Position numbers and translations under genes: made by a program
Notes under the pieces: model-generated
Databases searched by the model: none
Told to the model about the DNA's origin: nothing
Seen by the model: only the letters and a program-made list of their open reading frames with translations
Assembly (NCBI GenBank): GCA_964350265.1
Contig: CAYGJZ010000008.1
Location: 1,097-65,096 of the forward strand
Origin: an uncultured Gammaproteobacteria bacterium
GTDB taxonomy: Bacteria; Pseudomonadota; Gammaproteobacteria; Arenicellales; CAJQKF01
Length of the DNA stretch: 64,000 bases
Direction: 5' to 3'
Shown here: piece after piece, positions 1 through 64,000 of the stretch
How positions within the stretch are numbered: the first letter of the stretch is position 1
How the letters are laid out: each line of letters opens with the position of its first letter

Positions 1-256
1 TCGAGGTAGGACGCGTTGCCCCCGGAAAGGAAGGACAATGCTGCTGGCGGGAGGGAGTCGGTTTGCTCTTTCGTCATTGCACCAGTGCCATGTTGGATCG
101 GAGCGGTTGGTGTTCGTGCGACGGGTCGGCGGTTGGCGGTTGCGCCACGGTGGGCCGATTATAGTCGAGAACCCCGGTACCGGTTAAGGGTTGATCGTCT
201 TAAATTCTTGAATTCGTTGTGTTGCACCGTCTTCGCGCAGCCGCCCGGGCGGTACG

Positions 257-715
257 CTAGCGGGTTCCGGTGTGGCCGAAGCCGCCGTCGCCGCGCGACG
301 AGGCGTGGAACTCGTCCACCACCTCGAAGCGGGCCTGCACCACCGGCACCAGTACCATCTGCGCGATGCGTTCCCCGGGCTCGATCTCGTAGCTTTCGCG
401 GCCGCGGTTCCACAGCGACACGAACACCTGGCCCTGGTAGTCGGAGTCCACCAGCCCGACCAGGTTGCCGAGCACGATGCCGTGCTTGTGACCGAGGCCG
501 GAGCGTGGCAGCAGCACGGCGGCCAGCGTCGGATCGCCGATGTGGATGGCCATGCCGGTGGGGATCAGCGCGGTGTCGCCGGCGCGCAGCAGCATCGGCT
601 TGTCGATGCAGGCGCGCAGGTCGACCCCGGCCGAGCCCTCGGTGGCATAGCCGGGTAGGCCGAATTCGTCATGCAGGCGCGGGTCGAGAATCTTCAGCTG
701 GATGTTGCTTGGCAT
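257..715 (-). CDS. dut: dUTP diphosphatase
   Basis: The 152-aa product [36 protein letters not shown]...[14 protein letters not shown] matches E. coli Dut along its whole length (from memory). I chose the ATG at 715-713 inside the longer track ORF 257..904. Confidence 0.93.
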
Positions 716-1895
716 ATCGTTGCAGGATGAGTTGGCACAGTTCGCGCGCGAGGTCCCGCTTGTCGGCCGGGCCGAGCGTGACCGCTTGCTGGCGATCGAT
801 GACGAGGAGGGTGTTGGTGTCGCTGTTGAAGCCGCCGTCCTCGCCGCCCACCCGGTTGGCGGCGACCAGGTCGAGGTTCTTGGCCTCGAGCTTGCCGCGG
901 GCATAGTGCTCGAGGTCGCGGGTCTCGGCGGCGAAGCCGACGCAGAACGGGCGCGGGTCCCGCGCAGCCACGCTGGCGAGGATGTCCGGGTTGCGCACCA
1001 GCGTGAGGGTTACGGTGTCGTCGTTCTTCTTGATCTTGTCGGCCTGGATCGAGGCCGGGCGGTAGTCGGCCACCGCGGCCACGGCGACGAACAGGTGCAC
1101 GCCGTCGACGTGGGCCTGCACGGCATCGTGCATTTCCTGCGCCGAGCGCACGTCGAGCTGGCGGCTGACGCGGGCACGGGGCAGGTGGCACGGGCCGCTG
1201 ACCAGGGTGACCTCGGCGCCGGCGGCCTCGAGGGCCTCGGCCACCGCGTAGCCCATCTTGCCCGAGGAGTGGTTGGTGATGCCGCGCACCGGGTCGATGG
1301 CCTCGAAGGTCGGTCCCGCGGTGACCAGGGCGCGCAGGGCGCTGGCCGCGCCGTGTCCGCTGGCGTCGAGGGCGGCGACGATGTCCTGCGGCTCGCTCAT
1401 GCGGCCGGCACCGGTCTCGCCGCAGGCCTGGGCGCCGCTGGCCGGGCCGATCACCTGCGCGCCGTCGGCCACCAGCTGCTCGATGTTGCGGCGGGTGGCC
1501 GGGTGCTGCCACATCACCCGGTTCATCGCCGGGGCCAGCGACAGCGGCGCCTCGCTGGCCAGGCACAGGGTGGTCAGCAGGTCGTCGGCGAAGCCGCCCG
1601 CGAGCCGGGCAATGCAGTTGGCGGTGGCCGGGGCGATCACGATGCGGTCGGCCCAGCGGGCCAGGTCGATGTGGTCCATGCCCGATTCCGCCTCGCTGTC
1701 GAGCAGGGTGTGGCGCACCGGCAGGCCGCTCACCGCCTGCAGGGTCAGCGGGGAGATGAAGGCGGTGGCCGAGGTGGTCATCACCACGCGCACGCTGGCC
1801 CCGGCATCGCGGAGCCGGCGAACCAGTTCGGCGGACTTGTACGCGGCAATGCCTCCGCTGACGCCAAGGATGATGTTGTTGCCGCGCAAGGACAT
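669..1895 (-). CDS. coaBC: Bifunctional phosphopantothenoylcysteine decarboxylase / phosphopantothenate-cysteine ligase
   Basis: [28 protein letters not shown] is the flavoprotein N-domain. [10 protein letters not shown] and [10 protein letters not shown] mark the CoaB C-domain. I chose the ATG at 1895-1893 inside track ORF 669..2252. The coaBC-dut order is the conserved arrangement. Confidence 0.92.
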
Positions 1896-2019
1896 GGCTG
1901 AAGTGTAGCGCCACAAAGACGATAATATAACCGTCAATTCGCCACTTTCACGGTCGCGGCCGGCGTCCGTCGCGGTGGTCGACGAAGGAACTCGAAATCT
2001 GATCACAGGGAGGTCGCCG

Positions 2020-2694
2020 ATGACCATACGAGACTGGCCCAGCGCCGAACGTCCACGCGAGAAATTCATCCAGCGCGGCCCCGCCAGCCTGTCCGATGCC
2101 GAGCTGCTGGCGTTGTTCATCCGTACCGGCAGCCGTGGCCGTACCGCGGTGGACATTGCCCGCGAGCTGCTCAGCCGCTTCGGCAGCCTGCGCGCCCTGC
2201 TGGCGGCGCCGCTCGCCGAGCTGTGCGCGGTGCCGGGGCTGGGACTGAGCAAGTGCGTGCAGCTGCATGCCGCCCGCGAGCTCGGCGCCCGTCACCTCGG
2301 CGAGCAGTTGCGTCGCGGCGTCGCCCTGTCCTCGCCCCGGGATGCCGCCGACTTCCTCACCGTGCAGCTGCGCGACCTGCCGGTGGAGGTGTTCGGCTGC
2401 GTGTTCCTGGACAACCGTCACCAGGTGCTCGGCTACGAGAACCTGTTCGAGGGCACCGTGAACGCCGCCTCGGTGCACGTGCGCGAGGTGGTGCGGCGGG
2501 TCATCCACCACAATGCCAGCGCCATCATCGTCGCCCACAACCACCCCTCCGGGGTGGCCGAGCCGAGCGAGGCCGACGTCTCGGTGACCCGCCGCCTGCG
2601 CGACGCCCTGGGCCTGCTCGAGGTGCGGCTGCTCGACCACCTGGTGATCGGCAACGGCCAGTGCGTCTCCCTCGGCGAACGCGGCCTGCTCTGA
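2020..2694 (+). CDS. radC: RadC-like JAB/MPN domain protein (UPF0758)
   Basis: [16 protein letters not shown]...[14 protein letters not shown] plus the JAMM motif [16 protein letters not shown]. The ATG at 2020 is preceded by GGGAGG. The upstream part of track ORF 1975..2694 was ignored. Confidence 0.88.
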
Positions 2695-2731
2695 CCGCCC
2701 GGGGCGGATCCGACGCCGTGGCCGGTTTGAC

Positions 2732-2760
2732 TGGTCAATGCCGCGCGAATCTGGTATAAA
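2732..2760 (+). promoter_or_regulatory. Candidate sigma70 promoter for rpmB-rpmG (TGGTCA-N17-TATAAA with an extended TG)
   Basis: TGGTCA lies at 2732-2737 and TATAAA at 2755-2760, with 17-nt spacing. A TGg precedes the -10 box. The site is about 47 nt upstream of the rpmB ATG. This is a pattern match only. Confidence 0.35.
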
Positions 2761-2806
2761 ACGCGACCCTTCGAATTCCATGCCCGTTTGTCAGGAGATT
2801 TCAGCC

Positions 2807-3043
2807 ATGGCCCGTGTGTGTCAGGTGACCGGGAAGAAGACCATTACCGGCAACAACGTTTCCCACGCGCACAACAAGACGCGTCGCCAGTTCAAGCCCA
2901 ACCTGCATTATCGCCGGTTCTGGGTGGCCAGCGAGAACCGCTGGGTGCGCCTGCGCGTGTCCAACAACGGCCTGCGCACCATCGACAAGCGCGGCATCGA
3001 CGTGGTGCTCAGCGAACTGCGCGCCCAGGGCGTGCGCGTCTAG
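2807..3043 (+). CDS. rpmB: 50S ribosomal protein L28
   Basis: The 78-aa product [39 protein letters not shown]... is a typical L28. The ATG at 2807 lies inside track ORF 2738..3043. Confidence 0.95.
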
Positions 3044-3071
3044 CGCCCAGATCGAACCAGGAGAATTCGCC

Positions 3072-3227
3072 ATGCGAGACAAGATCCGGATGATTTCCAG
3101 CGCCGGCACCGGCCACTTCTACACCACCACGAAGAACAAGCGCACCATGACCGAAAAGCTCGAAATGAAGAAGTTCGACCCGGTCGCGCGCAAGCACGTC
3201 ATCTACAAGGAAGGCAAGATCAAGTAG
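3072..3227 (+). CDS. rpmG: 50S ribosomal protein L33
   Basis: This ORF is not in the track because it is shorter than 60 aa. I read it directly: [51 protein letters not shown], ending at TAG 3225-3227. It sits immediately after rpmB, as in most bacteria. Confidence 0.93.
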
Positions 3228-3252
3228 TTGCCGACCCGTAGGGGATTCGAAG

Positions 3253-3280
3253 AAAAGGCGGCCACTGGCCGCCTTTTTTC
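3253..3280. terminator. Rho-independent terminator between convergent rpmG and the desaturase gene
   Basis: The sequence aaaaGGCGGCCactGGCCGCCtttttt forms a 7-bp GC stem with a 3-nt loop. It has a T-run on the + strand and an A-run upstream, so it could work in both directions. Confidence 0.8.
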
Positions 3281-3322
3281 GTGGGCCGGCCGCCGCGGCA
3301 GGGCCGCGGCGGGGACGATGGC

Positions 3323-4525
3323 TCAGGCCGCCGCCAGGCGGTAGCCGCGCAGCCGGGCGGAGAACTCGCGCAGCACCGAGATGCCGGAATTCTCGGCCTG
3401 GATGCACCATTCCTCGAGCTTGTGCATGAGCTGCTCGGGAGAGGCATGGGCGCCGTTCCAGGTGTCCTGCAGCGCCGCCTTCATCGACAGCACGAAGGTC
3501 AGCCGCGGGCTGATCGAGCCGAGGCTGTCGTCCGCCGCGTGGTCGTGGCCGGCGACGTCACGGGCCCGGGCACGGGCCCGCGCCGGCCGGTTCAGTCGCG
3601 CCACCGCGCGCTTGACGATGCCGCGCTCGGGGCTGCCGCGCAGGGCTTTCAGCTCCTCCCGGTAGACACGCTTGACCACCAGGTGGAAGAAGTCCGCCAT
3701 CACCTGGAAGCGGTTGGCCACCACCGCGTTCACCGTGTCCAGGTCGCAGCGGGATTTCACCGGGTCGCGATCCAGCCGCGGCACGGTACGCTGGATGCGG
3801 GCCAGCTTCAGCGCGCTCAGCAGTTTCAGGTAGACCCAGCCGATGTCGAACTCGAAGCGACGGGTGGCGAAACGCGCCGAGGAGGCATAGGCGTGGTGAT
3901 TGTTGTGCAGCTCCTCGCCGCCGACGATGATGCCCCAGGGCACGATGTTGCGGCTGGCGTCGCGGGTCTCGTAGTTGCGGTAGCCGAACCAGTGCCCGAC
4001 GCCGTTGATCACGCCGGCGGCCCAGAAGGGAATCCATGCCATCTGCACTGCGAACACCGCCGCGCCGGCGAGCGGGCCGAAGGCGACCACGTCGATGACC
4101 AGCATCAGCGCGATGCCGCTGCCGGGCAGGCGGGCATAGACGTTGCGTTCCAGCCAGTCGTCCGGGGCGCCGTGGCCGAACTGGCGAATGGTGGCGGTGT
4201 CGCGCACCGCGCGGCGGTACAGCGACACGCCCTGCCACAGGACCTTGTTGATGCCGTAGACCTGCGGGCTGTGCGGGTCGCCGGCGGATTCCACCCGCGC
4301 ATGGTGCTTGCGGTGCACGGCGATCCACTCGCGGGTGATCATGCCGGTGGTCAGCCACAGCCAGAAGCGGAACACGTGGGCCACCGCCGGATGCAGGTCG
4401 ACGGCGCGGTGGGCCTGGTGACGGTGCAGGTACAGGGTGACCGCGATGATGGTGAAATGGGTCATTGCCAGGGTCACCAGCACCAGCGCCCACCAGGGCA
4501 GGTCGAACAGGGGAGTCAAGCTCAT
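3323..4525 (-). CDS. Membrane fatty-acid (acyl-CoA/acyl-lipid delta-9 type) desaturase
   Basis: The 400-aa product has N-terminal TM helices and the three histidine boxes HRHQAH, HRKHH and HNNHH. Its length and layout resemble Pseudomonas DesA-type desaturases. Confidence 0.85.
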   Translation of the reverse strand: MSLTPLFDLPWWALVLVTLAMTHFTIIAVTLYLHRHQAHRAVDLHPAVAHVFRFWLWLTTGMITREWIAVHRKHHARVESAGDPHSPQVYGINKVLWQGVSLYRRAVRDTATIRQFGHGAPDDWLERNVYARLPGSGIALMLVIDVVAFGPLAGAAVFAVQMAWIPFWAAGVINGVGHWFGYRNYETRDASRNIVPWGIIVGGEELHNNHHAYASSARFATRRFEFDIGWVYLKLLSALKLARIQRTVPRLDRDPVKSRCDLDTVNAVVANRFQVMADFFHLVVKRVYREELKALRGSPERGIVKRAVARLNRPARARARARDVAGHDHAADDSLGSISPRLTFVLSMKAALQDTWNGAHASPEQLMHKLEEWCIQAENSGISVLREFSARLRGYRLAAA

Positions 4526-4947
4526 GGTAAGTCCAGTTCCAGTCGCAGCGTGCGCCCGGATACTCCGTGCACCGAGTCGCGCGCGTCAATGATCACCGAC
4601 GAAACGCCGTCGGGAATGTCGATCCCGGACAGGCTCCGGGTAAAGGGTTGTTCGTGCACGTGGGGATGCGCCAGGGTGCGCGTGCCCAGTACCCGGCCGT
4701 CGTCGGTCAGCACCCGCCAGCGGTCGGCATAGTGCTCCCAGCCGGTATCGGCATGGGCGAGGGTGACGTCGAAACGGCAGGTGCGCCGCTCGCAGTGAGC
4801 GCTGGCATCGACGATCTCGACGTCGTCGCCCACGGCAGCACCGGTGAACAGGAGGGGAAGAAGGAGAGGAAAGAGGGCGTGCGTGCGCGACGCGGGTCGC
4901 GCCGGGTCAGCGGGCTCGGTAGGTGATTCTGCCTTTGCTGAGATCAT
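4522..4947 (-). CDS. Small secreted hypothetical protein, translationally coupled to the desaturase
   Basis: A signal-peptide-like stretch ([17 protein letters not shown]) is followed by a His-rich domain of about 100 aa ([28 protein letters not shown]). Its stop overlaps the desaturase ATG (ATGA at 4522-4525). The start is uncertain because the ATG at 4947 overlaps the infA 3' end by 41 nt. Confidence 0.5.
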
Positions 4948-5125
4948 AGGGCGTCAATTGTACCGTGACGCGGTCGCCGCGAAGAATGCGGATGTAGTTC
5001 TTGCGCATCTTCCCGGAGATGTGTGCCGTCACCACGTGCCCGTTGTCGAGCTCGACGCGGAACTGCGTGTTGGGAAGGTTCTCCAGCACGGTACCTTCCA
5101 TCTCGATATGATCTTCTTTCGCCAC
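4907..5125 (-). CDS. infA: Translation initiation factor IF-1
   Basis: (V->M)[71 protein letters not shown] is 72 aa and near-identical to E. coli IF-1. The start is a GTG at 5125-5123, inside the spurious long track ORF 4907..5941. Confidence 0.93.
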
Positions 5126-5181
5126 AGGCTGCCCGGGGTCGTTGAAAAGCCCGGCAGTATAGTCGTTTTGCCCCGCGGATT

Positions 5182-5922
5182 CTAGGCATCCCGGGTGTCT
5201 CCGGCGACACCGTCGCCGGCCAGGTGGCGGGCCACGCGATCCAGGGCGCTGTCGTCCAGGCCCACCGCGCGCAGCTCGCGCAGGGTGTTGATCACGTAGT
5301 CCTGGTTGGGGCCCTTCTGCCCGTGGCAGCGGGAGATGCGCTCGGCCAGCTGCCGCTCGCACATCGGCGGCATGTACTGCGGGTGGTCGCGACGCACGCG
5401 GAAGGTGAGGGCGCGTACCCGGCGGGCATCGCCGAGGCAGGCGTTGACGAACACCGGCTTGTAGACGTTGCTGACCATCTCGCGGTCCTCGAGGTAGGCC
5501 ACCACCCCGGTCTTGTCCTCGTTGCGCACGCGGTAGGCATAGCCGGTACAGCTGCCGCCGCGATCCAGTCCCAGCACCAGCCCGGGGGCCTCCGGGGTGC
5601 CGCGGTAGCGCAGCGAACTGACGCACAGCCGCCGGTGCAGGCCGTAGACGGTGGCGACGTGGCGGCCGTCGTGGACGAAGCCGGGATTCCACATCAGCGA
5701 GCCGTAGCCGAAAATCCACAGCGGCTGGTCGTCGTCGGGAATCGGGATCAGGACGGAGGGCTTCACGCGGTCGATATCCACCAGGAGTACCCGCGCAGCC
5801 GCCGGCGGCGACCACGGGAGCGATGAACGGATTTTGGTAATATCCTCGCCCGGCGTCAATGGCACGAGCGCCGAGCACGCCCCGCCCGGGGCGGAAGACC
5901 AATAGGAACGGGGACATTCCAC
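5182..5922 (-). CDS. ChaC-like gamma-glutamylcyclotransferase
   Basis: [15 protein letters not shown] and [19 protein letters not shown] are ChaC family hallmarks. The start is uncertain. The ATG at 5922 would leave only 21 nt to the divergent gene. In-frame GTGs near 5781 and 5766 are alternatives. Confidence 0.75.
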
Positions 5923-5943
5923 GATGATGCGAGCGCGGCAACC

Positions 5944-7017
5944 ATGAGCATCGAACTGCCGTTACGCGGTATACGCGTGGTGGATTTCACCACCCTGCTG
6001 CCCGGCCCGCTGGCCACCTTGCTGCTGCGACGGGCCGGCGCCGAGGTGATCAAGATCGAGCCGGCCGGTGGCGAGGCCATGCGCACCCTGCTCGGCGACG
6101 ACGGCGCCGCCTTCGGCCTGCTCAACGGCGGCAAGCGCAGCGTCTGCGCCGACCTGAAGGACCCCCGGCAGCGGGACGCGGTGCGCGCGCTGTGCGGCGG
6201 CGCCGACGTGGTGCTGGAGCAGTTCCGTCCCGGCGTCATGGATCGCCTGGGACTGGGCTACGAGACCCTGCGCGACGGCCACGAAGACCTCGTCTACTGC
6301 GCCATCACCGGCTATGGCCAGCAGGGGCCGAACCGCGCCCTTGCCGGTCACGACATCAACTACCTGGCCGACGCCGGCCTGTTCAGCCTGTTCCGCGACG
6401 ACCACGGCAGCCCGCGACCACCGCCGGTGCAACTGGCCGACGTGGTCGGCGGTGCCTACCCGGCGTTTTCCAACATCCTGCTGGCGCTGCTGCAACGACT
6501 GCGGTCCGGCCGGGGCGCCTACCTCGACATCGCCATGACCCGCGCCCTGGCGGCGCTGTCGGTTTCCGCGGTGGCCGCCGCCGGCCAGTACGACCGACAG
6601 GCCGATCCGCTGTCGGGACAGGCCGCCAACTACCGCTGCTACCGCTGCGCCGACGGCGCCTGGTTGGCGGTGGGCGCCCTGGAACCGCGCTTCTTCTCCG
6701 CCCTGTGCCAGGCCCTGGCCCTGCCCGAATCCGTCGCCGCGGCCGATCCGGCGGATGCCGCGGTGGTCGATGTCCTGGCCAGGCGCTTCGCCGAGCAGCC
6801 GGCCTCGGCCTGGCTGCGGCGCCTGGCCGGGGTCGACGCCTGCTGCAATGCCGTGCGCAGCCTGCCCGAGGCGCTGGCGACGCTGGCCGACGACGGCCTG
6901 CGGGGGCTGCCGTTGCCGCTGGCACCGTGCTTCGACCGCGGCGACGAGGTGGTGCCGAGGCCCGGAGAGGCCAACGACGAGTTCCTGCAACTGGAAACGG
7001 AGCCGGTGGAGCCATGA
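5944..7017 (+). CDS. CoA-transferase family III (CaiB/BaiF-like)
   Basis: [40 protein letters not shown]...ITGYGQQGP...GHDINYLA is the typical family III layout. Confidence 0.85.
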
Positions 7018-7778
7018 TCGACGCCACCGAGCGCTTCGGCGGCCGGGTCGCCGACTACCAGCGCTACCGGCCTGGCTACCCGCCGGCCCTGGTGGACTGG
7101 CTGATCGATGCCGGGGCGCTGGCCGCCGGCGGCCACGTGGTCGATCTCGGCTGCGGCACCGGGTTGCTGTCGGCGGTGTTCCTCGACGCCGGCCTGCGCG
7201 TCACCGGCGTGGAGCCCAATGCCCCGATGCGCGAGGCGGGGCAGGCCTGGCTCGGCGCCCACCCGGCCTTCGACGCGGTGGCCGGCACCGCCGAGGCCAC
7301 CGGGCTGCCCGATCGCTGCTGCGACCTGGTGGTCGCCGGCCAGGCCTTTCACTGGTTCGATCCGGACGCCTGCCGCGCCGAGTGCCTGCGCATCGCGCAT
7401 GCCCCCGCCCACGCGGCGATGATCTGGAACGAGCGCAGGCTCGGCACGCCGTTCATGGACGACTACGAGGCCCTGCTCCTGGCCCACTGTCCGGAGTACC
7501 GCGCCATCATGGCCAGCCACGTCGACCAGGGAGCGCTGTCGCGCTTCTTCCAGGGGGATTTTCGGCGTCACTCGTTGCCCAATCACCAGCGGCTCGACTT
7601 CGCCGCCCTGCGCGGCCGGCTGATGTCGTCCTCCTATGCGCCGATGGCGGGTGCCCCCGGCCACGACGCCCTGGTGCAGGCACTCGCCGACCTGTTTTCC
7701 CGCCACGCGTTGGACGGATGCGTGCAGATCGATTACCGTACGGTCATTATTGTTGCCCCGTTGGTCCGGGCGAACTGA
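7014..7778 (+). CDS. Class I SAM-dependent methyltransferase
   Basis: Motif I VVDLGCGTGLLS is followed by LVVAGQAFHWFD. The ATG at 7014 overlaps the upstream stop (ATGA). The CDS lies inside track ORF 6192..7778. Confidence 0.8.
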   Translation: MIDATERFGGRVADYQRYRPGYPPALVDWLIDAGALAAGGHVVDLGCGTGLLSAVFLDAGLRVTGVEPNAPMREAGQAWLGAHPAFDAVAGTAEATGLPDRCCDLVVAGQAFHWFDPDACRAECLRIAHAPAHAAMIWNERRLGTPFMDDYEALLLAHCPEYRAIMASHVDQGALSRFFQGDFRRHSLPNHQRLDFAALRGRLMSSSYAPMAGAPGHDALVQALADLFSRHALDGCVQIDYRTVIIVAPLVRAN

Positions 7779-7787
7779 ACGCCAGCT

Positions 7788-7812
7788 GAACCGATTCCTG
7801 GCCGGTCACGAC
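7788..7812 (+). promoter_or_regulatory. Candidate ECF-type promoter (GAACCGAT-N13-CGAC) upstream of the four-gene envelope operon
   Basis: GAACC lies at 7788-7792, followed by 16 nt and then CGAC at 7809-7812. The site is about 70 nt upstream of the ATG at 7881. It has the same architecture and spacing as the motif upstream of the ECF sigma gene at 16934-16958. Confidence 0.3.
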
Positions 7813-7880
7813 ACAACCACGTCGGCACGCTGGAGGTGTGCCCACCCAAACGTGAACAACGAGACCAACGGAGGCATGCC

Positions 7881-9515
7881 ATGCTCAATGCTTCGACACC
7901 CGCCGCCGACCACCCGGGCCGGCGACTCCTTCCCCTCGCGGCCATGTTGTCGGCGGCGCTGCTCGCCCTGCCGGCGGCGGCCCAGACCGGCACCGTGAAC
8001 GTGGTGAAGCCGCTCAACCCGGCGCCCGTGAACAGCAAGGTGCGCAAGATCAACGTCGATCCCGACGCCGCCGCGGCGCTGCAGCCGGCCGCGCCGAAGG
8101 TGCGCACGCTGAAGGTCAAGGAGCCGGCGCCGGAGAAGGTGCGCAGGATCCCCACCGCGCCGGCCGTGCAGAAGCTGCCCGGCGCCGGTGACGCGGGCGG
8201 CGCGACCACCGCGAAGACCCCGGGCAGGGTTCCCGTCAACATCCCGGCGAAGACCGCCGTGGGGCAGCCCGGTGCCGGCGACAAGGCAGCGGTCGCCGCC
8301 GTGCCGAAACGGTTGCCGACGCCGGCCATTTCCACCTTGCCCACGGTGAAGCTGGCGCCGAAGTCCAGCCTCGCCCCGCGCCTGGACACGGCGCCTGCGA
8401 AGCGCCTCGTGGTGACGCCGCCACCGACCGGGAAGATCGCCGGCAGCACCCGCGAAGTGGCTGATACCAAGTCCCGCCTGCAACGGCTCCCGACGCGTAC
8501 CGCGCCGGCGGGCGTGGTCAGCCCCGGTAGCAACAACGGCACGCTGGGCAGCCTGGGCGCGGCGGGCGGTCTCGGCCGCGCGGCGCCGCTCGGCACCGCT
8601 CCCTCCGCCTTCGGCGCCGCACGGCTGAACCGCGCCGCCAACCGGGCCGATGTCCTGGAAGGCGGCAGCGGCATCTACGGGGATATCGCCGGCGAGGGTG
8701 GCCAGGTCACCTCCGACGGCATGACGGACGAGCAGGAGGCAGCGGATCTCGCCTCGGTGTTGGGCCAGGTCCCGCAAGGCGAGGGCACCACGGTGGACGA
8801 CTACCGCGGGTCGCACCAGGAGGGCACCGATGGCGACATGTTTTCCATCGACCGCCGCCAGACCGGGGCCGCCCAGGAAGCGGCCGACGCGCTGCTGCAG
8901 GCCGGGGTCCAGGCCGGCGAGGACGGCGACGGTGGCGGCAACGGCGGCGATGGCGGGGAAAACGTGATGAATTTCACGCTGGAGGAAAGCGAGCAGGATC
9001 GCGAGGCCGCCGGGCTGAACGACAACGAGATGTCCTTCAGCGCGGAGGAGGACGAACAGAACCAGGACGCGGCGGACGAAGAGCAGACCGCCGGCCAGCA
9101 GGAGGGCGACGAGACCATGTCCTTCGGCGAAGAGGAAGTGAGCGACGATACCGATGCCTGGGAAGAAGAGCAGCAGGCCGGGGACGATGACGGCGCCGAG
9201 GGCGACTGCGCGCCGGGCGACAGCGCCTGCACCGGCGACACCGGCATGAGCGTGGCCGGTGGTGAAGACGATCCGCCGCCGTCGGGGGACTGCGGCGAGA
9301 ACGGCCAGAACTGCGTCGGCGACCATGGCCCCGGTGGCGGCAGTTCCACGGTGCGCACCGCCGGCATGGGCGCTGGCGGGCCGCTGGCGGCGGACCCGGT
9401 GGCGGGTCTGAACCCGGCGGTGGACATCGTCGGCGACGGTGGCCTGGATGCCGAGCACCTCGACCGCGCGCGGCTGGATGCCATCCTGCAGGACCGCCTG
9501 GACCCGGGTCGCTGA
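7881..9515 (+). CDS. Secreted, largely disordered protein with a basic Pro/Ala/Lys-rich N-half and a very acidic C-half
   Basis: The ATG at 7881 has a GGAGG 7 nt upstream. The signal peptide is RRLLPLAAMLSAALLALPAAAQ. I recognise no family. Internal motif repeats are described in the findings. Confidence 0.7.
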   Translation: MLNASTPAADHPGRRLLPLAAMLSAALLALPAAAQTGTVNVVKPLNPAPVNSKVRKINVDPDAAAALQPAAPKVRTLKVKEPAPEKVRRIPTAPAVQKLPGAGDAGGATTAKTPGRVPVNIPAKTAVGQPGAGDKAAVAAVPKRLPTPAISTLPTVKLAPKSSLAPRLDTAPAKRLVVTPPPTGKIAGSTREVADTKSRLQRLPTRTAPAGVVSPGSNNGTLGSLGAAGGLGRAAPLGTAPSAFGAARLNRAANRADVLEGGSGIYGDIAGEGGQVTSDGMTDEQEAADLASVLGQVPQGEGTTVDDYRGSHQEGTDGDMFSIDRRQTGAAQEAADALLQAGVQAGEDGDGGGNGGDGGENVMNFTLEESEQDREAAGLNDNEMSFSAEEDEQNQDAADEEQTAGQQEGDETMSFGEEEVSDDTDAWEEEQQAGDDDGAEGDCAPGDSACTGDTGMSVAGGEDDPPPSGDCGENGQNCVGDHGPGGGSSTVRTAGMGAGGPLAADPVAGLNPAVDIVGDGGLDAEHLDRARLDAILQDRLDPGR

Positions 9516-9517
9516 GC

Positions 9518-11650
9518 ATGCCGATTTTGCGCTTGTTTTCGCCGCGCCGGCGCCGTGTTTTCGGCGCCGGCTGCCTGGCCCTGCTGGCCAGCCTGCCGCT
9601 GCTTGCCGACAACCCCGACTGGGTGCCGGCGCTGGCCATGGACGGCACCGTGCTGGCACGCGGCGACCAGCCGCTGCGCATCGCCCTGCCGGCGGACATG
9701 CCCGCCGAGAGCCTGGCCTGGCTGGCGCTGGAACTGGACGGGGTGGATGTCAGCGAGATCGTGGTGCTGGAACAGCAGGGCAGCACCCAGGTGGTCACGG
9801 TGACCCCGCCGCAGGCCCTGGCCCCCGGGGACCACGAACTGCGCCTGGTCGAGTACACGCCGGCCGGGGACATCCTCGAGCGCGGCCTGTGGACCCTGTC
9901 GCTGGCCGGCGCACCGGCGGTGGGCGAGGCGGCACGCCGCTTCTTCGCCGCCGAGTTCCTGCTCGACGGCTCCTACCGGGTGGCCGACAACGAGTACACC
10001 TCCTTCACCGATGCCGCCCACGGCCAGGGTGCGGCCACCATCCAGGCATCGTCGGTGGATGGCGGCTTCACCTCCGAGGCCTACGTCGCCCTGCTGTACG
10101 ATTCCTACGGCGCCGACATCGGCGTGGTCGAGGAAGACGAGGTGGTGGACGATCCCACCGCGGTGGACGCGCCGCTGTTTGCCGACCCGCGCGGTGGTCG
10201 CGAGGTGGAGCTGGCCGAGTACCGCCTGTCCACCCGCGGCCAGAACGTCTCGGCCATCGTCGGTCACCATGCGCCGGTGGCCGATGGCCTGCTGGTGCAG
10301 AACTTCCATCGGCGCGGCCTGTCGGTGACCGCGCGCAGCGACAACGATCGCCTGGTGGCGTCCGGCTTCGCCTTTCGCACCGAGCCGGTCAGTGGCTTCC
10401 GCTACGGTGCCGGCATCGGCGACAGCGAGCACCGCGTGGCCGGCAGCATGGTCTCGGTGAGCCCGCTCGCCGCCACCGATGCCCTGACCGTGTCGGCCAC
10501 CTACCTGCGTGGCGAGGGCGAGGACCATTCCGGACTCGGCGTGGCCGGCGACGACATCGAGCCGGAAGGCGACGGCTACAGCCTGGCGCTGGCCTCCACC
10601 GTGCTCGACCGTCGCCTGGAACTGCGCCTGGAACATGCCCAGACGCGCTACGACTTCGACGGCGGGCGCGGCGACTTCGACCGCACCGAGGACGATGCCG
10701 AGTCCTTCCTCGGCCTGTTCCACGTCTGGCGCGGACGCCAGCTCGGCGAGCGCCAGGCGAACTGGAACATCGGCTTCGAACGCAAGGAGATCGGCCTGTT
10801 CTTCCGCAGCCTGGCCAATCCCTCGCTGCCCTTCGACCGCAAGCTGGAACGGCTGTTCTCGGTGTTCAGCGTCGGTGGCCTGTCCATGCAGCTGCAAGTG
10901 GCGCGGGAGACCGACAACGTGCGCGAGGACGACACGCTGCCCACCCTGCACAACGAGCTCGCCTCCTTCCAGGTGTCGTGGTCGCCCTATCCGGAGGTGG
11001 ACGATTCCGGCCAGCCGGTGCGCCGCTGGTACGGCCAGCCGACCTTGAGCTTCGTCGGGCAGTACTCCGACCAGCTCCACCAGGACCTGCCCGCGGAACT
11101 GGCCGCGGCCGGCGCCGACCGCCAGGTCGCCACCTACCAGGGCGGCGTCTCCTTCCAGTACGAGCGCTTCTTCTGGGGCCTGAACTACGGCTACTCGGTG
11201 GAGAAGGACTTCGGCTTCTTCGAGGTCGACAACCGTCACCGTCTCACCGACCTGTCCATGCAGTGGCTGCCCGCCCAGCGGCTCAGCCTCGGCGCGCAGT
11301 TGCAGTACAACAGCGTCCACGGCGACGACGCCGAGCGCACCGCGCGCAGCTACCTGGCCGGTGTCGACGCCCGCCTGGCGGCCTTCGACGACCGTCTCAC
11401 CACCACCTTCAGCTACAGTGTGAACGAAAACGGTGCGCGCGACGACTCAATCGACGCGCGCTACGAAACCGCGAGCCTGCGCTTCGACTGGCTGCTGCGC
11501 CCGGCACGGGAAAACCGCCCGGCCTGGACGTTGTGGCTGCAGGGGGAGCGCCAGGTCTACGACGATGGTGTCAACCCGGAGTTCGACACCGACCCGTGGC
11601 AGGTCTTCGTCGGCGCGCGCATGGACTGGTCACTCGGCCGGTCCTGGTGA
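9518..11650 (+). CDS. Putative outer-membrane beta-barrel protein with an N-terminal soluble domain
   Basis: The signal peptide is RRRRVFGAGCLALLASLPLLA. Amphipathic beta-strand patterning alternates through residues ~250-710. The C-terminal beta-signal-like end is VFVGARMDWSLGRSW, with an aromatic terminal residue. The gene starts 2 nt after the upstream stop. Confidence 0.65.
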   Translation: MPILRLFSPRRRRVFGAGCLALLASLPLLADNPDWVPALAMDGTVLARGDQPLRIALPADMPAESLAWLALELDGVDVSEIVVLEQQGSTQVVTVTPPQALAPGDHELRLVEYTPAGDILERGLWTLSLAGAPAVGEAARRFFAAEFLLDGSYRVADNEYTSFTDAAHGQGAATIQASSVDGGFTSEAYVALLYDSYGADIGVVEEDEVVDDPTAVDAPLFADPRGGREVELAEYRLSTRGQNVSAIVGHHAPVADGLLVQNFHRRGLSVTARSDNDRLVASGFAFRTEPVSGFRYGAGIGDSEHRVAGSMVSVSPLAATDALTVSATYLRGEGEDHSGLGVAGDDIEPEGDGYSLALASTVLDRRLELRLEHAQTRYDFDGGRGDFDRTEDDAESFLGLFHVWRGRQLGERQANWNIGFERKEIGLFFRSLANPSLPFDRKLERLFSVFSVGGLSMQLQVARETDNVREDDTLPTLHNELASFQVSWSPYPEVDDSGQPVRRWYGQPTLSFVGQYSDQLHQDLPAELAAAGADRQVATYQGGVSFQYERFFWGLNYGYSVEKDFGFFEVDNRHRLTDLSMQWLPAQRLSLGAQLQYNSVHGDDAERTARSYLAGVDARLAAFDDRLTTTFSYSVNENGARDDSIDARYETASLRFDWLLRPARENRPAWTLWLQGERQVYDDGVNPEFDTDPWQVFVGARMDWSLGRSW

Positions 11651-11669
11651 TGACGCGGAGAATCGAACC

Positions 11670-13442
11670 ATGACTGCTCAAAAACTCGCCCGGGTGATCG
11701 CGCTGGCCGCCGCCGCGATGCTGCCCGCCGCCCATGCCATCGACGCCGTGGTCAGCCCGTCGTCGACCTCGGCCGCGGTGGATGCCACCGCGCTGGTCAA
11801 CCTGACCACCCCCGGCGCCGTGGACGGCTTCGACCAGAACACGCCCCTGCTCGAGGTGCTGGACCGGCGCAACATCCCGCTGCGCAGCGTGCTGGCGCCG
11901 GCCAGTTTCGCGCTCAGCTGGAACCCGGTGTTCGAAGGCATCGTGACCAGCTACACGTCGACCTCCTCCCAGGGCGTGCTGCGCCTGGACGGCGAGCAGG
12001 TGGGCGTGCGCAACCAGACCCTGTCGTCGTTCTGCATCAACCCCAACTGCGCGTTGGCCAGCGAGACGCTGACCCTGGCGCCGGCGGTCGGCGAGGACAT
12101 CGCGCGTACCCTGCTGCAGGGGATCACCCTGGGCGAAGCCGCCCGCGGCATCGGCAACCGCAGCGCGACGCTGTCGTATACCCGCGCCTTCAGCCACGCC
12201 GGCACATCGCCGGACGATCACGTGGCCACGGTGAACATCGCGCTGTCCTTGCGCCCCAACGTCAACGTGTCGCTGGCCGCCTTCCGCCTGCTGTCGGTAG
12301 AGGGGCGCAGTGGCTCGCTGTCGCTGCCGGCCGCGACCACCGCCCAGGTGCCGGTCAACCTGTCCTGGGAGGTGCGCTACGAACAGCTCGGCGCGCCGCC
12401 GCCGGTGACCCTGCGCTCGGACGCGGTGGAGGTGCTCGACGCCAATGGCCGTCTCCTGCAACGCATCCCGCGGCCGCTGACCCGCGCCCTGGCCCGTGGT
12501 CGCAGCCTCGCCGAGGCCTTCCCCGGCGCGGGTGCGGCCACCGGCAGCGAACAGTTCAACGATGTGCTCACCCTGCCGCCCTCGGTGGCCGCCGCGGCAG
12601 CCCGCGCCGGCACCTCGCGCATCGTGCTGCGACGCACCTTCACCGACGGCTCGACCACGCGCTCGGCGGACATCCCGCTGGTCGTCGGCAGCACCTCGAT
12701 GGCCGCCTTCCAGGTGACCCGTGTCGACCTGCGCTTCGAGGACGGTGCCCGGGCCGCGGTGGTGGACCGGAACCTGCCGTTGCACGCGGTGGCCGACATC
12801 AACTACCTCGGCAGCGGCCAGTTGCAGGCGACCTGGGAGTGGGCGCCGGTGTCCGGCGGCGGCGCGCCGCTGTTCCGCCCGCTGCCGCCGTCGACGCCCC
12901 TGGTGGCCAGCGCGCCGCCCACCGACTTCGACACCCGCTACAGCCGCACCCTGGTGCGCGAGTTTCTCAACAACCGCCAGCGCATCCGCCTGGTCAGCCC
13001 GGTGCTGCCCACCACCGAGACCGGCGGCGTGCTGCTGCGCCTGACCATCGGTGCCCCCGACGTCGCCTTCCAGTTGCCGGTGATTCGCTACTACGTCGGC
13101 GGTGACGGCGCCCCGCCGGTGCTGGACACGGCGGGCCTGGCGCCGTTGTCGCTGCTGGCCCCGACAGGCAATGCCGATGTCCGCCGGGACACCCTGTTCC
13201 GCTGGCTGCCGGTGGCCGGGGCGACCGCCTACCGGATGGAATGCTACGACGACCTGATGATGTCGGCCGGCATGCGCACCGGGCAGGTGGTGCCGCTGGA
13301 GCGTGCCCAGCTGGCGGTCAGCGCGCTGGTCATGGAGCACCTGGAAGAGGGCGCCGGCTACTGGTGCCGGGTGGTGGCCATCGGCGGTGGCGGGCTGCCC
13401 AGCGCCGCCAGCGAGCTGGTCCGGCTCACCGCGCGCCGGTAG
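11670..13442 (+). CDS. Secreted hypothetical protein (590 aa)
   Basis: The ATG at 11670 lies inside track ORF 11433..13442. The signal peptide is ARVIALAAAAMLPAAHA. The composition is beta-rich and no motif is recognisable. The gene starts 19 nt after the barrel gene. Confidence 0.65.
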   Translation: MTAQKLARVIALAAAAMLPAAHAIDAVVSPSSTSAAVDATALVNLTTPGAVDGFDQNTPLLEVLDRRNIPLRSVLAPASFALSWNPVFEGIVTSYTSTSSQGVLRLDGEQVGVRNQTLSSFCINPNCALASETLTLAPAVGEDIARTLLQGITLGEAARGIGNRSATLSYTRAFSHAGTSPDDHVATVNIALSLRPNVNVSLAAFRLLSVEGRSGSLSLPAATTAQVPVNLSWEVRYEQLGAPPPVTLRSDAVEVLDANGRLLQRIPRPLTRALARGRSLAEAFPGAGAATGSEQFNDVLTLPPSVAAAAARAGTSRIVLRRTFTDGSTTRSADIPLVVGSTSMAAFQVTRVDLRFEDGARAAVVDRNLPLHAVADINYLGSGQLQATWEWAPVSGGGAPLFRPLPPSTPLVASAPPTDFDTRYSRTLVREFLNNRQRIRLVSPVLPTTETGGVLLRLTIGAPDVAFQLPVIRYYVGGDGAPPVLDTAGLAPLSLLAPTGNADVRRDTLFRWLPVAGATAYRMECYDDLMMSAGMRTGQVVPLERAQLAVSALVMEHLEEGAGYWCRVVAIGGGGLPSAASELVRLTARR

Positions 13443-13454
13443 CCGCGGGGTCCG

Positions 13455-15122
13455 GTGATGAAGGCCGTCTTTCCCGGTGCCCGGGCGGTATCGGCGGGTC
13501 TTGCGCTGCTGCTGGTCATGCCCTGGCCGGCCGCCCTGGCCGCCGGTACCGTCGCTCCGAGCGCGAGCCCCGCCGCCGGTTCGGGGTCGCTGGCGGTGCC
13601 CAAGGTGACGCCCAAGGTGACGCCGAAGGTCACGCCGCATGCCATCGTGCTGAAGCCCGGGGTGGTGCTGCCGACGGACAAGTTCACCGTGCCGCTGGCC
13701 GGACCGGACAAGACCCCCGAGCCGGCCAGCTATCCCAACGGCGGCCAGACCACCAAGCCCGCCGCGGACGCCTTCATCGCCAACCCGCCCGGCGACGACG
13801 AGCCGGACGACCCGCCCCCCGGCGACCCGCCGCCGGCACCGGATGCCGCGCCGGAACCCCGGCCGCCGTCCACCGCGCCGTCGCCGGTGGACAGGCCGGT
13901 CGACGCGCCGGCCATTGCCGAGCCCCCGGCCAGGTCGCCGGCGCCCACCCGGCGGCCGCCGCCGTCGGCGGGCACGTTGCTGGGCGGCGCCCTGCCGGCG
14001 CCCGGCGCCGCGCCTGCGGCGGGCGTGGCTGGCCATGCCGACGACGCCGGCTACGAGCCCGGCCAGCTGGTCTTCATGACCGCCGGCATCGACGACGCGC
14101 GCACGGTGGCCAACCGCCTGCGCGGCGAGGGCTACCGGCTGCGATCACGCTCCACCCTGGGCAGTCTCGGCCTGGTGATGAGCGTGCTCGCCACCCCGAA
14201 CGGGGTCGACCCGGTGGTGGCGGCCGAGCAGCTGGCGGCGCGCTTCCCCGAGGTGGTGGTGGATGCCAACCACCGCTACCGGCTGCAGGCCGGTCGCACC
14301 TATGCCAACCGCCTGATCGGCTGGGAGGCCGCCGCGCCCTGTCTTGCCGGCGTGCCGGTGGGCATGCTGGACACCCCGGTGGATGCTGGCGACCCGGTGC
14401 TGGCCGAGGCCCGCGTGGCGGCACTGGACGTGCTTCCCGGCGGCATACGGCGACCCGATGCCAGCCACGGCACCGCGGTGGCCGCCATCCTCGCCGGTGG
14501 TCGGCGGGACGGCTTTTCCGGCCTGTTTGCCGGTGGCGAGTTGGTGGCGGTAAACGTCTTCCGCCTGCGCGACGGCGAGCAGGTGGACAGCACCGCTGCG
14601 TGGCTGGTGCAGGGCCTCGACGCGGTGGCCGGCCGCGGGGTGTCGGTGGTCAACGTCTCCCTCGGCGGTGACCACAACCGCCTGCTCGACCTCGCCGTGC
14701 AGGCCCTGCTGGCGCGCGGCATCCCGCTGGTGGCGGCGGCCGGCAACGGCGGACACGATGCCGCCCCGGTCTATCCGGCGGCCTATCCGGGGGTGATCGC
14801 GGTCACTGCCATCGATGCCCGTGGCCGGGTGTTTCGCGATGCCGCCCGCGGTCCCCACGTGGACTTCGCGGCGCCCGGGGTGGACGTGTTCGTGGCCGTG
14901 GCCGACGGTCGCTACGTCAGCGGCACGTCATTCGCCGCCCCCTTCGTCAGCGCCGCGGTGGCCGCGGTGCGCGCCCGCCGCGAGGGACTGACGCCCTCGC
15001 AGATCGTCGACTACCTGGCCGGCCTGAGCCGTGATCTCGGCGAGCCCGGCCCGGACCCGGTCTACGGTCGCGGCATGCCCGACCTCGCCGGCCACTGCGC
15101 CGCCCTCGAGCGCATGCGCTGA
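13455..15122 (+). CDS. Secreted subtilisin-like (S8) serine peptidase with a Pro-rich linker and a propeptide-like domain
   Basis: The signal peptide is AVSAGLALLLVMPWPAALA. The catalytic triad contexts are VGMLDTPVD (Asp), SHGTAVAAILAG (His) and SGTSFAAPFVSAAVA (Ser), with the oxyanion region AAAGNGG. Confidence 0.85.
   Translation: MMKAVFPGARAVSAGLALLLVMPWPAALAAGTVAPSASPAAGSGSLAVPKVTPKVTPKVTPHAIVLKPGVVLPTDKFTVPLAGPDKTPEPASYPNGGQTTKPAADAFIANPPGDDEPDDPPPGDPPPAPDAAPEPRPPSTAPSPVDRPVDAPAIAEPPARSPAPTRRPPPSAGTLLGGALPAPGAAPAAGVAGHADDAGYEPGQLVFMTAGIDDARTVANRLRGEGYRLRSRSTLGSLGLVMSVLATPNGVDPVVAAEQLAARFPEVVVDANHRYRLQAGRTYANRLIGWEAAAPCLAGVPVGMLDTPVDAGDPVLAEARVAALDVLPGGIRRPDASHGTAVAAILAGGRRDGFSGLFAGGELVAVNVFRLRDGEQVDSTAAWLVQGLDAVAGRGVSVVNVSLGGDHNRLLDLAVQALLARGIPLVAAAGNGGHDAAPVYPAAYPGVIAVTAIDARGRVFRDAARGPHVDFAAPGVDVFVAVADGRYVSGTSFAAPFVSAAVAAVRARREGLTPSQIVDYLAGLSRDLGEPGPDPVYGRGMPDLAGHCAALERMR
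13599..13634 (+). repeat. In-frame 12-nt tandem repeat, three copies, encoding (PKVT)x3
   Basis: The copies are cccaaggtgacg, cccaaggtgacg and ccgaaggtcacg, read directly. The repeat lies inside the S8 peptidase N-terminal region (VPKVTPKVTPKVTPH). Confidence 0.85.
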
Positions 15123-15125
15123 GGG

Positions 15126-16913
15126 CTACAGCGGCCAGGCCCAGAGAATGGCGGGCACGCCCACCGCCACGATGAGCAGTTCCAGCGGCAGCCCCATGCG
15201 CCAGTAGTCGCCGAAGCGGTAGCCGCCGGGACCCAGGATCAGGGTGTTGTTTTTGTGGCCGATGGGGGTGAGAAAGGCACAGGACGCGGACACCGCCACC
15301 GCCATCAGGAAGGGATCGGCGCTGACCTCGAGGCCGGCGGCCAGGCTGATCGCCACCGGCGCGGCGATGATGGTGGTGGCGGTATTGTTGAGCACGTCGG
15401 ACAGCGTCATGGTGGTGATCATGAAGATCACCAGCACCGTCAGCGGACCGTGGCTGCCCGCCCCCTCGAGCAGCAGGTCGGCCAGCAACTGGGTGCCGCC
15501 GGACGCCTCCAGCGCCGTGCCCAGCGGGATCATCGAGCCGAGCAGCACGATCACCGGCCATTCCACCGAGTCGTACACCTGCCGGCCACGCACCACGCCG
15601 AGGGCGACGAAGGCGATGCAGGCCAGCGCCAGCGCCACCGGCAGGTAGACGAGCCCGGTGCTGGCGGCGACGATGGCGGCGATGAAGATGCCCACGGTGA
15701 TGCCGGCCTTGCTGCGCTTGGCCATTTCCAGCTCGCGATCGGCCAGCGGCAGGGCGCCGATCCACTCGACGATCTCGTAGACCCGTTCGGCCGGACCGAG
15801 CAGCAGCAGCACGTCGCCGGCATGCAGGCTGACGCGGCGGATCTGCTCGCGGAAGCGCCGGCCGCGACGGGAGACGCCGAGCAGGGTGATGCCGTAGCGG
15901 TCGAGCAGGTGCATGGAACGGGCGCTGCGGCCCTCGATCCGCGCCCCCGGCCGCACCACCGCCTCCACCAGCACCTGTTCACCGGCCAGTTCCTCGCCAC
16001 TGTGCTTGGGCGCGTCCTCGTCGGCCTCGTAGGCGAGGCCGGCTTCGCCGGCAAAGGCATCGATGGACTTGGCGTCGGCCTCGATCACCAGGGTGTCGCC
16101 GGCGATGATCTCCACCCGGCGGGCGGCCCCGGGCATGCGGCGTTCGTCGCGCACCAGGCCGAGGATGGCGACACCGTGGGACTCGCACTGCTCGTCCAGG
16201 TCGCTGACCTTCTTGCCGATGGCCGAGGAATCCTCGTTCACGCGCACCTCGGCGATGTAGTCGCCGAGGTCGAACAGTTCCCGGGCCGAGTCGGCCTCGC
16301 GCCGCCCGCGCGGGATCAGTCGCCAGCCCACCAGGGTGACGTAGGCCACCCCGGCCACCGCGCAGGCAATGCCCACCGGCGCGAAGTCGAACATGCCGTA
16401 GGCCTCGCCCAGGGCACTTTCGCGGAAGGAGGCGACGATGATGTTCGGCGGCGTGCCGATCAGCGTGATCATGCCGCCGAGGATGGAGGCGAAGGACAGC
16501 GGCATCAGGGTCAGTGCCGGGCTGCGGCCGGCCTTCTTCGCTGCCTGCATGTCCACCGGCATCAACAGTGCCAGCGCGGCGACGTTGTTCATCACCGCCG
16601 ACAGCGCCGCCGCCACCGTGGACATGACGCCGATGTGGGCGAACAGGGAGCTGGAGGCGCGCATCACCCAGCGGGCGATGAGCTCGACCACGCCGGAGTT
16701 GGACAGTGCGCGGGAGACGATCAGCACCAGGGCGATGATCACCGTGGCCGGGTGGCCAAAGCCGGCGAAGGCCTGGTCCACCGGCACCACGCCGAGGATG
16801 ACGGCCAGGATCAAGGCGCCGAAGGCGGTCAGGTCATAGCGCACCTTGCCCCAGATGAGCATGGCGAAGACCGCCACCAGCAGGGCGAACAACAGGGTCT
16901 GGTCGGAGGGCAT
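15126..16913 (-). CDS. SLC13/DASS-family anion permease with two central TrkA-C (RCK_C) domains
   Basis: The 595-aa product has two polytopic membrane halves flanking a soluble insert (LFDLGDYIAEVRVNEDSSAIGKKVSDL ... RPGARIEGRSARSMHLLDRYGITLLGVSRRG). This layout is typical of the family. Confidence 0.8.
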   Translation of the reverse strand: MPSDQTLLFALLVAVFAMLIWGKVRYDLTAFGALILAVILGVVPVDQAFAGFGHPATVIIALVLIVSRALSNSGVVELIARWVMRASSSLFAHIGVMSTVAAALSAVMNNVAALALLMPVDMQAAKKAGRSPALTLMPLSFASILGGMITLIGTPPNIIVASFRESALGEAYGMFDFAPVGIACAVAGVAYVTLVGWRLIPRGRREADSARELFDLGDYIAEVRVNEDSSAIGKKVSDLDEQCESHGVAILGLVRDERRMPGAARRVEIIAGDTLVIEADAKSIDAFAGEAGLAYEADEDAPKHSGEELAGEQVLVEAVVRPGARIEGRSARSMHLLDRYGITLLGVSRRGRRFREQIRRVSLHAGDVLLLLGPAERVYEIVEWIGALPLADRELEMAKRSKAGITVGIFIAAIVAASTGLVYLPVALALACIAFVALGVVRGRQVYDSVEWPVIVLLGSMIPLGTALEASGGTQLLADLLLEGAGSHGPLTVLVIFMITTMTLSDVLNNTATTIIAAPVAISLAAGLEVSADPFLMAVAVSASCAFLTPIGHKNNTLILGPGGYRFGDYWRMGLPLELLIVAVGVPAILWAWPL

Positions 16914-16933
16914 GGGCAGGACACGGTGACGCG

Positions 16934-16958
16934 GAAGCGATCACTATAGAATCCCGTC
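16934..16958 (+). promoter_or_regulatory. Candidate autoregulated ECF-type promoter (GAAGCGAT-N13-CGTC)
   Basis: GAAGC lies at 16934-16938, followed by 16 nt and then CGTC at 16955-16958. The site is about 68 nt upstream of the sigma-factor ATG. A sigma70-like TAGAAT overlaps the spacer, so assignment is ambiguous. Confidence 0.3.
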
Positions 16959-17025
16959 GCGTTGATTTACAAGGACGTCCGGGTAACAATTCCGCCCGTC
17001 CCGCCACCGCAACCCACCAAGCATC

Positions 17026-17574
17026 ATGTCCGCACCGGACCCAGACATCGAGTTGATCGAACGCATCGCGCGCGGCGATTCCGAGGCGATGACGCGCTTC
17101 TACCAGGCCCACGAGAAGCGCGTCTATGCCTTCGCGCTCCGCAAATTGAACGATCCGCACGCCGCCGCCGACATAGTGGTCGAGGCCATGATGGCGGTGT
17201 GGAACGGTGCCGGTTCCTTCCAGGGTGGATCCAAGGTGACCACCTGGCTGTTCGGCATCGCTCACCGCAAGGCGGTGGACCTGGTGCGCAAGCGCAGCCG
17301 CCACGAGGCCGACGAGCTGGATTTCGACGTGGTCGACGACGACGGGGACTTCACCCGCGCGCTGGCCGCGGCGGAAGACGGCGAACAGGTGCGCCGTTGC
17401 CTCGCGGGACTGCCCGAAGCGCAGCGGGAGATCGTCCACCTGGCCTTCTTCGAGGACTTGTCCTACCCGGAGATCGCCAACCTGGTGGACTGCCCGGAGG
17501 GAACGGTGAAAACGCGCATATTCCACGCCAAGAAGAAGTTGCGCCTGTGCCTGGAACGGTTGATGCGAGGATGA
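17026..17574 (+). CDS. ECF (sigma-70 family, group 4) RNA polymerase sigma factor
   Basis: Region 2 reads FYQAHEKRVYAFALRKLNDPHAAADIVVEAMMAVW. Region 4 reads EIVHLAFFEDLSYPEIANLVDCPEGTVKTRIFHAKKKL. Confidence 0.9.
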   Translation: MSAPDPDIELIERIARGDSEAMTRFYQAHEKRVYAFALRKLNDPHAAADIVVEAMMAVWNGAGSFQGGSKVTTWLFGIAHRKAVDLVRKRSRHEADELDFDVVDDDGDFTRALAAAEDGEQVRRCLAGLPEAQREIVHLAFFEDLSYPEIANLVDCPEGTVKTRIFHAKKKLRLCLERLMRG

Positions 17575-17578
17575 CGCG

Positions 17579-18184
17579 ATGAGCGAGACGAAACGAGAGG
17601 ACGACGACCTGGAGCAACTGCTGCCCTGGTACGTGAACGGCACCCTCACCGCCGAGGAGCACCAGGCGGTGGAGGCCTACCTCGCGCGCAGCGAGTCGGC
17701 GCGCACCCAGGCGGCCTTCCTGGCGCGGGTGCGCGAGGCGGTGCGCGACCAGGAACACGGCTCCCCCGGGGCCTTCGGCCTGGCCCGCCTGAAGACGGCG
17801 ATGGCCGCCGGCGAGGCCGGCCGGGATGCGAAGCCGGCGCCGGCGAAGTCGTCGCCGATGACGCAGCGCTGGCGCATGGTGGCGGCGGCGGCGGGGGTGG
17901 TGGTGATGATCCAGGCCGGCCTGCTGTTCGAGTCCTGGCGGGAGCCTGCCTACCAGCCGCTGGGAGCGGCGGACACGGCGCCGATCCAGGTCAGCTTCCG
18001 CGACGAGGCCAGCGCCGGGCAGATCGGTGCCCTGCTGGCGGAACTCGGTGCCAGCATCCGCTCGGGGCCGGGATCTCTCGGCATCTACCGCCTGGCCCTG
18101 GAAGAGGGCGCGGCGTCGGTGGACGAGGTGGTCGCCGCGCTGCGCGCCGCGGGCATCGTCGAGGACGTGCGCGCCGATCCGTAG
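17579..18184 (+). CDS. Anti-sigma factor (single-pass membrane protein)
   Basis: The gene starts 4 nt after the sigma gene. It has an N-terminal LLPWYVNGTLTAEEHQAVEAYLA anti-sigma helix motif and one TM helix (WRMVAAAAGVVVMIQAGLLF). A periplasmic domain of about 90 aa follows. Confidence 0.75.
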   Translation: MSETKREDDDLEQLLPWYVNGTLTAEEHQAVEAYLARSESARTQAAFLARVREAVRDQEHGSPGAFGLARLKTAMAAGEAGRDAKPAPAKSSPMTQRWRMVAAAAGVVVMIQAGLLFESWREPAYQPLGAADTAPIQVSFRDEASAGQIGALLAELGASIRSGPGSLGIYRLALEEGAASVDEVVAALRAAGIVEDVRADP

Positions 18185-18206
18185 ACGGTCGGCGCGGGCG
18201 ACGTCT

Positions 18207-19142
18207 TCAGCGGAAGGTGTAGCCGAAGGCCTCGCGAAAGCGCTGTTCGAACTCGTCCAGGCTGACGCGGTGGTTCTGGGTGCCGTGGTGGCCGATCTTG
18301 ATCGAACCCATCAGCGAAGCGATGCGGCCGGTGGTCGGCCAGTCCAGGCCCTCGGCGAGGCCGTACAGCAGGCCGCCACGGAAGGCGTCGCCGCAGCCGG
18401 TGGGGTCCACCGCGCTGGCCGCGGGCACCGGCTCGATCTCGGTGGTCCTGCCGCCGGCATGCACCACCGCGCCGCGGGCGCCCAGGGTGACGATCAGCGC
18501 ACCCACCCGGGCGGCGATCTGCTCCGCCGACAGGCCGGTCTTCTCGCACAGCATCTTCGACTCGTAGTCGTTGACAATCACCCACTCGGCGGCATCGATG
18601 AAGTTGCCGAGCTCGTCGCCGCTGAACATCGGCAGTCCCTGGCCGGGGTCGAAGACGAAGGGAATGCCGCGGGCACGGAAGTCGGCGGCATGCTGCAGCA
18701 TGGCGTCGCGGCCGTCGGGGGCGACGATGCCGAGGGTCACGCCGTCGGCGTCGCCGACGTGGTTGTGGTGTGCCCGGGACATTGCGCCGGGATGGAAGGC
18801 GATGATCTGGTTGTCATCCAGGTCCGTGGTGATGAAGGCCTGGGCGGTGTAGGTGTCGGCCAGCTCGGTGACGAAGCGGTCGCTGATGTTCAGCTCGTGC
18901 AGGCGTGCGCGGTAGGGGGCGAAGTCGTGGCCCACCGTGCCCATGGGCAGGGCGTCGCCGCCGAGCAGGTTCAGGTTGTAGGCGATGTTGCCGGCGCAGC
19001 CGCCGAACTCCCGGCGCATGTCCGGCACCATGAAGCAGACGTTGAGGATGTGCACCTGCTCGGGAATGATGTGGTTCTTGAACGAGTCGGGAAACACCAT
19101 GATGGTGTCATAGGCGAACGAGCCGCAGATCAGCGTGGACAA
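18207..19142 (-). CDS. PfkB-family carbohydrate/nucleoside kinase (adenosine-kinase-like)
   Basis: GGCAGNIAYNLNLLG is PfkB signature 1 and DPTGCGDAFRGGLLYG is signature 2. Confidence 0.85.
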   Translation of the reverse strand: MSTLICGSFAYDTIMVFPDSFKNHIIPEQVHILNVCFMVPDMRREFGGCAGNIAYNLNLLGGDALPMGTVGHDFAPYRARLHELNISDRFVTELADTYTAQAFITTDLDDNQIIAFHPGAMSRAHHNHVGDADGVTLGIVAPDGRDAMLQHAADFRARGIPFVFDPGQGLPMFSGDELGNFIDAAEWVIVNDYESKMLCEKTGLSAEQIAARVGALIVTLGARGAVVHAGGRTTEIEPVPAASAVDPTGCGDAFRGGLLYGLAEGLDWPTTGRIASLMGSIKIGHHGTQNHRVSLDEFEQRFREAFGYTFR

Positions 19143-19207
19143 GTCAGTCGTCTCCAGGTCGGGCGGGGAGCCCCGCCGGGGCGGGGCGGAAATCGGGTCG
19201 CGGCGGG

Positions 19208-19681
19208 CTACTTGTGCTTGAGGCGGAAAATGCCTTCGTCGAGTTCACCGGACCACGAGCACTTGCCGGACTCGCGGAAGCCGCGGCACACGCCGTACAG
19301 GTACAGCGAGTGGTCGTCGATGGCGAAGCCGGCCTGCTCGGCCACCTGCTTCTGGCGTTCCTCGATGGTGCGGTCGTAGAACTCGAACACCTTGCCGCAC
19401 TCCAGGCAGACCATGTGGTCGTGGTGGGACTCGTCGTTGAGTTCGAACACCGAGCGGCCGCCTTCGAAGTTGTGGCGGATCACCAGACCCGCACCCTCGA
19501 ACTGGGTGAGCACCCGGTACACCGTGGCCAGGCCGATCTCCTCGCCGGATTCGAGCAGGACCTTGTACACGTCCTCGGCGGACAGGTGGCGGACCTGCGT
19601 GTCTTCGAGGATCTGCAGGATCTTCAGCCTGGGCTGGGTCGTTTTCAGACCTGCTTTTTTCAGGTCAGTGCTGAATTCCAT
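19208..19681 (-). CDS. fur: Ferric uptake regulator
   Basis: LKKAGLKTTQPRLKILQIL...HLSAEDVYKVL...IGLATVYRVLTQFEGAGLV...HHDHMVCLECGKVFEF is the canonical Fur pattern. Confidence 0.93.
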   Translation of the reverse strand: MEFSTDLKKAGLKTTQPRLKILQILEDTQVRHLSAEDVYKVLLESGEEIGLATVYRVLTQFEGAGLVIRHNFEGGRSVFELNDESHHDHMVCLECGKVFEFYDRTIEERQKQVAEQAGFAIDDHSLYLYGVCRGFRESGKCSWSGELDEGIFRLKHK

Positions 19682-19817
19682 GGAATACGGCCTCCTCGTG
19701 GGTCCGGCTGGCGATCATACACGGCGCGGTACGGCGTCGTCCCTGCCATCGTCCCGTGCGTCCGGTGACGACGGTTATTCTTGCAATGAAAACATGGTCT
19801 TACGAGCGCCCGCGATT

Positions 19818-21017
19818 CTACCCGACTATCGACCCCGGTGCCAGCCCGCAGGCCTGGCGAACGAACAGGCGGCGTGCCGCCGGGCTGGCGGCGACCCGCG
19901 CCAGCGCACGGCCGCGCAGGGCGCCAAGGGTGGCGGAATCGTTGGCGAAGCCGAAATGGAACAGGTCCATGGCGGCAAGGGCGGCGGCATTGTGCGGGCG
20001 CCGGCGTCGCTGGTAGGCCGACAGCACCCGTTCGCCGCCGATGTCCTGGTCGCGTTCCCGCGCCTCGGCCAGCACCGCGGCCAGGGCCAGGGCATCGGCG
20101 ATGCCCTGGTTGGCACCCAGGCCGGCCAGCGGGTGCACGGTGTGGCCGGCATCGCCGACCAGCACCAGGCGCTCGGCGTGGTAGCGGCGGGCATGGCTGC
20201 GTCGCAGCGGGAAGGCCAGCCGCCGGCCGCTGGACAGCAGTTCGCCCATGTGCCCGTGGCAGGCGCTCTCGAGCCGGGCCAGGAAGTCGCCGTCGGACAG
20301 TGCCTGCATGGCCACGGCCTCGTCGGCGGGCAGGGACCAGACGATGGAGCAGCTGTCGTCGGCCAGCGGCAGGAAGGCCAGCGGTCCGCCGGGCAGGAAG
20401 ATCTGCCGCGCGGTGCCGCCGTGGCCGGGCCGGGTGACCACCCGCGCCACCAGCGCCTGCTGGCGATAGTCGAACACCTGCCGCGGAATGCCCGCCTGGC
20501 GACGCAGCGCCGAGCCGGCGCCGTCCGCGGCCACCAGCAGCCGGCCCCGCAGGTGCGTGCCGTCGCTGCAGGTCACCGCCACCTGGCCGCCGTCGCGACG
20601 GCTGTCGACGATGCGCCCGGGCGGGCTCTCGACGAAGCCGTCGCAGCTGGCCAGGGCCTCGTGCACGCTGGCGACGACGAGGTCATTCTCGAGGATGTGG
20701 GCGAGGTGGCCGAGCCCGGCATCGGCGGCGTCGAATACCAGCACCTGGTCGTGGCCGGCGTCGCGCACCTCGATGCGGTCGAAGGGCGCGGTGCGCCCGG
20801 CGGCAATGCGCGACCAGGCGCCGAGGCGTCGCAGGGCGTCTTCCGAGGCATGGTGAATGGAGGACACCCGCATGGCCGGCTGCTCGCCGGGAAAGACGGC
20901 CCGGCGCGGATCGACCACGGTGGTGGCGAGGCCGGCGCGGGCCAGCGCCAGGGCGGTCACCGCGCCGGCCATGCCGCCGCCGGCGACGATGACGTCGACC
21001 CGGGTGGTCCTGCTCAT
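19818..21017 (-). CDS. ubiI: UbiH/UbiF/UbiI(VisC)-family FAD-dependent ubiquinone hydroxylase
   Basis: DVIVAGGGMAGAVTALALARAG is the FAD fingerprint. GDAGHTVHPLAGLGANQG is also present. The symbol is assigned only from the ygfB-pepP-ubiH-visC synteny. An ATGA overlap links it to ubiH. Confidence 0.8.
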   Translation of the reverse strand: MSRTTRVDVIVAGGGMAGAVTALALARAGLATTVVDPRRAVFPGEQPAMRVSSIHHASEDALRRLGAWSRIAAGRTAPFDRIEVRDAGHDQVLVFDAADAGLGHLAHILENDLVVASVHEALASCDGFVESPPGRIVDSRRDGGQVAVTCSDGTHLRGRLLVAADGAGSALRRQAGIPRQVFDYRQQALVARVVTRPGHGGTARQIFLPGGPLAFLPLADDSCSIVWSLPADEAVAMQALSDGDFLARLESACHGHMGELLSSGRRLAFPLRRSHARRYHAERLVLVGDAGHTVHPLAGLGANQGIADALALAAVLAEARERDQDIGGERVLSAYQRRRRPHNAAALAAMDLFHFGFANDSATLGALRGRALARVAASPAARRLFVRQACGLAPGSIVG

Positions 21018-22231
21018 GGCCGGCGCGGGCGGGCGCCGCGCACCAGCGCCGGCAGCTTGCCGTGGCGACCCATGGTGCGGGCCAGCAGGAAGCGTCGGGC
21101 CGGCGGCAGCAGGTCGACCAGGTTCAGGCCCGCCGAGCGCAGCCAGCCGATGCCCGGGGCGCTGCTGGTGGTGAGGCCGATCAGGCCGTCGGTGAACCGT
21201 TCCACCCGTCGCGCCTGGACGGTGCGGCTGCGGGCATAGTCGTCGAGCAGCGCGGCATCGCCGATGTCGCTGCCCGCTGCCCAGGCCGCGAGCAGTCGCT
21301 CGGCCAGTTCGGCGACATCGCGCAGGCCGAGGTTGAAGCCCTGGCCGGCCACCGGGTGGACGATGTGCGCGGCATTGCCCACCGCCACCACCCGGCCGGC
21401 CACCGGCCGGGCCAGGTGGCCGCGGGACAGCGGGTAGACTCGCCTGGCGCCGACCCGCTCGAAGCGTCCGCAGCGGTCGCCGAAGCCGCGTTGCAGGGCG
21501 GCGAGGAACTCGTCCTCGTCGCAGCGCTCGAGCCGGGCGGCGGTTTCCGCCGGCAGTGTCCAGGCCAGCGCCATGCGTCGGCCGGTCATCGGCAGCAGGG
21601 CCAGCGGGCCGTGCTCGGTGAAGCGTTCGTAGGCCAGGTGACGGTGCTCGCGGGAGACGCCGACGATGGCCACCAGGGCATGCTGCGGGTAGCGGCGTGC
21701 GGTCAGCGACAGGCCGGCCTCTGCGCCCAGCGGCGAGCGGCCGCCATCGGCCAGCGCCAGCAGCGGTGCCTGGAAGCGCCGGCCGGCGGCGTGTACCGCG
21801 ATCCCGCCGTCGACCCGTTCCAGGCCCTCGGCGGTGGCCGGGCAGACGAGTTCCACCCCGGGCAGGTCCTGCATCCGCGCGGTCAGCGCGCTGCCCAGCG
21901 CACGGGTGGGGACGACGTAGCCCAGCGCCTCGGTGCCGGCATCCCGACGGTCCAGGCGGGCGGCGCCGAAGCGGCCGCGGTCGCTGACGTGGATGGCATG
22001 GATGGGGCAGGCGTCCGCGGCCACCGCGGACCAGGCGCCGATGCCTTCGAGCACCCGCTGCGAGGCATGGGTGAGGGCGATGGTGCGCTCGTCGAAGCTG
22101 ACCTGGCGGGCATCATCCGGGGCATGCGACTCCAGCACCACCACGCGTGCGGCCTCGCCCACGGCGCAGGCCAGGCTGGCCCCGGCCAGGCCGCCGCCGG
22201 CAATCACCAGGTCGCAGTCGGCCTCGTTCAT
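21014..22231 (-). CDS. ubiH: 2-octaprenyl-6-methoxyphenol hydroxylase
   Basis: MNEADCDLVIAGGGLAGASLACAV...GNAAHIVHPVAGQGFNLGLRD. The ATG at 22231 lies inside the fused track ORF 21014..23383. It overlaps the pepP stop (ATGA). Confidence 0.85.
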   Translation of the reverse strand: MNEADCDLVIAGGGLAGASLACAVGEAARVVVLESHAPDDARQVSFDERTIALTHASQRVLEGIGAWSAVAADACPIHAIHVSDRGRFGAARLDRRDAGTEALGYVVPTRALGSALTARMQDLPGVELVCPATAEGLERVDGGIAVHAAGRRFQAPLLALADGGRSPLGAEAGLSLTARRYPQHALVAIVGVSREHRHLAYERFTEHGPLALLPMTGRRMALAWTLPAETAARLERCDEDEFLAALQRGFGDRCGRFERVGARRVYPLSRGHLARPVAGRVVAVGNAAHIVHPVAGQGFNLGLRDVAELAERLLAAWAAGSDIGDAALLDDYARSRTVQARRVERFTDGLIGLTTSSAPGIGWLRSAGLNLVDLLPPARRFLLARTMGRHGKLPALVRGARPRRP

Positions 22232-23532
22232 GAGGCCATCAGCGCCTCGATCTCGTCCACTGCCTTGGGCACCCCGGCGGTGAGCACTTCCGGACCGCGC
22301 GGGGCGATCAGCACGTCGTCCTCGATGCGGATGCCGATGTCGTGGAAGCGCGGATCGATGTCGTCGGCGGCGGCAATGTACAGCCCCGGCTCCACCGTCA
22401 GCGTCATGCCCGCCTCCAGCGGTCGCCACTGGCCGTCGATCTGGTAGTCGCCGACATCGTGCACGTCCATGCCCAGCCAGTGGCCGGTGCGGTGCATGTA
22501 GAAGCGTCGGTAGGCGGCGGTCTCGATGATCTCGTCGACACTGCCGGACAGCAGGCCGAGGTCGAGCAGTCCCTGGCACAGGGTGCGCACCGCGGCCTCG
22601 TGGGGCGCGTTCCAGTGGCTGCCCTCGACACAGGCGGCGATGGCGTCGTGCTGGGCCGCCAGCACCACCTCGTAGACCGCCCGCTGGGCGGCGCTGAACC
22701 GGCCGTTGACCGGGAAGGTGCGGGTGATGTCGGCGGCGTAGCAGCCGAGTTCGGCGCCGGCGTCGATCAGCAGCAGGTCGCCGTCGCGCAGTCGGTCGCT
22801 GTTCTCGGTGTAGTGCAGGATGCAGGCATTGGCGCCGCCGGCGACGATGGCCGGGTAGGCATGGTGCATGCTGCCGCCAAGGCCGAACTCGTAGTCCAGC
22901 TCCGCCTTGACCTGGTACTCGTACAGGCCCGGACGGCAGGCGCGCATGGCGCGCACGTGGCCACGCGCGGAAATCTCCGCGGCGCGGCGCATGATGCGGA
23001 TCTCCTCGCTGCCCTTGACCAGCCGCATCTCGTGCAGGATGTGACCGATGTCCACCAGCCCGGCTGGGGCGTGGACGCCGCTGTGCGACTTGGTGCGCAC
23101 CTCGCTCAGCCAGTGGATCAGGCGGCTGTCGAACTCGGCATAGCGGCCCATGGTGCAGTACACCCGGTCGCGGTTCTCGAGCAGGCCGGGCAGGATCTCG
23201 TCGATGTCGTCGATGGGGAAGGCATCGTCGGCGCCGTACTCGGCCACCGCGCCCTCCAGCCCGGCGCGACGCCCGTCCCACAGCTCCCGCTGCGGGTCCT
23301 TCTCCCGGCAGAAGAGAATGAACTCGCCCTGTTCGCGGCCCGGGATCAGCACCATGCAGGCATCGGGCTCGGGAAAGCCGCACAGGTAGTGGAAGTCGCT
23401 GTCCGGTCGAAAGTCGTGGTGCACGTCGCCGTTGCGCACCTGCTCGGTGGCGCCGGGAATCACGGCGACGCCGTTGTCCATCAACTGCATCAGCTCGCGA
23501 CGTCGTTTCTTGTAGCTGGCGATCTCGATCAT
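22228..23532 (-). CDS. pepP: Xaa-Pro aminopeptidase
   Basis: The 434-aa product contains FRPDSDFHYLCGFPEP, LIDAGAELGCYAADITRTFPVNG, HRTGHWLGMDVHD and TVEPGLY. Confidence 0.92.
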   Translation of the reverse strand: MIEIASYKKRRRELMQLMDNGVAVIPGATEQVRNGDVHHDFRPDSDFHYLCGFPEPDACMVLIPGREQGEFILFCREKDPQRELWDGRRAGLEGAVAEYGADDAFPIDDIDEILPGLLENRDRVYCTMGRYAEFDSRLIHWLSEVRTKSHSGVHAPAGLVDIGHILHEMRLVKGSEEIRIMRRAAEISARGHVRAMRACRPGLYEYQVKAELDYEFGLGGSMHHAYPAIVAGGANACILHYTENSDRLRDGDLLLIDAGAELGCYAADITRTFPVNGRFSAAQRAVYEVVLAAQHDAIAACVEGSHWNAPHEAAVRTLCQGLLDLGLLSGSVDEIIETAAYRRFYMHRTGHWLGMDVHDVGDYQIDGQWRPLEAGMTLTVEPGLYIAAADDIDPRFHDIGIRIEDDVLIAPRGPEVLTAGVPKAVDEIEALMAS

Positions 23533-24086
23533 TCCGGTTTGTTCGTTGTGCGTGGTTCAGGTGCCGCGGGACGGTGGATGCCGTCGTGCAGCAGTTGCGT
23601 GGCGACGCGCAGGTACTCGTGGATCTCCACCAGGTTGCGTCGCTGGCTGCGCTCGTCGTCGTCGTCGACCTCCATGCCGGCCAGCGCGCGGATGTCTTCC
23701 AGGGCCTCGCCGGCCTCGCTGCCGTCGGGCCTGGCGCCGGTCAGCGGAAAGGCCTGGACGAAGCCGCTGCACCAGTCCGACACCGCCTCCACCTGCACCT
23801 GCACCGGGGCATCGTCGTCGGGCAGCAGGGGGCGGAAGCCGAAGGCATCGGTGCGCAGCGCGCCCGTCGCCAGGGCCGAGACGCTGGCCAGGACCCGGGC
23901 GATGTCCTCGCGTTCGGCAATGTCGCCGAGCAGGCCCGGCCACAGCCCATCGCCGGCGCTGCCGGCGCAGGCCATGGCGGTGGCCATGCCATGCACCTCG
24001 GCCAGCCCGGTGCCGGACAGGTGTTGGCGCAGGACCTCGTCGAGTTCGGCGAAGTGCTGCTGGAAGGTTTGTTCGTCGTCGCTCAT
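23529..24086 (-). CDS. ygfB: UPF0149 family protein (YgfB-like)
   Basis: An acidic 185-aa protein (AEVHGMATAMACAG...VSDWCSGFVQAF) in the conserved position upstream of pepP, with an ATGA overlap. Confidence 0.75.
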   Translation of the reverse strand: MSDDEQTFQQHFAELDEVLRQHLSGTGLAEVHGMATAMACAGSAGDGLWPGLLGDIAEREDIARVLASVSALATGALRTDAFGFRPLLPDDDAPVQVQVEAVSDWCSGFVQAFPLTGARPDGSEAGEALEDIRALAGMEVDDDDERSQRRNLVEIHEYLRVATQLLHDGIHRPAAPEPRTTNKPE

Positions 24087-24160
24087 GGAAGCATCGCGGG
24101 CGGTGCGGGAGAGGGCGTATTCTACGTGTCTTGGCGGTCACCGCGCAGGCGCCTGCGCGG

Positions 24161-24189
24161 TTGCATTTTAGCCTCGAACAGAAGAGAAT
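24161..24189 (+). promoter_or_regulatory. Candidate sigma70 promoter for zapB-like/zapA (TTGCAT-N17-GAGAAT)
   Basis: TTGCAT lies at 24161-24166 and GAGAAT at 24184-24189, with 17-nt spacing. A perfect 20-bp palindrome (24141-24160) sits immediately upstream. Confidence 0.3.
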
Positions 24190-24290
24190 GCCGCGCGTAT
24201 ACGCCGTGTGATTCCGGGGCCTGGCGCGCCGGCCGCCACGCGGGGAACGCCCCCATTGCCTGCCTTCGCGCAACTGCCGGACCGTTCACG

Positions 24291-24500
24291 TTGGAACCAG
24301 ACCTAGACATTCTCGCCGAGCGCGTCGACGAACTGATCGAAACCGTTCACCGGTTGCGCCGCGACAACCAGAGCCTGAAGGAGCGCGAGCAGGCGCTGAA
24401 CGCGGAGCGGGACCGGCTCAAGGAAAAGAACCTCGAGGCCAAGCAGCGGCTGGAATCGATCATCAATCGCCTGCGCCAGTCCGGCGGAGAGTCCTCTTGA
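24291..24500 (+). CDS. Small coiled-coil protein (ZapB-like / TIGR02449-like) upstream of zapA
   Basis: (L->M)EPDLDILAERVDELIETVHRLRRDNQSLKEREQALNAERDRLKEKNLEAKQRLESIINRL has a continuous heptad pattern. The TTG start at 24291 is inferred. The product is the C-terminal part of track ORF 23574..24500. Confidence 0.55.
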   Translation: MEPDLDILAERVDELIETVHRLRRDNQSLKEREQALNAERDRLKEKNLEAKQRLESIINRLRQSGGESS

Positions 24501-24793
24501 GCGACAAACTCAACTTCAAGGTCAACATCATGGACCGCGACTTCACCGTCGCCTGCGAAGATGGAGACCAGGACAACCTGCTCGCCGCCGCCGCCTACCT
24601 GGACCGGCAGATGCGCGACATCCAGCGTTCCGGCCGGGTCATCGGCCACGAGCGCTGCGCCATCATGGCGGCGCTGAACATCGCCAACGAACTGCTCCAG
24701 GGCCATGTCGCCGCGCCGGCCGCCGAGCCGGGCCGGATCGGCGAGATCGTCTCGCGCATCGATGCCGCCATCGGCGAGTCGTCCAAGGCCTGA
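24497..24793 (+). CDS. zapA: Cell division protein ZapA
   Basis: KVNIMDRDFTVACEDGDQDNLLAAAAYLDRQMRDIQ...ERCAIMAALNIANELL aligns with E. coli ZapA (from memory). The TTG start overlaps the upstream stop (TTGA). Confidence 0.85.
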   Translation: MSDKLNFKVNIMDRDFTVACEDGDQDNLLAAAAYLDRQMRDIQRSGRVIGHERCAIMAALNIANELLQGHVAAPAAEPGRIGEIVSRIDAAIGESSKA

Positions 24794-24865
24794 GCACGGC
24801 CCGGCGATCGTGGCCGTTTACGAGGTGTCCATGCAGCGGCGAAGGCTTTTCGCTAGAATACCCCC

Positions 24866-25050
24866 GCGCCGCCTGTTGTGTTCGAGCAGGTCCAAATCCC
24901 TTAGAACCTAGAATACCCACGGGGAAACCCTGGTAAGCGTGCTGTGAGCACGTCCGCCTTGCGCGGAAAGCCTGATGCGCGCTTTCGGGTTCCCACTTGA
25001 ACCATTTGGTTCAAGGTACCGGATCGGTACGGCACATACGGGCGGCGTCC
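24866..25050 (+). ncRNA. ssrS: 6S RNA
   Basis: It lies between zapA and ygfA, as in other gammaproteobacteria. The 3' half carries CACTTGAACCATTTGGTTCAAGG, which matches E. coli CACCUUGAACCAAGGGUUCAAGG. The internal hairpin CGTGCTgtgAGCACG is followed by GGAAAGCC. The 5' end GCGCCGCC pairs with the 3' end GGCGGCGT. A TAGAAT box lies 6-7 nt upstream. The ends are accurate to about 5 nt. Confidence 0.85.
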
Positions 25051-25072
25051 ACCCACGATTTCATTCAGCCAC

Positions 25073-25723
25073 GTGAACGACCCGTCGCCAATCAATGCAT
25101 CGAGCAAGGTCGAACTGCGACGGGCGCTGCGCGCGCGTCGCCGCGACCTTGATGCCGCTCGCCAGCGTATCGCGGCGAGGCGGCTGGCGCGCCGGCTGGC
25201 CCTGCTCGGGCTGTTCGGCCCGCGTCGTCACGTCGCCTTCTACCTGTCCAACGACGGCGAGATCGATCCCGGCGAGGCGATGCGCCTGGCCGCTGCCGCC
25301 GGCACCTGCTGCTACCTGCCGGTGGTGCCGCCGAAGGGCGCGCGGGTGCTGCGCTTCGCGCCGGTGCATGCCGACAGCCGCTTTCGCCCGAACCGGTTCG
25401 GCATTCCCGAGCCGGTGGTCGAGCCGGGGGCATTGCGCCATGCGGCGCAGCTGGACACGGTGCTGCTGCCGCTGGTCGGCTTCGATGCCGTCGGCAACCG
25501 CCTGGGCATGGGCGGTGGCTTCTACGATGCCACGCTCGCGGCACGTGCCGCCAGACGCCACTTCCGGCGTCCCCGCGTGCTCGGCCTCGCCCATCAATGC
25601 CAGCAGGTCCCTGCCATCGATGCCGAGCCCTGGGACATTCCCCTCGACGGCATCGCCACCGACCGGTCGCTGTTGGTGTTCGGCGGGTCATCCGCCGCAA
25701 CCGCCAGCCAGGTCGTGTCCTAG
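25073..25723 (+). CDS. ygfA: 5-formyltetrahydrofolate cyclo-ligase
   Basis: It has a GTG start. Motifs present are LRRALRARRRDL, FYLSNDGEIDP, FGIPEP, LLPLVGFDAVGNRLGMGGGFYD and WDIPLDGIATD. Confidence 0.88.
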   Translation: MNDPSPINASSKVELRRALRARRRDLDAARQRIAARRLARRLALLGLFGPRRHVAFYLSNDGEIDPGEAMRLAAAAGTCCYLPVVPPKGARVLRFAPVHADSRFRPNRFGIPEPVVEPGALRHAAQLDTVLLPLVGFDAVGNRLGMGGGFYDATLAARAARRHFRRPRVLGLAHQCQQVPAIDAEPWDIPLDGIATDRSLLVFGGSSAATASQVVS

Positions 25724-25735
25724 GAGTTCCACGCC

Positions 25736-26545
25736 ATGTTGATCCTGTTCGTCGGCGATGTCATCGCCAAGGGCGGCCGCCGCGCCCTCGCCACCGCCCT
25801 GCAGGAGCTGGAGGGGGAGTACGACATCGACCTGGTGGTGGTCAACGCCGAGAATTCGGCCGGCGGCTTCGGCGTGACCCGGGGCGTTGCCGACGAGTTC
25901 TTCGCCATGGGCGCGCAGGTGCTGACCACCGGCAACCACGCCTGGGACAAGCGCGAGGCGCTGGATTTCATCGAGGAAGAGCCGCGCCTGCTGCGCCCGC
26001 ACAACTACCCGCCCGGCACCCCGGGCAGCGGCTGGACCATTGCCACCGCGCGAAACGGCGAGCCGGTGGGTGTGCTCAACACCATGGGCCGGGTCTTCAT
26101 GCACCCGGACCTGGACTGCCCGTTCCGCTGCGCCGACGAGGTGCTGGCGGCCAAGCCGGCCTCGGTGAAGGTGGTGCTGGTGGACTTCCACGCCGAGGCC
26201 AGCAGCGAGAAGGTGGCCATGGGCTGGCATCTCGACGGCCGCGCCAGCGCGGTGGTCGGCACCCATACCCACGTGCCCACCGCCGACGAGCGACTGCTGC
26301 CCGGCGGCACCGCCTTCATCTCCGATGTCGGCATGACCGGCAGCTACGATTCGGTGATCGGCATGAAGACCGAAGAATCCCTGACCCGCTTCGTCACCAA
26401 GCTGCCGCAGCGGCTGGAGCCCGCCGCCGGGCCGGCCACCGTCTGCGCGGTGCTGATCGATGTCGACGAGCGCACCGGCCGCGCCCGCGGCATTCGTCGC
26501 CTGCGCCGAGGCCACGCCATCGACACGGGTACCCTGGAACCTTGA
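25736..26545 (+). CDS. YmdB-like metallophosphoesterase (TIGR00282 family)
   Basis: MLILFVGDVIAKGGRRAL...VVVNAENSAGGFG...TTGNHAWDK...DFHAEASSEK...GTHTHVPTADERLLPGGTAFISDVGMTG. Confidence 0.88.
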   Translation: MLILFVGDVIAKGGRRALATALQELEGEYDIDLVVVNAENSAGGFGVTRGVADEFFAMGAQVLTTGNHAWDKREALDFIEEEPRLLRPHNYPPGTPGSGWTIATARNGEPVGVLNTMGRVFMHPDLDCPFRCADEVLAAKPASVKVVLVDFHAEASSEKVAMGWHLDGRASAVVGTHTHVPTADERLLPGGTAFISDVGMTGSYDSVIGMKTEESLTRFVTKLPQRLEPAAGPATVCAVLIDVDERTGRARGIRRLRRGHAIDTGTLEP

Positions 26546-26561
26546 GAGCACGAACGCAACG

Positions 26562-27050
26562 ATGAGCAACGAACGCCGCTACTGGCTGATGAAGAGCGAG
26601 CCGGACGCCTTTTCCATCGACGATCTTGCCGCCCAGCCGGGCCGCCGTGATCACTGGGACGGTATCCGCAACTACCAGGCGCGCAACTACATGCGCGACG
26701 AGATGAACAAGGGCGACCTGGTGCTCTTCTACCACTCCAACTGCGACCAGCCGGGCATCGTCGGCATCGCCGAGGTGGTCAGCGAAGCCTATCCCGATCA
26801 CACCGCCTTCGACCCGACCTCGAAGTACCACGACCCGAAGAGCGACCCGGACAACCCGCGCTGGCTGATGGTGGACATCCGCTATCGCCGCAAGCTGAAG
26901 CGACCGGTCTCCCTGGCCGAGCTGAAGGCCGACCCGGAACTGTCCTCCATGCGGGTCTGCCAGAAGGGCAGCCGGCTGTCCATCACCCCGGTCACTGCCG
27001 CGGAATGGTCCGCCGTGCTGGCCTTCTCCGGCACCCCGGAGCCGAGGTAG
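26562..27050 (+). CDS. EVE (PUA-like) domain protein
   Basis: RYWLMKSEPDAFSIDDL...WDGIRNYQARNYMRDEMNKGDLVLFYHSN...GIVGIAEV. The ATG at 26562 lies inside track ORF 26460..27050. Confidence 0.85.
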   Translation: MSNERRYWLMKSEPDAFSIDDLAAQPGRRDHWDGIRNYQARNYMRDEMNKGDLVLFYHSNCDQPGIVGIAEVVSEAYPDHTAFDPTSKYHDPKSDPDNPRWLMVDIRYRRKLKRPVSLAELKADPELSSMRVCQKGSRLSITPVTAAEWSAVLAFSGTPEPR

Positions 27051-27058
27051 TCGATCAC

Positions 27059-27655
27059 ATGATGCTTGCAGCAAGACGTTTTTTCCTGGCCTTCATGGTC
27101 TTTTTCACCACGGTTTCGGCCGCCCCCGGCGCCGAGTCCACCACGAGGAATGCGAACATGGTCAAGTTCACTACCAGCATGGGGGAACTCCTCATCGAGC
27201 TGTATCCCGACGAGGCGCCGATTTCGGTGGACAACTTCGTCAAGTACGTGGAAAGCGGTTTCTACGACGGCACCATCTTTCATCGTGTCATCCCCGGCTT
27301 CGTCGTCCAGGGTGGCGGCATGCTGCCGGGCATGCAGCAGAAGTCCACCGGCAAGGGGATCAAGAACGAGGCCGACAACGGCCTGAACAACCTCGCCGGC
27401 ACGTTGTCGATGGCGCGCACCAACGATCCCGACTCGGCCACCTCGCAGTTCTTCATCAACCTGAAGAACAACGACTTCCTCGACCACCGCAGCAAGACCC
27501 CGCAGGGCTGGGGCTACGCGGTGTTCGGCAAGGTGGTCGAGGGCATGGACGTGGTCGACAAGATGGCCGGCGTGAAGACCACCACCTTCGGTCCCTACGG
27601 AGATGTCCCGGTGGAGGACATCGTGGTGATCAAGGCCGAAGTGGTGGCCGAGTAG
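27059..27655 (+). CDS. ppiA: Periplasmic peptidyl-prolyl cis-trans isomerase (cyclophilin type)
   Basis: A signal peptide (FFLAFMVFFTTVSAAPGA) is followed by FHRVIPGFVVQGGG, GTLSMARTNDPDSATSQFFINL and YAVFGKVVEGMDVVDKM. Confidence 0.9.
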   Translation: MMLAARRFFLAFMVFFTTVSAAPGAESTTRNANMVKFTTSMGELLIELYPDEAPISVDNFVKYVESGFYDGTIFHRVIPGFVVQGGGMLPGMQQKSTGKGIKNEADNGLNNLAGTLSMARTNDPDSATSQFFINLKNNDFLDHRSKTPQGWGYAVFGKVVEGMDVVDKMAGVKTTTFGPYGDVPVEDIVVIKAEVVAE

Positions 27656-27667
27656 ACCCGACCCGCG

Positions 27668-30600
27668 GTGGCTGCGAAGGCAACGGGCGGCAATCGCCCG
27701 GCCCGCGCTGCCGGCCGGCGGCGCCGGCGCGGTGGACACGGCTCGCCGGTGATCCGCCCGGCGGGGCCGCTGCCGGCGGTGCCGCCGGCGCCGGAGTTGC
27801 CGATCACCGCGCATGCCGCGCAGATCGCCGACGCCCTGCGTGATCACCCGGTGGTGGTGGTGGCCGGGGAGACCGGTTCGGGCAAGAGCACCCAGCTGCC
27901 CCGCATCTGCCTGCCGCGCTGCCTCGCCCACGACGGTCTCGTCGCCCATACCCAGCCGCGTCGCATCGCCGCCCGCGAGGTGGCGGCGCGGGTGGCCAGC
28001 GAGATGGGCAGCCGGCTCGGCGAACTGGTCGGGTACAAGGTGCGCTTCGGTGAACGCACCTCGGCGGACACCCGGGTCAAGGTGCTGACCGACGGCATGC
28101 TGCTGGCGGAGATGGTGCATGACCGTGACCTGTCCGCCTACCACACCATCATCGTCGACGAGGCCCACGAGCGCTCGATCAACATCGACTTCCTGCTCGG
28201 CTGCCTGAAACGCCTGCTGCGACGGCGGCCGTCGCTGCGCGTGGTGGTGACCTCGGCCACCATCGACACCGCGCGCTTCGCCGAGCATTTCGGCCACTGC
28301 CCCGTGGTCGAGGTGTCCGGTCGCAGCTACCCGGTGGAGGTGCTGTACCGTCCGCGCCAGGCCGACGAGGGCGACGACGAATCCCTCGACGCCGCCATCG
28401 CCCGCGGCGTCGGAGAGCTGTGGCAGCGCGGTCCGGGCGACGTGCTGGTCTTCCTGCCCGGCGAGCGCGAGATCCGCGAAGCCAGCGCCTACCTCTCCCG
28501 TCGTCTCGGCGAGGGCGTGGAACTGCTGCCGCTGTATGCGCGGCTGTCGCCGGCCGACCAGAAACGCATCTTCCGTCCGTCCAGCGGCCGCCGGGTGGTG
28601 CTCTCCACCAACGTTGCCGAGACCTCGCTGACGGTGCCCGGGGTGCGCTATGTCATCGACAGCGGGCTGGCCCGGGTCAGCCGCTACTCGGCCACGGCGA
28701 AGATCCAGCGGCTGCCGGTGGAGAAGATCTCCCGCGCCGCCGCCGACCAGCGTAAGGGCCGTTGCGGGCGGGTGGCCAGCGGCGTGTGCATCCGCCTCTA
28801 CGACGAGGAGGACTTCGCCGCCCGTCCCGAGTACACCGACCCGGAAATCGCGCGCACCTCGCTGGCCTCGGTGGTGCTGACGATGAAGTCGCTGCGACTC
28901 GGCGAGGTGGCCGACTTTCCCTTCATCGACCCGCCGGACCGCCGCCAGGTGCGCGCCGCGCTGCGCACCCTCGACGAGCTCGGCGCCCTCGACGCGGCCG
29001 GCGGCCTGACCCGGGTGGGCCGGGAGCTGGCGGCGCTGCCGGTGGAGCCCAGGGTGGGGCGCATGCTGGTGGAAGGCGTGCACCGTGGCTGCCTGGCCGA
29101 GATGCTGGTGCTGGCGGCGCGACTGTCGGTGCCCGATCCCCGGGTGACGCCTGCCGAGGAACTGGACAAGGCCCGGCGCCACCACCTCGAGGTGCCGCAG
29201 GCGGACTCGGACATCACGGCCGCGCTGGCGCTGTTCCGCGACTACGAAGCGGTGCGCGGCTCGTCCTCGCGACGGGCGCTGGAACGCTGGTGCCGGGACC
29301 ACTACCTGGCGCCGTTCCGGATGCGCGAGTGGGCCGACCTCGCCGAGCAGCTCGAGGCCCTGGTGCGCGATGCCCGGGGTGCGAAGAACACCGAGCCGGC
29401 CTCGGCGGAGGCGGTGGCCATCGGCTTCCTGGCCGGCCACCTGTCGCAGGTCGCCATGCTCGGCGACGACGGCCGCTGGCGTGGCACCGGCAACAAGGTC
29501 ATTCACATTCACCCCTCGTCGCGCAGTTTCCGCGCCAAGCCGAAATTCCTGGTGGCGGCGGAACTGGTGGACAGCGGCAAGCTCTATGCCCGCCAGGTGC
29601 TGCCGGTGAAGCCGCGCTGGATCGAGCAGGCGGCGGGGGACCGCATCGAGCTGCGTCACGACGAGCCGTGGTGGGACGCACGCAGCGGCCAGGTCATGGC
29701 GCTGCGCAGCGGGCGCCTGTTCGGCCTCACCCTGTACCGCGGCCGGCGGGTGCCGCTGGAGCGGGTCGACCCGGTGACCAGCCGCGTGGTCTTCATCCAC
29801 CAGGCCCTGGTCAGCGGCGAGATGGGCGAGCACTTCGACTTCGCGCGCGCCAACCGGGCCCTGCTGGACGAGGCCGAGGCGGCCCGCCAGAAACTGCGCC
29901 AGCCCTTCGCCATGGTGGACGACGACGACCTGTTCGACTTCTTCGACCGGCAACTGCCCGCGCGGGTGACCGGGCGCCCGGCGCTGGCCCGCTGGCTGAA
30001 GCAGGAGCCCGCTGCCGCCCGTGCCCTGTGCCTGCCCCGCGAACGGGTGCTGCCGGCGGAAGCCGCCGACCACCGGCGCAGCTTCCCGGAAACGGTCACC
30101 GTCGGCGCCACCGCGCTGCCGGTGCGCTATCGCCATGCACCGGGGGAGGCGGTCGATGGTGTCAGCGTGTCGGTGCCCCTGCCGATGCTCAACCAGTTCG
30201 ACGCGGATGCCTGCGCGCGGCAGATTCCCGGCCACCTCGCCGAGTACGTCGAGGCCCTGCTGCGCACCCTGCCGAAGTCGTCGCGCCGTCGGCTGCAGCC
30301 ACTGGCGGCCCGCGCCCGTGTCCTTGCCGCGATGGTGGAGAAGGCCAGCGGTGCGCTGCCCGAGGCGCTGGCGGCAACCCTGCGCGCCGATCCGGGCATC
30401 GAGGTCTCGGCGCGGGACTTCGATCCTGCCCGGGTGCCCGAGCACCTGCGTCTGCACCTGGTGGTGGTGGACCAGCAGCGCGAGGTGATCGACACCGGCC
30501 GCGACGCCGAGGCGCTGCGGCAACGACACGGCGGTGCCGCCCGCGCCGCCTTTTCCGATGCCGCCGCCGACGGCTATCCGCGCACCGGCCTGCTGCGCTG

Positions 30601-31423
30601 GGATTTCGGTGACCTGCCCGAAGCGGTTTCGGTGCGTGGCTACGGCACCCGGGTGAAGGCCTTTCCGGCGCTGGTCGACCGGGAAACCCACGTCGACCTG
30701 GTCCTCGAGGACGAGGCCACCTGCGCGGCCAGGCGCCACCGTCGCGGCGTGTCGCGGCTGGCCGCCCTGGCCTGGCGACGCCGGTTCCGCGACCTGTTGG
30801 CCCACCCGGACCTGAAGCAGGCGGTGCTGCGCTATGCCGGCCTGTACCCGGGCGCCAGCCTGGCCGATGCCTACCGCGACGCGGTGGTGGAAGCGGCCGC
30901 CGGCTTCCAGGCCGACCCGCCGCGTCGCCAGGCAGACTTCCTGGCCCGGCTGGCCGAGGCCGAGCAGCGCCTCGGCGGCGAGGCCGCGCGGGTCGCCGGG
31001 GTGGTCGAGCAGGCGGTGTCGGCGGCCTTCACCGCCCGCCGGGCACTGCCCGGCATTGCCGACGCCGCCCTGCGCGAACAGCTCGATGGCCGCATCGATG
31101 CCCTGGTCGGGCCGGGGTTTCCCAGTCGTCACCCGGCCGACTGGCTCGACCACCTGCCGCGCTTCGCCAAGGCCCTGGCCATCCGCGTGGAGCGGCTGGC
31201 CGGCCAGGGCGACCGCGAGGCCGAGCAACGGGCCAAGCTGGCGCCCTTCGAGCAGCGCCTGGCCGGCTGGCCCGGCGACGACGAGACGACCTGGCGCTAC
31301 CGCTACCTGCTCGAGGAATACCATGTCTCGCTGTTCGCCCAGGTGCTGAAGACGGCGAGACCGGTGTCGCCGAAGCGACTGGAGCAGGCCTGGCGGGACG
31401 TGCTCGCGGCGGCCCGGGAATAG
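27668..31423 (+). CDS. hrpA: ATP-dependent RNA helicase HrpA (DEAH box)
   Basis: The 1251-aa product has GETGSGKSTQLP, DEAHERS, SATID, TNVAETSLTVPG and QRKGRCGR motifs and the long HrpA C-terminal region. It starts with GTG. Confidence 0.93.
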   Translation: MAAKATGGNRPARAAGRRRRRGGHGSPVIRPAGPLPAVPPAPELPITAHAAQIADALRDHPVVVVAGETGSGKSTQLPRICLPRCLAHDGLVAHTQPRRIAAREVAARVASEMGSRLGELVGYKVRFGERTSADTRVKVLTDGMLLAEMVHDRDLSAYHTIIVDEAHERSINIDFLLGCLKRLLRRRPSLRVVVTSATIDTARFAEHFGHCPVVEVSGRSYPVEVLYRPRQADEGDDESLDAAIARGVGELWQRGPGDVLVFLPGEREIREASAYLSRRLGEGVELLPLYARLSPADQKRIFRPSSGRRVVLSTNVAETSLTVPGVRYVIDSGLARVSRYSATAKIQRLPVEKISRAAADQRKGRCGRVASGVCIRLYDEEDFAARPEYTDPEIARTSLASVVLTMKSLRLGEVADFPFIDPPDRRQVRAALRTLDELGALDAAGGLTRVGRELAALPVEPRVGRMLVEGVHRGCLAEMLVLAARLSVPDPRVTPAEELDKARRHHLEVPQADSDITAALALFRDYEAVRGSSSRRALERWCRDHYLAPFRMREWADLAEQLEALVRDARGAKNTEPASAEAVAIGFLAGHLSQVAMLGDDGRWRGTGNKVIHIHPSSRSFRAKPKFLVAAELVDSGKLYARQVLPVKPRWIEQAAGDRIELRHDEPWWDARSGQVMALRSGRLFGLTLYRGRRVPLERVDPVTSRVVFIHQALVSGEMGEHFDFARANRALLDEAEAARQKLRQPFAMVDDDDLFDFFDRQLPARVTGRPALARWLKQEPAAARALCLPRERVLPAEAADHRRSFPETVTVGATALPVRYRHAPGEAVDGVSVSVPLPMLNQFDADACARQIPGHLAEYVEALLRTLPKSSRRRLQPLAARARVLAAMVEKASGALPEALAATLRADPGIEVSARDFDPARVPEHLRLHLVVVDQQREVIDTGRDAEALRQRHGGAARAAFSDAAADGYPRTGLLRWDFGDLPEAVSVRGYGTRVKAFPALVDRETHVDLVLEDEATCAARRHRRGVSRLAALAWRRRFRDLLAHPDLKQAVLRYAGLYPGASLADAYRDAVVEAAAGFQADPPRRQADFLARLAEAEQRLGGEAARVAGVVEQAVSAAFTARRALPGIADAALREQLDGRIDALVGPGFPSRHPADWLDHLPRFAKALAIRVERLAGQGDREAEQRAKLAPFEQRLAGWPGDDETTWRYRYLLEEYHVSLFAQVLKTARPVSPKRLEQAWRDVLAAARE

Positions 31424-31427
31424 GGCC

Positions 31428-32246
31428 ATGTGGATCGTGCTCTCCAAGGTGCTGCCGGTGCTGGTCTACCCGCTGACCCTGTTCCTGCTGCTGGCGGCGC
31501 TGGCCGCGCTGCTGCGCCTGGCTGGCCGGCCGCGCGGCGCCGGCTGGTGTCTCGGCCTGGCGCTGGTGGTGCTGCTGGTGGGCTCGAATCCCTACCTGGC
31601 GAGCCGTTTCCGCGCCGGCCTGGAGGGCGGGTACACGCCCTTCGCGGCGGCCGATGCGCCGCGCGCCGACGCCGTGGTGCTGCTCGGCGGGGCGCTGCAC
31701 CTGCCGGTGCCGCCACGACCCACCGCGGAACTGTCCGACGCCGCCGACCGCGTGCTCTACGCGGCCCGGCTGTACCGCGCCGGGCGCGCCGGGCGTGTCA
31801 TCGTCTCCGGTGGCAACGTCTTCGAGCAGGGCGGGGGGCTGCGCGGCGAGTCCTGGTACCTGGCCGAGCTGCTGCGCGAGTGGGGCGTGCCCCCGGCCGC
31901 CATCGTGATCGAGGAGACGAGCCGGAATACCCGGGAAAACGCCCTGGAAACCCGGAAAATCCTTGAACGTGAACGCCTGGGAACTATACTGCTGGTGACC
32001 TCGGCAATGCACATGCCGCGGGCCCTGGCGACCTTCCGCGGGGCCGGCGTCGATGCCGTCGCGCTGCCGGTGGACTATACCGTCGGCGCGCTGCGCCGGC
32101 CGCTGATCCTCGACCTGCTGCCGTCCGCTGGCGCCCTGCAGGCCAATGAACAAACCCTCCGGGAATACCTCGGCATCCTGGTCTACGGCCTGCGTGGCTG
32201 GCTGGCCAGGACGTCGCGGGCGGCCCCGGAACTGACCAACCACTGA
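31428..32246 (+). CDS. DUF218 / ElyC-YdcF-family envelope protein
   Basis: It has N-terminal TM helices followed by DAVVLLGG, VIVSGGN and LLVTSAMHMPRA motifs. Confidence 0.75.
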   Translation: MWIVLSKVLPVLVYPLTLFLLLAALAALLRLAGRPRGAGWCLGLALVVLLVGSNPYLASRFRAGLEGGYTPFAAADAPRADAVVLLGGALHLPVPPRPTAELSDAADRVLYAARLYRAGRAGRVIVSGGNVFEQGGGLRGESWYLAELLREWGVPPAAIVIEETSRNTRENALETRKILERERLGTILLVTSAMHMPRALATFRGAGVDAVALPVDYTVGALRRPLILDLLPSAGALQANEQTLREYLGILVYGLRGWLARTSRAAPELTNH

Positions 32247-32250
32247 TGTC

Positions 32251-33768
32251 ATGACCGACTACCTGCTGCATCCCGATCTCGTTGTTGACCTGCTGCGCGA
32301 AGAGGACGACGCGCGCCGCACCACCCTGGCCGACGCCGCCCGCGACGCCGACCACGGCCTGTGGCTGTCGGTGGCGGCGATGCCACAGATGCTGGCCTCG
32401 CTGGCCGCCGCCGGCCTGTCCGCCGCGGCCGCCCGCGCCCGGCTGCGCAACTTCGCCCGCACCTGCACCTGGCTCGGCGCCCCGGCCGGCGACGGCGCGC
32501 TGCTGGAACGAGACGACCTGCTCGGCGAGCAGCTCGCCAGCGGCCTCCGTCGCCTCGGCCCCGGCGCCCGGCTGGCCAGCCTCGACGGCGCCGGCGAGCA
32601 GGGCATCGGTCTCGACGCGCTGATCGACGCCCTGCGCGCCGACGGCCCGGTGCCCTTCATCGACCTGGCCCGGCAGCAGCGCCGCATCCGTCACCGGGTC
32701 GAGGACGGCCTGCTCGGCGTGCTTGCCCACGGCCGCTACATCGGCGGGCCGGAGATCGACGAGCTGGAGAGCCGCCTGGCCCGCTTCGCCGGCGTCTCCC
32801 ATGCCATTGCCCTGTCCAACGGCACCGATGCCCTGCTGGTGGCGATGATGGCGGCCGGGGTCGGTCCCGGCGACGAGGTCATCACCTCGCCGTTCACCTT
32901 CGCCGCCACCGGCGAGATGATCCTCCTGCTGGGGGCCAGGCCGGTCTACGTGGACATCGACCCGGTGACCTACAATCTCGATCCCGCCGGGCTGCGCGCG
33001 GCGCTGTCGCCGCGCACCCGGGCCATCCTGCCGGTGAGCATCTTCGGCCAGTGTGCCGACTTCGAGGCGATCAACGCGCTGGCCAGGGAAGCCGGCGTGA
33101 CGGTGATCGAGGACGGTGCGCAGAGCTTCGGCGCCACCAGCCACGAACGGCGATCCTGTGGCCTGTCGGCCATCGGCTGCACCAGCTTCTTTCCCTCCAA
33201 GCCCCTCGGCGGTTACGGCGACAGCGGCGCCTGCTTCAGCGACGACGACGCGCTGGCGGCACGCATGCGCCAGGTGCGCGACCATGGCCAGGACGGCCGC
33301 TACCACCACGTGCGCCTGGGCATCAACGGCCGCATGTCCTCCTTCCAGGCCTCGGTGCTGCTGGCCAAGCTGGACATCTTCGACGAGGAGATCGCCCTGC
33401 GCGTGGCGGTGGCGCAGCGCTACGACAGGCTGATCGCCGAGCACGGCCGCGGCCTGCCCGCCGAGGCCCTGGTGGCGCCGCGCATCGCCCCGGGGCAGGT
33501 CTCCGTGTATGCCCAGTACTCGGTGCTGGTCGGGCACCGCGACCGCGTCCAGCAACAGTTGTCGGCGCGCGGCGTGCCCAGCGCCGTGCACTACCCGGTG
33601 CCGCTGTACCGCCAGCCGGCCATGGCCGAGCCATCGGTCTCGCTGCCGGTATGCGAGGACGTCAGCGCACGGGTCCTGAGCCTGCCCATGCACCCCTACC
33701 TGCGTCCCGAGCAGCAGGAGCGGGTGGTGCAGGCGCTGGTGGAGGCGGTGGCCGCCGCCGCGGCCTGA
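32251..33768 (+). CDS. DegT/WbpE-type nucleotide-sugar aminotransferase with a ~133-aa N-terminal extension
   Basis: Residues ~134-505 (PFIDLARQQRRIRHRVEDGLLGVLAHGRYIGGPEIDELE...SNGTDAL...SFFPSKPLGGYGDSGA...RDHGQDGRYHH) track P. aeruginosa WbpE closely (from memory). An in-frame GTG at 32650 would give a canonical 372-aa enzyme. The upstream 399 nt keep the same frame with coding-like third-position GC. Confidence 0.8.
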   Translation: MTDYLLHPDLVVDLLREEDDARRTTLADAARDADHGLWLSVAAMPQMLASLAAAGLSAAAARARLRNFARTCTWLGAPAGDGALLERDDLLGEQLASGLRRLGPGARLASLDGAGEQGIGLDALIDALRADGPVPFIDLARQQRRIRHRVEDGLLGVLAHGRYIGGPEIDELESRLARFAGVSHAIALSNGTDALLVAMMAAGVGPGDEVITSPFTFAATGEMILLLGARPVYVDIDPVTYNLDPAGLRAALSPRTRAILPVSIFGQCADFEAINALAREAGVTVIEDGAQSFGATSHERRSCGLSAIGCTSFFPSKPLGGYGDSGACFSDDDALAARMRQVRDHGQDGRYHHVRLGINGRMSSFQASVLLAKLDIFDEEIALRVAVAQRYDRLIAEHGRGLPAEALVAPRIAPGQVSVYAQYSVLVGHRDRVQQQLSARGVPSAVHYPVPLYRQPAMAEPSVSLPVCEDVSARVLSLPMHPYLRPEQQERVVQALVEAVAAAAA

Positions 33769-33831
33769 CCCCGGGTCCGCTCGAACACGCGCAGGGCAGG
33801 GGGAAAATTACCCGGGGCGGCGATTTTTGCA

Positions 33832-33860
33832 TTGAACTCGGCGAGCCGGATCGATATAGT
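33832..33860 (+). promoter_or_regulatory. Candidate sigma70 promoter (TTGAAC-N17-TATAGT) that would give a near-leaderless regulator mRNA
   Basis: TTGAAC lies at 33832-33837 and TATAGT at 33855-33860. The ATG at 33870 is only 9 nt after the -10 box and no Shine-Dalgarno sequence lies between them. Confidence 0.4.
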
Positions 33861-33869
33861 GTTCACAGA

Positions 33870-34487
33870 ATGAACGCCGAGGATCGTAAACAGGACCGGC
33901 TCACCCTGGAGGTGCTTTCGGCGATCGATTCCGGTCCCGGCATCAGCCAGCGTCGCCTCGCCAGCCAGATGGGCATCGCCCTCGGGCTGACCAACTCCTA
34001 TATCAAGCGCTGCGTGCGCAAGGGCTTCATCAAGATCAACGAAGCCCCGGCCAACCGATACCTGTACTACCTCACGCCCAAGGGCTTCCGCGAGAAGACC
34101 CGCCTGACCGCGCGTTTCCTGTCCAACTCCCTGGACTTCTACCGCGCCGCGGCGGATTCCTGCGACGAGGTCTATGCCCGCTGCGTCGACGACGGCGTTG
34201 CCGAGGTGCTGCTGTGCGGCGACTCCGACCTGGCCGAGATCGCCCTGTTGAAGTCGCTGGACGGTCCGGTGCAGGTGGTTGGCCTGTACGACCCCGGCAG
34301 CCCCCGCGCGCGCTTCTACTCGCGGCCGGTGTGGCAGGAACTGGCGCAGGCACCCAGGGTGGCCCGGGTGGTCACCGCGCTGGTCGATGCCGAGGCGACC
34401 TGGAACGAACTGTCCGCGGAAGGCGCCGCGCTGCCGGTCTTCGTGCCCGCGGTACTCGGTCTTCGCCAGGGCAGCAACGAGCCGTGA
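33870..34487 (+). CDS. Winged-helix (MarR-like, EPS-locus-associated) transcriptional regulator with a C-terminal Rossmann-like domain
   Basis: LTLEVLSAIDSGPGISQRRLASQMGIALGLTNSYIKRCVRKGFIKINEAPANRYLYYLTPKGFREK is the wHTH. The ATG at 33870 lies inside track ORF 32361..34487. Confidence 0.75.
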   Translation: MNAEDRKQDRLTLEVLSAIDSGPGISQRRLASQMGIALGLTNSYIKRCVRKGFIKINEAPANRYLYYLTPKGFREKTRLTARFLSNSLDFYRAAADSCDEVYARCVDDGVAEVLLCGDSDLAEIALLKSLDGPVQVVGLYDPGSPRARFYSRPVWQELAQAPRVARVVTALVDAEATWNELSAEGAALPVFVPAVLGLRQGSNEP

Positions 34488-34550
34488 CCGTCGGCCGGGT
34501 GCGCCCGGCGCCGGACGTTTCGCCATGCGGACCGCGCGCGGTCGCCGCAG

Positions 34551-34562
34551 GGCGGTAGCGTG
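34551..34562 (+). promoter_or_regulatory. ops (operon polarity suppressor) element, GGCGGTAGCGTG
   Basis: An exact 12-nt match to the enterobacterial ops/JUMPStart core lies on the coding strand. It is 84 nt upstream of the priming glycosyltransferase ATG and is preceded by a G (GGGCGGTAGCGT). Confidence 0.6.
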
Positions 34563-34645
34563 CCCGAAGCGGGTTTCGCGGCCATCGACAATGCCGGTTC
34601 GCGCGGACGGGTCGGGGAATGCACGCATCATGAACGACGCTGAAC

Positions 34646-36028
34646 ATGCCGAAGTGGATTAACACCGCCTCCTGGCCGGGACTGGTACTGGTGGCGATGG
34701 ACGTGGCGCTGCTCTACCTGGTCATCGGCCTGGTGCACTACGTGCGCCTGGGTTTCTGGCCGGAGCGCTTCGAGTGGCAGCTCGGCGCCATCATCGCGGT
34801 AACGGTGTCGAGCCTGTACATCATGAACGTCTACCACCTCGACCGCCTGGGCAAGCCGGTGCGCACCGCGCTGCGTGCCTTCACCGCGGTGGCGGTGAGC
34901 GGCGGGTTGATCGCGGCGGTGGTCTACGTGACCAAGTCCACCGACGTCAGCACCGTGCTGTGGCGGGGCAACCTGCCGCTGGCGCTGTTCCTGTTCGCCT
35001 GCCTGGCGGCGCTGCTGCGCTACCTCGGCCAGCTGGCGCTGCGTCGCTTCACCAGCGAGCCGTTGTGGCTGGTGCTGGGCGCCAGCGAACGCGCTGCCTC
35101 GCTGGACGAAGACCACCGTCGTGCGCTGGCCAGTGGCCGCCTGGTGCACCTGGTGACCGACGACGAACGTCTTGCCCGGCTGCGCATCGAGCCGCGCGCC
35201 GGCGAGGTGGTGGTGACCGACGGCGACGCCGTGCTGTTCGCCGGCCGCGCCGCGGGCATCGTGCTGGCCGCGGACGGCGCCTGGCCCGAGTCGCTGGTCT
35301 CCGGCCTGATGCGGGTGCGTCTTGGCGGCGTGCCGATCCTGGAGCTGGCCGACTACTACGAGCAGTTCCTGCTGCGGGTGCCGGTGATGCAGCTCAAGGA
35401 CGGCTGGTTCGCCATGTCCGACGGCTTCGCCCTGCTGCATCACGACATCCAGATGAAGATCAAGCGGCTGGTGGACATCGTGGTCTCCCTGCTCGGCCTG
35501 GTGCTGGCCTTCCCGTTCCTGGTCGCCACCGCGCTGGTGGTGCGGTTGACCAGCAAGGGCCCGGCCATCTACAGCCAGACCCGGACCGGCTGCGGCGGCC
35601 GCGAGTTCCGCCTGCACAAGTTCCGCACCATGGTCGACAACGCCGAGCGCAACGGTCCGCAGTGGACCGCCGAGGGCGACCCGCGCATCACCGCGGTGGG
35701 GCAGGTGCTGCGCAGGACGCGCATCGACGAGTTGCCGCAGTTGTGGAACGTGCTCGTCGGCCACATGAGCTTCATCGGCCCGCGACCGGAGCGGCCGGAC
35801 TTCAACCGCACCCTGGAAGCGGAAATCCCCTACTACGACCTGCGCCACCTGGTGAAGCCGGGCATCACCGGCTGGGCCCAGGTCATGTACAGCTACGGCG
35901 CATCGGTGAACGATGCCCGCAACAAGCTCGAGTACGACCTGTACTACATCAAGAACTACTCGTTGGCGCTGGACATCTACATCACCCTGCGTACCCTGCG
36001 CGTGGTGTTCTCCTGGGCCGGGCGGTAG
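34646..36028 (+). CDS. Polyprenyl-phosphate sugar-phosphate transferase (WbaP/EpsB-type priming enzyme)
   Basis: Four or five N-terminal TM helices and a central domain precede the C-terminal catalytic domain: KRLVDIVVSLLGLVLAFPF...RLHKFRTM...DELPQLWNVLVGHMSFIGPRPERP...GITGWAQV. Confidence 0.9.
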   Translation: MPKWINTASWPGLVLVAMDVALLYLVIGLVHYVRLGFWPERFEWQLGAIIAVTVSSLYIMNVYHLDRLGKPVRTALRAFTAVAVSGGLIAAVVYVTKSTDVSTVLWRGNLPLALFLFACLAALLRYLGQLALRRFTSEPLWLVLGASERAASLDEDHRRALASGRLVHLVTDDERLARLRIEPRAGEVVVTDGDAVLFAGRAAGIVLAADGAWPESLVSGLMRVRLGGVPILELADYYEQFLLRVPVMQLKDGWFAMSDGFALLHHDIQMKIKRLVDIVVSLLGLVLAFPFLVATALVVRLTSKGPAIYSQTRTGCGGREFRLHKFRTMVDNAERNGPQWTAEGDPRITAVGQVLRRTRIDELPQLWNVLVGHMSFIGPRPERPDFNRTLEAEIPYYDLRHLVKPGITGWAQVMYSYGASVNDARNKLEYDLYYIKNYSLALDIYITLRTLRVVFSWAGR

Positions 36029-36072
36029 TTGCCGTCCCCAACGATGACCGATCCGTGGAGCAGCGACCTGGC

Positions 36073-37395
36073 ATGAGCGAAACACCGCGCAACGCGCACG
36101 AAGAATCCGGCACGCCGCTGGTGGCGGTGGTGGGCCTGGGCTACGTCGGCCTGCCGCTGGCGGCGGCCTTCGGCCGCAGCATGGAGGTGATCGGCTACGA
36201 CCTTTCCAGTACGCGGGTGGACGAATGCCGTCGCGGCATCGACGTGCGCGGCGATGTCGACGCCGGGAAACTGGAAGCGGCCACCCGGCTGCGCTTCACC
36301 GATCGCATCGAGGACATTGCCGAGGCCGACTTCATCATCGTCGCCGTGCCGACCCCGGTGGACGAGGCCCGGCGCCCGGACTTCGAGCCGCTGATCGCCG
36401 CCAGCCGCGCCGTCGGCGGGGTGATGAAGCGTGGCGCGGTGGTGGTCTACGAGTCCACCGTCTACCCCGGCGCCACCGAGGAAGTCTGCGTTCCGGAACT
36501 GGAGCGGCATGCCTCGATGCGCTGGATGGAGGACTTCCACGTCGCCTACTCGCCGGAGCGGGTCAACCCCGGCGACAGCGAGCACGGGCTGGAGAACATC
36601 GTCAAGATCGTGGCCGGCGACGATGCCGCAACGCGCACCGCGGTAGCGCGGCTCTACGGCGAGGTGGTCACCGCCGGCATCCACGAGGTCGACAACATCC
36701 GCGAGGCCGAGGCGGCCAAGGTCATCGAGAATACCCAGCGCGACCTCAACATCGCCCTGGTCAACGAGCTGGCGGTGCTGTTCGACCGCATGGGCATCGA
36801 CACCGGCCGGGTGCTCAAGGCGGCGCAGACGAAGTGGAACTTCCTGCCCTTCAAGCCCGGCCTGGTCGGCGGTCACTGCATCGGCGTGGATCCCTACTAC
36901 CTGACCTACAAGGCGCAGATGGTCGGCTACCACCCCGAGGTGATCCTCGCCGGGCGCAAGATCAACGACAGCATGGGCAGCTTCATCGTCGGTCGCATCG
37001 TCAAGAAAATGGCGCAGTCGCGCATCGACATGCGCAATGCGCGCATCGCCATCTGCGGCCTGACCTTCAAGGAGAACTGCGCCGACCTGCGCAACTCCAA
37101 GGTGCATGGCATCTACCAGGAACTGGCCGAGTACCAGCCCGCCGAGATCCTGATCCACGACCCCATTGCCCTGGCCGACGAAGTCGCCGGCTTCTACGGC
37201 AGCGGGCCGACTTCCTGGGACGAGCTCCACGCGGTGGACGTGCTGGTGCTCGCCGTCGCCCACCGCTTCTACGCCGGCAAGCCGGTGGCCGCCTTCCGCG
37301 AGAAGCTCAGCCAGCCGGCGGTGGTGATCGACGTCAAGTCCCTGTTCACGCCGGAAGATTTCGACGATCCGGCGATTCACTACTGGCGCCTGTAG
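36073..37395 (+). CDS. UDP-N-acetylhexosamine / nucleotide-sugar 6-dehydrogenase (WbpO/TviB/CapL-like)
   Basis: AVVGLGYVGLPLAAAF, VYESTVYPGATEE, AYSPERVNPGD, GGHCIGVDPYYL and CGLTFKENCADLRNS. The ATG at 36073 lies inside track ORF 34774..37395. Confidence 0.88.
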   Translation: MSETPRNAHEESGTPLVAVVGLGYVGLPLAAAFGRSMEVIGYDLSSTRVDECRRGIDVRGDVDAGKLEAATRLRFTDRIEDIAEADFIIVAVPTPVDEARRPDFEPLIAASRAVGGVMKRGAVVVYESTVYPGATEEVCVPELERHASMRWMEDFHVAYSPERVNPGDSEHGLENIVKIVAGDDAATRTAVARLYGEVVTAGIHEVDNIREAEAAKVIENTQRDLNIALVNELAVLFDRMGIDTGRVLKAAQTKWNFLPFKPGLVGGHCIGVDPYYLTYKAQMVGYHPEVILAGRKINDSMGSFIVGRIVKKMAQSRIDMRNARIAICGLTFKENCADLRNSKVHGIYQELAEYQPAEILIHDPIALADEVAGFYGSGPTSWDELHAVDVLVLAVAHRFYAGKPVAAFREKLSQPAVVIDVKSLFTPEDFDDPAIHYWRL

Positions 37396-37434
37396 GACAA
37401 GACGGGCGCGTCTACACGGGAGAACGAGGAAAGC

Positions 37435-38445
37435 ATGCCGATTCTGGTAACCGGGGCCGCGGGATTCATCGGGTCATCCATCGCGTTGCGCAAGCTCGAC
37501 GACGGCGAGGAAGTCGTCGGCGTGGACAACCTGAGCGACTACTACGACGTCAACCTGAAGCGCTCGCGCCTCGAGCGCCTGGCCGATCATGCCGGCTTCA
37601 CCTTCGAGCAACTGGACATTGCCGACCGTGACGGCGTGGCGGCGCTGTTCCAGCGGCATCGATTCGACGGCGTGGTACATCTGGCTGCACAGGCCGGGGT
37701 GCGCTATTCCATCGAGAACCCGCAGTCCTACATCGACACCAACCTGGTCGGCCACGCCAACATCCTCGAGGGCTGCCGTCACGGCGGCGTCGGACACCTG
37801 GTCTATGCCTCCTCGAGCTCGGTGTACGGTGCCAACACGGCGCTCCCGTTCTCCGAGCACCACAACGTCGACCACCCGATCTCCCTCTACGCCGCCACCA
37901 AGAAGGCCAACGAGCTCGTATCGCACTCGTACTCCCACCTCTACCGGCTGCCGACCACCGGCCTGCGCTTCTTCACCGTCTACGGGCCCTGGGGACGGCC
38001 GGACATGGCACTGTTCCTGTTTACCCGCGCCATTCTCGAGGGCCGGCCGCTGCCGGTGTTCAACCACGGCCGCATGGTGCGCGACTTCACCTTCATCGAC
38101 GACATCGTCGAGGGCATTGCCCGGGTCCTGGCACGGCCGGCCGCGCCGCGGCCGGACTGGTCGTCGGACGATCCCGACCCGGCGTCGAGCAATGCACCCT
38201 ACCGGGTCTACAACATCGGCAACTCCCGCCCGGTGGAGCTGATGCGCTACATCGAGGTGCTGGAGAGCTGTCTCGGCCGCAAGGCACAGCTGGAGCTTCT
38301 GCCGATGCAGGACGGCGACGTGCCCGCCACCACCGCCGATGTCACCGAGCTGGCAGCCGATTTCGGCTACCACCCGGCGACCACGGTGGAGGAGGGCATC
38401 GAGCGCTTCGTTGCCTGGTACCGCGACTACTATGGCGTCGCCTGA
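37435..38445 (+). CDS. NAD-dependent nucleotide-sugar (UDP-glucuronate-type) 4-epimerase
   Basis: ILVTGAAGFIGS, ASSSSVYG, YAATKKANE and FFTVYGPWGRPDMA are typical of CapI/LpsL/Gla-type epimerases. Confidence 0.85.
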   Translation: MPILVTGAAGFIGSSIALRKLDDGEEVVGVDNLSDYYDVNLKRSRLERLADHAGFTFEQLDIADRDGVAALFQRHRFDGVVHLAAQAGVRYSIENPQSYIDTNLVGHANILEGCRHGGVGHLVYASSSSVYGANTALPFSEHHNVDHPISLYAATKKANELVSHSYSHLYRLPTTGLRFFTVYGPWGRPDMALFLFTRAILEGRPLPVFNHGRMVRDFTFIDDIVEGIARVLARPAAPRPDWSSDDPDPASSNAPYRVYNIGNSRPVELMRYIEVLESCLGRKAQLELLPMQDGDVPATTADVTELAADFGYHPATTVEEGIERFVAWYRDYYGVA

Positions 38446-38502
38446 ACCGCGTTCACGGCCCGCGCCGGACGCTACACCCGAAGACCCCGACCCGAGAACA
38501 GC

Positions 38503-39600
38503 ATGTACAACGTAAAGATCCACGGCGCCGGTTCCATCGGCAACCATCTGGCCCATGCCTGCCGCGGCAAGCGCTGGCAGGTGACCATGTGCGACCTCGA
38601 TCCCGATGCCCTGCGACGAACCCGCGAGGACATCTACCCGTCCCGCTACGGCGCCTGGGACGACGGCATACGCCTGGCCACGGTGGACGAAGCCGCCGAC
38701 GCCCCGTGCGACTTCGCCATCGTCGGCACGCCGCCGGACACGCACCTGGACATCGTGCTGTCGATGCTCGACGGCAGTGGCCCGGTGCCGCGGGTGGTGC
38801 TGGTGGAAAAGCCGTTGTGCGGCCCGGACCTGGCGCGCTGCGAGGAACTGCTGCGCAAGTCGGAGGAGAAGGGCGTGCAGGTGCTGGTCGGCTACAACCA
38901 CGTGCTCACCCCGATCACCGCCGCTGCCGATGCCTTCATCGATGACGGCGGACTCGGCGACGCGCAGACCCTGACGGTGAACTGGATCGAGCACTGGGGC
39001 GGCATCTTCGCCGCCCATCCCTGGCTGGCCGGCCCGGCCGACAGCTACCTCGGTCATGCCTCGCGGGGCGGCGGCGCCTGCGCCGAGCACTCCCACGGCA
39101 TCAACATCTGGCAGCACTTCGCCCATGTCGTCGGTGCCGGTCGTGTCGCCAGCGTCTCGGCGACGCTGGACATGGTGCGTGGCGACGGTGTCGACTACGA
39201 CCGCATTGCCCAGTTGCACCTGGTCAGCGAGAACGGCCTGGTCGGCTACGTCGTCCAGGACGTGGTCACCACCCCGGCGCGCAAGATGCTCCGGCTGCAG
39301 GGAGAGCGCGGCGCCATCGAGTGGGAGGCCAATGCCGACAAGGAACACGACCAGGTGCGTTTCCGCGAGGGCGATGCCTGGCGCGAACAACGGGTGCGCA
39401 AGACCCGCCCCGACGACTTCGTTGGCGAGATCGACCACGTCGGTGCCCTGCTCGACGGCAGCACGGCCGAGTCTCCCATTTCCCTTGCGCGCGGACTCGA
39501 CACCATGATGGTGATCGCGGCGGCACACCGCTCTGCCGCCGAGGGCAGGACCGTGCATATCGACTACGCCCGCGGCTGTACGCCCGACGCCATTGAATGA
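38503..39600 (+). CDS. Gfo/Idh/MocA-like NAD(P) oxidoreductase
   Basis: It has an N-terminal Rossmann fold (KIHGAGSIGNHLA), then VGTPPDTHLDIV and VLVEKPL (the EKP motif). Confidence 0.7.
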   Translation: MYNVKIHGAGSIGNHLAHACRGKRWQVTMCDLDPDALRRTREDIYPSRYGAWDDGIRLATVDEAADAPCDFAIVGTPPDTHLDIVLSMLDGSGPVPRVVLVEKPLCGPDLARCEELLRKSEEKGVQVLVGYNHVLTPITAAADAFIDDGGLGDAQTLTVNWIEHWGGIFAAHPWLAGPADSYLGHASRGGGACAEHSHGINIWQHFAHVVGAGRVASVSATLDMVRGDGVDYDRIAQLHLVSENGLVGYVVQDVVTTPARKMLRLQGERGAIEWEANADKEHDQVRFREGDAWREQRVRKTRPDDFVGEIDHVGALLDGSTAESPISLARGLDTMMVIAAAHRSAAEGRTVHIDYARGCTPDAIE

Positions 39601-39624
39601 CCACGACGCGACTACGGTGACCCC

Positions 39625-41142
39625 ATGAAGCGATTTGACTTTGACGACCTGTTCATCCTCGACCTGGCCAACAACCACCAGGGTGATGTCGGCCATGCCC
39701 TGAACATCATCCGCGGGGCCGGCGAAATCGTGCGCAGGCACGGCGTGCGCGCGGCCCTGAAGTTCCAGTTCCGCCAGCTCGACACCTTCGTGCACCCGAC
39801 CCATCGCGAGGGCAGCGACAACAAGCACATCCCGCGCTTCCTCGGCACGCGGCTGAACACCGACGACTATGCACGGTTGGCCGATGCCGTGCGCGAGGCC
39901 GGCATGATCACCATGGCCACGCCCTTCGACGAGGAGTCGCTGAAGATCATCGACGACCTCGACATCGAGATGGTCAAGGTGGCGAGCTGCTCGGCGGCGG
40001 ATACGCCGCTCCTGGAAAGCATTGCCGAGGCCAAGAAACCGGTGGTGGCTTCCACTGCCGGGCTGACCCTGACCCAGATCGACAACCTGGTGAACCTGTT
40101 CGATCTCAAGGGCGTGGACTTCGCGGTGATGCACTGCGTGGCCATCTACCCGACGCCGATGGACAAGCTGCGCCTGAACCAGATCGAGTTGCTGCGTTCC
40201 CGCTACCCGGGTGTGCGCATCGGCTTCTCCACCCACGAGGACCCGAACAGCGACCTGCCGGTGCGCATCGCGGTGGCCAAGGGCGCGCGCCTGTTCGAGC
40301 GGCACATCGGCCTGAATACCGACAAGTACACGCTGAACGGCTATTCCTCCACTCCCGAGCAGCTCGACCGCTGGATCGCCGCCTACCACGAGGCCCGCGC
40401 CATCTGCGGTGGCGAGAACCGCTCGCCGTCGACGCCGGAGGAAATCGATTCCCTGCGCACCCTGCAGCGCGGCGTGTTCGCCAGGGAGAAGATCGCCAAG
40501 GGCGACACCGTGCGTCGCGACCAGGTCTACTTCGCCATGCCCTGGCAGCCCGGCGGGCTGACCAGCGGCAAGTGGCACGATGCCATCGTCGCCGATCGCG
40601 ACTACGACAAGGACGAGGCGCTGGCCGAGTCGCTGGCCGGGTCGAAGCCCGGCACCGACCAGGTCGTGCACGGCATCGTGCTGCAGGTCAAGGGCATGCT
40701 CAACAATGCCCGCATCGTGGTCGGCCCGGACAGCTCGGTGGAGATTTCCCATCACTACGGGCTGGACCGCTTCCGCGAGTTCGGCGCGGTGATCATCGAC
40801 TGCGTCAACCGCGAGTACTGCAAGAAGCTGCTGGTGATGCTGCCGCGGCAGAAGCACCCCTACCACTACCACAAGCGCAAGGAAGAGACCTTCCAGTTGC
40901 TGCACGGCGACATGGAGATCGAGGCCGACGGCCATGTCACCCGCATGCAGCCCGGCGACACCTTCCTGGTCTCTCCCGGGACCTGGCACAAGTTCCATAC
41001 CCTGGACGGCGCCATCGTCGAGGAAGTGTCCACCACGCACTTCAAGAACGATTCGTTCTACGAGGACGAGCAGATTGCCCGGCTGAAGCTGGAGGAGCGC
41101 AAGACGCGCGTCCCGAGCCTCGGCGGCGTGGCCAGGATCTGA
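39625..41142 (+). CDS. NeuB-family ulosonic-acid synthase fused to a SAF domain and a C-terminal D-lyxose/D-mannose-isomerase-like cupin
   Basis: NeuB-like TIM-barrel motifs are ILDLANNHQGD, ALKFQ, TPFDEESL, VKVASCS, VASTAG and FSTHE. The SAF-like segment is RGVFAREKIAKGDTVRRDQVYFAMP. The cupin is KKLLVMLPRQKHPYHYHKRKEETFQLLHGDMEIE...GTWHKFHT...EEVSTTHFKNDSFYED. Confidence 0.8.
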   Translation: MKRFDFDDLFILDLANNHQGDVGHALNIIRGAGEIVRRHGVRAALKFQFRQLDTFVHPTHREGSDNKHIPRFLGTRLNTDDYARLADAVREAGMITMATPFDEESLKIIDDLDIEMVKVASCSAADTPLLESIAEAKKPVVASTAGLTLTQIDNLVNLFDLKGVDFAVMHCVAIYPTPMDKLRLNQIELLRSRYPGVRIGFSTHEDPNSDLPVRIAVAKGARLFERHIGLNTDKYTLNGYSSTPEQLDRWIAAYHEARAICGGENRSPSTPEEIDSLRTLQRGVFAREKIAKGDTVRRDQVYFAMPWQPGGLTSGKWHDAIVADRDYDKDEALAESLAGSKPGTDQVVHGIVLQVKGMLNNARIVVGPDSSVEISHHYGLDRFREFGAVIIDCVNREYCKKLLVMLPRQKHPYHYHKRKEETFQLLHGDMEIEADGHVTRMQPGDTFLVSPGTWHKFHTLDGAIVEEVSTTHFKNDSFYEDEQIARLKLEERKTRVPSLGGVARI

Positions 41143-41178
41143 CCCGGTGACCACGTTCCTTCCCCGCTGCCCGCGCCG

Positions 41179-41886
41179 ATGCTGAACGATCGTCGCATCC
41201 TGGTGGTGGTGCCGGCCCGCGGCGGCAGCAAGGGCGTGCCGCTGAAGAACCTGCGCACGGTGGGCGGGACCTCGCTGGTGGCCCACGTCGGCAGGGTGCT
41301 GGCCGAGATGCCCGAGGTCGACCGGGCGGTGGTGTCCACCGACCACGAGGGCATTGCCGAGGCGGCGCGGGCGGCGGGCATCGACGCCCCGTTCCTGCGT
41401 CCGCCGGCGCTGTCCGGTGATCGCATCGGCGACTACGAGGTGCTGTGCCATGCCCTCGAGGCCACCGAGGCGGTGGACGGCCAGCGCTACGACGTCATCG
41501 TCATGCTGCAGCCGACCTCGCCGCTGCGTACCCCGGCGCAGGTCCGCGAAACGCTGACCCGCCTGGTCGACGGCGACTACGACGCGGTGTGGACGGTGAG
41601 CGCCACCGACCTGAAGCATCACCCGCTGAAGCAGCTCGTGATCGACGACGGCGGCGGCATGTCGCTGTACGACGACGCCGGCCGGGCCATCATTGCCCGC
41701 CAGCAGCTCACGCCGACCTACCATCGCAACGGCATTGCCTATGCCTTCACCCGCCAGTGTCTGGTGGAGCAGGGCAGCATCTACGGCAAGCGCATGGGCG
41801 CCGTGGTCATCCACGGGCCGGTGGTCAACATCGATACCGAGGACGATCTCAATCGTGCCAATGCCCTCGTCAGCGCGCCTCGTTGA
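41179..41886 (+). CDS. Acylneuraminate-type cytidylyltransferase (CMP-ulosonic acid synthetase)
   Basis: ILVVVPARGGSKGVPLKNL, LQPTSPLR and RQQLTPTYHRNGIAYAF are CTP_transf_3 hallmarks. Confidence 0.85.
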   Translation: MLNDRRILVVVPARGGSKGVPLKNLRTVGGTSLVAHVGRVLAEMPEVDRAVVSTDHEGIAEAARAAGIDAPFLRPPALSGDRIGDYEVLCHALEATEAVDGQRYDVIVMLQPTSPLRTPAQVRETLTRLVDGDYDAVWTVSATDLKHHPLKQLVIDDGGGMSLYDDAGRAIIARQQLTPTYHRNGIAYAFTRQCLVEQGSIYGKRMGAVVIHGPVVNIDTEDDLNRANALVSAPR

Positions 41887-41957
41887 GCGGCGTGCCGGCA
41901 CGTCGGGGGGTGTTTCGGCGACTGCGCTGGCTGGGTCTTCGCCGGCGTCATCCGGTG

Positions 41958-43061
41958 ATGCTGGTGGACACCGGTGCCGAGTACCTGCATCCGTGCCTGC
42001 CCGAGGATGCCCGTCCGCTGGAGGTGGCGATTCGCGGCGAGTACTACCACCTCGGCCCGCGGGTCGCCTACTTCGCACTGCGCCTGGCCCTGCGTCGGCG
42101 ACGCCTCGGGCTCGGCCTGCGCGGGTTGTACGTGGCCGCAGTGGCCCGCGCGGTGGAAGCACGGGTGGCGGTGACGCTGATCGACAACAACAACTGGGAC
42201 GTCGGCCTGGTCGAGGCCGGTCGCTGCCGGGTGGTCTGCGTCCAGAACGGCTGGCGGCATCCGGCCCATGTCGGCGCCAAGCACTTTGACATCTACTGTG
42301 CCATCAATGCCCTGCCGGTGGATCCGGCCCTCGACTTCGCCATCACGGTGCGCGACTTCCATGCCGTGGGTCACCTGAAGATGGGCCTGTACCGCGCCCT
42401 GCGCGAACGCGAACCGGCGCCACCACCGGCGGTGCCGGCGCCGGTGCTGTGGATCTCCCAGTACCGGGTTTTCCGCTACAACAACCCCGATGCCGATCCG
42501 GCGGCGGTGTCGATCAAGCGCATGGAAGCCCTGGGTGCGGCCCACGCCGCACGTTTCGCCCGTGAACAGGGGCGGCCGATGCTGGTGGCACCGGCCTGGG
42601 CGAAGAAGCGGGTCGGACGCGAGGAAGAGGACCGCTTCTTCGCCGATGCCAGCGAGGGCCATGCCCACTTGCCCGAGTACGGCGACAATGCCTGGGGCGC
42701 CTACGACCTGGTGGCCGCCGCCGACCTGGTGGTCGGGGTGTACTCGACGTTGTTGTTCGAGGCCCTGTCGGTGGGGCGCAAGGCGCTGCTGTTCCTGCCC
42801 GCGGAGATGACCGAGGGCTGCAACTACGTGGCTGCCGGCCTGGTGCTGGAGCGGGTCGAGCGGATCGCGGTAACCACCCCGGACTACGAGTCCTTCGCCG
42901 ACAAGGCGGCGATGATCCTGGCCATGAACGACGACGAGTACCTTGCCTGGATCGCCCCGTTCAAGGCGTCGGTGGCACCCTTCGACTTCGATGACTACCC
43001 GCAGCAGCGGATCCGGCGCATCGTCGCCGACCAGTTGCACGGATCGTCCCGGCGGTCATGA
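41958..43061 (+). CDS. Hypothetical protein, possible GT-B-like transferase
   Basis: It lies in the frame of track ORF 41445..43061. The first ATG is at 41958 (MLVDTGAEY). Alternative starts are a TTG at 41883, which forms a TTGA overlap with the upstream stop, and a GTG at 41892. The C-terminal DLVAAADLVVGVYSTLLFEALSVGRKALLF resembles the C-domain of GT-B transferases. Confidence 0.5.
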   Translation: MLVDTGAEYLHPCLPEDARPLEVAIRGEYYHLGPRVAYFALRLALRRRRLGLGLRGLYVAAVARAVEARVAVTLIDNNNWDVGLVEAGRCRVVCVQNGWRHPAHVGAKHFDIYCAINALPVDPALDFAITVRDFHAVGHLKMGLYRALREREPAPPPAVPAPVLWISQYRVFRYNNPDADPAAVSIKRMEALGAAHAARFAREQGRPMLVAPAWAKKRVGREEEDRFFADASEGHAHLPEYGDNAWGAYDLVAAADLVVGVYSTLLFEALSVGRKALLFLPAEMTEGCNYVAAGLVLERVERIAVTTPDYESFADKAAMILAMNDDEYLAWIAPFKASVAPFDFDDYPQQRIRRIVADQLHGSSRRS

Positions 43062-44860
43062 GCAGCCTGGCCGAATCGCTGTCGCGCTTCTCCTGGCTGC
43101 TGACCCGCAAGGAGCGTCTGAACGCGGGCATCCTGTCGCTGGCCCTGTTGCTCAATGCACTGCTGGAAGTGGTGGGCATCGGCGTGGTGCCGGCCTATGT
43201 CGGCGTGGTCGCCTTTCCCGAGCGCTTCATGGAACTGCCGCTGGTGAAGTCCTGGCTGGTGCCCTGGTTCGGCGTGCCGAGCCAGGAGATGCTGCTGGTG
43301 GGGTTCAGCATCGCCATCGCCGTGTTCTTCGGCCTGAAGCTGCTGTTCATGGTGGTGCTGACGTGGTGGAAGAACATCTACGTAAACAACCGCGTCATCA
43401 ACCTGTCCGACCGGCTGTTCCGCGGCTACATGCGCGCACCGTACACCTTCCACCTGGAACGCAACGTTGCCGAGATGATGCGCTCGCTCAACCAGGACTG
43501 CATCCTGGTCGGTCGCAAGGTGTTGCTGCCGATGCTGGAGTTTCTCTCCCACCTGATGATCTTCGTCGCCGTCATGGTGCTGCTGCTGGTGGTGTCGCCG
43601 GGCTTCGCGCTGCTGTCGGTGGCGCTGTTCGTGGCCATCAGCTTCGTCGGCGTGAAGGCGCTGCACTCGCGGCTGCGCGATCTAGGCGTCAATGCCAAGC
43701 GCCTGCGTGGCAGCATCAACCGCGACGTCTACGAGGGTCTGCTCGGGGTCAAGGAGATCAAGGTGCTGGGGCGCGAGGGGTTCTTCCTGCGCCGCTTCCA
43801 CAAGTCCATCTGCAAGTTGTTCGAGATCGAGCGCTACATGTACGTGCTCAACATGTCGATCAACCCGTTCATCGAGTGGGTCAGCGTCATCGGCCTGGTC
43901 GGCGGCATCGTCATCCTGTTCTACAGCGGCCAGGCCATCGAGGAGATCGTCACCACCATCGTGCTGTTCGCGGTCGCCCTGGTGCGCCTGAAGAGCGTGG
44001 CCGGCAACATGATGAGCCGCTACGCCACCATCCAGCACAACCTGGTGTCGCTGGACACCATCTACAACGAGCTGCGCCAGGTCGGCGACTCCGGGTCGGC
44101 CAGCATGGAGGCGGAGGTCAGCCGTCCTCCGCTGGACGGCTTCGAACTGCAACTGCGCGACCTGTCCTACGGCTACCCGGGTGCACCGCGGCCGGCCATC
44201 GAGCACATCGACATGACCATTCGCCGCGGCGAGGCGGTGGGCTTCGTGGGCAGCAGCGGCGCCGGCAAGACCACGCTGGTAGACGTCATCCTCGGCGTGC
44301 TCGAGCCCACCGGGGGGCAGATCCTGGTCAACGGGCGCAACATCCACGACGACCTGCCGGCCTGGCAGCGCAACATCGGCTACATCCCGCAGACCATGTA
44401 CCTGGTCGACGGCAGCATCGCGCAGAACATCTGCCTGGGGCTGGAGCCGTCCGCCATCGACCGTGCCCGGATCGAGGCCGCCGTCGATGCCGCCGACCTG
44501 CGCGCCTTCGTCGAGGACTCCGCCAACGGCCTGGAGACGGTGGTGGGCGACCGCGGCATCCGCATTTCCGGCGGCCAGCGACAGCGCATCGCCATTGCCC
44601 GTGCCCTGTATGCCAACCCGTCCATGCTGATCATGGACGAGGCCACCTCGGCGCTGGACAGCGTCACCGAATCCGCGGTCATCGATGCCGTCAACGCCCT
44701 CAAGGGCGAACGCACCATCCTGCTGGTGGCCCATCGCATCAGCACGCTGAAGAGCTGCGATCGCATCGTCATGCTCGATCGCGGCCAGGTGGTGGCCATG
44801 GACAGCTACGATGCCCTGCTCGCCGGCAACAGCGATTTCCGCCGTCTTGCCGGCCTCTAG
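43058..44860 (+). CDS. ABC exporter, fused transmembrane and ATPase domains (MsbA/PglK-like)
   Basis: A six-TM N-half is followed by Walker A GSSGAGKTT, signature ISGGQRQR and Walker B LIMDEATSALD. An ATGA overlap links it to the upstream gene. Confidence 0.9.
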   Translation: MSSLAESLSRFSWLLTRKERLNAGILSLALLLNALLEVVGIGVVPAYVGVVAFPERFMELPLVKSWLVPWFGVPSQEMLLVGFSIAIAVFFGLKLLFMVVLTWWKNIYVNNRVINLSDRLFRGYMRAPYTFHLERNVAEMMRSLNQDCILVGRKVLLPMLEFLSHLMIFVAVMVLLLVVSPGFALLSVALFVAISFVGVKALHSRLRDLGVNAKRLRGSINRDVYEGLLGVKEIKVLGREGFFLRRFHKSICKLFEIERYMYVLNMSINPFIEWVSVIGLVGGIVILFYSGQAIEEIVTTIVLFAVALVRLKSVAGNMMSRYATIQHNLVSLDTIYNELRQVGDSGSASMEAEVSRPPLDGFELQLRDLSYGYPGAPRPAIEHIDMTIRRGEAVGFVGSSGAGKTTLVDVILGVLEPTGGQILVNGRNIHDDLPAWQRNIGYIPQTMYLVDGSIAQNICLGLEPSAIDRARIEAAVDAADLRAFVEDSANGLETVVGDRGIRISGGQRQRIAIARALYANPSMLIMDEATSALDSVTESAVIDAVNALKGERTILLVAHRISTLKSCDRIVMLDRGQVVAMDSYDALLAGNSDFRRLAGL

Positions 44861-44884
44861 CCTTGAGTCCGGGCAGCGGACCCG

Positions 44885-45946
44885 TTGACGCCCGCCCGCG
44901 ACAAGGTGGTGGTGGTGTTCAGCCACCACAAGCGCGGCGGTGGCAAGCCGCTGGACTCGTTGTGGTTCTCCCGCGACGAGCTCAAGCGTCGACACGGCGT
45001 GGAACTGCGCTTCCCGTGGACCGGTTCGCCGCTGTCGAAAACCCTGCGCGAACTGTGGAGGGCCGACTACGTGCTGTTCGACGGCGTCTGGAGCGCCGTG
45101 CTCTGGCACGGCCCCGCGCTGCTGCTGGCGGCACTGCTGCTGGGCAAGCGGCTGGTCTACTACTGGCATGAGACCGACTGGCACATCCGTGACCGTTGGC
45201 CCTATGACCGCTCGGTGCGGCGCAGCGGCCATCGCGGCAAGCAGTACCTCCGGCGCCTGCCGATGTACCTGGCCCTGCGCTGGCAGCGTTTCTTGCACCT
45301 GCACGTGACCGAGCATGGCTGCCGGTTACTGCGCGAAGTGGCCGGGGTGCGCGCCGACCGCATCCGCCTGTTACGCAACATGTCGCGTTCCGGCCAGTTC
45401 GAGAACCTGCCGGTGCCCGGCGACTACCTGCCCGGGCGCATCGTCGCCTGTGGTCACGTGAAGACCAACAAGCGTCCCGACCTGTTCGTGGAGATGGCGC
45501 GGCGCCTGGCGGATGACCCCGCCTACAGCTTCCAGTGGGTGGGACGCATCGATCCGGGCTTCGACGTCGATGCCCTGGTCGGCGGCGGCGAACTGGCCCG
45601 GCGCGTGCATTTCAGCGGCTGGACCGATGCCCCGTACCTGGAGATCGCCCGCGCCAACGTGTTCGTGCACACCTCGGAATTCGAGGCCATGCCCAAGGTG
45701 CTGATGGAGGCCCTGGCACTGGGCAAGCCGGTGGTGGCCTTCGCCGTGGGCGGCATTCCCGAACTGCTCGGCGAGCACGGCCGCACGGTACCCTTCGGCG
45801 ATGTCGATGCCCTGGTCGACGCGGTTCGCGCCAGCCTCCCGGAGATGGATGACGACCAGCAACGTCGCCGCCGTGCCTGGTACGACGCCGAGTTCACCGA
45901 GCATGCCTTTGCCGACCGTTTCGCCCGCATCCTGGCCACCGCGTGA
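44885..45946 (+). CDS. Glycosyltransferase, GT4 family (GT-B)
   Basis: VFVHTSEFEAMPKVLMEALALGKPVVAFAVGGIPELL is the E-x7-E region. The TTG start from the track is uncertain. Confidence 0.8.
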   Translation: MTPARDKVVVVFSHHKRGGGKPLDSLWFSRDELKRRHGVELRFPWTGSPLSKTLRELWRADYVLFDGVWSAVLWHGPALLLAALLLGKRLVYYWHETDWHIRDRWPYDRSVRRSGHRGKQYLRRLPMYLALRWQRFLHLHVTEHGCRLLREVAGVRADRIRLLRNMSRSGQFENLPVPGDYLPGRIVACGHVKTNKRPDLFVEMARRLADDPAYSFQWVGRIDPGFDVDALVGGGELARRVHFSGWTDAPYLEIARANVFVHTSEFEAMPKVLMEALALGKPVVAFAVGGIPELLGEHGRTVPFGDVDALVDAVRASLPEMDDDQQRRRRAWYDAEFTEHAFADRFARILATA

Positions 45947-47148
45947 ACCGGGCCCAGGCCAGTGCCGGACAGCCGCTGTACCTGGTGGTCGGCATCCGCA
46001 GCAATTTCGCCGAGCTGCTGGCCGACGGCCTGGCAACCGCCCGCAGGTACGGCTTCGCCCCGCGCATCGTCGACGTGGTGGAACTGGTGGAAGGCTGGAA
46101 GCCCTATCCCAACGACTGGGCGGCACTGGGCCTTGCCGACGACGTGCTGCGCATCGCCGACCGGGAGGCGTTTTCCGCGCTGGTGGCATCACCCGGCTTC
46201 CATCGCGCGGTGGTGCTGTTTCTCTACCTGCCCGATCGTCACCTGCGGCCGTTGTGGCGGCAGATGGCGGCGGCCGGTGCCCGGGTCGGCGTCATCGTCG
46301 CCGGGCCGGTGCCCACCGCGTCCTCGCTGCCCCGGGGGCGTTCCCCGCGTGCCGTGGCCGCGCGCGCATGGCTGCGCCTGAAGCGCCGGTTCAAGCCGCG
46401 CCCCGACTACTGGATCACCGCGGGTTCGGTATGCCGCAGTCTGTATGCCAGCTACTTTCGCAGCCTCGACGGGGTGGTGGAGATCCATGCCCACTCGCTG
46501 GACCACGAGCGACTGCGTCGGGCCGGGCCGGCGGCCGCCGAGTCCACCGGGGTGGTGTTTCTCGACCAGGGCTGGTTCTCGAAGCCGCGGCCGGACTTCC
46601 TCGACCCGTCGCGCTACCCGCCGATGGACGAGACCGCCTATGCGCGCGGCGTGCGCGGACTCCTCGAGCACCTGCGCAGCGCCGGTCAGCGGGTGGTGGT
46701 CTGCGCCCATCCCAAGGCCAGCCTGGCGCACACCCGCTCGCTGTTCGACGGCTTCGACGTGCGCCAGGGCAACACCGCCGGGCTGGTCAGCGGCGCGCGC
46801 CTGGTGATCGCCCATTCCACCACCGCCATCGGCCACGCGGTCATGCACCGGGTGCCGGTGCTGCTGTTCGACAGCGCCGCGCTGCGCACCTCCATCGTGG
46901 CGCCGCTGCTGGCCGGCTACCGGCGCGAGCTCGGCCTGGCCACGGTGGCGCTGGACGAACCGGCCAGCTACGACCGGTCGGTGGCTGCCGCGGTGGTCGA
47001 CGATGCCGCCTATGACCGCTACCTGGACCGCTACGTGAAGCAGGCCGACTCCCCGGACGCCGGCCTGTGGGACATCGCCTTCGGCGGTCTTCGCCGTGCC
47101 CTCGACGCGCCGGCGCCGGCGGCGGCCCATCGATCCCGACAAGCCTGA
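45943..47148 (+). CDS. Hypothetical protein with an HP-motif C-domain (capsule-synthesis / TagF-like transferase candidate)
   Basis: The GTG start overlaps the upstream stop (GTGA). The segment VVFLDQGW...RVVVCAHPKASL...ARLVIAHSTTAIGHAVMHRVPVLLF resembles the catalytic half of HP-motif GT-B enzymes. I recognise no family with confidence. Confidence 0.55.
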   Translation: MNRAQASAGQPLYLVVGIRSNFAELLADGLATARRYGFAPRIVDVVELVEGWKPYPNDWAALGLADDVLRIADREAFSALVASPGFHRAVVLFLYLPDRHLRPLWRQMAAAGARVGVIVAGPVPTASSLPRGRSPRAVAARAWLRLKRRFKPRPDYWITAGSVCRSLYASYFRSLDGVVEIHAHSLDHERLRRAGPAAAESTGVVFLDQGWFSKPRPDFLDPSRYPPMDETAYARGVRGLLEHLRSAGQRVVVCAHPKASLAHTRSLFDGFDVRQGNTAGLVSGARLVIAHSTTAIGHAVMHRVPVLLFDSAALRTSIVAPLLAGYRRELGLATVALDEPASYDRSVAAAVVDDAAYDRYLDRYVKQADSPDAGLWDIAFGGLRRALDAPAPAAAHRSRQA

Positions 47149-47177
47149 GCAACGAAACCGGCTGGAACCCCGACGAC

Positions 47178-48083
47178 ATGACCCAATCCACCATTCCCCC
47201 CTGCCAGATCTGCGGCCACCGCGACTTTCAACCGCACTACAGCGGCCCGGTGCGCGACGGGCGCTTCGGCAACAGCGTCGACGACGCGGTGGTGCGCCGC
47301 TGCGGCGGCTGCGGCGTGCTGCGCCTGGACGAGGCGTTCTGCATGGACGACGGCGACTACGAGACGCCGGCCTACCGTGCCCTGATCGGCCAGCAGATCG
47401 ATGCCGGCAGCTACTACGAGGGGCACGATGCGCTGCAGTACTTCTCCCTCGGTGCGTTCTGGCCGCGCGGCTTTCGCGGCCGCACGGTGGCCGACGTCGG
47501 CGCCGCCGGCGGCAGCTTCCTCGACAGCGTCGCCGGCATGGCCGAGGGCGCCATCGCCATCGAGCCCTGCCGCGCCTACCACGAGACCCTGGCCTCGCGC
47601 GGCTACGACGTCTATGCCTATGCCGCCGAAGCCGCCGCCAGCCGACCGGGCAGCGTCGACGTCGCCACCAGCTTCCAGGTCATCGAGCATGTCGGCAATC
47701 CACGCCGCTACCTGGAGGAGATCCGTCCGCTGCTGAAGGACGACGGCACGCTGATGATCAGCACGCCCAATCTCGACGACATCCTGCTGCGCACCGCGCC
47801 GGATACCTATGCCGGTTTCTTCTACCGCGTGGTGCACCGCTGGTACTTCGATGCCCGCGCACTCAGTCACTGCGCGGAACTGGCCGGCTACACGGTCAGC
47901 GCGGTGAAGTACGTGCACCGCTATCCCTTCGCCAACTACGTGCACTGGCTGCGCGACGGCCGTCCCCGTGGCCAGGACGCCATCGCCGAGTTCGATGCCG
48001 GCGCCGACGGCTTCTGGCGCGGCTACCTGGAGCAGAAGGGACTGTCCGACACGCTGTTCCTCGAATGCCGGCCATCCACGTGA
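47178..48083 (+). CDS. Class I SAM-dependent methyltransferase with an N-terminal zinc ribbon
   Basis: CQICGH...RRCGGCGV is a CxxC...CxxC ribbon. VADVGAAGGSFL is motif I. DVATSFQVIEHV is also present. The ATG at 47178 lies inside track ORF 47067..48083. Confidence 0.8.
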   Translation: MTQSTIPPCQICGHRDFQPHYSGPVRDGRFGNSVDDAVVRRCGGCGVLRLDEAFCMDDGDYETPAYRALIGQQIDAGSYYEGHDALQYFSLGAFWPRGFRGRTVADVGAAGGSFLDSVAGMAEGAIAIEPCRAYHETLASRGYDVYAYAAEAAASRPGSVDVATSFQVIEHVGNPRRYLEEIRPLLKDDGTLMISTPNLDDILLRTAPDTYAGFFYRVVHRWYFDARALSHCAELAGYTVSAVKYVHRYPFANYVHWLRDGRPRGQDAIAEFDAGADGFWRGYLEQKGLSDTLFLECRPST

Positions 48084-48120
48084 CCGGCGCCCGTTTCCAC
48101 CCGACCCCTGGGAGCTTGTC

Positions 48121-48891
48121 ATGAAGGTGGTTTTCCTGGCCGGCGGTTTCGGCACCCGGCTCGCCGAGTACACCGACGTGGTGCCCAAGCCGATGGTGAA
48201 GGTTGGGCCGTATCCCATCCTGCAACACATCATGCGGCGCTATGCACGCTACGGGCACAAGGATTTCTTCGTCGCGCTGGGCTACAAGGGCGAGGTGATC
48301 AAGGAGTACTTCCTGAACTACCATGCCCTCGGCTCGGACTTCACCGTGCATCTTGGCAGCGGCAGCGTCGACTACCACGACAGCCAGTCGCTGGACTGGA
48401 ACGTCACCCTGGTGGAAACCGGCGCGAAGTCGATGACCGGTGGACGGGTAGGGCGGATGCGACGCTGGGTCGAGGACGGCACCTTCATGATGACCTACGG
48501 CGACGGCGTCGCCGACATCGACATCGACGCCCTGCTGGCCTTTCACCGCAGCCACGGCAAGCTGGTCACGGTCACCGCGGTACGACCCACCGCCCGCTTC
48601 GGCGACCTCACCCTGGCCGAGGACGAGGTGCGTTCCTTCGCCGAGAAGCCACGCATGACCTCGGGCTGGATCAACGGCGGCTTCTTCGTCATGGAGCCGG
48701 CGTTTCTCGACTACATCGATGACGATGCCACGGTGCTGGAGAAGGAGCCGCTGGAGCGAGCCGCCCGCGAGGGCCAGTTGATGGCCTACCGCCACGAAGG
48801 ATTCTGGCAGTGCATGGACACCAAGCGCGACCACGACCTCCTGTGCCGGCTGTGGGCGAGCGGCGAGGCGCCCTGGGACAGCGGCGCATGA
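48121..48891 (+). CDS. rfbF: Glucose-1-phosphate cytidylyltransferase
   Basis: MKVVFLAGGFGTRLAEYTDVVPKPMVKVGPYPILQHIM...MTYGDGVADIDI...EKP...GWINGGFFV...GFWQCMDTKRD is canonical RfbF/DdhA. A GGGAG lies upstream of the ATG at 48121. Confidence 0.92.
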   Translation: MKVVFLAGGFGTRLAEYTDVVPKPMVKVGPYPILQHIMRRYARYGHKDFFVALGYKGEVIKEYFLNYHALGSDFTVHLGSGSVDYHDSQSLDWNVTLVETGAKSMTGGRVGRMRRWVEDGTFMMTYGDGVADIDIDALLAFHRSHGKLVTVTAVRPTARFGDLTLAEDEVRSFAEKPRMTSGWINGGFFVMEPAFLDYIDDDATVLEKEPLERAAREGQLMAYRHEGFWQCMDTKRDHDLLCRLWASGEAPWDSGA

Positions 48892-49808
48892 TCGAGCCGG
48901 GCTCACGCCTGCTGGTGGTCGGCGGCGAGGGATTCATCGGCGGCGAGGTTGCGCGCCAGGCGCGCGACGCCGGGGTGGAGACCACGGTGCTGTCGCTGCG
49001 ACCGCGCGCCGACGGCGACCGTCACCGCCTGTACGCCGACATCACCGACGCCGGGGACCTGGCCAGGGCACTGGACGGTCGCGAGTTCGACTACGTGGTC
49101 AATGCCGGTGGCTACATCGACCACGCCGCCATGCACGCGGGCGGGCTGGTGCCGCTGGCGGCCCACTTCGGCGGCGTGGTCAACCTGGTCGGCGCGGTGC
49201 GAGGCCCGGCATTGAAGGGCTTCGTGCAACTGGGCAGCAGCGACGAGTACGGCGATGCGCCCGCGCCCCAGCGCGAATCCATGCGCGAGCAGCCGATCTC
49301 CTGCTATGCCGCCGCCAAGGTGGCCACCACCCAGTTGCTGCAGATGCTGCACCGGACCGAGGGCTTCCCGGCCACCGTGCTGCGCCTGTTCCTGGTCTAC
49401 GGTCCCGGACAGGGCACCGCCCGCTTCCTGCCGCAGGTGATCCGTGGCTGCCTGTCCGGCGATTCCTTCCCGGTATCGGCGGGGGAGCAGCTGCGCGACT
49501 TCGCCTATGTCGGCGACGTCGCCAAGGCCATTTTCCAGGCGCTGGCCGGCGACCGGGCCCGTGGCCGGGTCGTCAACGTCGGCGGCGGCGAGCCGGTGGC
49601 CATTCGCGCCATGGTGGAGCGGGTGGTGGCGCTGGTCGGTGCCGGCCGCCCGCGCTTCGGCGAGATTCCCTACCGGGCCGGCGAGAACATGGCGCTGTAC
49701 CCGTGCACCCGGCTGGCCAGGGAAGTCCTGCACTGGCAGGCGAGCACCTGCCTCGACGACGGCCTGGCGCGCACCATCGGCGCCCTGCGGCAGGCGGGGC
49801 ATGGCTAG
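48888..49808 (+). CDS. NAD(P)-dependent sugar epimerase/reductase (extended SDR)
   Basis: LLVVGGEGFIGGEV is the GxxGxxG motif and SCYAAAK is YxxxK. An ATGA overlap links it to rfbF. Confidence 0.8.
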   Translation: MIEPGSRLLVVGGEGFIGGEVARQARDAGVETTVLSLRPRADGDRHRLYADITDAGDLARALDGREFDYVVNAGGYIDHAAMHAGGLVPLAAHFGGVVNLVGAVRGPALKGFVQLGSSDEYGDAPAPQRESMREQPISCYAAAKVATTQLLQMLHRTEGFPATVLRLFLVYGPGQGTARFLPQVIRGCLSGDSFPVSAGEQLRDFAYVGDVAKAIFQALAGDRARGRVVNVGGGEPVAIRAMVERVVALVGAGRPRFGEIPYRAGENMALYPCTRLAREVLHWQASTCLDDGLARTIGALRQAGHG

Positions 49809-50664
49809 CCATGCCCGGGAACGCCATCGGCGCGCGACGGAGCGGCCGGAAGTGTCCATCCTGGTCAACGGCTACAACGGCGAGCGCTACCTCGGCGAGG
49901 CCCTGGACAGCGTCCTCGCGCAGACCTTCGGCGACTGGGAGCTGGTCTTCTGGGACAACCAGTCCACCGACGGCACCGCCGACATCGTGCGGGCCGCGGA
50001 CGATGCGCGTATCCGCTACCACTACGCGCCGAGTCATACCCACCTCGGCGCCGCCCGCCGGGCCGCGCAGGGCTTGCTGCGTGGCCGCTGGATTGCCATC
50101 CTCGACGTCGACGACCTGTGGCGGCCGGACAAGCTGCGAAAGCAGCTCGCCGCCGCCGCCGCGATGCCGGGCGCGGGCTTCGTCTATGCCCAGGTCGCGG
50201 TGCGCGACGAGTCCGGCGGCGATGCCGCCCGCGACCACGTGTTCAGCCGCATGGCCGGGCAGGAACTGCCCTCCGGCAACCTGTATCCTCGGCTGCTGCG
50301 CGGCAACTTCATCAGCGTACCCTCGCTGCTGCTGGATGCCGGGGCCTTTTTCGAGGTTGGCGGCTTTTCCGGTCGCTACCCGGTGATGGAGGACTACCGC
50401 ATCACCCTGAACATCGCCCGCCGCTACCCGGTGGCGGTGGTCAACGAGCCGTTGTGCGAATATCGGATCCATGGCGGCAACCGCTCCGCGGGCGGCGCCA
50501 TCGACAATTTCGAGGACCTGGCCATCCTGCGCGAGCTGCTGCCGGATCGTCGCGCGGCCATGGCCATGCCCAGGGTCGTTGCCCGGCACTTCCTGCGCTG
50601 CGCCAGGGAGCGCCGCTGGCCGCGCTTCGGTGGCCTGCTCGGGGCCATGGCGCGGCCATCGTAG
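49801..50664 (+). CDS. Glycosyltransferase, GT2 family
   Basis: VSILVNGYNGERYLGEALDSVLAQTF, WELVFWDNQSTDGT and ILDVDDLW (the DxD region). The ATG at 49801 overlaps the upstream gene by 8 nt. Confidence 0.85.
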   Translation: MASHARERHRRATERPEVSILVNGYNGERYLGEALDSVLAQTFGDWELVFWDNQSTDGTADIVRAADDARIRYHYAPSHTHLGAARRAAQGLLRGRWIAILDVDDLWRPDKLRKQLAAAAAMPGAGFVYAQVAVRDESGGDAARDHVFSRMAGQELPSGNLYPRLLRGNFISVPSLLLDAGAFFEVGGFSGRYPVMEDYRITLNIARRYPVAVVNEPLCEYRIHGGNRSAGGAIDNFEDLAILRELLPDRRAAMAMPRVVARHFLRCARERRWPRFGGLLGAMARPS

Positions 50665-50749
50665 GAACTTGAGGACAGGGTCGGCCGGTGCGCCGGGCGT
50701 GGTCAGCATTTCTTTCAATCGTTCATCGAGGTGAACCGGATAACGTGTT

Positions 50750-51619
50750 ATGAGTAAACAGGTAATCGTAGGCGGTGGCGCGGTGCGCACCGCGCAGATC
50801 GGTGGCACCGACAAGTTGTGCATCATCGCCGGCCCGTGTGCCATCGAGAGCGAGTCGCACGCCCTGGAAATGGCCGAGCGGATCGCCGAGATCACCGAGC
50901 GGGTGGGTGTTTCGCTCATCTACAAGTCCTGCTTCGACAAGGACTGCCGCTCGTCGCCGGATTCCTTCCACGGCTGCGGCATCGACTCGGGCCTGGGCAT
51001 CCTGGAGAAGGTCCGCCAGCAGGTCGGCGTGCCGGTGGTGACCGACGTCAGCAACGTCGAGTGGGTGGATCGCACCGCCGAGGTGGTGGACATGCTGCAG
51101 ATTCCCGCCTACCTGTGCCGACAGACGCACCTGCTGCGCGCCTGCGCCCGCACCGGCAAGCCGCTGCACCTGAAGAAGGGCCAGTTCATGAACCCGCGCA
51201 ACATGAAGAACTCGCTGGCCAAGATCTACCGCGAGGACAACCAGCAGGTGGTGCTGTGCGATCGCGGCACCTTCTTCGGCTACGAGGACCTGGTCAACGA
51301 CATGCGCTCGTTGATCATCATGCGCGAACTGGGCACCCCGGTCAGCTACGATGCCACCCACTCCATCCAGCAGCCCACCGGCAGCGGCAGCGTTTCCCAG
51401 GGCCTGCGCGAGTTCATCCCGGCACTGGTGCGGGCGGCCTGCGGCGTCGGCGTCGATGCCATCTTCATGGAAGTGCACGACAATCCCAACCGCGCGCTCA
51501 GCGACCCGGCCACCCAGCTCGACATCCGGTTTCTCGAGAACATCCTGCGCCAGGCGGTGGACATCTCCGCGGTGATGCGCGAAACGTCGCGCAACCATCC
51601 CACCGAAGGCCTGTCCTGA
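50750..51619 (+). CDS. KdsA-like 3-deoxy-ulosonate-phosphate synthase (Cys-type, divergent substrate motif)
   Basis: It aligns with E. coli KdsA along its whole length (from memory): IIAGPCAIES, FDKDCRSS, VVTDV, LQIPAYLCRQT, LKKGQF, DATHSIQ and FMEVHDNP. Confidence 0.85.
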   Translation: MSKQVIVGGGAVRTAQIGGTDKLCIIAGPCAIESESHALEMAERIAEITERVGVSLIYKSCFDKDCRSSPDSFHGCGIDSGLGILEKVRQQVGVPVVTDVSNVEWVDRTAEVVDMLQIPAYLCRQTHLLRACARTGKPLHLKKGQFMNPRNMKNSLAKIYREDNQQVVLCDRGTFFGYEDLVNDMRSLIIMRELGTPVSYDATHSIQQPTGSGSVSQGLREFIPALVRAACGVGVDAIFMEVHDNPNRALSDPATQLDIRFLENILRQAVDISAVMRETSRNHPTEGLS

Positions 51620-51659
51620 ACCCCGTACAACGTCCAGACCGACGAGGTCCCAGAAGCGA

Positions 51660-52352
51660 ATGCGTACCGTACTGATTCCCGCGAAGAAGAAAAGCAAGCG
51701 TATCCCGAGCAAGAACCTGCAGATGCTTGGCGAGGTGTCGCTGATCGAGCGCTGCGTGATGAAGGTCATGAAGTGCAAGAACATCGACCGCATCGTGGTG
51801 GACACCGACTCGGAAGACGTCATCGCCATGTGCCAGCGCCATGCCGCCAGCGATTCGCGCGTCGAGGGCCGGCAACGCAGCACCGAACTGCTCGGCGACG
51901 ACGTCGGCACACCACAGCTTTGCGTGCACCTGCTCGAGCACGAGCCGACCATCGAGTTCCTCGGCATCATGCACAGCACCGCGCCGTTCCTGAAGGCAAG
52001 CACCATCGACAAGTGCATCGAGACCTTCGTCAGCGGCCGCAACGAGTACGACAGCCTGTTCACCGTCGAGGCGCTGCACGACTACCTGTGGAAGGATCGC
52101 CCGCTGAACTTCAACGTCGACTGCCGCACCAGCACCGACAATGTCGATCTCTACTACAAGCTGACCGGCGGTTTCTTCATGTCGACCCGCGGTCACATCC
52201 TGGAAACCAAGTCGTTCATCGGCAAGAACCCGATCATCTACCCGGTCGCGGTGCTCGAGTCGCTGGACATCAACTACCCCGATGAACTGGAACTTGCGCG
52301 CATGATCGAAGAGGGCCTGGCGGCCCGCGGCAAGTCCGAACTGGGAATGTAA
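51660..52352 (+). CDS. Second cytidylyltransferase (CTP_transf_3, KdsB/NeuA-like)
   Basis: LIPAKKKSKRIPSKNL and HSTAPFL match the family pattern. The protein is Lys-rich and the gene is visibly less GC-rich than its neighbours. Confidence 0.75.
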   Translation: MRTVLIPAKKKSKRIPSKNLQMLGEVSLIERCVMKVMKCKNIDRIVVDTDSEDVIAMCQRHAASDSRVEGRQRSTELLGDDVGTPQLCVHLLEHEPTIEFLGIMHSTAPFLKASTIDKCIETFVSGRNEYDSLFTVEALHDYLWKDRPLNFNVDCRTSTDNVDLYYKLTGGFFMSTRGHILETKSFIGKNPIIYPVAVLESLDINYPDELELARMIEEGLAARGKSELGM

Positions 52353-52354
52353 AC

Positions 52355-53023
52355 GTGAACGAGAAGATCAAGCAGTTGAACCCGTCGGTGGTCTACGACG
52401 TGATGACCTACGACATCAAGTGGCCCGGCCAGTTCATGCTCTCCAACGAGATCGGCCTGCGCACCGGCACCGCCATCTGCGGACGCGCCTTCACCGTGCA
52501 GGGCAAGTACACGCCGAACCGGCTGGCCGAGTACCGCGAACGCGCCGTGGTCATCGACATGCTCGAGGCCATGGAGGAGGGCGTGATCGAGGTGCTGCAG
52601 CCGAACTACACCGGCCCGCTCGGCTCCTGGGGTGATTTCACCGCCACCCTGGTCAAGCACTACGGCTGCGTCGGCGCGGTGGTGGATGGCAACACCCGCG
52701 ACCTGGCCGGCCTGCGCGAGATGAACTACCCGCTCTACTGCCGGGGCACCAGCCTGGTCAACGGCTTCGGCAGCGGCTGGCAGATCGACAACTTCCAGCA
52801 GGACATCATCATGCCCGGGCCGCTGGGCATGCCGGTCAACGTCTCGCCCGGCGACTACGTGGTCGGCAACGAGGACGGCGTGGTGATCGTGCCCGCGGAC
52901 ATCATCGACGACGTCGCCGGCCATGCCGCCAGGCGTCTCGCCCGCGAGGAAGAGCTGAAGGCGGAACTGGCCGGCGGCAAGCTCACCCGCGAGTACCTGA
53001 AGACCACCATCTTCGACTGGTAG
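52355..53023 (+). CDS. RraA-family protein (HMG-aldolase / oxaloacetate-decarboxylase-like fold)
   Basis: GSWGDFTATLVKHYGCVGAVVDGNTRDLAGLREMNYPLYCRG is the RraA family core. It has a GTG start 2 nt after the upstream stop. Confidence 0.75.
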   Translation: MNEKIKQLNPSVVYDVMTYDIKWPGQFMLSNEIGLRTGTAICGRAFTVQGKYTPNRLAEYRERAVVIDMLEAMEEGVIEVLQPNYTGPLGSWGDFTATLVKHYGCVGAVVDGNTRDLAGLREMNYPLYCRGTSLVNGFGSGWQIDNFQQDIIMPGPLGMPVNVSPGDYVVGNEDGVVIVPADIIDDVAGHAARRLAREEELKAELAGGKLTREYLKTTIFDW

Positions 53024-53039
53024 CCCCGGCAAGACCCCG

Positions 53040-54815
53040 TTGACGGAGGCGCCGACCACCGTCATCGACCTGGCCAGGCAGCCGCTGGCGGTGGCCGACG
53101 GGCGTCGCCTGGATGCCCTGGCCGCGGCCCACCGGCGGGACTTCGTCGACTTCGTCGACCGCCTGGTCGACCAGGACCAGCTGCGTCGAAGCGGCGCCTG
53201 GCTGGACTGGTGGGTCAGCGGAACCGCCAGCCGCCACTTCGAGCTGTCGCCGCTGTTCCGCCGCTTGATGCTGTTGCTGCTGTGCCGTGAGCGCCTGGCC
53301 GGGAGCGACGGCCCGGTGCGGGTGCGGGTGGACGATGGCGTGCTGGCCGGCCTGGTGCGCCAGTTGGCGCCGGCCGGGCGCGACCTGGTGGTGGTCGATG
53401 CCAGCCGTTCGGTGGGCGGCATGCTGCGCCGCCTGCGCGGCATCCTGTCGCCCTGGCGCTCGATGCTGCGTCTCGCCCTCGACGTCGTCGTCGTCCGTCT
53501 TTGCGCGCGGCTCGCCGGTGCCGGCCCGGCGCTGCCGGACATCTCCCCGCTGGTCCTGCTGGACAGTTTCTCGCTGCCGGCGGCGCCGGCCACGGATCGC
53601 TACTACCCGGGGCTGTCGGACTGCCTGCCCGCGGCGCTGGCCCGGCGTACCGTGCTGGTGCCGCAGTTTCACGGCTACCGTCCCGGCCAGTTGCCGGCGG
53701 CGGTGCGCGCCTTGGCGCGGGCGCCCGGGCCCTGCCTGCTCAAGGAACGCGTGCTCACCGCCGCTGATCTTGGCTGGGCCTTCGCCCACCTGTTGCGCCG
53801 GCGACGCATCCGCACGCGCGAGACCATGTTCGCGGGCATCGATGTCGCCGCCCTGGTGCGGGCCGACCTGCGCGCCCCGGCCGGCTTTCGCTGCGCCGTG
53901 CAGGGACTGCTCAACGCCCGCTTCGCCCATCGCCTGGCACGTCGCCAGGTGGCGGTGGAATGCGTCGTGGACTGGTTCGAGAACCACCCGCTGGACCGCG
54001 GCTGGAATGCCGGCTTCCGCACCGCCTTTGCCGCCGGGCAGGCGCCGCGCACGGTGGGCTACGTCGGCTACTATCCCTCCTTCGATGCCGCCCGCCCGAG
54101 CCGCGGCGAGGACCGTGCCGGGGTGTTGCCGGCGCGCCTGTGCGTGATGGGCGAGGCCATCGGCGGGGAACTCGACGAATTCCATGGCGCGCTGCCCTGG
54201 CGGGTGGGTCCGGCGCTTCGCTACCCGGCATTGTCGCGGCCGCTGGTCGCCGCGCCGGAAGCGGCCGGGACCGCGGGCGACGCGGTACTGGTGGTGCTGC
54301 CCTACGACGCCGGCCTGGCCGGCTTCCTGCTGGCGACGGTGGCCGAGGCGGCGCGCCACAGCCCGGCCACCTTCCTGGTGAAACCGCATCCGGCCAACCC
54401 GATGGCTGCGGCGCTGGCCGCGGTCACCGCAGCGCGGGACAACCTGCGCGCGCACCACGGCGCCCTGCAGGCCCTGGCCGGGCCCGGTGGGGTGGTCGTC
54501 GGTGGACCGGTGGCGACCTCCACGCTGGAGGTGCTCGCCCAGGGCGCCCGGTGCATTGCGCTGGCGCCGCCCGGCGAGCACTGGCGGCATCGGCCGCCAC
54601 GGGCCTTGCCCGACGGCGCGGTGCACACCTGCGACGATGCCGACTCGCTGCTGCGCGCGCTGGACGAGGTGCGCTGCGCGGACCCTTCCCGGGCCATGGA
54701 CGACCGCGCCGTTGCCGGCGTCGTCCGGGCCCGCTTCTTCGCGCCGGTAAATGACCGCGCGGCGCTGGCATTGCTCGGACTCGACGAGGAGTCCGGGTCG
54801 CCACCTGATCACTGA
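53040..54815 (+). CDS. Large hypothetical protein (591 aa) with a C-terminal HP-motif transferase-like domain
   Basis: The TTG start comes from the track and is uncertain. I recognise no family. The C-terminal AVLVVLPYDAG...FLVKPHPANP...GGPVATSTLEVLAQGARCIAL resembles the same HP-motif core seen in 45943..47148. Confidence 0.55.
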   Translation: MTEAPTTVIDLARQPLAVADGRRLDALAAAHRRDFVDFVDRLVDQDQLRRSGAWLDWWVSGTASRHFELSPLFRRLMLLLLCRERLAGSDGPVRVRVDDGVLAGLVRQLAPAGRDLVVVDASRSVGGMLRRLRGILSPWRSMLRLALDVVVVRLCARLAGAGPALPDISPLVLLDSFSLPAAPATDRYYPGLSDCLPAALARRTVLVPQFHGYRPGQLPAAVRALARAPGPCLLKERVLTAADLGWAFAHLLRRRRIRTRETMFAGIDVAALVRADLRAPAGFRCAVQGLLNARFAHRLARRQVAVECVVDWFENHPLDRGWNAGFRTAFAAGQAPRTVGYVGYYPSFDAARPSRGEDRAGVLPARLCVMGEAIGGELDEFHGALPWRVGPALRYPALSRPLVAAPEAAGTAGDAVLVVLPYDAGLAGFLLATVAEAARHSPATFLVKPHPANPMAAALAAVTAARDNLRAHHGALQALAGPGGVVVGGPVATSTLEVLAQGARCIALAPPGEHWRHRPPRALPDGAVHTCDDADSLLRALDEVRCADPSRAMDDRAVAGVVRARFFAPVNDRAALALLGLDEESGSPPDH

Positions 54816-54832
54816 CGAGGACGACGACACCC

Positions 54833-55942
54833 ATGGCAGACAAGCAACAGGCACTGTTCGGCGACGTGTTCCGCGGCCGCCGTGTGCTGATCACCGGGCA
54901 CACCGGCTTCAAGGGCAGCTGGCTTTGCCACTGGCTCGACCAGCTCGGCGCCAGCGTCACCGGGCTGTCCATCGACATCCCCACCGAGCCGGCCCACTTC
55001 GAGGTCTCCGGTCTGGCCGGCGCGCTTGCCGACCACCGCGGCGACGTCCGCGACATCGATGCCCTCGCCGACCTGGTGGCGCAGGCCAGGCCCGACTTCG
55101 TCTTTCATCTCGCCGCCCAGGCCCTGGTCAAGCGTTCCTACGACGACCCGGTGGGCACCCTGTCCACCAACGTGCTGGGCACCGCCAACGTGCTCGACGC
55201 GGTGCGACGGGCGGACCGGCCCTGCGTGCTGGTCTGCATCACCAGCGACAAGTGCTACGACAACGTGGAATGGATCTGGGGCTACCGGGAAACCGACCGG
55301 TTGGGCGGCGCCGATCCCTACAGCGCGTCCAAGGGCGCGGCGGAGCTGGCCATTCGCAGCTTCGTGGATTCCTACCTGCGCGGTGATTCGCCGGTGCGGG
55401 TGGGTGTGGGCCGCGCCGGCAACGTCATCGGTGGTGGAGACTGGGCCGCCGACCGGCTGGTGCCCGACTGCATGCGCAGCTGGGCGGGCGGTCGGCAGGT
55501 GGAGATCCGCCGGCCCGAGGCGACCCGGCCCTGGCAGCACGTGCTCGAACCGCTGAGCGGCTACCTGCTGCTGGCGCAACGGCTGCATGAAGATGCCGCG
55601 CTGCACGGCGAGGCCTTCAACTTCGGTCCCCACGGCGACAGCATCAACACCGTGCGCTCGGTGCTCGACGCCCTGTCCCACAACTTCGAGCAGGCGAGCT
55701 GGCACGACGTGTCCGCGGGTGAACATGCCCCCGAGGCGGGGCTGTTGAAGCTCAACTGCGACAAGGCCCTGGCCCATCTCGGCTGGCGCGCCACCCTGGA
55801 CTTCGACGAGACCATCGCCATGACCGCGCACTGGTACCGCCGGTACTACGGGGAAGGCGGCGACATGCGCGGCTTCACCCGGGAACAGGTCCACCGCTAT
55901 ACCGCCTTGGCCAGCGAGCGAGGCGCCTGCTGGACCCGTTGA
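54833..55942 (+). CDS. rfbG: CDP-glucose 4,6-dehydratase
   Basis: FRGRRVLITGHTGFKGSWLCHWL, FHLAAQALVKRSYDDP, TSDKCYDN, DPYSASKGAAEL and RAGNVIGGGDW are canonical RfbG/DdhB motifs. Confidence 0.92.
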   Translation: MADKQQALFGDVFRGRRVLITGHTGFKGSWLCHWLDQLGASVTGLSIDIPTEPAHFEVSGLAGALADHRGDVRDIDALADLVAQARPDFVFHLAAQALVKRSYDDPVGTLSTNVLGTANVLDAVRRADRPCVLVCITSDKCYDNVEWIWGYRETDRLGGADPYSASKGAAELAIRSFVDSYLRGDSPVRVGVGRAGNVIGGGDWAADRLVPDCMRSWAGGRQVEIRRPEATRPWQHVLEPLSGYLLLAQRLHEDAALHGEAFNFGPHGDSINTVRSVLDALSHNFEQASWHDVSAGEHAPEAGLLKLNCDKALAHLGWRATLDFDETIAMTAHWYRRYYGEGGDMRGFTREQVHRYTALASERGACWTR

Positions 55943-56871
55943 TGTCGACGCCGGAGTTGTCCATCGTCATCGTCAACTACAACCTGTCCGCCTCGCTGCG
56001 CGACTGCCTGGACTCCATTGGCCGATGCGGCGACCGGCTTGCCCGCGGCGTGTTCGAGGTGGTGGTGGTGGACAACCATTCCAGCGAGGCCGACTGGCCC
56101 GTGTTGCGCGAGGCCCTGCGCGATTCGCCGGTGCAGGTGCTGCAGCGGCAGGACAACGGTGGCTTCGGCGCTGCCTGCAATGACGGTGCACGGGTCGCCA
56201 AGGGGCGCCTGCTGTGCTTTCTCAATCCCGATACCCGGGTGCCGACGGACTTCGCCGAGGCCGCCATCGGCCACCTCGCTGCCACGCCATCGGCCATCGT
56301 CGGCCTGCGCACCCACCGTGGCCGCTGGCTCGACTACTCCGCCGGGCCGTTGCCCAACCTGCTGCTCGAGTGCCTCGGCGTGCTGCTGGTCGGCCGTTAC
56401 CTGGAGGCGGCCTGGATGCGCCTGCGCGGCCGGCTGCGCGGCGGCGTGCTGACCGTGGGATGGTGCATGGGTGCCTGCCTGTTCCTGCATCGCGACACCT
56501 TCGATGCCCTCGGCGGCTTCGACGAGGACTACTTCCTGTACTTCGAGGAAGTGGACCTGTGTCACCGCCTGCACGATGCCGGCGGCGTGGTGATCTACGA
56601 TCCCGACGCCGCCATCGAGCACGTCGGCGGTGCCGCCGGGCGGCGCGACTATGCCAGCTTCACCGAGCGCTTCTACCGCGGCAAGCAGACCTACTTCGCC
56701 AAGCGGCATGATGGCTGGCGCCGCCGCGCCGGCCTGGCCCTGGTGCGGGCACAGGTGCGTGCCCAGCAACTGGCCTGGTCCCTGCTCGGCGCCGGCGGCC
56801 ACCCGCGCGCGGCGGCCAAGCTGCGCGGCCTGGCCGCCGCGCTGGCCGTTTCGCCGTCGCAGGCACGATGA
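55942..56871 (+). CDS. Glycosyltransferase, GT2 family
   Basis: LSIVIVNYN, VVVDNHSSE, NGGFGAACNDG, FLNPDT and GACLFLHRDTFDALGGFDEDYFLYFEEVDLCHR. The ATG at 55942 follows the track's TTG at 55939. Confidence 0.88.
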   Translation: MSTPELSIVIVNYNLSASLRDCLDSIGRCGDRLARGVFEVVVVDNHSSEADWPVLREALRDSPVQVLQRQDNGGFGAACNDGARVAKGRLLCFLNPDTRVPTDFAEAAIGHLAATPSAIVGLRTHRGRWLDYSAGPLPNLLLECLGVLLVGRYLEAAWMRLRGRLRGGVLTVGWCMGACLFLHRDTFDALGGFDEDYFLYFEEVDLCHRLHDAGGVVIYDPDAAIEHVGGAAGRRDYASFTERFYRGKQTYFAKRHDGWRRRAGLALVRAQVRAQQLAWSLLGAGGHPRAAAKLRGLAAALAVSPSQAR

Positions 56872-57968
56872 ACCCAGACGTCGACATCAACCTGCTGTGC
56901 CTGCGCAGCGAGTCGCCCACCGGCATCGAGGCCTATGCCCGGGTGGTGATCGGCACCATCCCGCTGCCCGGCGACTGCCGGCCGCGGGTGTTTCTGCCCG
57001 AGGGGTTGGCGGTGGGAGAGGCGCTGGGAAGCGTGGCCGGCGAGGCAGGCGACCACCGCCACCTGCTGCGTCACCACCCGCGCCTGGACACGGTCCGCCT
57101 GCCGCGCAGGCCGACGGCACTGCGCATCCTGCGCGAGATGCTCTACCTGTCCTGGCGTTGCCGGTCGACCCCGGTGGTGCTGTCGGTGAACAACTTCGGC
57201 CCGCTGTTCGGCGGTCGTGGCCAGCGTCGTCTGGTGGTGGTGCACGATGTCTGGTTCCTGTCCGCGGCCTACAATGGTTCGCGCCTGGCGAAGTGGTTGT
57301 TCGCCCGGCTGATCCGCAGCCAGCTCCGCCGCACCCACCACGTGTTCACGCCCACCGAACATTCGCGCGAGGAGATCGTCCGCTACACCGGCTTCCCGCG
57401 CGCGCGCATCACGGTGACGCCGCTGCGCGTGGAGCAGGCGCCGCCAGCGGGCGAGGACGCCGGCTTCTTCCTGCTGGTGGGCTCGTCGCGGCCGAACAAG
57501 AACGTGCTCGCCGCGGTGCGTGGCCATGCCCGCTACCGCGCCGAAGGCGGTGTTCGGCCGCTGGTGATCATCGGTCCCTACGACGATGCCTTCCGCGCGC
57601 AGATCCTGGCCGAGGGCGACGGTGGCGTGGTCATCGCCGGCTACGTGAACGAAGCCGAGAAGTGGCGGCTGGTAGGCAGTTGCCACGCGCTCCTGTTTCC
57701 CTCCCTGTACGAAGGCTTCGGCATCCCGGTGATCGAGGCGCAGGCCATGGGGCGGCCGGTGCTGGTCTCCCGCGGCACCAGCTGCGAGGAACTGGCCGGC
57801 GACCACGGCGTGGTGGTGGACGGCAGCCGCGTCGAGGACATTGCCCGTGGCTGCCACGCGCTGGATCGCCTGGCACCCGTCGCGGTGACCGTTGGCGATG
57901 CGCAGGTCGGTGCCAGCGACGGCGGGCGGTGCATCGCCGGGCAGCTCTGCGCGGGGATCGAGCGATGA
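56868..57968 (+). CDS. Glycosyltransferase, GT4 family (GT-B)
   Basis: FFLLVGSSRPNKN and ALLFPSLYEGFGIPVIEAQAMGRPVLVS. An ATGA overlap links it to the upstream gene. Confidence 0.85.
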   Translation: MNPDVDINLLCLRSESPTGIEAYARVVIGTIPLPGDCRPRVFLPEGLAVGEALGSVAGEAGDHRHLLRHHPRLDTVRLPRRPTALRILREMLYLSWRCRSTPVVLSVNNFGPLFGGRGQRRLVVVHDVWFLSAAYNGSRLAKWLFARLIRSQLRRTHHVFTPTEHSREEIVRYTGFPRARITVTPLRVEQAPPAGEDAGFFLLVGSSRPNKNVLAAVRGHARYRAEGGVRPLVIIGPYDDAFRAQILAEGDGGVVIAGYVNEAEKWRLVGSCHALLFPSLYEGFGIPVIEAQAMGRPVLVSRGTSCEELAGDHGVVVDGSRVEDIARGCHALDRLAPVAVTVGDAQVGASDGGRCIAGQLCAGIER

Positions 57969-58819
57969 CCGGCGCAGGCGTGCGCGCGCCCTTCAGTGTG
58001 CTCATGTCGGTGTATGCGCGCACCCGCGGCGACGAGCTGCGGCGCTGCCTGGACAGCCTCGTGGCCCAGCAGGTGCCGGCCGCGGAAACCGTGGTGGTGC
58101 TCGACGGCCCGGTGTCCGACGATGTGCTGCGACAACTGGAGCACTACGCCGAAGCGCTGCACCTGGTGCAGGTGCCGCTGGAAAGGAACCAGGGACTTGG
58201 CATCGCCCTGGCCCACGGCCTCGCCGCCTGCCGCCACGAACTGGTCGCGCGCATGGACACCGACGACGTCTGCCGGCCGCAGCGCTTCGCCCGCCAGCTC
58301 GACTTCCTCGCCCGCCATCCGGACATCGACGTGGTCGGCGGCGCCCAGGTCGAGGCCGGCGACGACGGTCACTTCGACCGCCGCATGCCGGCCGAGCCGG
58401 AGGCGCTGGCGAAGATGGCCAGGCTGCGCAACCCGCTGAACCATCCCACCGTGATGTTTCGCCGACAGGCAGTGCTCGACGCCGGCGGCTACCAGCCCTT
58501 TGCCCTGTTCGAGGACTACTACCTGTGGGCACGGCTGCTCCACCGGGGCGGTCGCATCGCCAACCTGCCGGAAGTGCTGGTGGAATCCAACGCCGATCTG
58601 CGCTTCTTCGGCCGACGTGGCGGACTGCGCTACCTCGGCACCGAGATCCGCCTGGCGCGGGAGTTCCGACGCATGGGCTTCCACGGCTGGCTGGACAGCG
58701 TGCGCTTCCTGCTCCTGCGCGCACCGGTCCGGCTCCTGCCGTCCTCGCTGCGCTCGCTGGCCTACCGGCTGGGCGCGCGGCGGCCGGGTCGGCCGCCGAA
58801 CCCGACGTCGTCGGCATGA
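57965..58819 (+). CDS. Glycosyltransferase, GT2 family
   Basis: FSVLMSVYARTRGDELRRCLDSLVAQ, VVLDGPV, ARMDTDDV and FEDYYLWARL. The ATG at 57965 lies inside track ORF 56630..58819 and forms an ATGA overlap. Confidence 0.85.
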   Translation: MTGAGVRAPFSVLMSVYARTRGDELRRCLDSLVAQQVPAAETVVVLDGPVSDDVLRQLEHYAEALHLVQVPLERNQGLGIALAHGLAACRHELVARMDTDDVCRPQRFARQLDFLARHPDIDVVGGAQVEAGDDGHFDRRMPAEPEALAKMARLRNPLNHPTVMFRRQAVLDAGGYQPFALFEDYYLWARLLHRGGRIANLPEVLVESNADLRFFGRRGGLRYLGTEIRLAREFRRMGFHGWLDSVRFLLLRAPVRLLPSSLRSLAYRLGARRPGRPPNPTSSA

Positions 58820-60075
58820 GCCGCCGGGCGGCGCCGCTGCGGCCGGGTGCAAGCTGGCTGATCCACCAGAACCGCGACGTTGCCAGCGCCCGCCTGCAGG
58901 GCTACCTGGTGCACGAGTACCTGCAGTCCAGCGGCATGTACAGCCGCATCCTGTTCGCGCCGCCGGTGCCCATCCCCCTGCCGTGGAGCGAAGCTTTCGT
59001 CGACTACGTGGTCAACACGGTGGATACCCCGGTGGTGCTGCTGCAGAAGATCCAGGAAGACGACCGCTCCCGACAGCTGGTGGACGGCCTGCGCCGACGC
59101 GGCATTGCCACCGTGTACATCCAGTGCGACTACCAGCCGAAGCGGCAGATCGCCCTGCGCTGCGACCACGTGGTGGTGCCCTCGGCCTTCCTGCACGACT
59201 ACTACCGTGGCCTCGGCGCGCCCTGCACCCTGGTGCCCGACCCGGTGGAACAGGAAATCGACGCGGCGGCGCTTCGGCGACGGTTCGCCGAGCGCGGCGA
59301 GGAGGGCCCGCTGACACTGGTCTGGGTGGGGCAGGCCTCCGGCTGGCCGTCGCTGGCGCCGTTGCAGCGGCTGCTGGAGAAGCCGCCGTGGTCGGAACAG
59401 TTCGCCCTGGTCACCATCAGCAGCCACGAGGACGCCGACATCCGCTGGCAACTGGATCGCGTCGCCGCGGACATCGGCCGTTTCGACGTCGGTGTCATTC
59501 CCACCGACAGCGGCGACGGCGCGCTGGCCAAGTCCGCCAACCGGGTGCTGCTGTTCATGGCCCTCGGCCTGCCGGTGATCGCCGGCGACATTCCCGCCTA
59601 CCGCGAAGTCATCCGGCACCGCGAGAACGGCCTGCTGGCGGCCGACGAGGCTGGCTGGATGGCTGCCCTGGAAGACATCCGCGACGCCGCCCTGCGTCGT
59701 CGGCTGGCCGGCAATGCCCATGCCGACACCGTGCCGGGCTACCGTCTCGACGCGGTGGGGCAGCAGTGGCGCGGGTTGATCGAGTCGCTGGGGCAGGGCG
59801 TCGTTGGCCGCCCTTCGCGCCCGGGCATCGCGCTCTCCCTGCGCTTTGCGCGAATCGCCTGCGAGACGCGAATCGGCTATGCTCGCGGTGCCATGCACTA
59901 CCGCCGGCTGGCGGCCGCCGCCCGCGCCCTGGGCGGCGCCACCGCCAGGCTGCCGCTGGCCCCTGCCGCCCTCGGCAGCTGGCTGGCGTTGCTCGGCGAA
60001 TGGGTCGGCAAGCTCGTTCCCGGGGCGCGCAAACGTGGTCGGCGACGCCATGCCGGCGACGGCGGAGCGCCCTGA
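58816..60075 (+). CDS. Putative glycosyltransferase (GT-B, GT1/GT4-like C-domain)
   Basis: LTLVWVGQASGW...FDVGVIP...ANRVLLFMALGLPVIAGDIPAYREVIRHRENGLL. The ATG at 58816 lies inside track ORF 57892..60075 and forms an ATGA overlap. Confidence 0.6.
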   Translation: MSRRAAPLRPGASWLIHQNRDVASARLQGYLVHEYLQSSGMYSRILFAPPVPIPLPWSEAFVDYVVNTVDTPVVLLQKIQEDDRSRQLVDGLRRRGIATVYIQCDYQPKRQIALRCDHVVVPSAFLHDYYRGLGAPCTLVPDPVEQEIDAAALRRRFAERGEEGPLTLVWVGQASGWPSLAPLQRLLEKPPWSEQFALVTISSHEDADIRWQLDRVAADIGRFDVGVIPTDSGDGALAKSANRVLLFMALGLPVIAGDIPAYREVIRHRENGLLAADEAGWMAALEDIRDAALRRRLAGNAHADTVPGYRLDAVGQQWRGLIESLGQGVVGRPSRPGIALSLRFARIACETRIGYARGAMHYRRLAAAARALGGATARLPLAPAALGSWLALLGEWVGKLVPGARKRGRRRHAGDGGAP

Positions 60076-60136
60076 ATGCACGGTCTTCCCCCGCGTTGTT
60101 CCTTCACCTGTCACGCCCTATCCCTGCAGAAGTTTC

Positions 60137-60952
60137 ATGCGTTACTTTCCCCACCGACCGGTGATCGTGGTCGGCTGTCATCGTTCCGGCACCTCGCTGC
60201 TCGCCCGCCAACTGGACCGTGCCCGCGTCTTCATGGGCGCGGACCTGCGCAAGCACCACGAGTCGAACCTGTTCTTCCAGGCCAACCGCCGCGTCTTCCA
60301 GGCCGCCTCGGCGCGCTGGGACGACATCGCGCCGCTGCGCGAGGCCTTGTCCAACCCGCACTTCGCGGCCAGTGCCGAGTCGCTGCTGCGCGAATCGCTG
60401 TCGAACCCGCGGCAGATCCTCAGGTACTGGAAGGTGCGTCGCTACGTGGATGCCCATCGCTGGCCCGGTGCACCGTGCTGGGGCTGGAAGGACCCGTGCA
60501 ACAGCGTGACCCTCGGCGCCTGGCTGAACCTGTTTCCCGGTGCCCGGGTGGTGCACATCCACCGCAACGGAGTCGATGTCGCCAACAGCCTGGTCACCCG
60601 TGAGCAGCGACGCGGTGCACAGAGCCGCTGGCGCTCGGCGCGGTGCGCCAGCCTGGAAGGCGCCTATTCCCTGTGGCGCGACTACGAGGAGACGCTGGAG
60701 CAGCAGCTGCGACGCTGCGCGGACGGGCAGCTGCACCAGGTGCGCTACGAGGCGTTGCTGGCGGCGCCGCACCAGACCCTGGGCTGGCTGCTGGCGTTCC
60801 TCGGCGTGGAGGCCGACGCCCTGCCCGAGGACCTCGGCGTGGATGCCTCGCGCCGCGACGCCTTTCGCCGCTCCCCGGCATTGCGCGCCTTCCACGAGGC
60901 CCATCGCGACGACGGGATCATGCGCCGTCTCGGCTACGGCAACGCGGAATGA
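60137..60952 (+). CDS. PAPS-dependent sulfotransferase
   Basis: VIVVGCHRSGTSLLARQL is the 5'-PSB loop. VVHIHRNGVDVANS is a 3'-PB-like R-x3-D-x3-S motif. The ATG at 60137 lies inside track ORF 59804..60952. Confidence 0.75.
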   Translation: MRYFPHRPVIVVGCHRSGTSLLARQLDRARVFMGADLRKHHESNLFFQANRRVFQAASARWDDIAPLREALSNPHFAASAESLLRESLSNPRQILRYWKVRRYVDAHRWPGAPCWGWKDPCNSVTLGAWLNLFPGARVVHIHRNGVDVANSLVTREQRRGAQSRWRSARCASLEGAYSLWRDYEETLEQQLRRCADGQLHQVRYEALLAAPHQTLGWLLAFLGVEADALPEDLGVDASRRDAFRRSPALRAFHEAHRDDGIMRRLGYGNAE

Positions 60953-60979
60953 GCCGGCCCTTCGTGCGACCCTGACGGC

Positions 60980-62005
60980 ATGACCGCCGGCTACGTTCCC
61001 TACCTGCTGCTGGTGCAGACGCTGGCGCTGCTGGCCTACCTGTGGCGAGACCGCGATGCCTCGCTGGTGCGTGCCACGCTGACCTGCCAGGCCCTGCTGC
61101 TGGTCGCCTTCCCGCTGGCCTTCGGCGGCTACTCCATCGACGGCTGGCGCTACCTGTGGCGCTTCGGCAACTCGCCGTTCAGCCTCGACGTCGATCGACT
61201 GTTCTGGATCAGCGGCTCGGCGCTCGACGCGCTGGTGCCCACGCCCTGGCCGCTGAAACTGCTCTCGGCGCTGGCCGTGGCGCTGTTCGTGCTGGCCCTG
61301 GTGCGGCACCTGCGGCATCGTGGCCACGGCGTCGTCGCCATGGCCCTGTTCCTGGTGCCGGTGATGCCGGCCTACTTCTTCGGCTTCGGCAATGCCGTGC
61401 GCCAGTCGCTGGCCACCGCCATCGCCCTGTTGGCGCTGTCGGGATCGCGGCGCTGGCGCACAGCGTCGTTCTGGCTGCTGGTGCTGGCGGCCTGGCTGGT
61501 GCACTGGGCGGTGGCCGCCTTCGGCATCTCCGCGCTGCTGGCGCGCGGCTTTCCGCGCCGGGCACTGCCGGCACTGGCACTGGCGGTGCTGTTCGGCTTC
61601 AGCGTGCACCACCTGCTGCTGGCCCTGGGCCTGGACCCCTACACCGTGGTGCCCTATGCCAGCGACTCGGAAGGCGAGTTCCACTACGCCAAGTTCGCGC
61701 TGCACCTGGTGCTGGCGGTGCTGATCGGCGTCCTCGCCCTCGCCCGCGAGGACGAGGACGCCAACCGGTTTGCCGCCCACTACGTCTACGCGGTGGCGGT
61801 GGCCGCGCTGCTGGTGCGCTACGAGGTGCCCTTCGAGCGGCTGCTGCTGTACGCCGAGTTGCTGCTGCCCTTCGTGCTGCCGACCCTGGTGCGCTTCGAG
61901 CGACTGCCCGCCGCGGCGGCGGTGCTGGCGTGGCTGGCGGCCACGGCGGCCGCCCTGGTGCTGTGGTCGCACGACTCGCTGAGTCGTGCCCTGGGGCTGC
62001 TGTGA
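60980..62005 (+). CDS. EpsG-family / Wzy-like polysaccharide polymerase (polytopic membrane protein)
   Basis: It has about 10 TM helices. The FGFGNAVRQSLATAIALLAL segment is typical of EpsG-type polymerases. Confidence 0.65.
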   Translation: MTAGYVPYLLLVQTLALLAYLWRDRDASLVRATLTCQALLLVAFPLAFGGYSIDGWRYLWRFGNSPFSLDVDRLFWISGSALDALVPTPWPLKLLSALAVALFVLALVRHLRHRGHGVVAMALFLVPVMPAYFFGFGNAVRQSLATAIALLALSGSRRWRTASFWLLVLAAWLVHWAVAAFGISALLARGFPRRALPALALAVLFGFSVHHLLLALGLDPYTVVPYASDSEGEFHYAKFALHLVLAVLIGVLALAREDEDANRFAAHYVYAVAVAALLVRYEVPFERLLLYAELLLPFVLPTLVRFERLPAAAAVLAWLAATAAALVLWSHDSLSRALGLL

Positions 62006-62880
62006 GCCGGTGCCTGCCGCGACTGGCGCGTACCTACCTGGTGCTGGTGGTGCTGGCCTGCGTCGCGCTGGCGGTACGCGCCATCGTCGATCCACCGGTG
62101 CCGCCGCACTTCGCCCACAGCCTCGAGGCCGCCTACCGCTACCTGGACGCGGGCGCGGTGAACGCGGCGGGCAATGCCCTGAACCGGGCGCGGGCCTACC
62201 GGCGGCACGACCAGGACCTGACGGTGATCGAGACCCTGGTCGCGCTGTACGGCACCAGGGACCTTGAGCGGATCGAGCGGGAGACCGCGGAGCTCGCCGC
62301 CCGCGAACCGGGCAATGCCAGCATCGACCTGTACCTCGGCCGGGTCTACGAAGCCCGCGGCGATGACGTCGCCGCGGAGCGGCTCTACCGTTCGGCCATC
62401 GACAAGGATGCCGACAATGCCGGTGCCTGGTATGCGCTGGCCGGCCTGCAGACACGCCTGTATTCCCTCGAGGTGGCGGAGCCGAGCTGGCGACGGGCCT
62501 ACCGGCTGCTGCGCAAGTTCGAACAGCAGGTGTTCGGCTATGCCCGCTTCCTGGTGCGTGCCGGCCACGTGGACGAAAGTCTGCAGGTGCTGCGGCGACT
62601 GATTCACCGCCAGCGCGACAACCTGGTCTACCGGGTGCAGTTGCTGGTGGCCGGCGCCGGGCGGCTGTCGCCGGAGGCAGTGCGTGAACAGGTGCGCTAC
62701 CTCGACGACGCGCTGGACAATCCCTTCGTCACCGGCAGCGACCCCTTCCGCCAGCGCTGGCGCCTTGAGACCCCGGACGGGCCGGTGGTGCTGGTGGAGG
62801 TGGCCGACAAGCTCGCCTTTCTCTGCGCGCAGCCGTGGTTCACCGGCAACGACGCCTGCGCCGCGGGCGAGGCGCGATGA
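62002..62880 (+). CDS. Membrane-anchored TPR-repeat protein
   Basis: The GTG start overlaps the polymerase stop (GTGA). It has an N-terminal TM helix (TYLVLVVLACVALAV). TPR-like helices include IDLYLGRVYEARGDDVAAERLYRSAIDKDADNAGAWYALAGL. Confidence 0.6.
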   Translation: MSRCLPRLARTYLVLVVLACVALAVRAIVDPPVPPHFAHSLEAAYRYLDAGAVNAAGNALNRARAYRRHDQDLTVIETLVALYGTRDLERIERETAELAAREPGNASIDLYLGRVYEARGDDVAAERLYRSAIDKDADNAGAWYALAGLQTRLYSLEVAEPSWRRAYRLLRKFEQQVFGYARFLVRAGHVDESLQVLRRLIHRQRDNLVYRVQLLVAGAGRLSPEAVREQVRYLDDALDNPFVTGSDPFRQRWRLETPDGPVVLVEVADKLAFLCAQPWFTGNDACAAGEAR

Positions 62881-62885
62881 GCGGC

Positions 62886-63434
62886 CTAGGACGGCGGCAG
62901 GTAGCTGTCGATGACCTGCTGGTAGACGCCCTTGGCCACCAGCAGCAGGTCGCAGACCTGGCGCACCGCGCCGCGCCCGCCGGGCAGCGGCGTGGTCCAG
63001 TGGGCGTGGTGACGCACCGCCACGTGGGCATCGGCGACGGCCACCGCCAGTCCCACCCGGGTCATCACCGGCAGGTCGACGAGATCATCGCCGACGTAGG
63101 CCACCTGCTCGTCGACGCGTCCGTCGGCGGCCAGTTCCCGGTAGGCGGCGAGCTTGTCGGTGCAGCCCTGGTAGAGGTAGTCGATGCCCAGCTCGCGGGC
63201 GCGGTGGGCCACGGTACGCGACTCGCGCGCGGTGATGATGGCGGTTTCCACGCCGTTGCGCCGGGCCAGCTTCAGGCCGAGGCCGTCGCGGGAGTGGAAG
63301 CCCTTGGTCTGGGTTTCGTCGTCGGACAGGCTGATGGTGCCGTCGGTGAGCACGCCGTCGACATCGACGATCAGCAAGGTGACCTGGGCGGCCCGCCTGC
63401 TGACGTCCGGCGGGATCCGGAAATCGGGTTGCAT
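62886..63434 (-). CDS. kdsC: KdsC-family (HAD-IIIA) 3-deoxy-ulosonate-phosphate phosphatase
   Basis: LLIVDVDGVLTDG, FHSRDGLGLKL, AIITARES, YVGDDLVDLPVM, VAVADAH and GGRGAVRQVCDLLL are close to E. coli KdsC (from memory). The ATG at 63434 lies inside track ORF 62886..63791. Confidence 0.85.
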   Translation of the reverse strand: MQPDFRIPPDVSRRAAQVTLLIVDVDGVLTDGTISLSDDETQTKGFHSRDGLGLKLARRNGVETAIITARESRTVAHRARELGIDYLYQGCTDKLAAYRELAADGRVDEQVAYVGDDLVDLPVMTRVGLAVAVADAHVAVRHHAHWTTPLPGGRGAVRQVCDLLLVAKGVYQQVIDSYLPPS

Positions 63435-63504
63435 GATGTTGCCGTGGGTTGCGAAATCGGGCCGGCCAGGCACGCGGCGCTGACGGCGGGGGCATTGTAA
63501 GTTG

Positions 63505-64000
63505 ATGTACCCGCTGGCAACAACGACCGCGCTGGCCTTCCTGTTTCTGCCCGGCCTGGTCCTGCACCGCCTGCTCGGCCTGAAGAACAACACGCTGCTG
63601 TCGTCGATGGCGCTCGGCATCTCGCTGCTGGTCATCAGCCAGGTGCCGGTGCGTGTCTGGCGGCTCGACCTCGACCACTGGCTGGCAGGCATGGTCGGCT
63701 TCACCGTGGCCGGCGCCGTGCTGGCGGCCATCGTCTCCTGGTGCCGCCGCCGCGCACTGCCTCGCGGGCGGGGGGACCTCGCCGTGGCCATCGGCGCCGC
63801 CGCGGTGGCGCTTGGCTGGAGCGCCTACCACGCCTGCGTGGGCGGCTATTCCGAGGTGCCCTCGGATTTCTGGAACCACCTGCACCGGATTCGCTGGGAG
63901 GTGGACTTCCAGCGCAAGGGCGGCTTCATTCCCTACGATGCCAGCCTGGCCGGGCTGGTCAACCGCGACTACGTGCATGCCCTGCATGCCCTCGTCACCA
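63505..64000 (+). CDS. Polytopic membrane protein, 5' partial (runs off the window)
   Basis: I read it directly: MYPLATTTALAFLFLPGLVLHRLLGLKNNTLLSSMALGISLLVISQV...GMVGFTVAGAVLAAIVSW... No stop occurs before position 64000. Function is unknown. Confidence 0.5.
   Translation, partial: MYPLATTTALAFLFLPGLVLHRLLGLKNNTLLSSMALGISLLVISQVPVRVWRLDLDHWLAGMVGFTVAGAVLAAIVSWCRRRALPRGRGDLAVAIGAAAVALGWSAYHACVGGYSEVPSDFWNHLHRIRWEVDFQRKGGFIPYDASLAGLVNRDYVHALHALVT

Follow-up and report, generated by a model that had tools for sequence, protein, structure and literature searches.

Three envelope-protein genes, here called g2, g3 and g4, belong to a conserved five-gene envelope module that also includes the genes of an ECF sigma factor and an anti-sigma factor; no publication on this module was found in the literature. 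From the sequences we lean, with a little more than even confidence, towards an ECF signalling module in which a dedicated subtilase would act on a prodomain-like anti-sigma factor, while the barrel and g3 would form its outer-membrane arm and main target. The features lie as follows in the window, i.e., the whole 64-kb stretch of DNA that was analysed:

7787..7812, + strand: putative ECF-type promoter TGAACC-N16-CGAC, 69 nt upstream of g1
7881..9515, + strand: g1, secreted 544-aa protein, first gene of the operon
9518..11650, + strand: g2, outer-membrane beta-barrel of ~26 strands with a signal peptide (AF2 model)
11421..11446, + strand: internal motif TGAACG-N16-CGAC, in the 3' end of g2, 249 nt before g3
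11670..13442, + strand: g3, secreted 590-aa protein with tandem beta-sandwich (Ig/fn3/macroglobulin-like) domains
13455..15122, + strand: g4, periplasmic S8 subtilase with a signal peptide (Pfam PF00082)
15126..16913, - strand: CitMHS-family transporter with TrkA_C domains, outside the module
16962..16990, + strand: putative sigma-70-like promoter TTGATT-N16-TAACAAT, upstream of the ECF sigma gene
17026..17574, + strand: ECF sigma factor, 182 aa (Pfam Sigma70_r2, Sigma70_r4_2, Sigma70_ECF)
17579..18184, + strand: anti-sigma factor, 201 aa (ChrR/RslA-like anti-sigma domain; PF22148 under its gathering cut-off)

The four ORFs at 7881-15122 (544, 710, 590 and 555 aa) had been described in an earlier note as same-strand genes separated by 2 (g1 stop to g2 start), 19 and 12 nt, and they are real: the ORFs themselves, a coding signature matching that of the flanking housekeeping genes (GC3 0.89-0.93 vs. 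GC2 0.47-0.58) and the Shine-Dalgarno sites GGAGG/GGAGA before g1 and g3 all agree. The Sec-type signal peptides ascribed to all four products could likewise be read from the sequence, as a basic stretch, then a hydrophobic one and a site resembling Ala-X-Ala; a lipobox Cys was seen in none of these N-termini.

The proposed check of neighbourhood conservation showed that g2, g3 and g4 co-occur across many genomes. About half of the 24 related loci join the barrel and g3 with genes for an S8 subtilase, an ECF sigma factor and an anti-sigma factor of single-pass type, usually in the order barrel-g3-sigma-anti-sigma-S8. All five genes are contiguous in L001, L005, L006, L016, L020, L025 and L027, the last of which comes from a cultured bacterium, Pelagibius sp. 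CAU 1746. Many metagenome loci show the five genes side by side as well, and the linkage spans Gamma- and Alphaproteobacteria (about 100 loci). The picture of an operon sitting between unrelated housekeeping genes was thus missing a part, since the sigma/anti-sigma pair of the same module lies 1.9 kb downstream (17026-18184) and is orthologous to the intra-operon pair of distant genomes; the sigma factor is 50-75% identical to those of L001-L007, and the anti-sigma factor 39-58% identical to its module orthologues. A CitMHS gene stands at the same place in L002, L003, L004 and L008 and is absent in L007, which otherwise has the gene order of the window lineage and in which the S8 gene is followed directly by sigma/anti-sigma. 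Judging from these gene orders, the CitMHS gene is a lineage-specific insertion that splits the S8 gene from the sigma/anti-sigma pair.

The product of g1 is a disordered protein. Its residues 36-250 carry a net charge of +22 and are rich in A, P and K, and residues 251-544 carry a net charge of -61 and are rich in G, D and E; there are four Cys, and the C-terminal ~45 aa are conserved. A full-length homologue was found only in L008 (40% identity, E 4e-75, same position) and an 85-aa remnant in L002, g1 being missing from all other related loci, including relatives whose barrel is 53-69% identical. With just one full-length homologue elsewhere, g1 is a lineage-specific add-on, and the four genes do not form the conserved, self-contained unit that had been proposed. 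The five-gene linkage, the Shine-Dalgarno site of g1, its coding signature, which is kept in every 150-nt block (GC3 0.886), and the L008 homologue contradict a reading in which the genes are chance neighbours without a functional unit, or g1 is no gene but a spurious ORF owed to the high GC of the genome; this we hold to be very improbable, even though at 70% GC long ORFs often arise spuriously, the ORF list of the window contains many that overlap, and g1 is of low complexity and without a family.

In HMM and structure searches, also suggested earlier, g4 was assigned to Peptidase_S8, g2 was modelled as a barrel and g3 as a series of beta-sandwiches; for g1, g2 and g3, neither Pfam nor NCBIfam gave a match at E≤1. 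The view of g2, g3 and g4 as envelope proteins is supported, and so is the lack of a recognised system, as neither a curated family nor a described system was matched. The AF2 model of g2 (mean pLDDT 77.7) comprises a barrel of ~26 strands, preceded at the N-terminus by a conserved periplasmic domain that folds as a beta-sandwich (about residues 37-130); the chain ends in ...LGRSW. Foldseek with this model returned generic large barrels only (top TM 0.45, MtrB 6r2q_B), and no sequence relatives were found in Pfam, NCBIfam or PDB; the family itself counts 1095 50%-identity clusters at E≤1e-3. The gene for g3 adjoins the barrel gene wherever the contig extends past it, and its family is present in 21 of 24 loci (ORF clustering). 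Its AF2 model (pLDDT 68.7) is a chain of beta-sandwich domains, for which Foldseek placed complement C3/C4, the MG domains of alpha-2-macroglobulin and fn3 arrays on top, all at TM<0.2; the C-terminal domain is fibronectin type III, and profile matches were obtained with titin and fibronectin fn3 (E 7.8e-6 and 0.003). The plug-and-barrel complexes MtrB-MtrA and LptD-LptE similarly combine a barrel of this size with an obligate, co-encoded soluble partner. However, they show no sequence relation to the module barrel; g3 is not a lipoprotein and lacks CXXCH haem sites, and LptD or OstA domains were not found.

In g4, the Peptidase_S8 match covers residues 299-540 (Pfam, E 2.6e-28), the Asp/His/Ser triad is intact, and the triad and a Cys pair are conserved in 11 orthologues. 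The closest solved relative is subtilisin BPN', and the best NCBIfam match, mycosin, stays below its cut-off (126.6 vs. 278.75 bits). The signal peptide is followed by a Pro-rich linker of ~150 aa, an N-domain of ~85 aa and the catalytic domain. The earlier description of an S8 protease with a propeptide was therefore right for the protease; the propeptide (about residues 195-285) is a putative one, suggested by its position and a beta-alpha-beta-beta-alpha-beta pattern and not recognised by Pfam.

The same note had tied this protease to a cargo and a pore. Among the best 80 of at least 489 metagenomic hits, a sample skewed to close relatives by that very selection, the S8 gene instead tracks the anti-sigma gene, which it follows in 48 of 51 loci whether or not a barrel is present; a sigma gene precedes the anti-sigma gene in 65 of 65, and barrel and g3 are found in only 12 of the 29 loci with enough flank. 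The S8 gene is absent from barrel-g3 loci that have no sigma/anti-sigma pair.

The anti-sigma factor crosses the membrane once, with a helix at about residues 97-117, and its C-terminal ~80 aa form a periplasmic domain. Its N-terminus aligns with ChrR (2q1z_B, E 0.006), and zf-HC2 was found in 19 of 25 homologues. PF22148, the Fervidolysin_NPro-like subtilase prodomain family, was found in 16 of the 25 (best E 4.7e-7); the window protein matches it over residues 138-195 with E 0.0017 and 19.1 bits, under the gathering cut-off of 21. In an alignment of 11 orthologues the domain follows a beta-alpha-beta-beta-alpha-beta pattern up to the C-terminus. A PDB sequence search with it retrieved no prodomain, and its profile-profile similarity to the S8 N-domain was not significant (P about 0.08). 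On the Pfam matches, the periplasmic domain resembles a subtilase prodomain. Like a cleaved prodomain, whose C-terminus lies in the active site, it stops right after the last strand; unlike in the known subtilase-prodomain pairs (MEROPS I9; the PF22148 fervidolysin N-prodomain), it is carried by a separate polypeptide, a membrane anti-sigma factor, and the subtilase retains an N-domain of its own.

Prodomains of the I9 family strongly inhibit their subtilases and also catalyse their folding, and a Pfam-recognised prodomain occurs in none of the S8s of the sigma/anti-sigma/S8 triad, the anti-sigma factor having one. Together with the co-transcription of anti-sigma and S8 behind the promoter motif in 17 loci, this would suit an envelope quality-control or remodelling protease that is an output of the regulon, with the anti-sigma domain as its trans foldase, or as an inhibitor silencing it at the inner membrane, and not as its substrate, and with the signal entering elsewhere; we judge this distinctly unlikely, as the module S8s retain 80-120 unassigned residues of prodomain-like pattern ahead of the catalytic domain, and as periplasmic anti-sigma domains that contact proteases get cleaved in characterised systems, such as the membrane-spanning ECF anti-sigma factors RseA and RsiW.

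The motif at 7787..7812 lies in the 102-nt gap between a methyltransferase stop (7778) and the g1 ATG, and is the sole exact match in the window (0.30 expected); a relaxed pattern gives 4 matches vs. 0.57 expected. In 1.0 Mb of related loci, TGAAC[CT]-N16-CGAC occurs 117 times vs. 3.6 in shuffles, an approximately 30-fold enrichment that is specific to N16 (other spacers give 0-15), and 101 of the 117 sites are on the module strand. They precede g3 (28), anti-sigma (17), sigma (12), the barrel (5) and 53 other genes, mostly for signal-peptide proteins; the barrel or a 'first gene' is preceded by the motif in L002, L004, L007, L008, L029, L036 and L043, and triads lacking the barrel have another OMP-like protein and a FecR-domain secreted protein, both behind it. 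By this association, we infer that TGAACC-N16-CGAC is the promoter of the module sigma factor. Of 37 barrel genes, 24 carry TGAAC-N17-CGAC in their last 420 nt, in most cases 209-242 nt from the 3' end, although these copies are partly protein-constrained, being inside coding sequence at a conserved Asn...Asp; six loci without a sigma gene (L013, L017, L019, L021, L022, L024) lack the internal motif. The copy at 11421..11446 is possibly a sigma-dependent internal promoter for g3 and g4. As for the sigma gene, its sigma-70-like promoter at 16962..16990 scores under the consensus-scan threshold and is thus putative; the window shares the conserved block GCGTTGATTTACAAGGnCGTCCGGGTAACAAT with L002 and L004, and L007, which has no CitMHS gene, retains the hexamers (TTGATT-N16-TAACAT) with a differing spacer.

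Variable signal-peptide proteins encoded beside the barrel likewise come behind the TGAAC[CT]-N16-CGAC motif, namely g1, a NosD-like protein (L006), MopE-like proteins (L016, L019) and CARDB-like and DUF11-like proteins (L001). They would fit a secretion or surface-assembly machine in which g1 or other first genes are the cargo, the barrel is the pore, g3 a periplasmic or surface accessory and the S8 a maturase, the ECF pair serving regulation only. By its size the barrel could take up a polypeptide or let one through, as MtrB and LptD do, and subtilases are known to mature secreted proteins, e.g., SphB1 acting on FHA; however, the proposed cargo is not a conserved component, inspection of N- and C-terminal segments revealed no obvious sorting signal common to the variable proteins, and no energy-coupling or chaperone component was found with Pfam and NCBIfam. 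Moreover, the S8 is present behind anti-sigma even without barrel and g3 and absent where these two stand alone, and such a machine would not explain the prodomain-like anti-sigma domain. We consider it rather unlikely; a surface-display or secretion role for the barrel and g3 is possible, but it is not the best-supported account of the protease.

In the ECF signalling module that we favour, a housekeeping-type promoter would drive sigma and anti-sigma, and the anti-sigma factor would tether sigma at the inner membrane. We infer that the S8 cleaves the anti-sigma factor, whose periplasmic domain of subtilase-prodomain fold would be both docking site and substrate for g4 and would be broken down in the way that subtilases dispose of their own prodomains. 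The truncated anti-sigma factor would then be removed by intramembrane proteolysis, and the freed sigma would transcribe g1-g2-g3-g4 from 7787-7812 and, probably, g3-g4 from the copy at 11421. In this scheme g1 would be a lineage-specific secreted member of the regulon, placed between promoter and barrel. The barrel, with its periplasmic N-domain, and g3 would be the main sigma target; if they work like FecA-type cell-surface signalling, they would probably sense the signal and gate the protease too. Since the S8 gene of the window is itself in the presumed sigma-dependent operon, activation of sigma by the S8 would mean positive feedback, for which no brake was identified.

In FecA-FecR-FecI, a TonB-dependent transducer, an anti-sigma factor and an ECF sigma factor work with Prc as site-1 and RseP as site-2 protease. 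The module likewise has a barrel with an extra N-terminal periplasmic domain beside an ECF sigma factor and an anti-sigma factor that crosses the membrane once, a separate promoter for this pair, a barrel operon as the putative target of sigma and anti-sigma proteolysis as the presumed switch, and related triads carry a separate FecR-domain protein. In contrast to FecA, its barrel has ~26 strands instead of 22 and no Plug, TonB_dep_Rec or STN domain; its anti-sigma factor has the subtilase-prodomain-like domain instead of a FecR domain, a dedicated S8 is encoded in the locus in place of the general protease Prc, and there is an obligate multi-Ig partner, g3. As in RseA-DegS-RseP (and RsiW/PrsW and RsiV/signal peptidase), the anti-sigma factor of the module combines a class I anti-sigma domain with a single transmembrane helix, and a site-1 serine protease would remove its periplasmic domain. 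However, the candidate for this step is an S8 subtilase and not an S1 (DegS), PrsW or signal-peptidase enzyme, its gene adjoins the anti-sigma gene, and recognition would presumably go through a prodomain mimic. In the actinobacterial group ECF54, subtilase, carboxypeptidase or CHAT genes are found in the conserved context of the sigma factor, which is proposed to work without an anti-sigma factor and to be degraded itself (PMC8999054). The module resembles it in having a subtilase gene within a conserved ECF neighbourhood, but its hosts are Proteobacteria and a canonical membrane anti-sigma factor is present in 65 of 65 cases among the best 80 of at least 489 hits.

If the proposed working is true, the module suggests a new way for bacteria to turn genes on from outside the cell.

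The four ORFs reported for the operon are all genuine, despite the background against which they have to be read: the G+C content of the window is about 70%, and long spurious ORFs are therefore abundant in it. The GC3 of g1-g4 lies between 0.89 and 0.93, their codon-position G+C pattern is the same as that of the flanking housekeeping genes, and in g1 the coding pattern is kept in each 150-nt block.

ORFs of the operon in the window
7881-9515, + strand: g1, disordered secreted protein; GC3 coding pattern, Shine-Dalgarno site
9518-11650, + strand: g2, outer-membrane barrel; GC3 coding pattern, start 2 nt past g1
11670-13442, + strand: g3, multi-beta-sandwich protein; GC3 coding pattern, Shine-Dalgarno site, 19 nt past g2
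13455-15122, + strand: g4, S8 subtilase; GC3 coding pattern, Peptidase_S8, 12 nt past g3

The Shine-Dalgarno sites before g1 and g3 are good ones, and the g2 start almost abuts the g1 stop. The layout described in the earlier note, four plus-strand ORFs with gaps of 2, 19 and 12 nt, is borne out by coordinates and coding pattern alike. As read from the sequence, the N-termini of all four products resemble SPase-I signal peptides, in line with the Sec signal peptides of the note. Its statement that the operon has no recognisable system identity agrees, for g1-g3, with the searches of Pfam, NCBIfam and PADLOC, which gave nothing specific for these three; of the four proteins, g4 alone is recognised by Pfam and NCBIfam, in its S8 catalytic domain (residues 299-540). 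An Rfam scan of 7000-18600 returned no match and a terminator scan found none 3' of g4.

Barrel neighbourhoods were compared in individual homologue loci and in 19 genome loci by local tblastn and clustering (related loci from other genomes or metagenomes are numbered L001, L002 and so on). Barrel and g3 lie side by side on every contig that runs beyond the barrel gene: 24 loci have the barrel family and 21 have the g3 family, and in the others the contig stops at the barrel gene or inside it. In 12 loci the two are accompanied by an ECF sigma factor, an anti-sigma factor of ~190-200 aa and an S8 protease. The order barrel-g3-sigma-anti-sigma-S8 recurs in the distant genomes L001 (an Arenicellales MAG), L005, L006, L016, L020 and L025, and the order in the window's own lineage is barrel-g3-S8-sigma-anti-sigma, as in L007. 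In the window, L002/L003 and L004 an oppositely oriented CitMHS/TrkA_C transporter gene, absent in L007, lies between S8 and sigma; in L008 the CitMHS gene also follows S8 and the contig ends inside it. The window's CitMHS gene (15126-16913, -) converges with g4, the two stop codons being 3 nt apart with no terminator-like site between them. The sigma gene (17026-17574) and anti-sigma gene (17579-18184) of the window encode proteins 50-75% and 39-58% identical, respectively, to their operon-embedded counterparts, and on this ground we count them as members of the module although they lie outside the coordinates originally reported. Nearly all carriers are MAGs. The cultured alphaproteobacterium Pelagibius sp. 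CAU 1746 (L027; GCA_039839785.1) carries barrel-g3-g3-sigma-anti-sigma-S8 at 2888544-2909176 of JBDOQT010000001.1, with g3 paralogues of 407 and 402 aa. The four-gene neighbourhood of the earlier note is thus conserved elsewhere for the barrel, g3 and, in part, S8, and not for g1, which is found at full length in L008 only.

From a metagenome scan with the anti-sigma motif, which gave at least 489 relatives, the best 80 loci were taken and, together with L027 and L028, analysed with local HMMs for each component; all metagenome linkage statistics come from these best 80 of at least 489. Among them, all 65 loci with a long enough flank have sigma upstream of anti-sigma; S8 is downstream of anti-sigma in 48 of 51 loci, and barrel and g3 are upstream in 12 of 29 only. 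Barrel and g3 loci without sigma and anti-sigma (L012, L013, L018, L021 and others) are also without S8. S8 therefore follows the anti-sigma factor, and not the barrel, g3 or any cargo, and the triad of sigma, anti-sigma and S8 is a tighter unit than its association with barrel and g3. The earlier proposal that S8 matures a cargo finds no support in this linkage, which holds with or without a barrel. Chance juxtaposition of the genes is excluded by the comparative data, and the five genes (barrel, g3, sigma, anti-sigma, S8) very probably constitute one functional module.

Triads without a barrel (L075:5882-9256, L077:3206-6580, L088:5424-9232; also L045, L078 and L098) carry a different protein pair, namely an OMP-like protein of ~575-600 aa ending in ...ISHQF, for which Pfam gave no match, and a secreted FecR-domain protein of ~520-540 aa, both behind TGAACC-N16-CGAC. 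This suggests that the outer-membrane arms of the triads are interchangeable.

The sigma factor matches Sigma70_r2, Sigma70_r4_2 and Sigma70_ECF in Pfam. zf-HC2 is found in 19 of 25 anti-sigma homologues, and the anti-sigma profile matches ChrR (2q1z_B, E 0.006) and RslA (3hug_B). The protein has one hydrophobic helix and a conserved stretch, WRxxAAAAxxVVxxQ; His/Cys zinc ligands are not visible in the anti-sigma alignment. By these profile matches the two are a pair of ECF sigma factor and class I anti-sigma factor of the ChrR/RslA/zf-HC2 type. The C-terminal ~80 aa of the anti-sigma factor form a conserved periplasmic domain at the very end of the protein, and in 16 of the 25 homologues this domain matches PF22148, the fervidolysin subtilase N-terminal prodomain (best E 4.7e-7); the window's protein scores 19.1 bits, under the cut-off of 21. 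Searching the PDB with the sequence profile of this domain gave nothing meaningful.

As for g4, the catalytic triad occurs in subtilisin order and PF00082 scores 99.6 bits (cut-off 21.8), which identifies it by sequence as a subtilase (MEROPS S8). The Asp/His/Ser triad is intact, the DT[PG], HGT and GTS motifs are kept in 11 orthologues, and a Cys pair is conserved. Assignment as a type VII secretion mycosin was rejected: TIGR03921 gives 126.6 bits (cut-off 278.75), the C-terminal hydrophobic segment is missing and the context is proteobacterial. The catalytic domain is preceded by a signal peptide, a variable Pro-rich linker of ~150 aa and a conserved N-domain of ~85 aa. None of nine triad S8s has a prodomain recognised by Pfam, 2 of 11 isolated N-domains match PF22148, weakly (E about 0.05), and an alignment of 11 orthologues displays a prodomain-like secondary-structure-like pattern; the profile of this N-domain found nothing meaningful in the PDB. 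Comparison of the anti-sigma C-domain with the S8 N-domain gave a BLASTP E of 0.035 over 42 residues and no significant hhalign match (P about 0.08), and on these values paralogy of the two is not claimed. We lean slightly towards reading S8 and the anti-sigma domain as a protease/prodomain-like pair. Such a pairing could also work in the other direction, with the anti-sigma domain controlling S8 as an inhibitor or foldase in trans.

A two-block search of the regions upstream of barrel genes yielded the motif TGAAC...CGAC. Counts of TGAAC[CT]-N16-CGAC in 105 non-duplicate loci (999,432 nt) are 101 for the module strand and 16 for the opposite one; block-shuffled sequence has 3.6 on average and at most 6, and with other spacers (12-15 and 17-21 nt) the count is 0-15. 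A GAAC-type -35, a CG-containing -10 and a 16-nt spacer are the typical shape of an ECF promoter. Since the motif is confined to these loci, the module's own sigma factor would be its obvious reader, and the motif is probably the promoter of that factor. Sorted by the next downstream ORF, 28 sites precede g3, 17 anti-sigma, 12 sigma, five the barrel, one S8 and 53 other ORFs. Those g3-preceding sites that were checked sit in the 3'-terminal part of the barrel gene. In the 64-kb window the exact motif is found at 7787-7812 (+) alone, 69 nt before the g1 ATG, and g2 contains a variant whose sixth position is G (11421-11446), 249 nt ahead of g3. Of 37 barrel genes, 24 carry TGAAC-N17-CGAC within their final 420 nt, for the most part at a position homologous to the internal one of the window; six loci without sigma (L013, L017, L019, L021, L022 and L024) do not have it. 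The internal motif coincides with conserved Asn and Asp codons, so constraint on the protein may have a share in it. Two relaxed TGAACG-N16-CGAC matches, at 17147-17172 (+) inside the sigma gene and at 24324-24349 (-) upstream of the UPF0149 gene (23529-24086, -), were judged to be probably due to chance.

The 53 other ORFs behind the motif encode mostly signal-peptide proteins of variable families, among them CARDB-like and DUF11-like proteins (L001), NosD-like (L006) and MopE-like proteins (L016), and g1 itself (the window and L008). At least four CARDB-like paralogues lie on the opposite strand of L001 (OZ244194.1, 528-9698, -), each with the motif just upstream; at 17049-22094 (+) the same locus has a 940-aa DUF11-like protein, again with the motif just upstream, followed by a related 693-aa protein. 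These genes suggest that secreted beta-sandwich proteins make up a large local regulon in L001. In two distant loci, genes just upstream of the barrel (L019:4012-5713 and L016:6790-8163) encode secreted proteins that bear the copper-binding motif of MopE type (PF11617), and the L016 gene has the promoter motif.

In the window lineage the sigma gene is preceded by a different kind of site. The conserved block GCGTTGATTTACAAGG...TAACAAT upstream of it, at 16962-16990 (+) in the window, looks from its sequence like a sigma-70-type promoter; its element, TTGATT-N16-TAACAAT, lies below the scan threshold. On the opposite strand, a TTGTAA-N18-TATAGT site at 16943-16972 (-) faces the CitMHS gene, and the two sites may therefore be divergent promoters. 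In the mechanism we propose, sigma and anti-sigma would be made from this housekeeping-type promoter, and the g4 subtilase would dock on the prodomain-like domain of the anti-sigma factor, in the end degrading it. A site-2 protease would then clear the anti-sigma stub, and the freed sigma factor would transcribe g1-g4. This would make the module a candidate for regulated intramembrane proteolysis, in which a site-1 protease cuts the periplasmic domain and a site-2 protease of the RseP family then cuts inside the membrane; the observations that bear on it are the position of S8 after anti-sigma (48 of 51 loci) and the prodomain-like fold.

g1 is real but accessory to the conserved unit. It is strongly ampholytic, with a net charge of +22 over residues 36-250 and -61 over 251-544. 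No match to it was found by tblastn in L001-L007; its sole full-length homologue, 40% identical, occupies the same position in L008, the conserved blocks falling mostly in the C-terminal half and the last ~45 residues being strongly conserved. In L002 an 85-aa ORF is left, with an end similar to the C-terminus of g1, and relatives without g1 have a leader of 290-430 nt between promoter motif and barrel gene. The acidic region contains M-[NS]-F-x-x-E-E three times (window 8930-9160; g1 residues ~360-420), and the protein has two Cys pairs, CAPGDSAC and CGENGQNC; two of the three repeats and both Cys pairs are kept in L008.

Structure prediction and Foldseek, called for in the earlier note, were run for g2 and g3 and gave generic fold classes and no known system. 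The AlphaFold2 model of g2 (mean pLDDT 77.7, from an 18-sequence alignment) comprises a signal helix, a beta-sandwich (~residues 37-130) and ~26 long transmembrane strands, ending in ...LGRSW. Its Foldseek matches in the PDB are generic large barrels alone (SlpA, ushers, TonB-dependent transporters and MtrB), the best TM-score being 0.45 with the 26-strand MtrB, and its sequence profile found nothing in the PDB. The family is large: an exhaustive profile search gave 1095 clusters at 50% identity with E<=1e-3 and 357 at <=1e-30, whereas a word-indexed search had found 18 homologues. Fifty diverse members had sporadic generic OMP matches in Pfam and no more. In these 50, D74, D77, G104, H106 and W125 of the N-terminal beta-sandwich (residues 37-130) are among the most conserved residues of the family; further conserved motifs, at residues 249-269, 429-440 and 464-468, are GHH...F.RRG.S, FFRSLANPSLPFD and E.DNV. 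The N-domain residues and the three motifs are a possible binding site for a ligand, a metal or a partner. The g3 model (pLDDT 68.7; shallow, 6-sequence alignment) is a chain of beta-sandwich domains. Foldseek matches it to complement and alpha-2-macroglobulin MG domains and to Ig/fn3 arrays, all at TM<0.2, and as the matches are generic and so low, the alpha-2-macroglobulin likeness denotes a fold class and not membership. The sole g3 match by sequence profile in the PDB is fibronectin type III, for the C-terminal domain.

The earlier note saw no hallmarks of usher/chaperone, POTRA, curli or Fap systems, and the Pfam, NCBIfam and Foldseek results confirm this. For chaperone-usher pili there is no Pfam match, the Foldseek matches to FimD and PapC are those of generic barrels (TM 0.26-0.34), and g3 matches MG, fn3 and Ig arrays, not PapD. 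Two-partner secretion was rejected because POTRA, ShlB and haemagglutination-activity domains are missing and the barrel is far larger than the 16-strand ShlB type. Curli/Fap amyloid export has no Pfam or NCBIfam match for CsgG, FapF or subunits in any of the four proteins. The MtrAB porin-cytochrome system and known anti-phage defence systems were rejected too: the barrel is alike in size to that of MtrAB, but g3 has no CXXCH as read from its sequence, and PADLOC returned a generic 'subtilase' match for g4 with none for the remaining five proteins.

It is possible that barrel and g3 form an exporter, as the earlier note had it; the size of the barrel and the presence of variable secreted proteins in the regulon would suit this. 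However, an exporter leaves the linkage of S8 after anti-sigma and the prodomain-like domain unexplained, and neither a conserved cargo nor, in the terminal segments of the variable proteins inspected, a shared sorting signal stood out. A FecA-type TonB-dependent transducer was rejected, since g2 has no Plug, TonB_dep_Rec or STN match at E<=1 and ~26 strands instead of 22, and FecA-type signalling employs a FecR-domain anti-sigma factor, whereas the module's has no FecR. The layout is nevertheless like that of FecIRA, with sigma and anti-sigma on a housekeeping-type promoter and an outer-membrane barrel operon as the sigma target, and because of this layout barrel and g3 are suggested as both output and sensor. 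By this analogy they might gate the signal, which we consider rather unlikely.

The nearest published idea is ECF54, an actinobacterial group with subtilase, carboxypeptidase or CHAT genes in its context and no anti-sigma factor (PMC8999054). The ECF54 type was rejected by context and hosts: the module's anti-sigma factor is always present and its hosts are proteobacterial. In the literature searched, we found neither a triad with anti-sigma and S8 nor this barrel family; the sigma group and its context may be catalogued in the supplements of the ECF reclassification (PMC7826278). We rate the module as a probable form of ECF anti-sigma signalling by regulated proteolysis, assembled from uncharacterised outer-membrane parts.

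Taken jointly, the pieces allow a reading that we hold tentatively, at somewhat less than an even chance. The anti-sigma factor would bear a subtilase-prodomain decoy as periplasmic sensor; the co-encoded subtilase would be held by the decoy and destroy it, which would link the release of sigma with protease maturation or activation; and the ~26-strand barrel with its multi-Ig partner would serve as outer-membrane sensor or display. On this reading the module would represent a novel class of trans-envelope signalling, spread widely through uncultured Proteobacteria of marine and soil origin, with ~1100 barrel clusters and at least 489 relatives of the anti-sigma factor.

ECF sigma factors are among the commonest signalling devices of bacteria. 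To our knowledge, no more than a handful of activation routes have been worked out, and most groups have no known site-1 protease. If true, a subtilase encoded beside a prodomain-like anti-sigma sensor would be a new and directly testable activation route, and it would offer synthetic biology a compact, possibly orthogonal protease-gated switch. The cultured carrier Pelagibius sp. CAU 1746 puts experiments within reach as a candidate host. An unannotated family of large barrels, with ~1100 sequence clusters mostly from uncultured Proteobacteria, hereby gains a regulatory context, together with a predicted regulon whose promoter is sharply defined.

Follow-up and report, generated by a model that had tools for sequence, protein, structure and literature searches.

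Organization of the locus

The window is the whole stretch of DNA analyzed here and is 64 kb in length. Five consecutive genes, termed A to E, are found on its forward strand. These and the neighboring features referred to below are:

39601–41886, module 1, a nonulosonic-acid (NeuB/NeuA) module in the same operon as A-B-C
47968–48891, + strand, glucose-1-phosphate cytidylyltransferase (RfbF, TIGR02623), upstream of A
48810–49808, + strand, extended SDR with a Pfam Epimerase domain, upstream of A
about 49804–50664, + strand, GT2 (Pfam GT2 domain), directly upstream of A
50750–51619, + strand, gene A, 289 aa, KdsA-family PEP/aldose-phosphate condensing enzyme of the metal-dependent type
51660–52352, + strand, gene B, 230 aa, NeuA-like cytidylyltransferase, a putative CMP-ulosonate synthetase
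52355–53023, + strand, gene C, 222 aa, GTG start, long-form RraA-like protein
53040–54815, + strand, gene D, 591 aa, Arg-rich, GT-B fold, without a Pfam family
54833–55942, + strand, gene E, CDP-glucose 4,6-dehydratase, immediately 3′ of D

The original prediction named A, B and C as a KdsA-like, a cytidylyltransferase and an RraA-like gene, and profile searches show that these identities are right. The genes are tightly packed, as was claimed, with gaps of 40 nt (A-B) and 2 nt (B-C); the C-D gap is 16 nt. The interval from 47.5 to 56.5 kb has no terminator-like site. Positions 46987–53301 and 50767–55949 are covered by contigs of runs that are labelled metatranscriptomic, which is weak evidence for an operon; the same runs hold contigs of 73–236 kb, which suggests DNA carry-over. 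A-B-C-D-E is part of a long operon, and the locus as a whole is a surface-polysaccharide locus of the Wzy/ABC type.

An arabinose-5-phosphate (A5P) isomerase was said not to accompany the genes. A SIS-domain protein (KdsD/KpsF) is indeed not found among the called open reading frames of the window or in eight related loci. KdsC, a KdsB-type gene and WaaA are likewise not found among the called open reading frames of the 64-kb window, nor in the eight related loci. The scan covered the window with the exception of about 58.9–59.8 kb, and five open reading frames are without a Pfam match (7779–9515, 9266–11650, 11424–13442, 19380–21239 and 20993–22447).

Conservation and rarity of the cassette

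In eight of eight distinct loci, A, B and C are adjacent and their order is unchanged, thus the conserved neighborhood proposed for these genes exists. The unit, however, is not a triplet but a five-gene cassette, A-B-C-D-E, which adds the GT-B transferase (D) and the CDP-glucose 4,6-dehydratase (E). C is followed by D in seven of the eight loci, and D by E in all six that extend far enough to show E. The cassettes lie in surface-polysaccharide loci of distantly related aquatic bacteria, and the loci range from 31% to 70% GC. The C subfamily is present in 2 of 185,579 species genomes, and only about 10 close homologues of C are found among 5.8 billion proteins.

The window and the L020 locus have a 16-gene colinear block in common, in which A, B and C are the best conserved genes (83, 76 and 80% identity, respectively, vs 38–73% for the others). 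From locus to locus, the pairwise identities of the A, B and C proteins rise and fall together (A-C, r = 0.89; A-B, r = 0.80).

Horizontal acquisition, as originally predicted, stands in one part: proteins that are 66–83% identical in hosts of 31–70% GC, and 16 genes colinear with the 45%-GC MAG “Marine bacterium B5-7”, are phyletic evidence of mobility. A recent arrival is not borne out by composition (see below). On balance, A-B-C appears somewhat more probably than otherwise to be the constant core of a five-gene cassette, rare and horizontally mobile, that makes a Kdo-like CMP-sugar tailored by enolate/aldolase chemistry.

Base and amino acid composition

The dip in GC that was noted for the three genes is real. 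A (0.651), B (0.602) and C (0.661) are below the mean of the 41 window genes (0.690, sd 0.031), with z-scores of −1.25, −2.80 and −0.92, and no other gene of the 41 is as low as B. The GC of D is 0.745. The lysine counts are also as claimed, i.e. B has 15 Lys (14 Arg) and D has 2 (69 Arg). The use of Lys instead of Arg, however, holds only in part, with K10/R21 in A and K8/R12 in C.

A total GC of 0.60–0.66 against 0.69 for the window, with B the lowest gene, would be expected if A-C were a recently acquired compositional island. However, the dip is confined to codon positions 1 and 2. GC correlates with GC1+2 at 0.96 and with GC3 at −0.01. The GC3 values of A (0.907), B (0.874) and C (0.960) bracket the window mean of 0.891, and by synonymous-codon log-likelihood under the rest of the window, A ranks 6th, B 10th and C 1st of 41. 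Since GC3 and synonymous codon use match those of the host, composition shows no sign of recent transfer and the compositional case for it fails. In addition, the pattern of a low-GC B and a high-GC D repeats in the four related loci checked, which are of 31–58% GC. As it recurs whatever the GC of the locus, it stems from the proteins themselves. Amino acid make-up and not recent arrival thus accounts for the low GC of A-C. The flanking cluster genes are also colinear with the same foreign locus, thus the triplet did not arrive alone, and a compositional island is hardly credible here. A warning for such analyses is that genes with fully native codon usage can pass for a foreign island when amino acid composition lowers their GC.

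Gene A

The A sequence matches Pfam DAHP_synth_1 and scores above the KdsA equivalog cut-offs (NF003543, 342.3 bits, cut-off 242; TIGR01362, 336 bits, cut-off 314). Its best PDB match is the KDO8PS 6mdy (E = 3e-78). Residues C30, H204, E241, D252, K59, K64, K142, R172, R67 and R124 are common to A and three solved KDO8PS; the metal-type catalytic set (Cys, His, Glu, Asp), the PEP-binding Lys/Arg and the phosphate-binding Arg are kept. Metal-type KDO8PS is recognized by the Cys-for-Asn rule (PMC3052366).

These scores and conserved residues favor an ordinary supply of Kdo for an exopolysaccharide or capsule. A would then use A5P from a housekeeping KdsD to form Kdo8P, B would make CMP-Kdo, D would be the Kdo transferase and C a passenger or an accessory protein (a regulator or salvage lyase). 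Mutagenesis in the Parker laboratory reportedly gives the KANRS motif a role in A5P binding. In A this motif reads KDCRS (K64-D65-C66-R67-S68), and the clade-specific changes are A65D, N66C, R74H, H101S, S175F and G210T. KD[C/S]RS is found in 120 of the 120 closest homologues of A. In a 50%-identity library, KANR is present in 107 of the top 150 family representatives, and the Asn of KANRS in all 109 readable top representatives outside of the A clade. The clade has one full-length representative in this library (352 bits) and the next sequence scores 283 bits. By these alignments, the KD[C/S]RS enzymes form a tight, sharply bounded KdsA clade. Clade-wide replacement of the Ala-Asn of KANRS argues against the ordinary Kdo route.

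Gene B

B is a member of CTP_transf_3 (PF02348; 65.2 bits, gathering score 22.6). Its best full-length PDB match is mouse CMP-Neu5Ac synthetase (1qwj), over residues 4–208 (E = 4.5e-9); the alignment with KdsB is limited to the N-terminal ~60 residues. B is below every equivalog cut-off, e.g. PseF (59.8 vs 205.7) and kdsB (30.4 vs 155.2, N-terminus only). Canonical CMP-ulosonate synthetases display the nucleotide/metal motifs PARxGSK...KN, QxTSP and DID. B and its orthologues, which are 57–76% identical, read PAK(G/K)KSKRIPxKN, H(S/V)TAP and DIN, and these variants are conserved in the subfamily. In the window, 2 nt separate the stop of B from the start of C; in L001, L003 and L004, the two overlap or are 1 nt apart.

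A NeuA-like B, with a KdsB match of only ~60 residues, is a second argument against ordinary Kdo. Together with KD[C/S]RS in A and 120 of 120 closest homologues, it makes the originally predicted non-Kdo product plausible.

Other clusters with KD[C/S]RS enzymes

Sister clusters (L016–L019) have a KdsA of the KD[C/S]RS clade (58–59% identity) with an HpaI/GarL-type class II pyruvate aldolase in place of C. They also carry a cytidylyltransferase and large proteins without a Pfam match, one of which (L019_609) is a distant D homologue. KduD/mannonate-oxidoreductase-like SDRs are present instead of C. The sister clusters differ from the cassette in an aldolase of another fold (PF03328), two short-chain sugar-acid SDRs, a CBS protein derived from KpsF and a KdsB-like cytidylyltransferase; a CDP-glucose dehydratase, represented in the cassette by E, is absent in the stretch seen. 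The presence of an RraA-like or an HpaI-type partner with the same KdsA clade is a case of non-orthologous displacement.

In L013 and L026, the KD[C/S]RS enzyme is found with KdsB-like (254 bits) and KdsC-like genes among housekeeping genes; the gene order in L013 is A′-CBS-CT-KdsC. This setting suggests that the clade may still make ordinary Kdo8P, and it favors the ordinary Kdo reading. The KdsB-model score falls from 254 bits where there is no aldolase, to 183 in the HpcH clusters and to 42 in B. Recurrence of aldolase-type partners (HpcH) independently in the sister clusters argues against ordinary Kdo. C itself does not look like a passenger, since it matches A in conservation, retains its catalytic residues and is coupled to B in translation. 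Weighing both sides, the ordinary Kdo route is unlikely, although it is the most serious of the competing explanations.

Gene C

C is an RraA-like protein (PF03737; 74.2 bits vs 24.5). The AF2 model of C has a pLDDT of 87.6, and Foldseek places it close to PSPTO_3204 (3k4i), Yer010c (2c5q) and the HMG/CHA aldolase 3noj (TM 0.73–0.77, probability 1.00). R115, D116 and E198 of C align to Arg-123, Asp-124 and Glu-199 of 3noj and are invariant in 10 sequences. In HMG/CHA aldolase, Arg-123 is essential, and Asp-124 and Glu-199 are acidic metal-binding residues (PMC5065237). D94 is the counterpart of 3noj Asp-102 but is Gly in two C homologues. Judged from the alignment, the catalytic residues of class II pyruvate aldolases are retained in C (D94, R115, D116, E198). 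The subfamily also displays motifs of its own, NGFGSGWQ and K(T/K)(T/S)IF(D/E)W.

Two assignments of C were rejected. C is not a LigK/PcmE equivalog (67.7 bits vs 304.5), and its neighbors are glycan genes with no aromatic meta-cleavage context. It is not the RNase E regulator RraA proper, having 222 aa with a C-terminal helix vs ~160 aa in the short form; the TM to true RraA is only 0.50–0.56 (1q5x, 2yjv, 3c8o) and PRK12487 scores 15.9 bits vs 196.

The original prediction knew of no RraA-family protein in glycan pathways. The RraA fold is not foreign to 2-keto-3-deoxy sugar acids, as the RraA-fold enzyme FlDet acts on one of these and is a catabolic precedent (PMC8563752).

C may instead replace a missing pathway enzyme, i.e. 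the ulosonate-phosphate phosphatase or the supplier of the aldose phosphate. A HAD phosphatase and a SIS isomerase are not found in any of the eight loci, and C follows the cytidylyltransferase as KdsC does in L013, which would suit a phosphatase. In HMG/CHA aldolase, moreover, phosphate is bound and has an activating effect, and the structure is related to that of phosphohistidine domains (PMC5065237). On the other hand, no phosphatase or isomerase activity is known for the RraA-like fold, and the conserved residues of C are those of pyruvate-enolate chemistry. A role as the missing enzyme is very improbable.

Gene D

The AF2 model of D also has a pLDDT of 87.6. The 50 PDB matches listed by Foldseek are almost all GT-B glycosyltransferases, e.g. 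CalG1 (E = 5e-7), UrdGT2, BshA and MurG, and the best has a TM(target) of 0.56; the other GT-B-fold matches among those listed are UDP-GlcNAc 2-epimerases and one pseudo-glycosyltransferase. Sequence matches are weak, with TIGR04326 at 32 bits and DUF6716/Glyco_tran_28_C in homologues, and a profile search of PDB sequences with D gives marginal matches only. There is no sequence match of D to GT30, GT99 or GT107. D is 31–47% identical among six loci. K448-x-H450-P451 is invariant in the C-terminal half, and a D/E-D/E-G motif is not recognized in D. The HP motif of bacterial sialyltransferases binds CMP-Neu5Ac (PMC2169525). From its model, D is predicted to be a new GT-B glycosyltransferase and is a candidate transferase for the CMP-sugar.

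Gene E and the CDP-6-deoxyhexose branch

E scores 469.7 bits with TIGR02622 and its five orthologues 455–464 (cut-off 278.45). RfbF scores 353.5 bits with TIGR02623 (cut-off 300.25). The upstream RfbF, SDR and GT2 genes, with E, complete a CDP-6-deoxyhexose branch. These three genes are colinear in L020, where they are 55–73% identical. The window, L020 and L023 are the only loci with RfbF within 10 kb; at this distance, it is missing from L021 and from the visible part of the 12.6-kb L025 contig.

Another explanation is that C works with E, adding a pyruvate enolate to CDP-4-keto-6-deoxyglucose to give a sugar of the shewanellose type, with A and B separately supplying a Kdo-like sugar. Shewanellose is a C-branched acidic 6-deoxy sugar. 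HMG/CHA aldolases prefer ketone acceptors, thus an enzyme of this type could attack the 4-keto product of E. E follows D in six of six informative loci, at 455–470 bits, even without RfbF within 10 kb (L021, visible L025), and co-occurrence of C with E is as strict as with A and B, which counts against tying C to A and B. However, the gene to which C is coupled is B (the two overlap or are separated by at most 2 nt) and not E, and C and E are separated by D. The HpcH-aldolase sister clusters have no 4,6-dehydratase in the stretch seen, and an amidotransferase or other branch-tailoring gene is not conserved with the cassette. Joint action of C and E is quite improbable.

Proposed pathway

The probable role of the cassette is to form a Kdo-like acidic sugar, activate it and attach it. 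A would condense PEP and an aldose phosphate to a 3-deoxy-2-ulosonate phosphate; the fold and the PEP, metal and phosphate residues are those described above, and the aldose phosphate is conjectural. No phosphatase is encoded in the cassette, and one from outside of it would remove the phosphate. C, with the residues described, may apply Mg2+/Arg-stabilized pyruvate-enolate chemistry to the 4-hydroxy-2-oxo-acid end of the sugar. Its likeliest reaction would be a retro-aldol/aldol at C3-C4, i.e. C4 epimerization or pyruvate-dependent re-assembly; a FlDet-like dehydration is an alternative. B, as its family suggests, would make the CMP-sugar. D, with its GT-B fold and invariant H450-P451, would transfer this presumed donor to the repeat unit, which would also gain a CDP-derived 6-deoxyhexose from RfbF, E and the SDR.

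As to the product, a CMP-ulosonic acid not described before is put forward tentatively, at rather less than an even chance. A, as a KdsA paralogue with an altered aldose site, would use a sugar phosphate other than A5P, C would be a biosynthetic tailoring aldolase (C4 epimerase, C-C-forming or dehydrating) and the HpaI-type enzyme would play the same part in the larger, mostly marine sister set.

Significance

Ulosonic acids (Kdo, sialic, legionaminic and pseudaminic) shape the recognition of bacterial surfaces. To our knowledge, the known ulosonic routes use only a synthase, a phosphatase, a cytidylyltransferase and nucleotide-sugar tailoring enzymes, and we know of no RraA-family or aldolase-type enzyme of this kind previously linked to glycan synthesis. 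If the proposal is true, C is the first RraA-family enzyme in glycan biosynthesis. Recruitment of a class II pyruvate aldolase fold would represent a tailoring step of a new type, probably together with a new sugar, and this recruitment appears twice, RraA-like in the cassette and HpaI-like in the sister clusters. The proposal also offers a concrete, testable function for one subfamily of the widely mis-annotated RraA-like proteins. Annotation pipelines name the KD[C/S]RS clade “3-deoxy-8-phosphooctulonate synthase”, and the name may be wrong for some members.

Comparison with known systems

The Kdo pathway (KdsD-KdsA-KdsC-KdsB, then WaaA or KpsS/KpsC) follows the same logic as the cassette, with PEP-dependent condensation by a KdsA-family enzyme, CMP activation and a dedicated glycosyltransferase. 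Unlike that pathway, the cassette has KDCRS in place of KANRS, is without KdsD and KdsC, and has a NeuA-like enzyme and not KdsB. It adds an RraA-like enzyme, and its transferase is of a putative new GT-B family.

HMG/CHA aldolase (LigK/PcmE; 3NOJ), Yer010c and PSPTO_3204 have the fold and the Arg-123/Asp-124/Glu-199 equivalents in common with C. Identity to C is however ~23%, and C has its own motifs (NGFGSGWQ, KTTIFDW) and is located in a biosynthetic glycan operon.

FlDet, from an aquatic Flavobacterium that assimilates alginate, is an RraA-like dehydratase/decarboxylase of 2-keto-3-deoxy-hexarate (PMC8563752). It is likened to C by its described fold and substrate and shows that the RraA fold handles 2-keto-3-deoxy sugar acids. 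FlDet is catabolic, in an alginate pathway, whereas C is in a biosynthetic operon.

Nonulosonic modules (NeuB/NeuA; Pse/Leg), such as module 1 in the same operon, likewise have a large, unusual transferase-like protein after a CMP-transferase of the NeuA family. Their condensing enzyme is of the NeuB family and uses an unphosphorylated sugar, whereas that of the cassette is of the KdsA family with conserved phosphate-binding residues.

Organization of the cassette

The three open reading frames of the original prediction (A, B and C) are present in the ORF calls with the expected spacers of 40 nt (A-B) and 2 nt (B-C). D follows C after 16 nt. Family assignments for A to E are from Pfam and NCBIfam.

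Genes of the cassette
50750–51619, plus strand: A, KdsA-like, 289 aa; DAHP_synth_1; KdsA equivalogs at 342 bits (cut-off 242) and 336 bits (cut-off 314)
51660–52352, plus strand: B, NeuA-like cytidylyltransferase, 230 aa; CTP_transf_3 at 65 bits, under all equivalog cut-offs
52355–53023, plus strand: C, 222 aa, GTG start; RraA-like at 74 bits
53040–54815, plus strand: D, 591 aa; the sole family match is a weak TIGR04326
54833–55942, plus strand: E, directly after D; CDP-glucose 4,6-dehydratase at 470 bits (cut-off 278)

The genes lie in a single plus-strand polysaccharide locus that runs from ~32 kb to ~62 kb of the window. It starts with a DegT aminotransferase and a priming phosphoglycosyl transferase. 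Next is a first ulosonic-acid module (36076–43052, plus strand), which consists of a UDP-sugar dehydrogenase, a TviC-like epimerase, a Gfo/Idh/MocA oxidoreductase, a NeuB-like synthase, a PseF-like cytidylyltransferase and a 390 aa protein with no Pfam match. An MsbA/PglK-like ABC transporter, a GT4, a 401 aa no-Pfam protein and an ORF in the methyltransferase position (47067–48083) come thereafter, and RfbF (glucose-1-phosphate cytidylyltransferase), an SDR and a GT2 (49804–50664) are directly before A. Three more glycosyltransferases, an apparently GT-like stretch outside the family scan (~58.9–59.8 kb), a sulfotransferase and an EpsG-family polymerase follow E.

The NeuB-like synthase of the first module is 513 aa long with a ~170 aa C-terminal extension, and its 141 bits are far under the NeuB cut-off. 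The 390 aa protein is colinear with a protein of locus L002 marked “Lept_O_ant_chp1 (faint)”. With this protein after the first module and D after A-B-C, each ulosonic module is trailed by its own unusual large protein.

No terminator-like sites were found within 47.5–56.5 kb of the window, and the promoter/terminator scan shows no boundary around A-B-C. In runs labelled metatranscriptomic (X5, X6, X11 and X12; biofloc samples) the whole cluster is covered at flat depth (window 44000–60000). This was discounted as proof of co-transcription since contigs of 73–236 kb in these runs make carry-over of genomic DNA likely. The organism turns up repeatedly in metagenomes of biofloc and aquaculture, across several studies.

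The sulfotransferase of the window is at 59804–60952 (plus strand; Sulfotransfer_3, 94 bits). Others are found in L003 (5247–6095, between D and E) and, weakly, in L016. Sulfation of the polymer is possible. Just past the cluster (62886–63824, minus strand) is a 312 aa HAD (Hydrolase_3) protein, the sole phosphatase-like gene near the cassette, which is unlike KdsC in size and is not conserved at related loci.

The left half of the window is housekeeping: CoaBC, Fur, PepP, a YgfB-like protein, 6S RNA, 5-formyltetrahydrofolate (5-FTHF) cyclo-ligase, YmdB and HrpA.

24867–25048, plus strand: 6S/SsrS RNA (Rfam RF00013, 82 bits)

The 6S RNA is directly 5′ of the cyclo-ligase gene and slightly overlaps its stop-to-stop frame (from 25001), the ssrS-ygfA arrangement typical of Gammaproteobacteria; pepP and the YgfB-like gene are on the opposite strand just ahead of it. 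Three large high-GC3 ORFs (about 578, 794 and 672 aa) without a Pfam match occupy 7779–13442 (plus strand), with a subtilase (Peptidase_S8) gene directly downstream (13443–15122, plus strand).

Base composition

The triplet had been described as less GC-rich than its flanks. Compared across the 41 called genes of the window, total GC is indeed lower (A 0.651, B 0.602, C 0.661; mean 0.690, sd 0.031) and B is the minimum of all 41 (z = −2.8), with D second-highest at 0.745. However, the drop is confined to codon positions 1 and 2. GC3 is native (A 0.907, B 0.874, C 0.960; mean 0.891), as is synonymous codon usage: in fit to the frequencies of the remaining window, A is 6th, B 10th and C 1st of 41. 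A recent horizontally acquired island, as inferred from composition, is rejected on this basis. Across the window genes GC correlates with GC1+2 (0.96) and not with GC3 (−0.01). The same relative pattern, with B lowest and the Arg-rich D high, is seen at loci of 31%, 45%, 54% and 58% GC, and thus the dip in A-C is a property of the proteins and not a mark of recent arrival. The lysine counts noted earlier (15 in B, 2 in D) are exact, although the proposed use of Lys for Arg does not extend to A and C, where Arg still outnumbers Lys.

Conservation, rarity and mobility

Close homologues of C number about ten proteins among 5.8 billion. In a set of 185,579 species-representative genomes, the C subfamily is confined to two: “Marine bacterium B5-7” and one from an uncultured gammaproteobacterium, neither of them the organism of the window. 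One more locus was found among 241 million metagenome records. Assemblies with the cassette include GCA_030428515.1, BQJD01 (“Marine bacterium B5-7”) and CAMYOD01 (ES_M_Gamma_001). Eight distinct loci could be compared (window, L020/L002, L021/L001, L003, L004, L022, L023/24 and L025), some of which were reached via A homologues. A, B and C adjoin in the same order in all eight, and the triplet is therefore a conserved neighbourhood. A D-family gene follows C in seven; in L004 an unrelated protein takes its place, and a profile search ruled this out as a D homologue. E follows D in each of the six loci of sufficient length, in L003 with a sulfotransferase inserted. The conserved unit is thus larger than the triplet originally proposed and is a five-gene cassette, which is real, conserved and rare. 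From locus to locus, the pairwise identities of the three proteins A, B and C rise and fall together (r 0.68–0.89).

Sixteen consecutive genes are colinear between the window (41883–58831; 70% GC organism) and the “Marine bacterium B5-7” MAG (L020 56–16506; 45% GC), with amino acid identities of 38–83%. The best conserved are A (83%), C (80%) and B (76%) and the worst is D (38%). The codon usage of each copy matches its own host. What has been exchanged is the whole polysaccharide locus and not the triplet alone. Horizontal acquisition therefore stands in the sense of a colinear locus in a very different genome, but not as a recent arrival of the triplet: A-B-C-D-E travels between very different genomes inside larger polysaccharide loci, with full amelioration in every host.

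The KdsA-like protein and its clade

Over its full length A aligns with solved KDO8P synthases (45–50% identity) and retains the metal-type Cys, His, Glu and Asp, the PEP-binding Lys/Arg and the phosphate-binding Arg residues. The K-A-N-R-S of the solved enzymes is K-D-C-R-S in A, and each of its 120 closest homologues reads K-D-[C or S]-R-S (90 Cys, 30 Ser). In a library of representatives at 50% identity this clade is one full-length sequence at 352 bits, the next representative is at 283, and 107 of the best 150 representatives have K-A-N-R (one has GN, one SN, and the remainder are fragments). KANRS is reportedly invariant and contributes to the arabinose-5-phosphate site (mutagenesis in the Parker laboratory). 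Other clade-specific changes (R74H, H101S, S175F and G210T) cluster in loops closing over the aldose. A thus belongs to a deviant KdsA clade.

The clade, mostly marine and metagenomic, is found in at least three gene contexts. The first (L013/L026 8001–11553) is KdsA′-CBS-KdsB-like-KdsC-like-radical SAM/SPASM-TPR among housekeeping genes, the second (L016–L019) is that of glycan islands with an HpaI-type aldolase plus two sugar-acid SDRs, and the third is the RraA cassette. One rival explanation of the cassette is plain Kdo supply, with C as an accessory. The housekeeping setting of L013/L026, where the cytidylyltransferase is KdsB-like (254 bits) and a KdsC-like phosphatase is present, indicates that the clade may still make Kdo8P in some organisms. 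Members are also present in a genome of the candidate phylum “Uhrbacteria”, a phylum not known to make LPS. The absence of KdsD/KpsF noted beside the triplet is borne out, as no SIS-domain isomerase is found among the window ORFs with a family match; KdsC, a KdsB-type enzyme and WaaA were likewise not found among them.

The full-length best relatives of B are CMP-sialic acid synthetases (mouse 1qwj, E = 4.5e-9), and the match to KdsB spans only ~60 N-terminal residues. Within the clusters of this clade the cytidylyltransferase is further from KdsB where tailoring genes appear.

Cytidylyltransferase scores on KdsB models
No aldolase (L013): 254 bits
HpaI-type aldolase and SDRs (L016): 183 bits
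RraA-like C (A-B-C-D-E cassette): 42 bits

The falling score would suit an increasingly non-Kdo substrate. In B (51660–52352) and its orthologues the usual CMP-sugar synthetase motifs are also altered in a conserved way: PAK(G/K)KSKRIP for PARGGSKGIP, H(S/V)TAP for QxTSP, and DIN for DID.

The RraA-like protein

The AF2 model of C (pLDDT 87.6) matches the long RraA-like group (PSPTO_3204, yeast Yer010c, HMG/CHA aldolase 3NOJ and RraAS2) at TM 0.73–0.77, and true RraA proteins at only about 0.5. Aligned to 3NOJ, D94, R115, D116 and E198 of C correspond to Asp-102, Arg-123, Asp-124 and Glu-199. Ten sequences all retain R115, D116 and E198, and two of them have Gly at the D94 position. In HMG/CHA aldolase the pyruvate enolate is stabilised by Arg-123, an essential residue, and the metal is bound by the acidic Asp-124 and Glu-199; most RraA homologues with these motifs are probably class II pyruvate aldolases (PMC5065237). 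By this alignment C is catalytically competent at the residue level. A role as RNase E regulator was rejected, given the long form, the retained RD and Glu, the poor fit to true RraA and the glycan operon.

That C is a functional enzyme of the pathway is argued chiefly from sister clusters in a 27% GC marine alphaproteobacterium and the Uhrbacteria genome. Their KdsA enzymes belong to the same clade and are ~60% identical to A. They are accompanied by an HpaI/GarL-type aldolase (PF03328), two SDRs like D-mannonate oxidoreductase and KduD, a KdsB-like cytidylyltransferase, and a CBS protein that resembles the C-terminal half (CBS pair) of KpsF/KdsD but lacks the SIS isomerase domain. A 2010 JBC paper calls HpaI and HMG/CHA aldolases convergent class II pyruvate aldolases in its title (via PMC8563752). 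Two unrelated pyruvate-aldolase folds therefore occupy the same kind of slot beside this KdsA type. C would act on the 4-hydroxy-2-oxo-acid moiety common to all 3-deoxy-2-ulosonates. The RraA-like FlDet is a dehydratase/decarboxylase acting on a 2-keto-3-deoxy-hexarate (PMC8563752), thus the RraA fold does handle 2-keto-3-deoxy sugar acids.

Proteins D and E

D is fast-evolving, with 31–47% identity across six loci. It belongs to no Pfam family, and its homologues match DUF6716 and GT28-C marginally. Structures matching the AF2 model (pLDDT 87.6) are almost without exception of the GT-B fold and nearly always glycosyltransferases, and D is assigned at the level of this fold. Family and profile searches gave no sequence-level tie to sialyl-, Kdo- or KpsC-type transferases. 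An invariant K-x-H-P follows a strand in the C-terminal Rossmann half and is, by sequence, a candidate counterpart of the HP motif with which bacterial sialyltransferases bind their CMP-sugar (PMC2169525).

Profile scores identify E unambiguously as a CDP-glucose 4,6-dehydratase at each of the six loci. In the window E, RfbF and the SDR form a CDP-6-deoxyhexose branch. RfbF is absent within 10 kb in L021 and from the visible part of the 12.6-kb L025 contig, which would allow for a more unusual function of E. A second rival explanation is that C works with E in building a C-branched 6-deoxy sugar.

Proposed pathway

A would make a 3-deoxy-2-ulosonate phosphate, possibly other than Kdo8P, and a phosphatase from outside the cassette would act on the product. 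A third rival is that C stands in for the missing phosphatase. In the favoured pathway C would instead remodel the sugar by enolate chemistry, perhaps by retro-aldol/aldol epimerisation at C4. This is favoured because epimerases with an aldolase fold are a precedent and HpaI-type enzymes have poor C4 stereocontrol. A FlDet-like dehydration is the alternative. B would then activate the sugar and D would transfer it.

A glycan pathway with KdsA and RraA, or KdsA and HpcH, was not found described in the literature searched. The cassette is a new variant of ulosonic-acid biosynthesis, in which the RraA-fold enzyme C is the feature of greatest interest.
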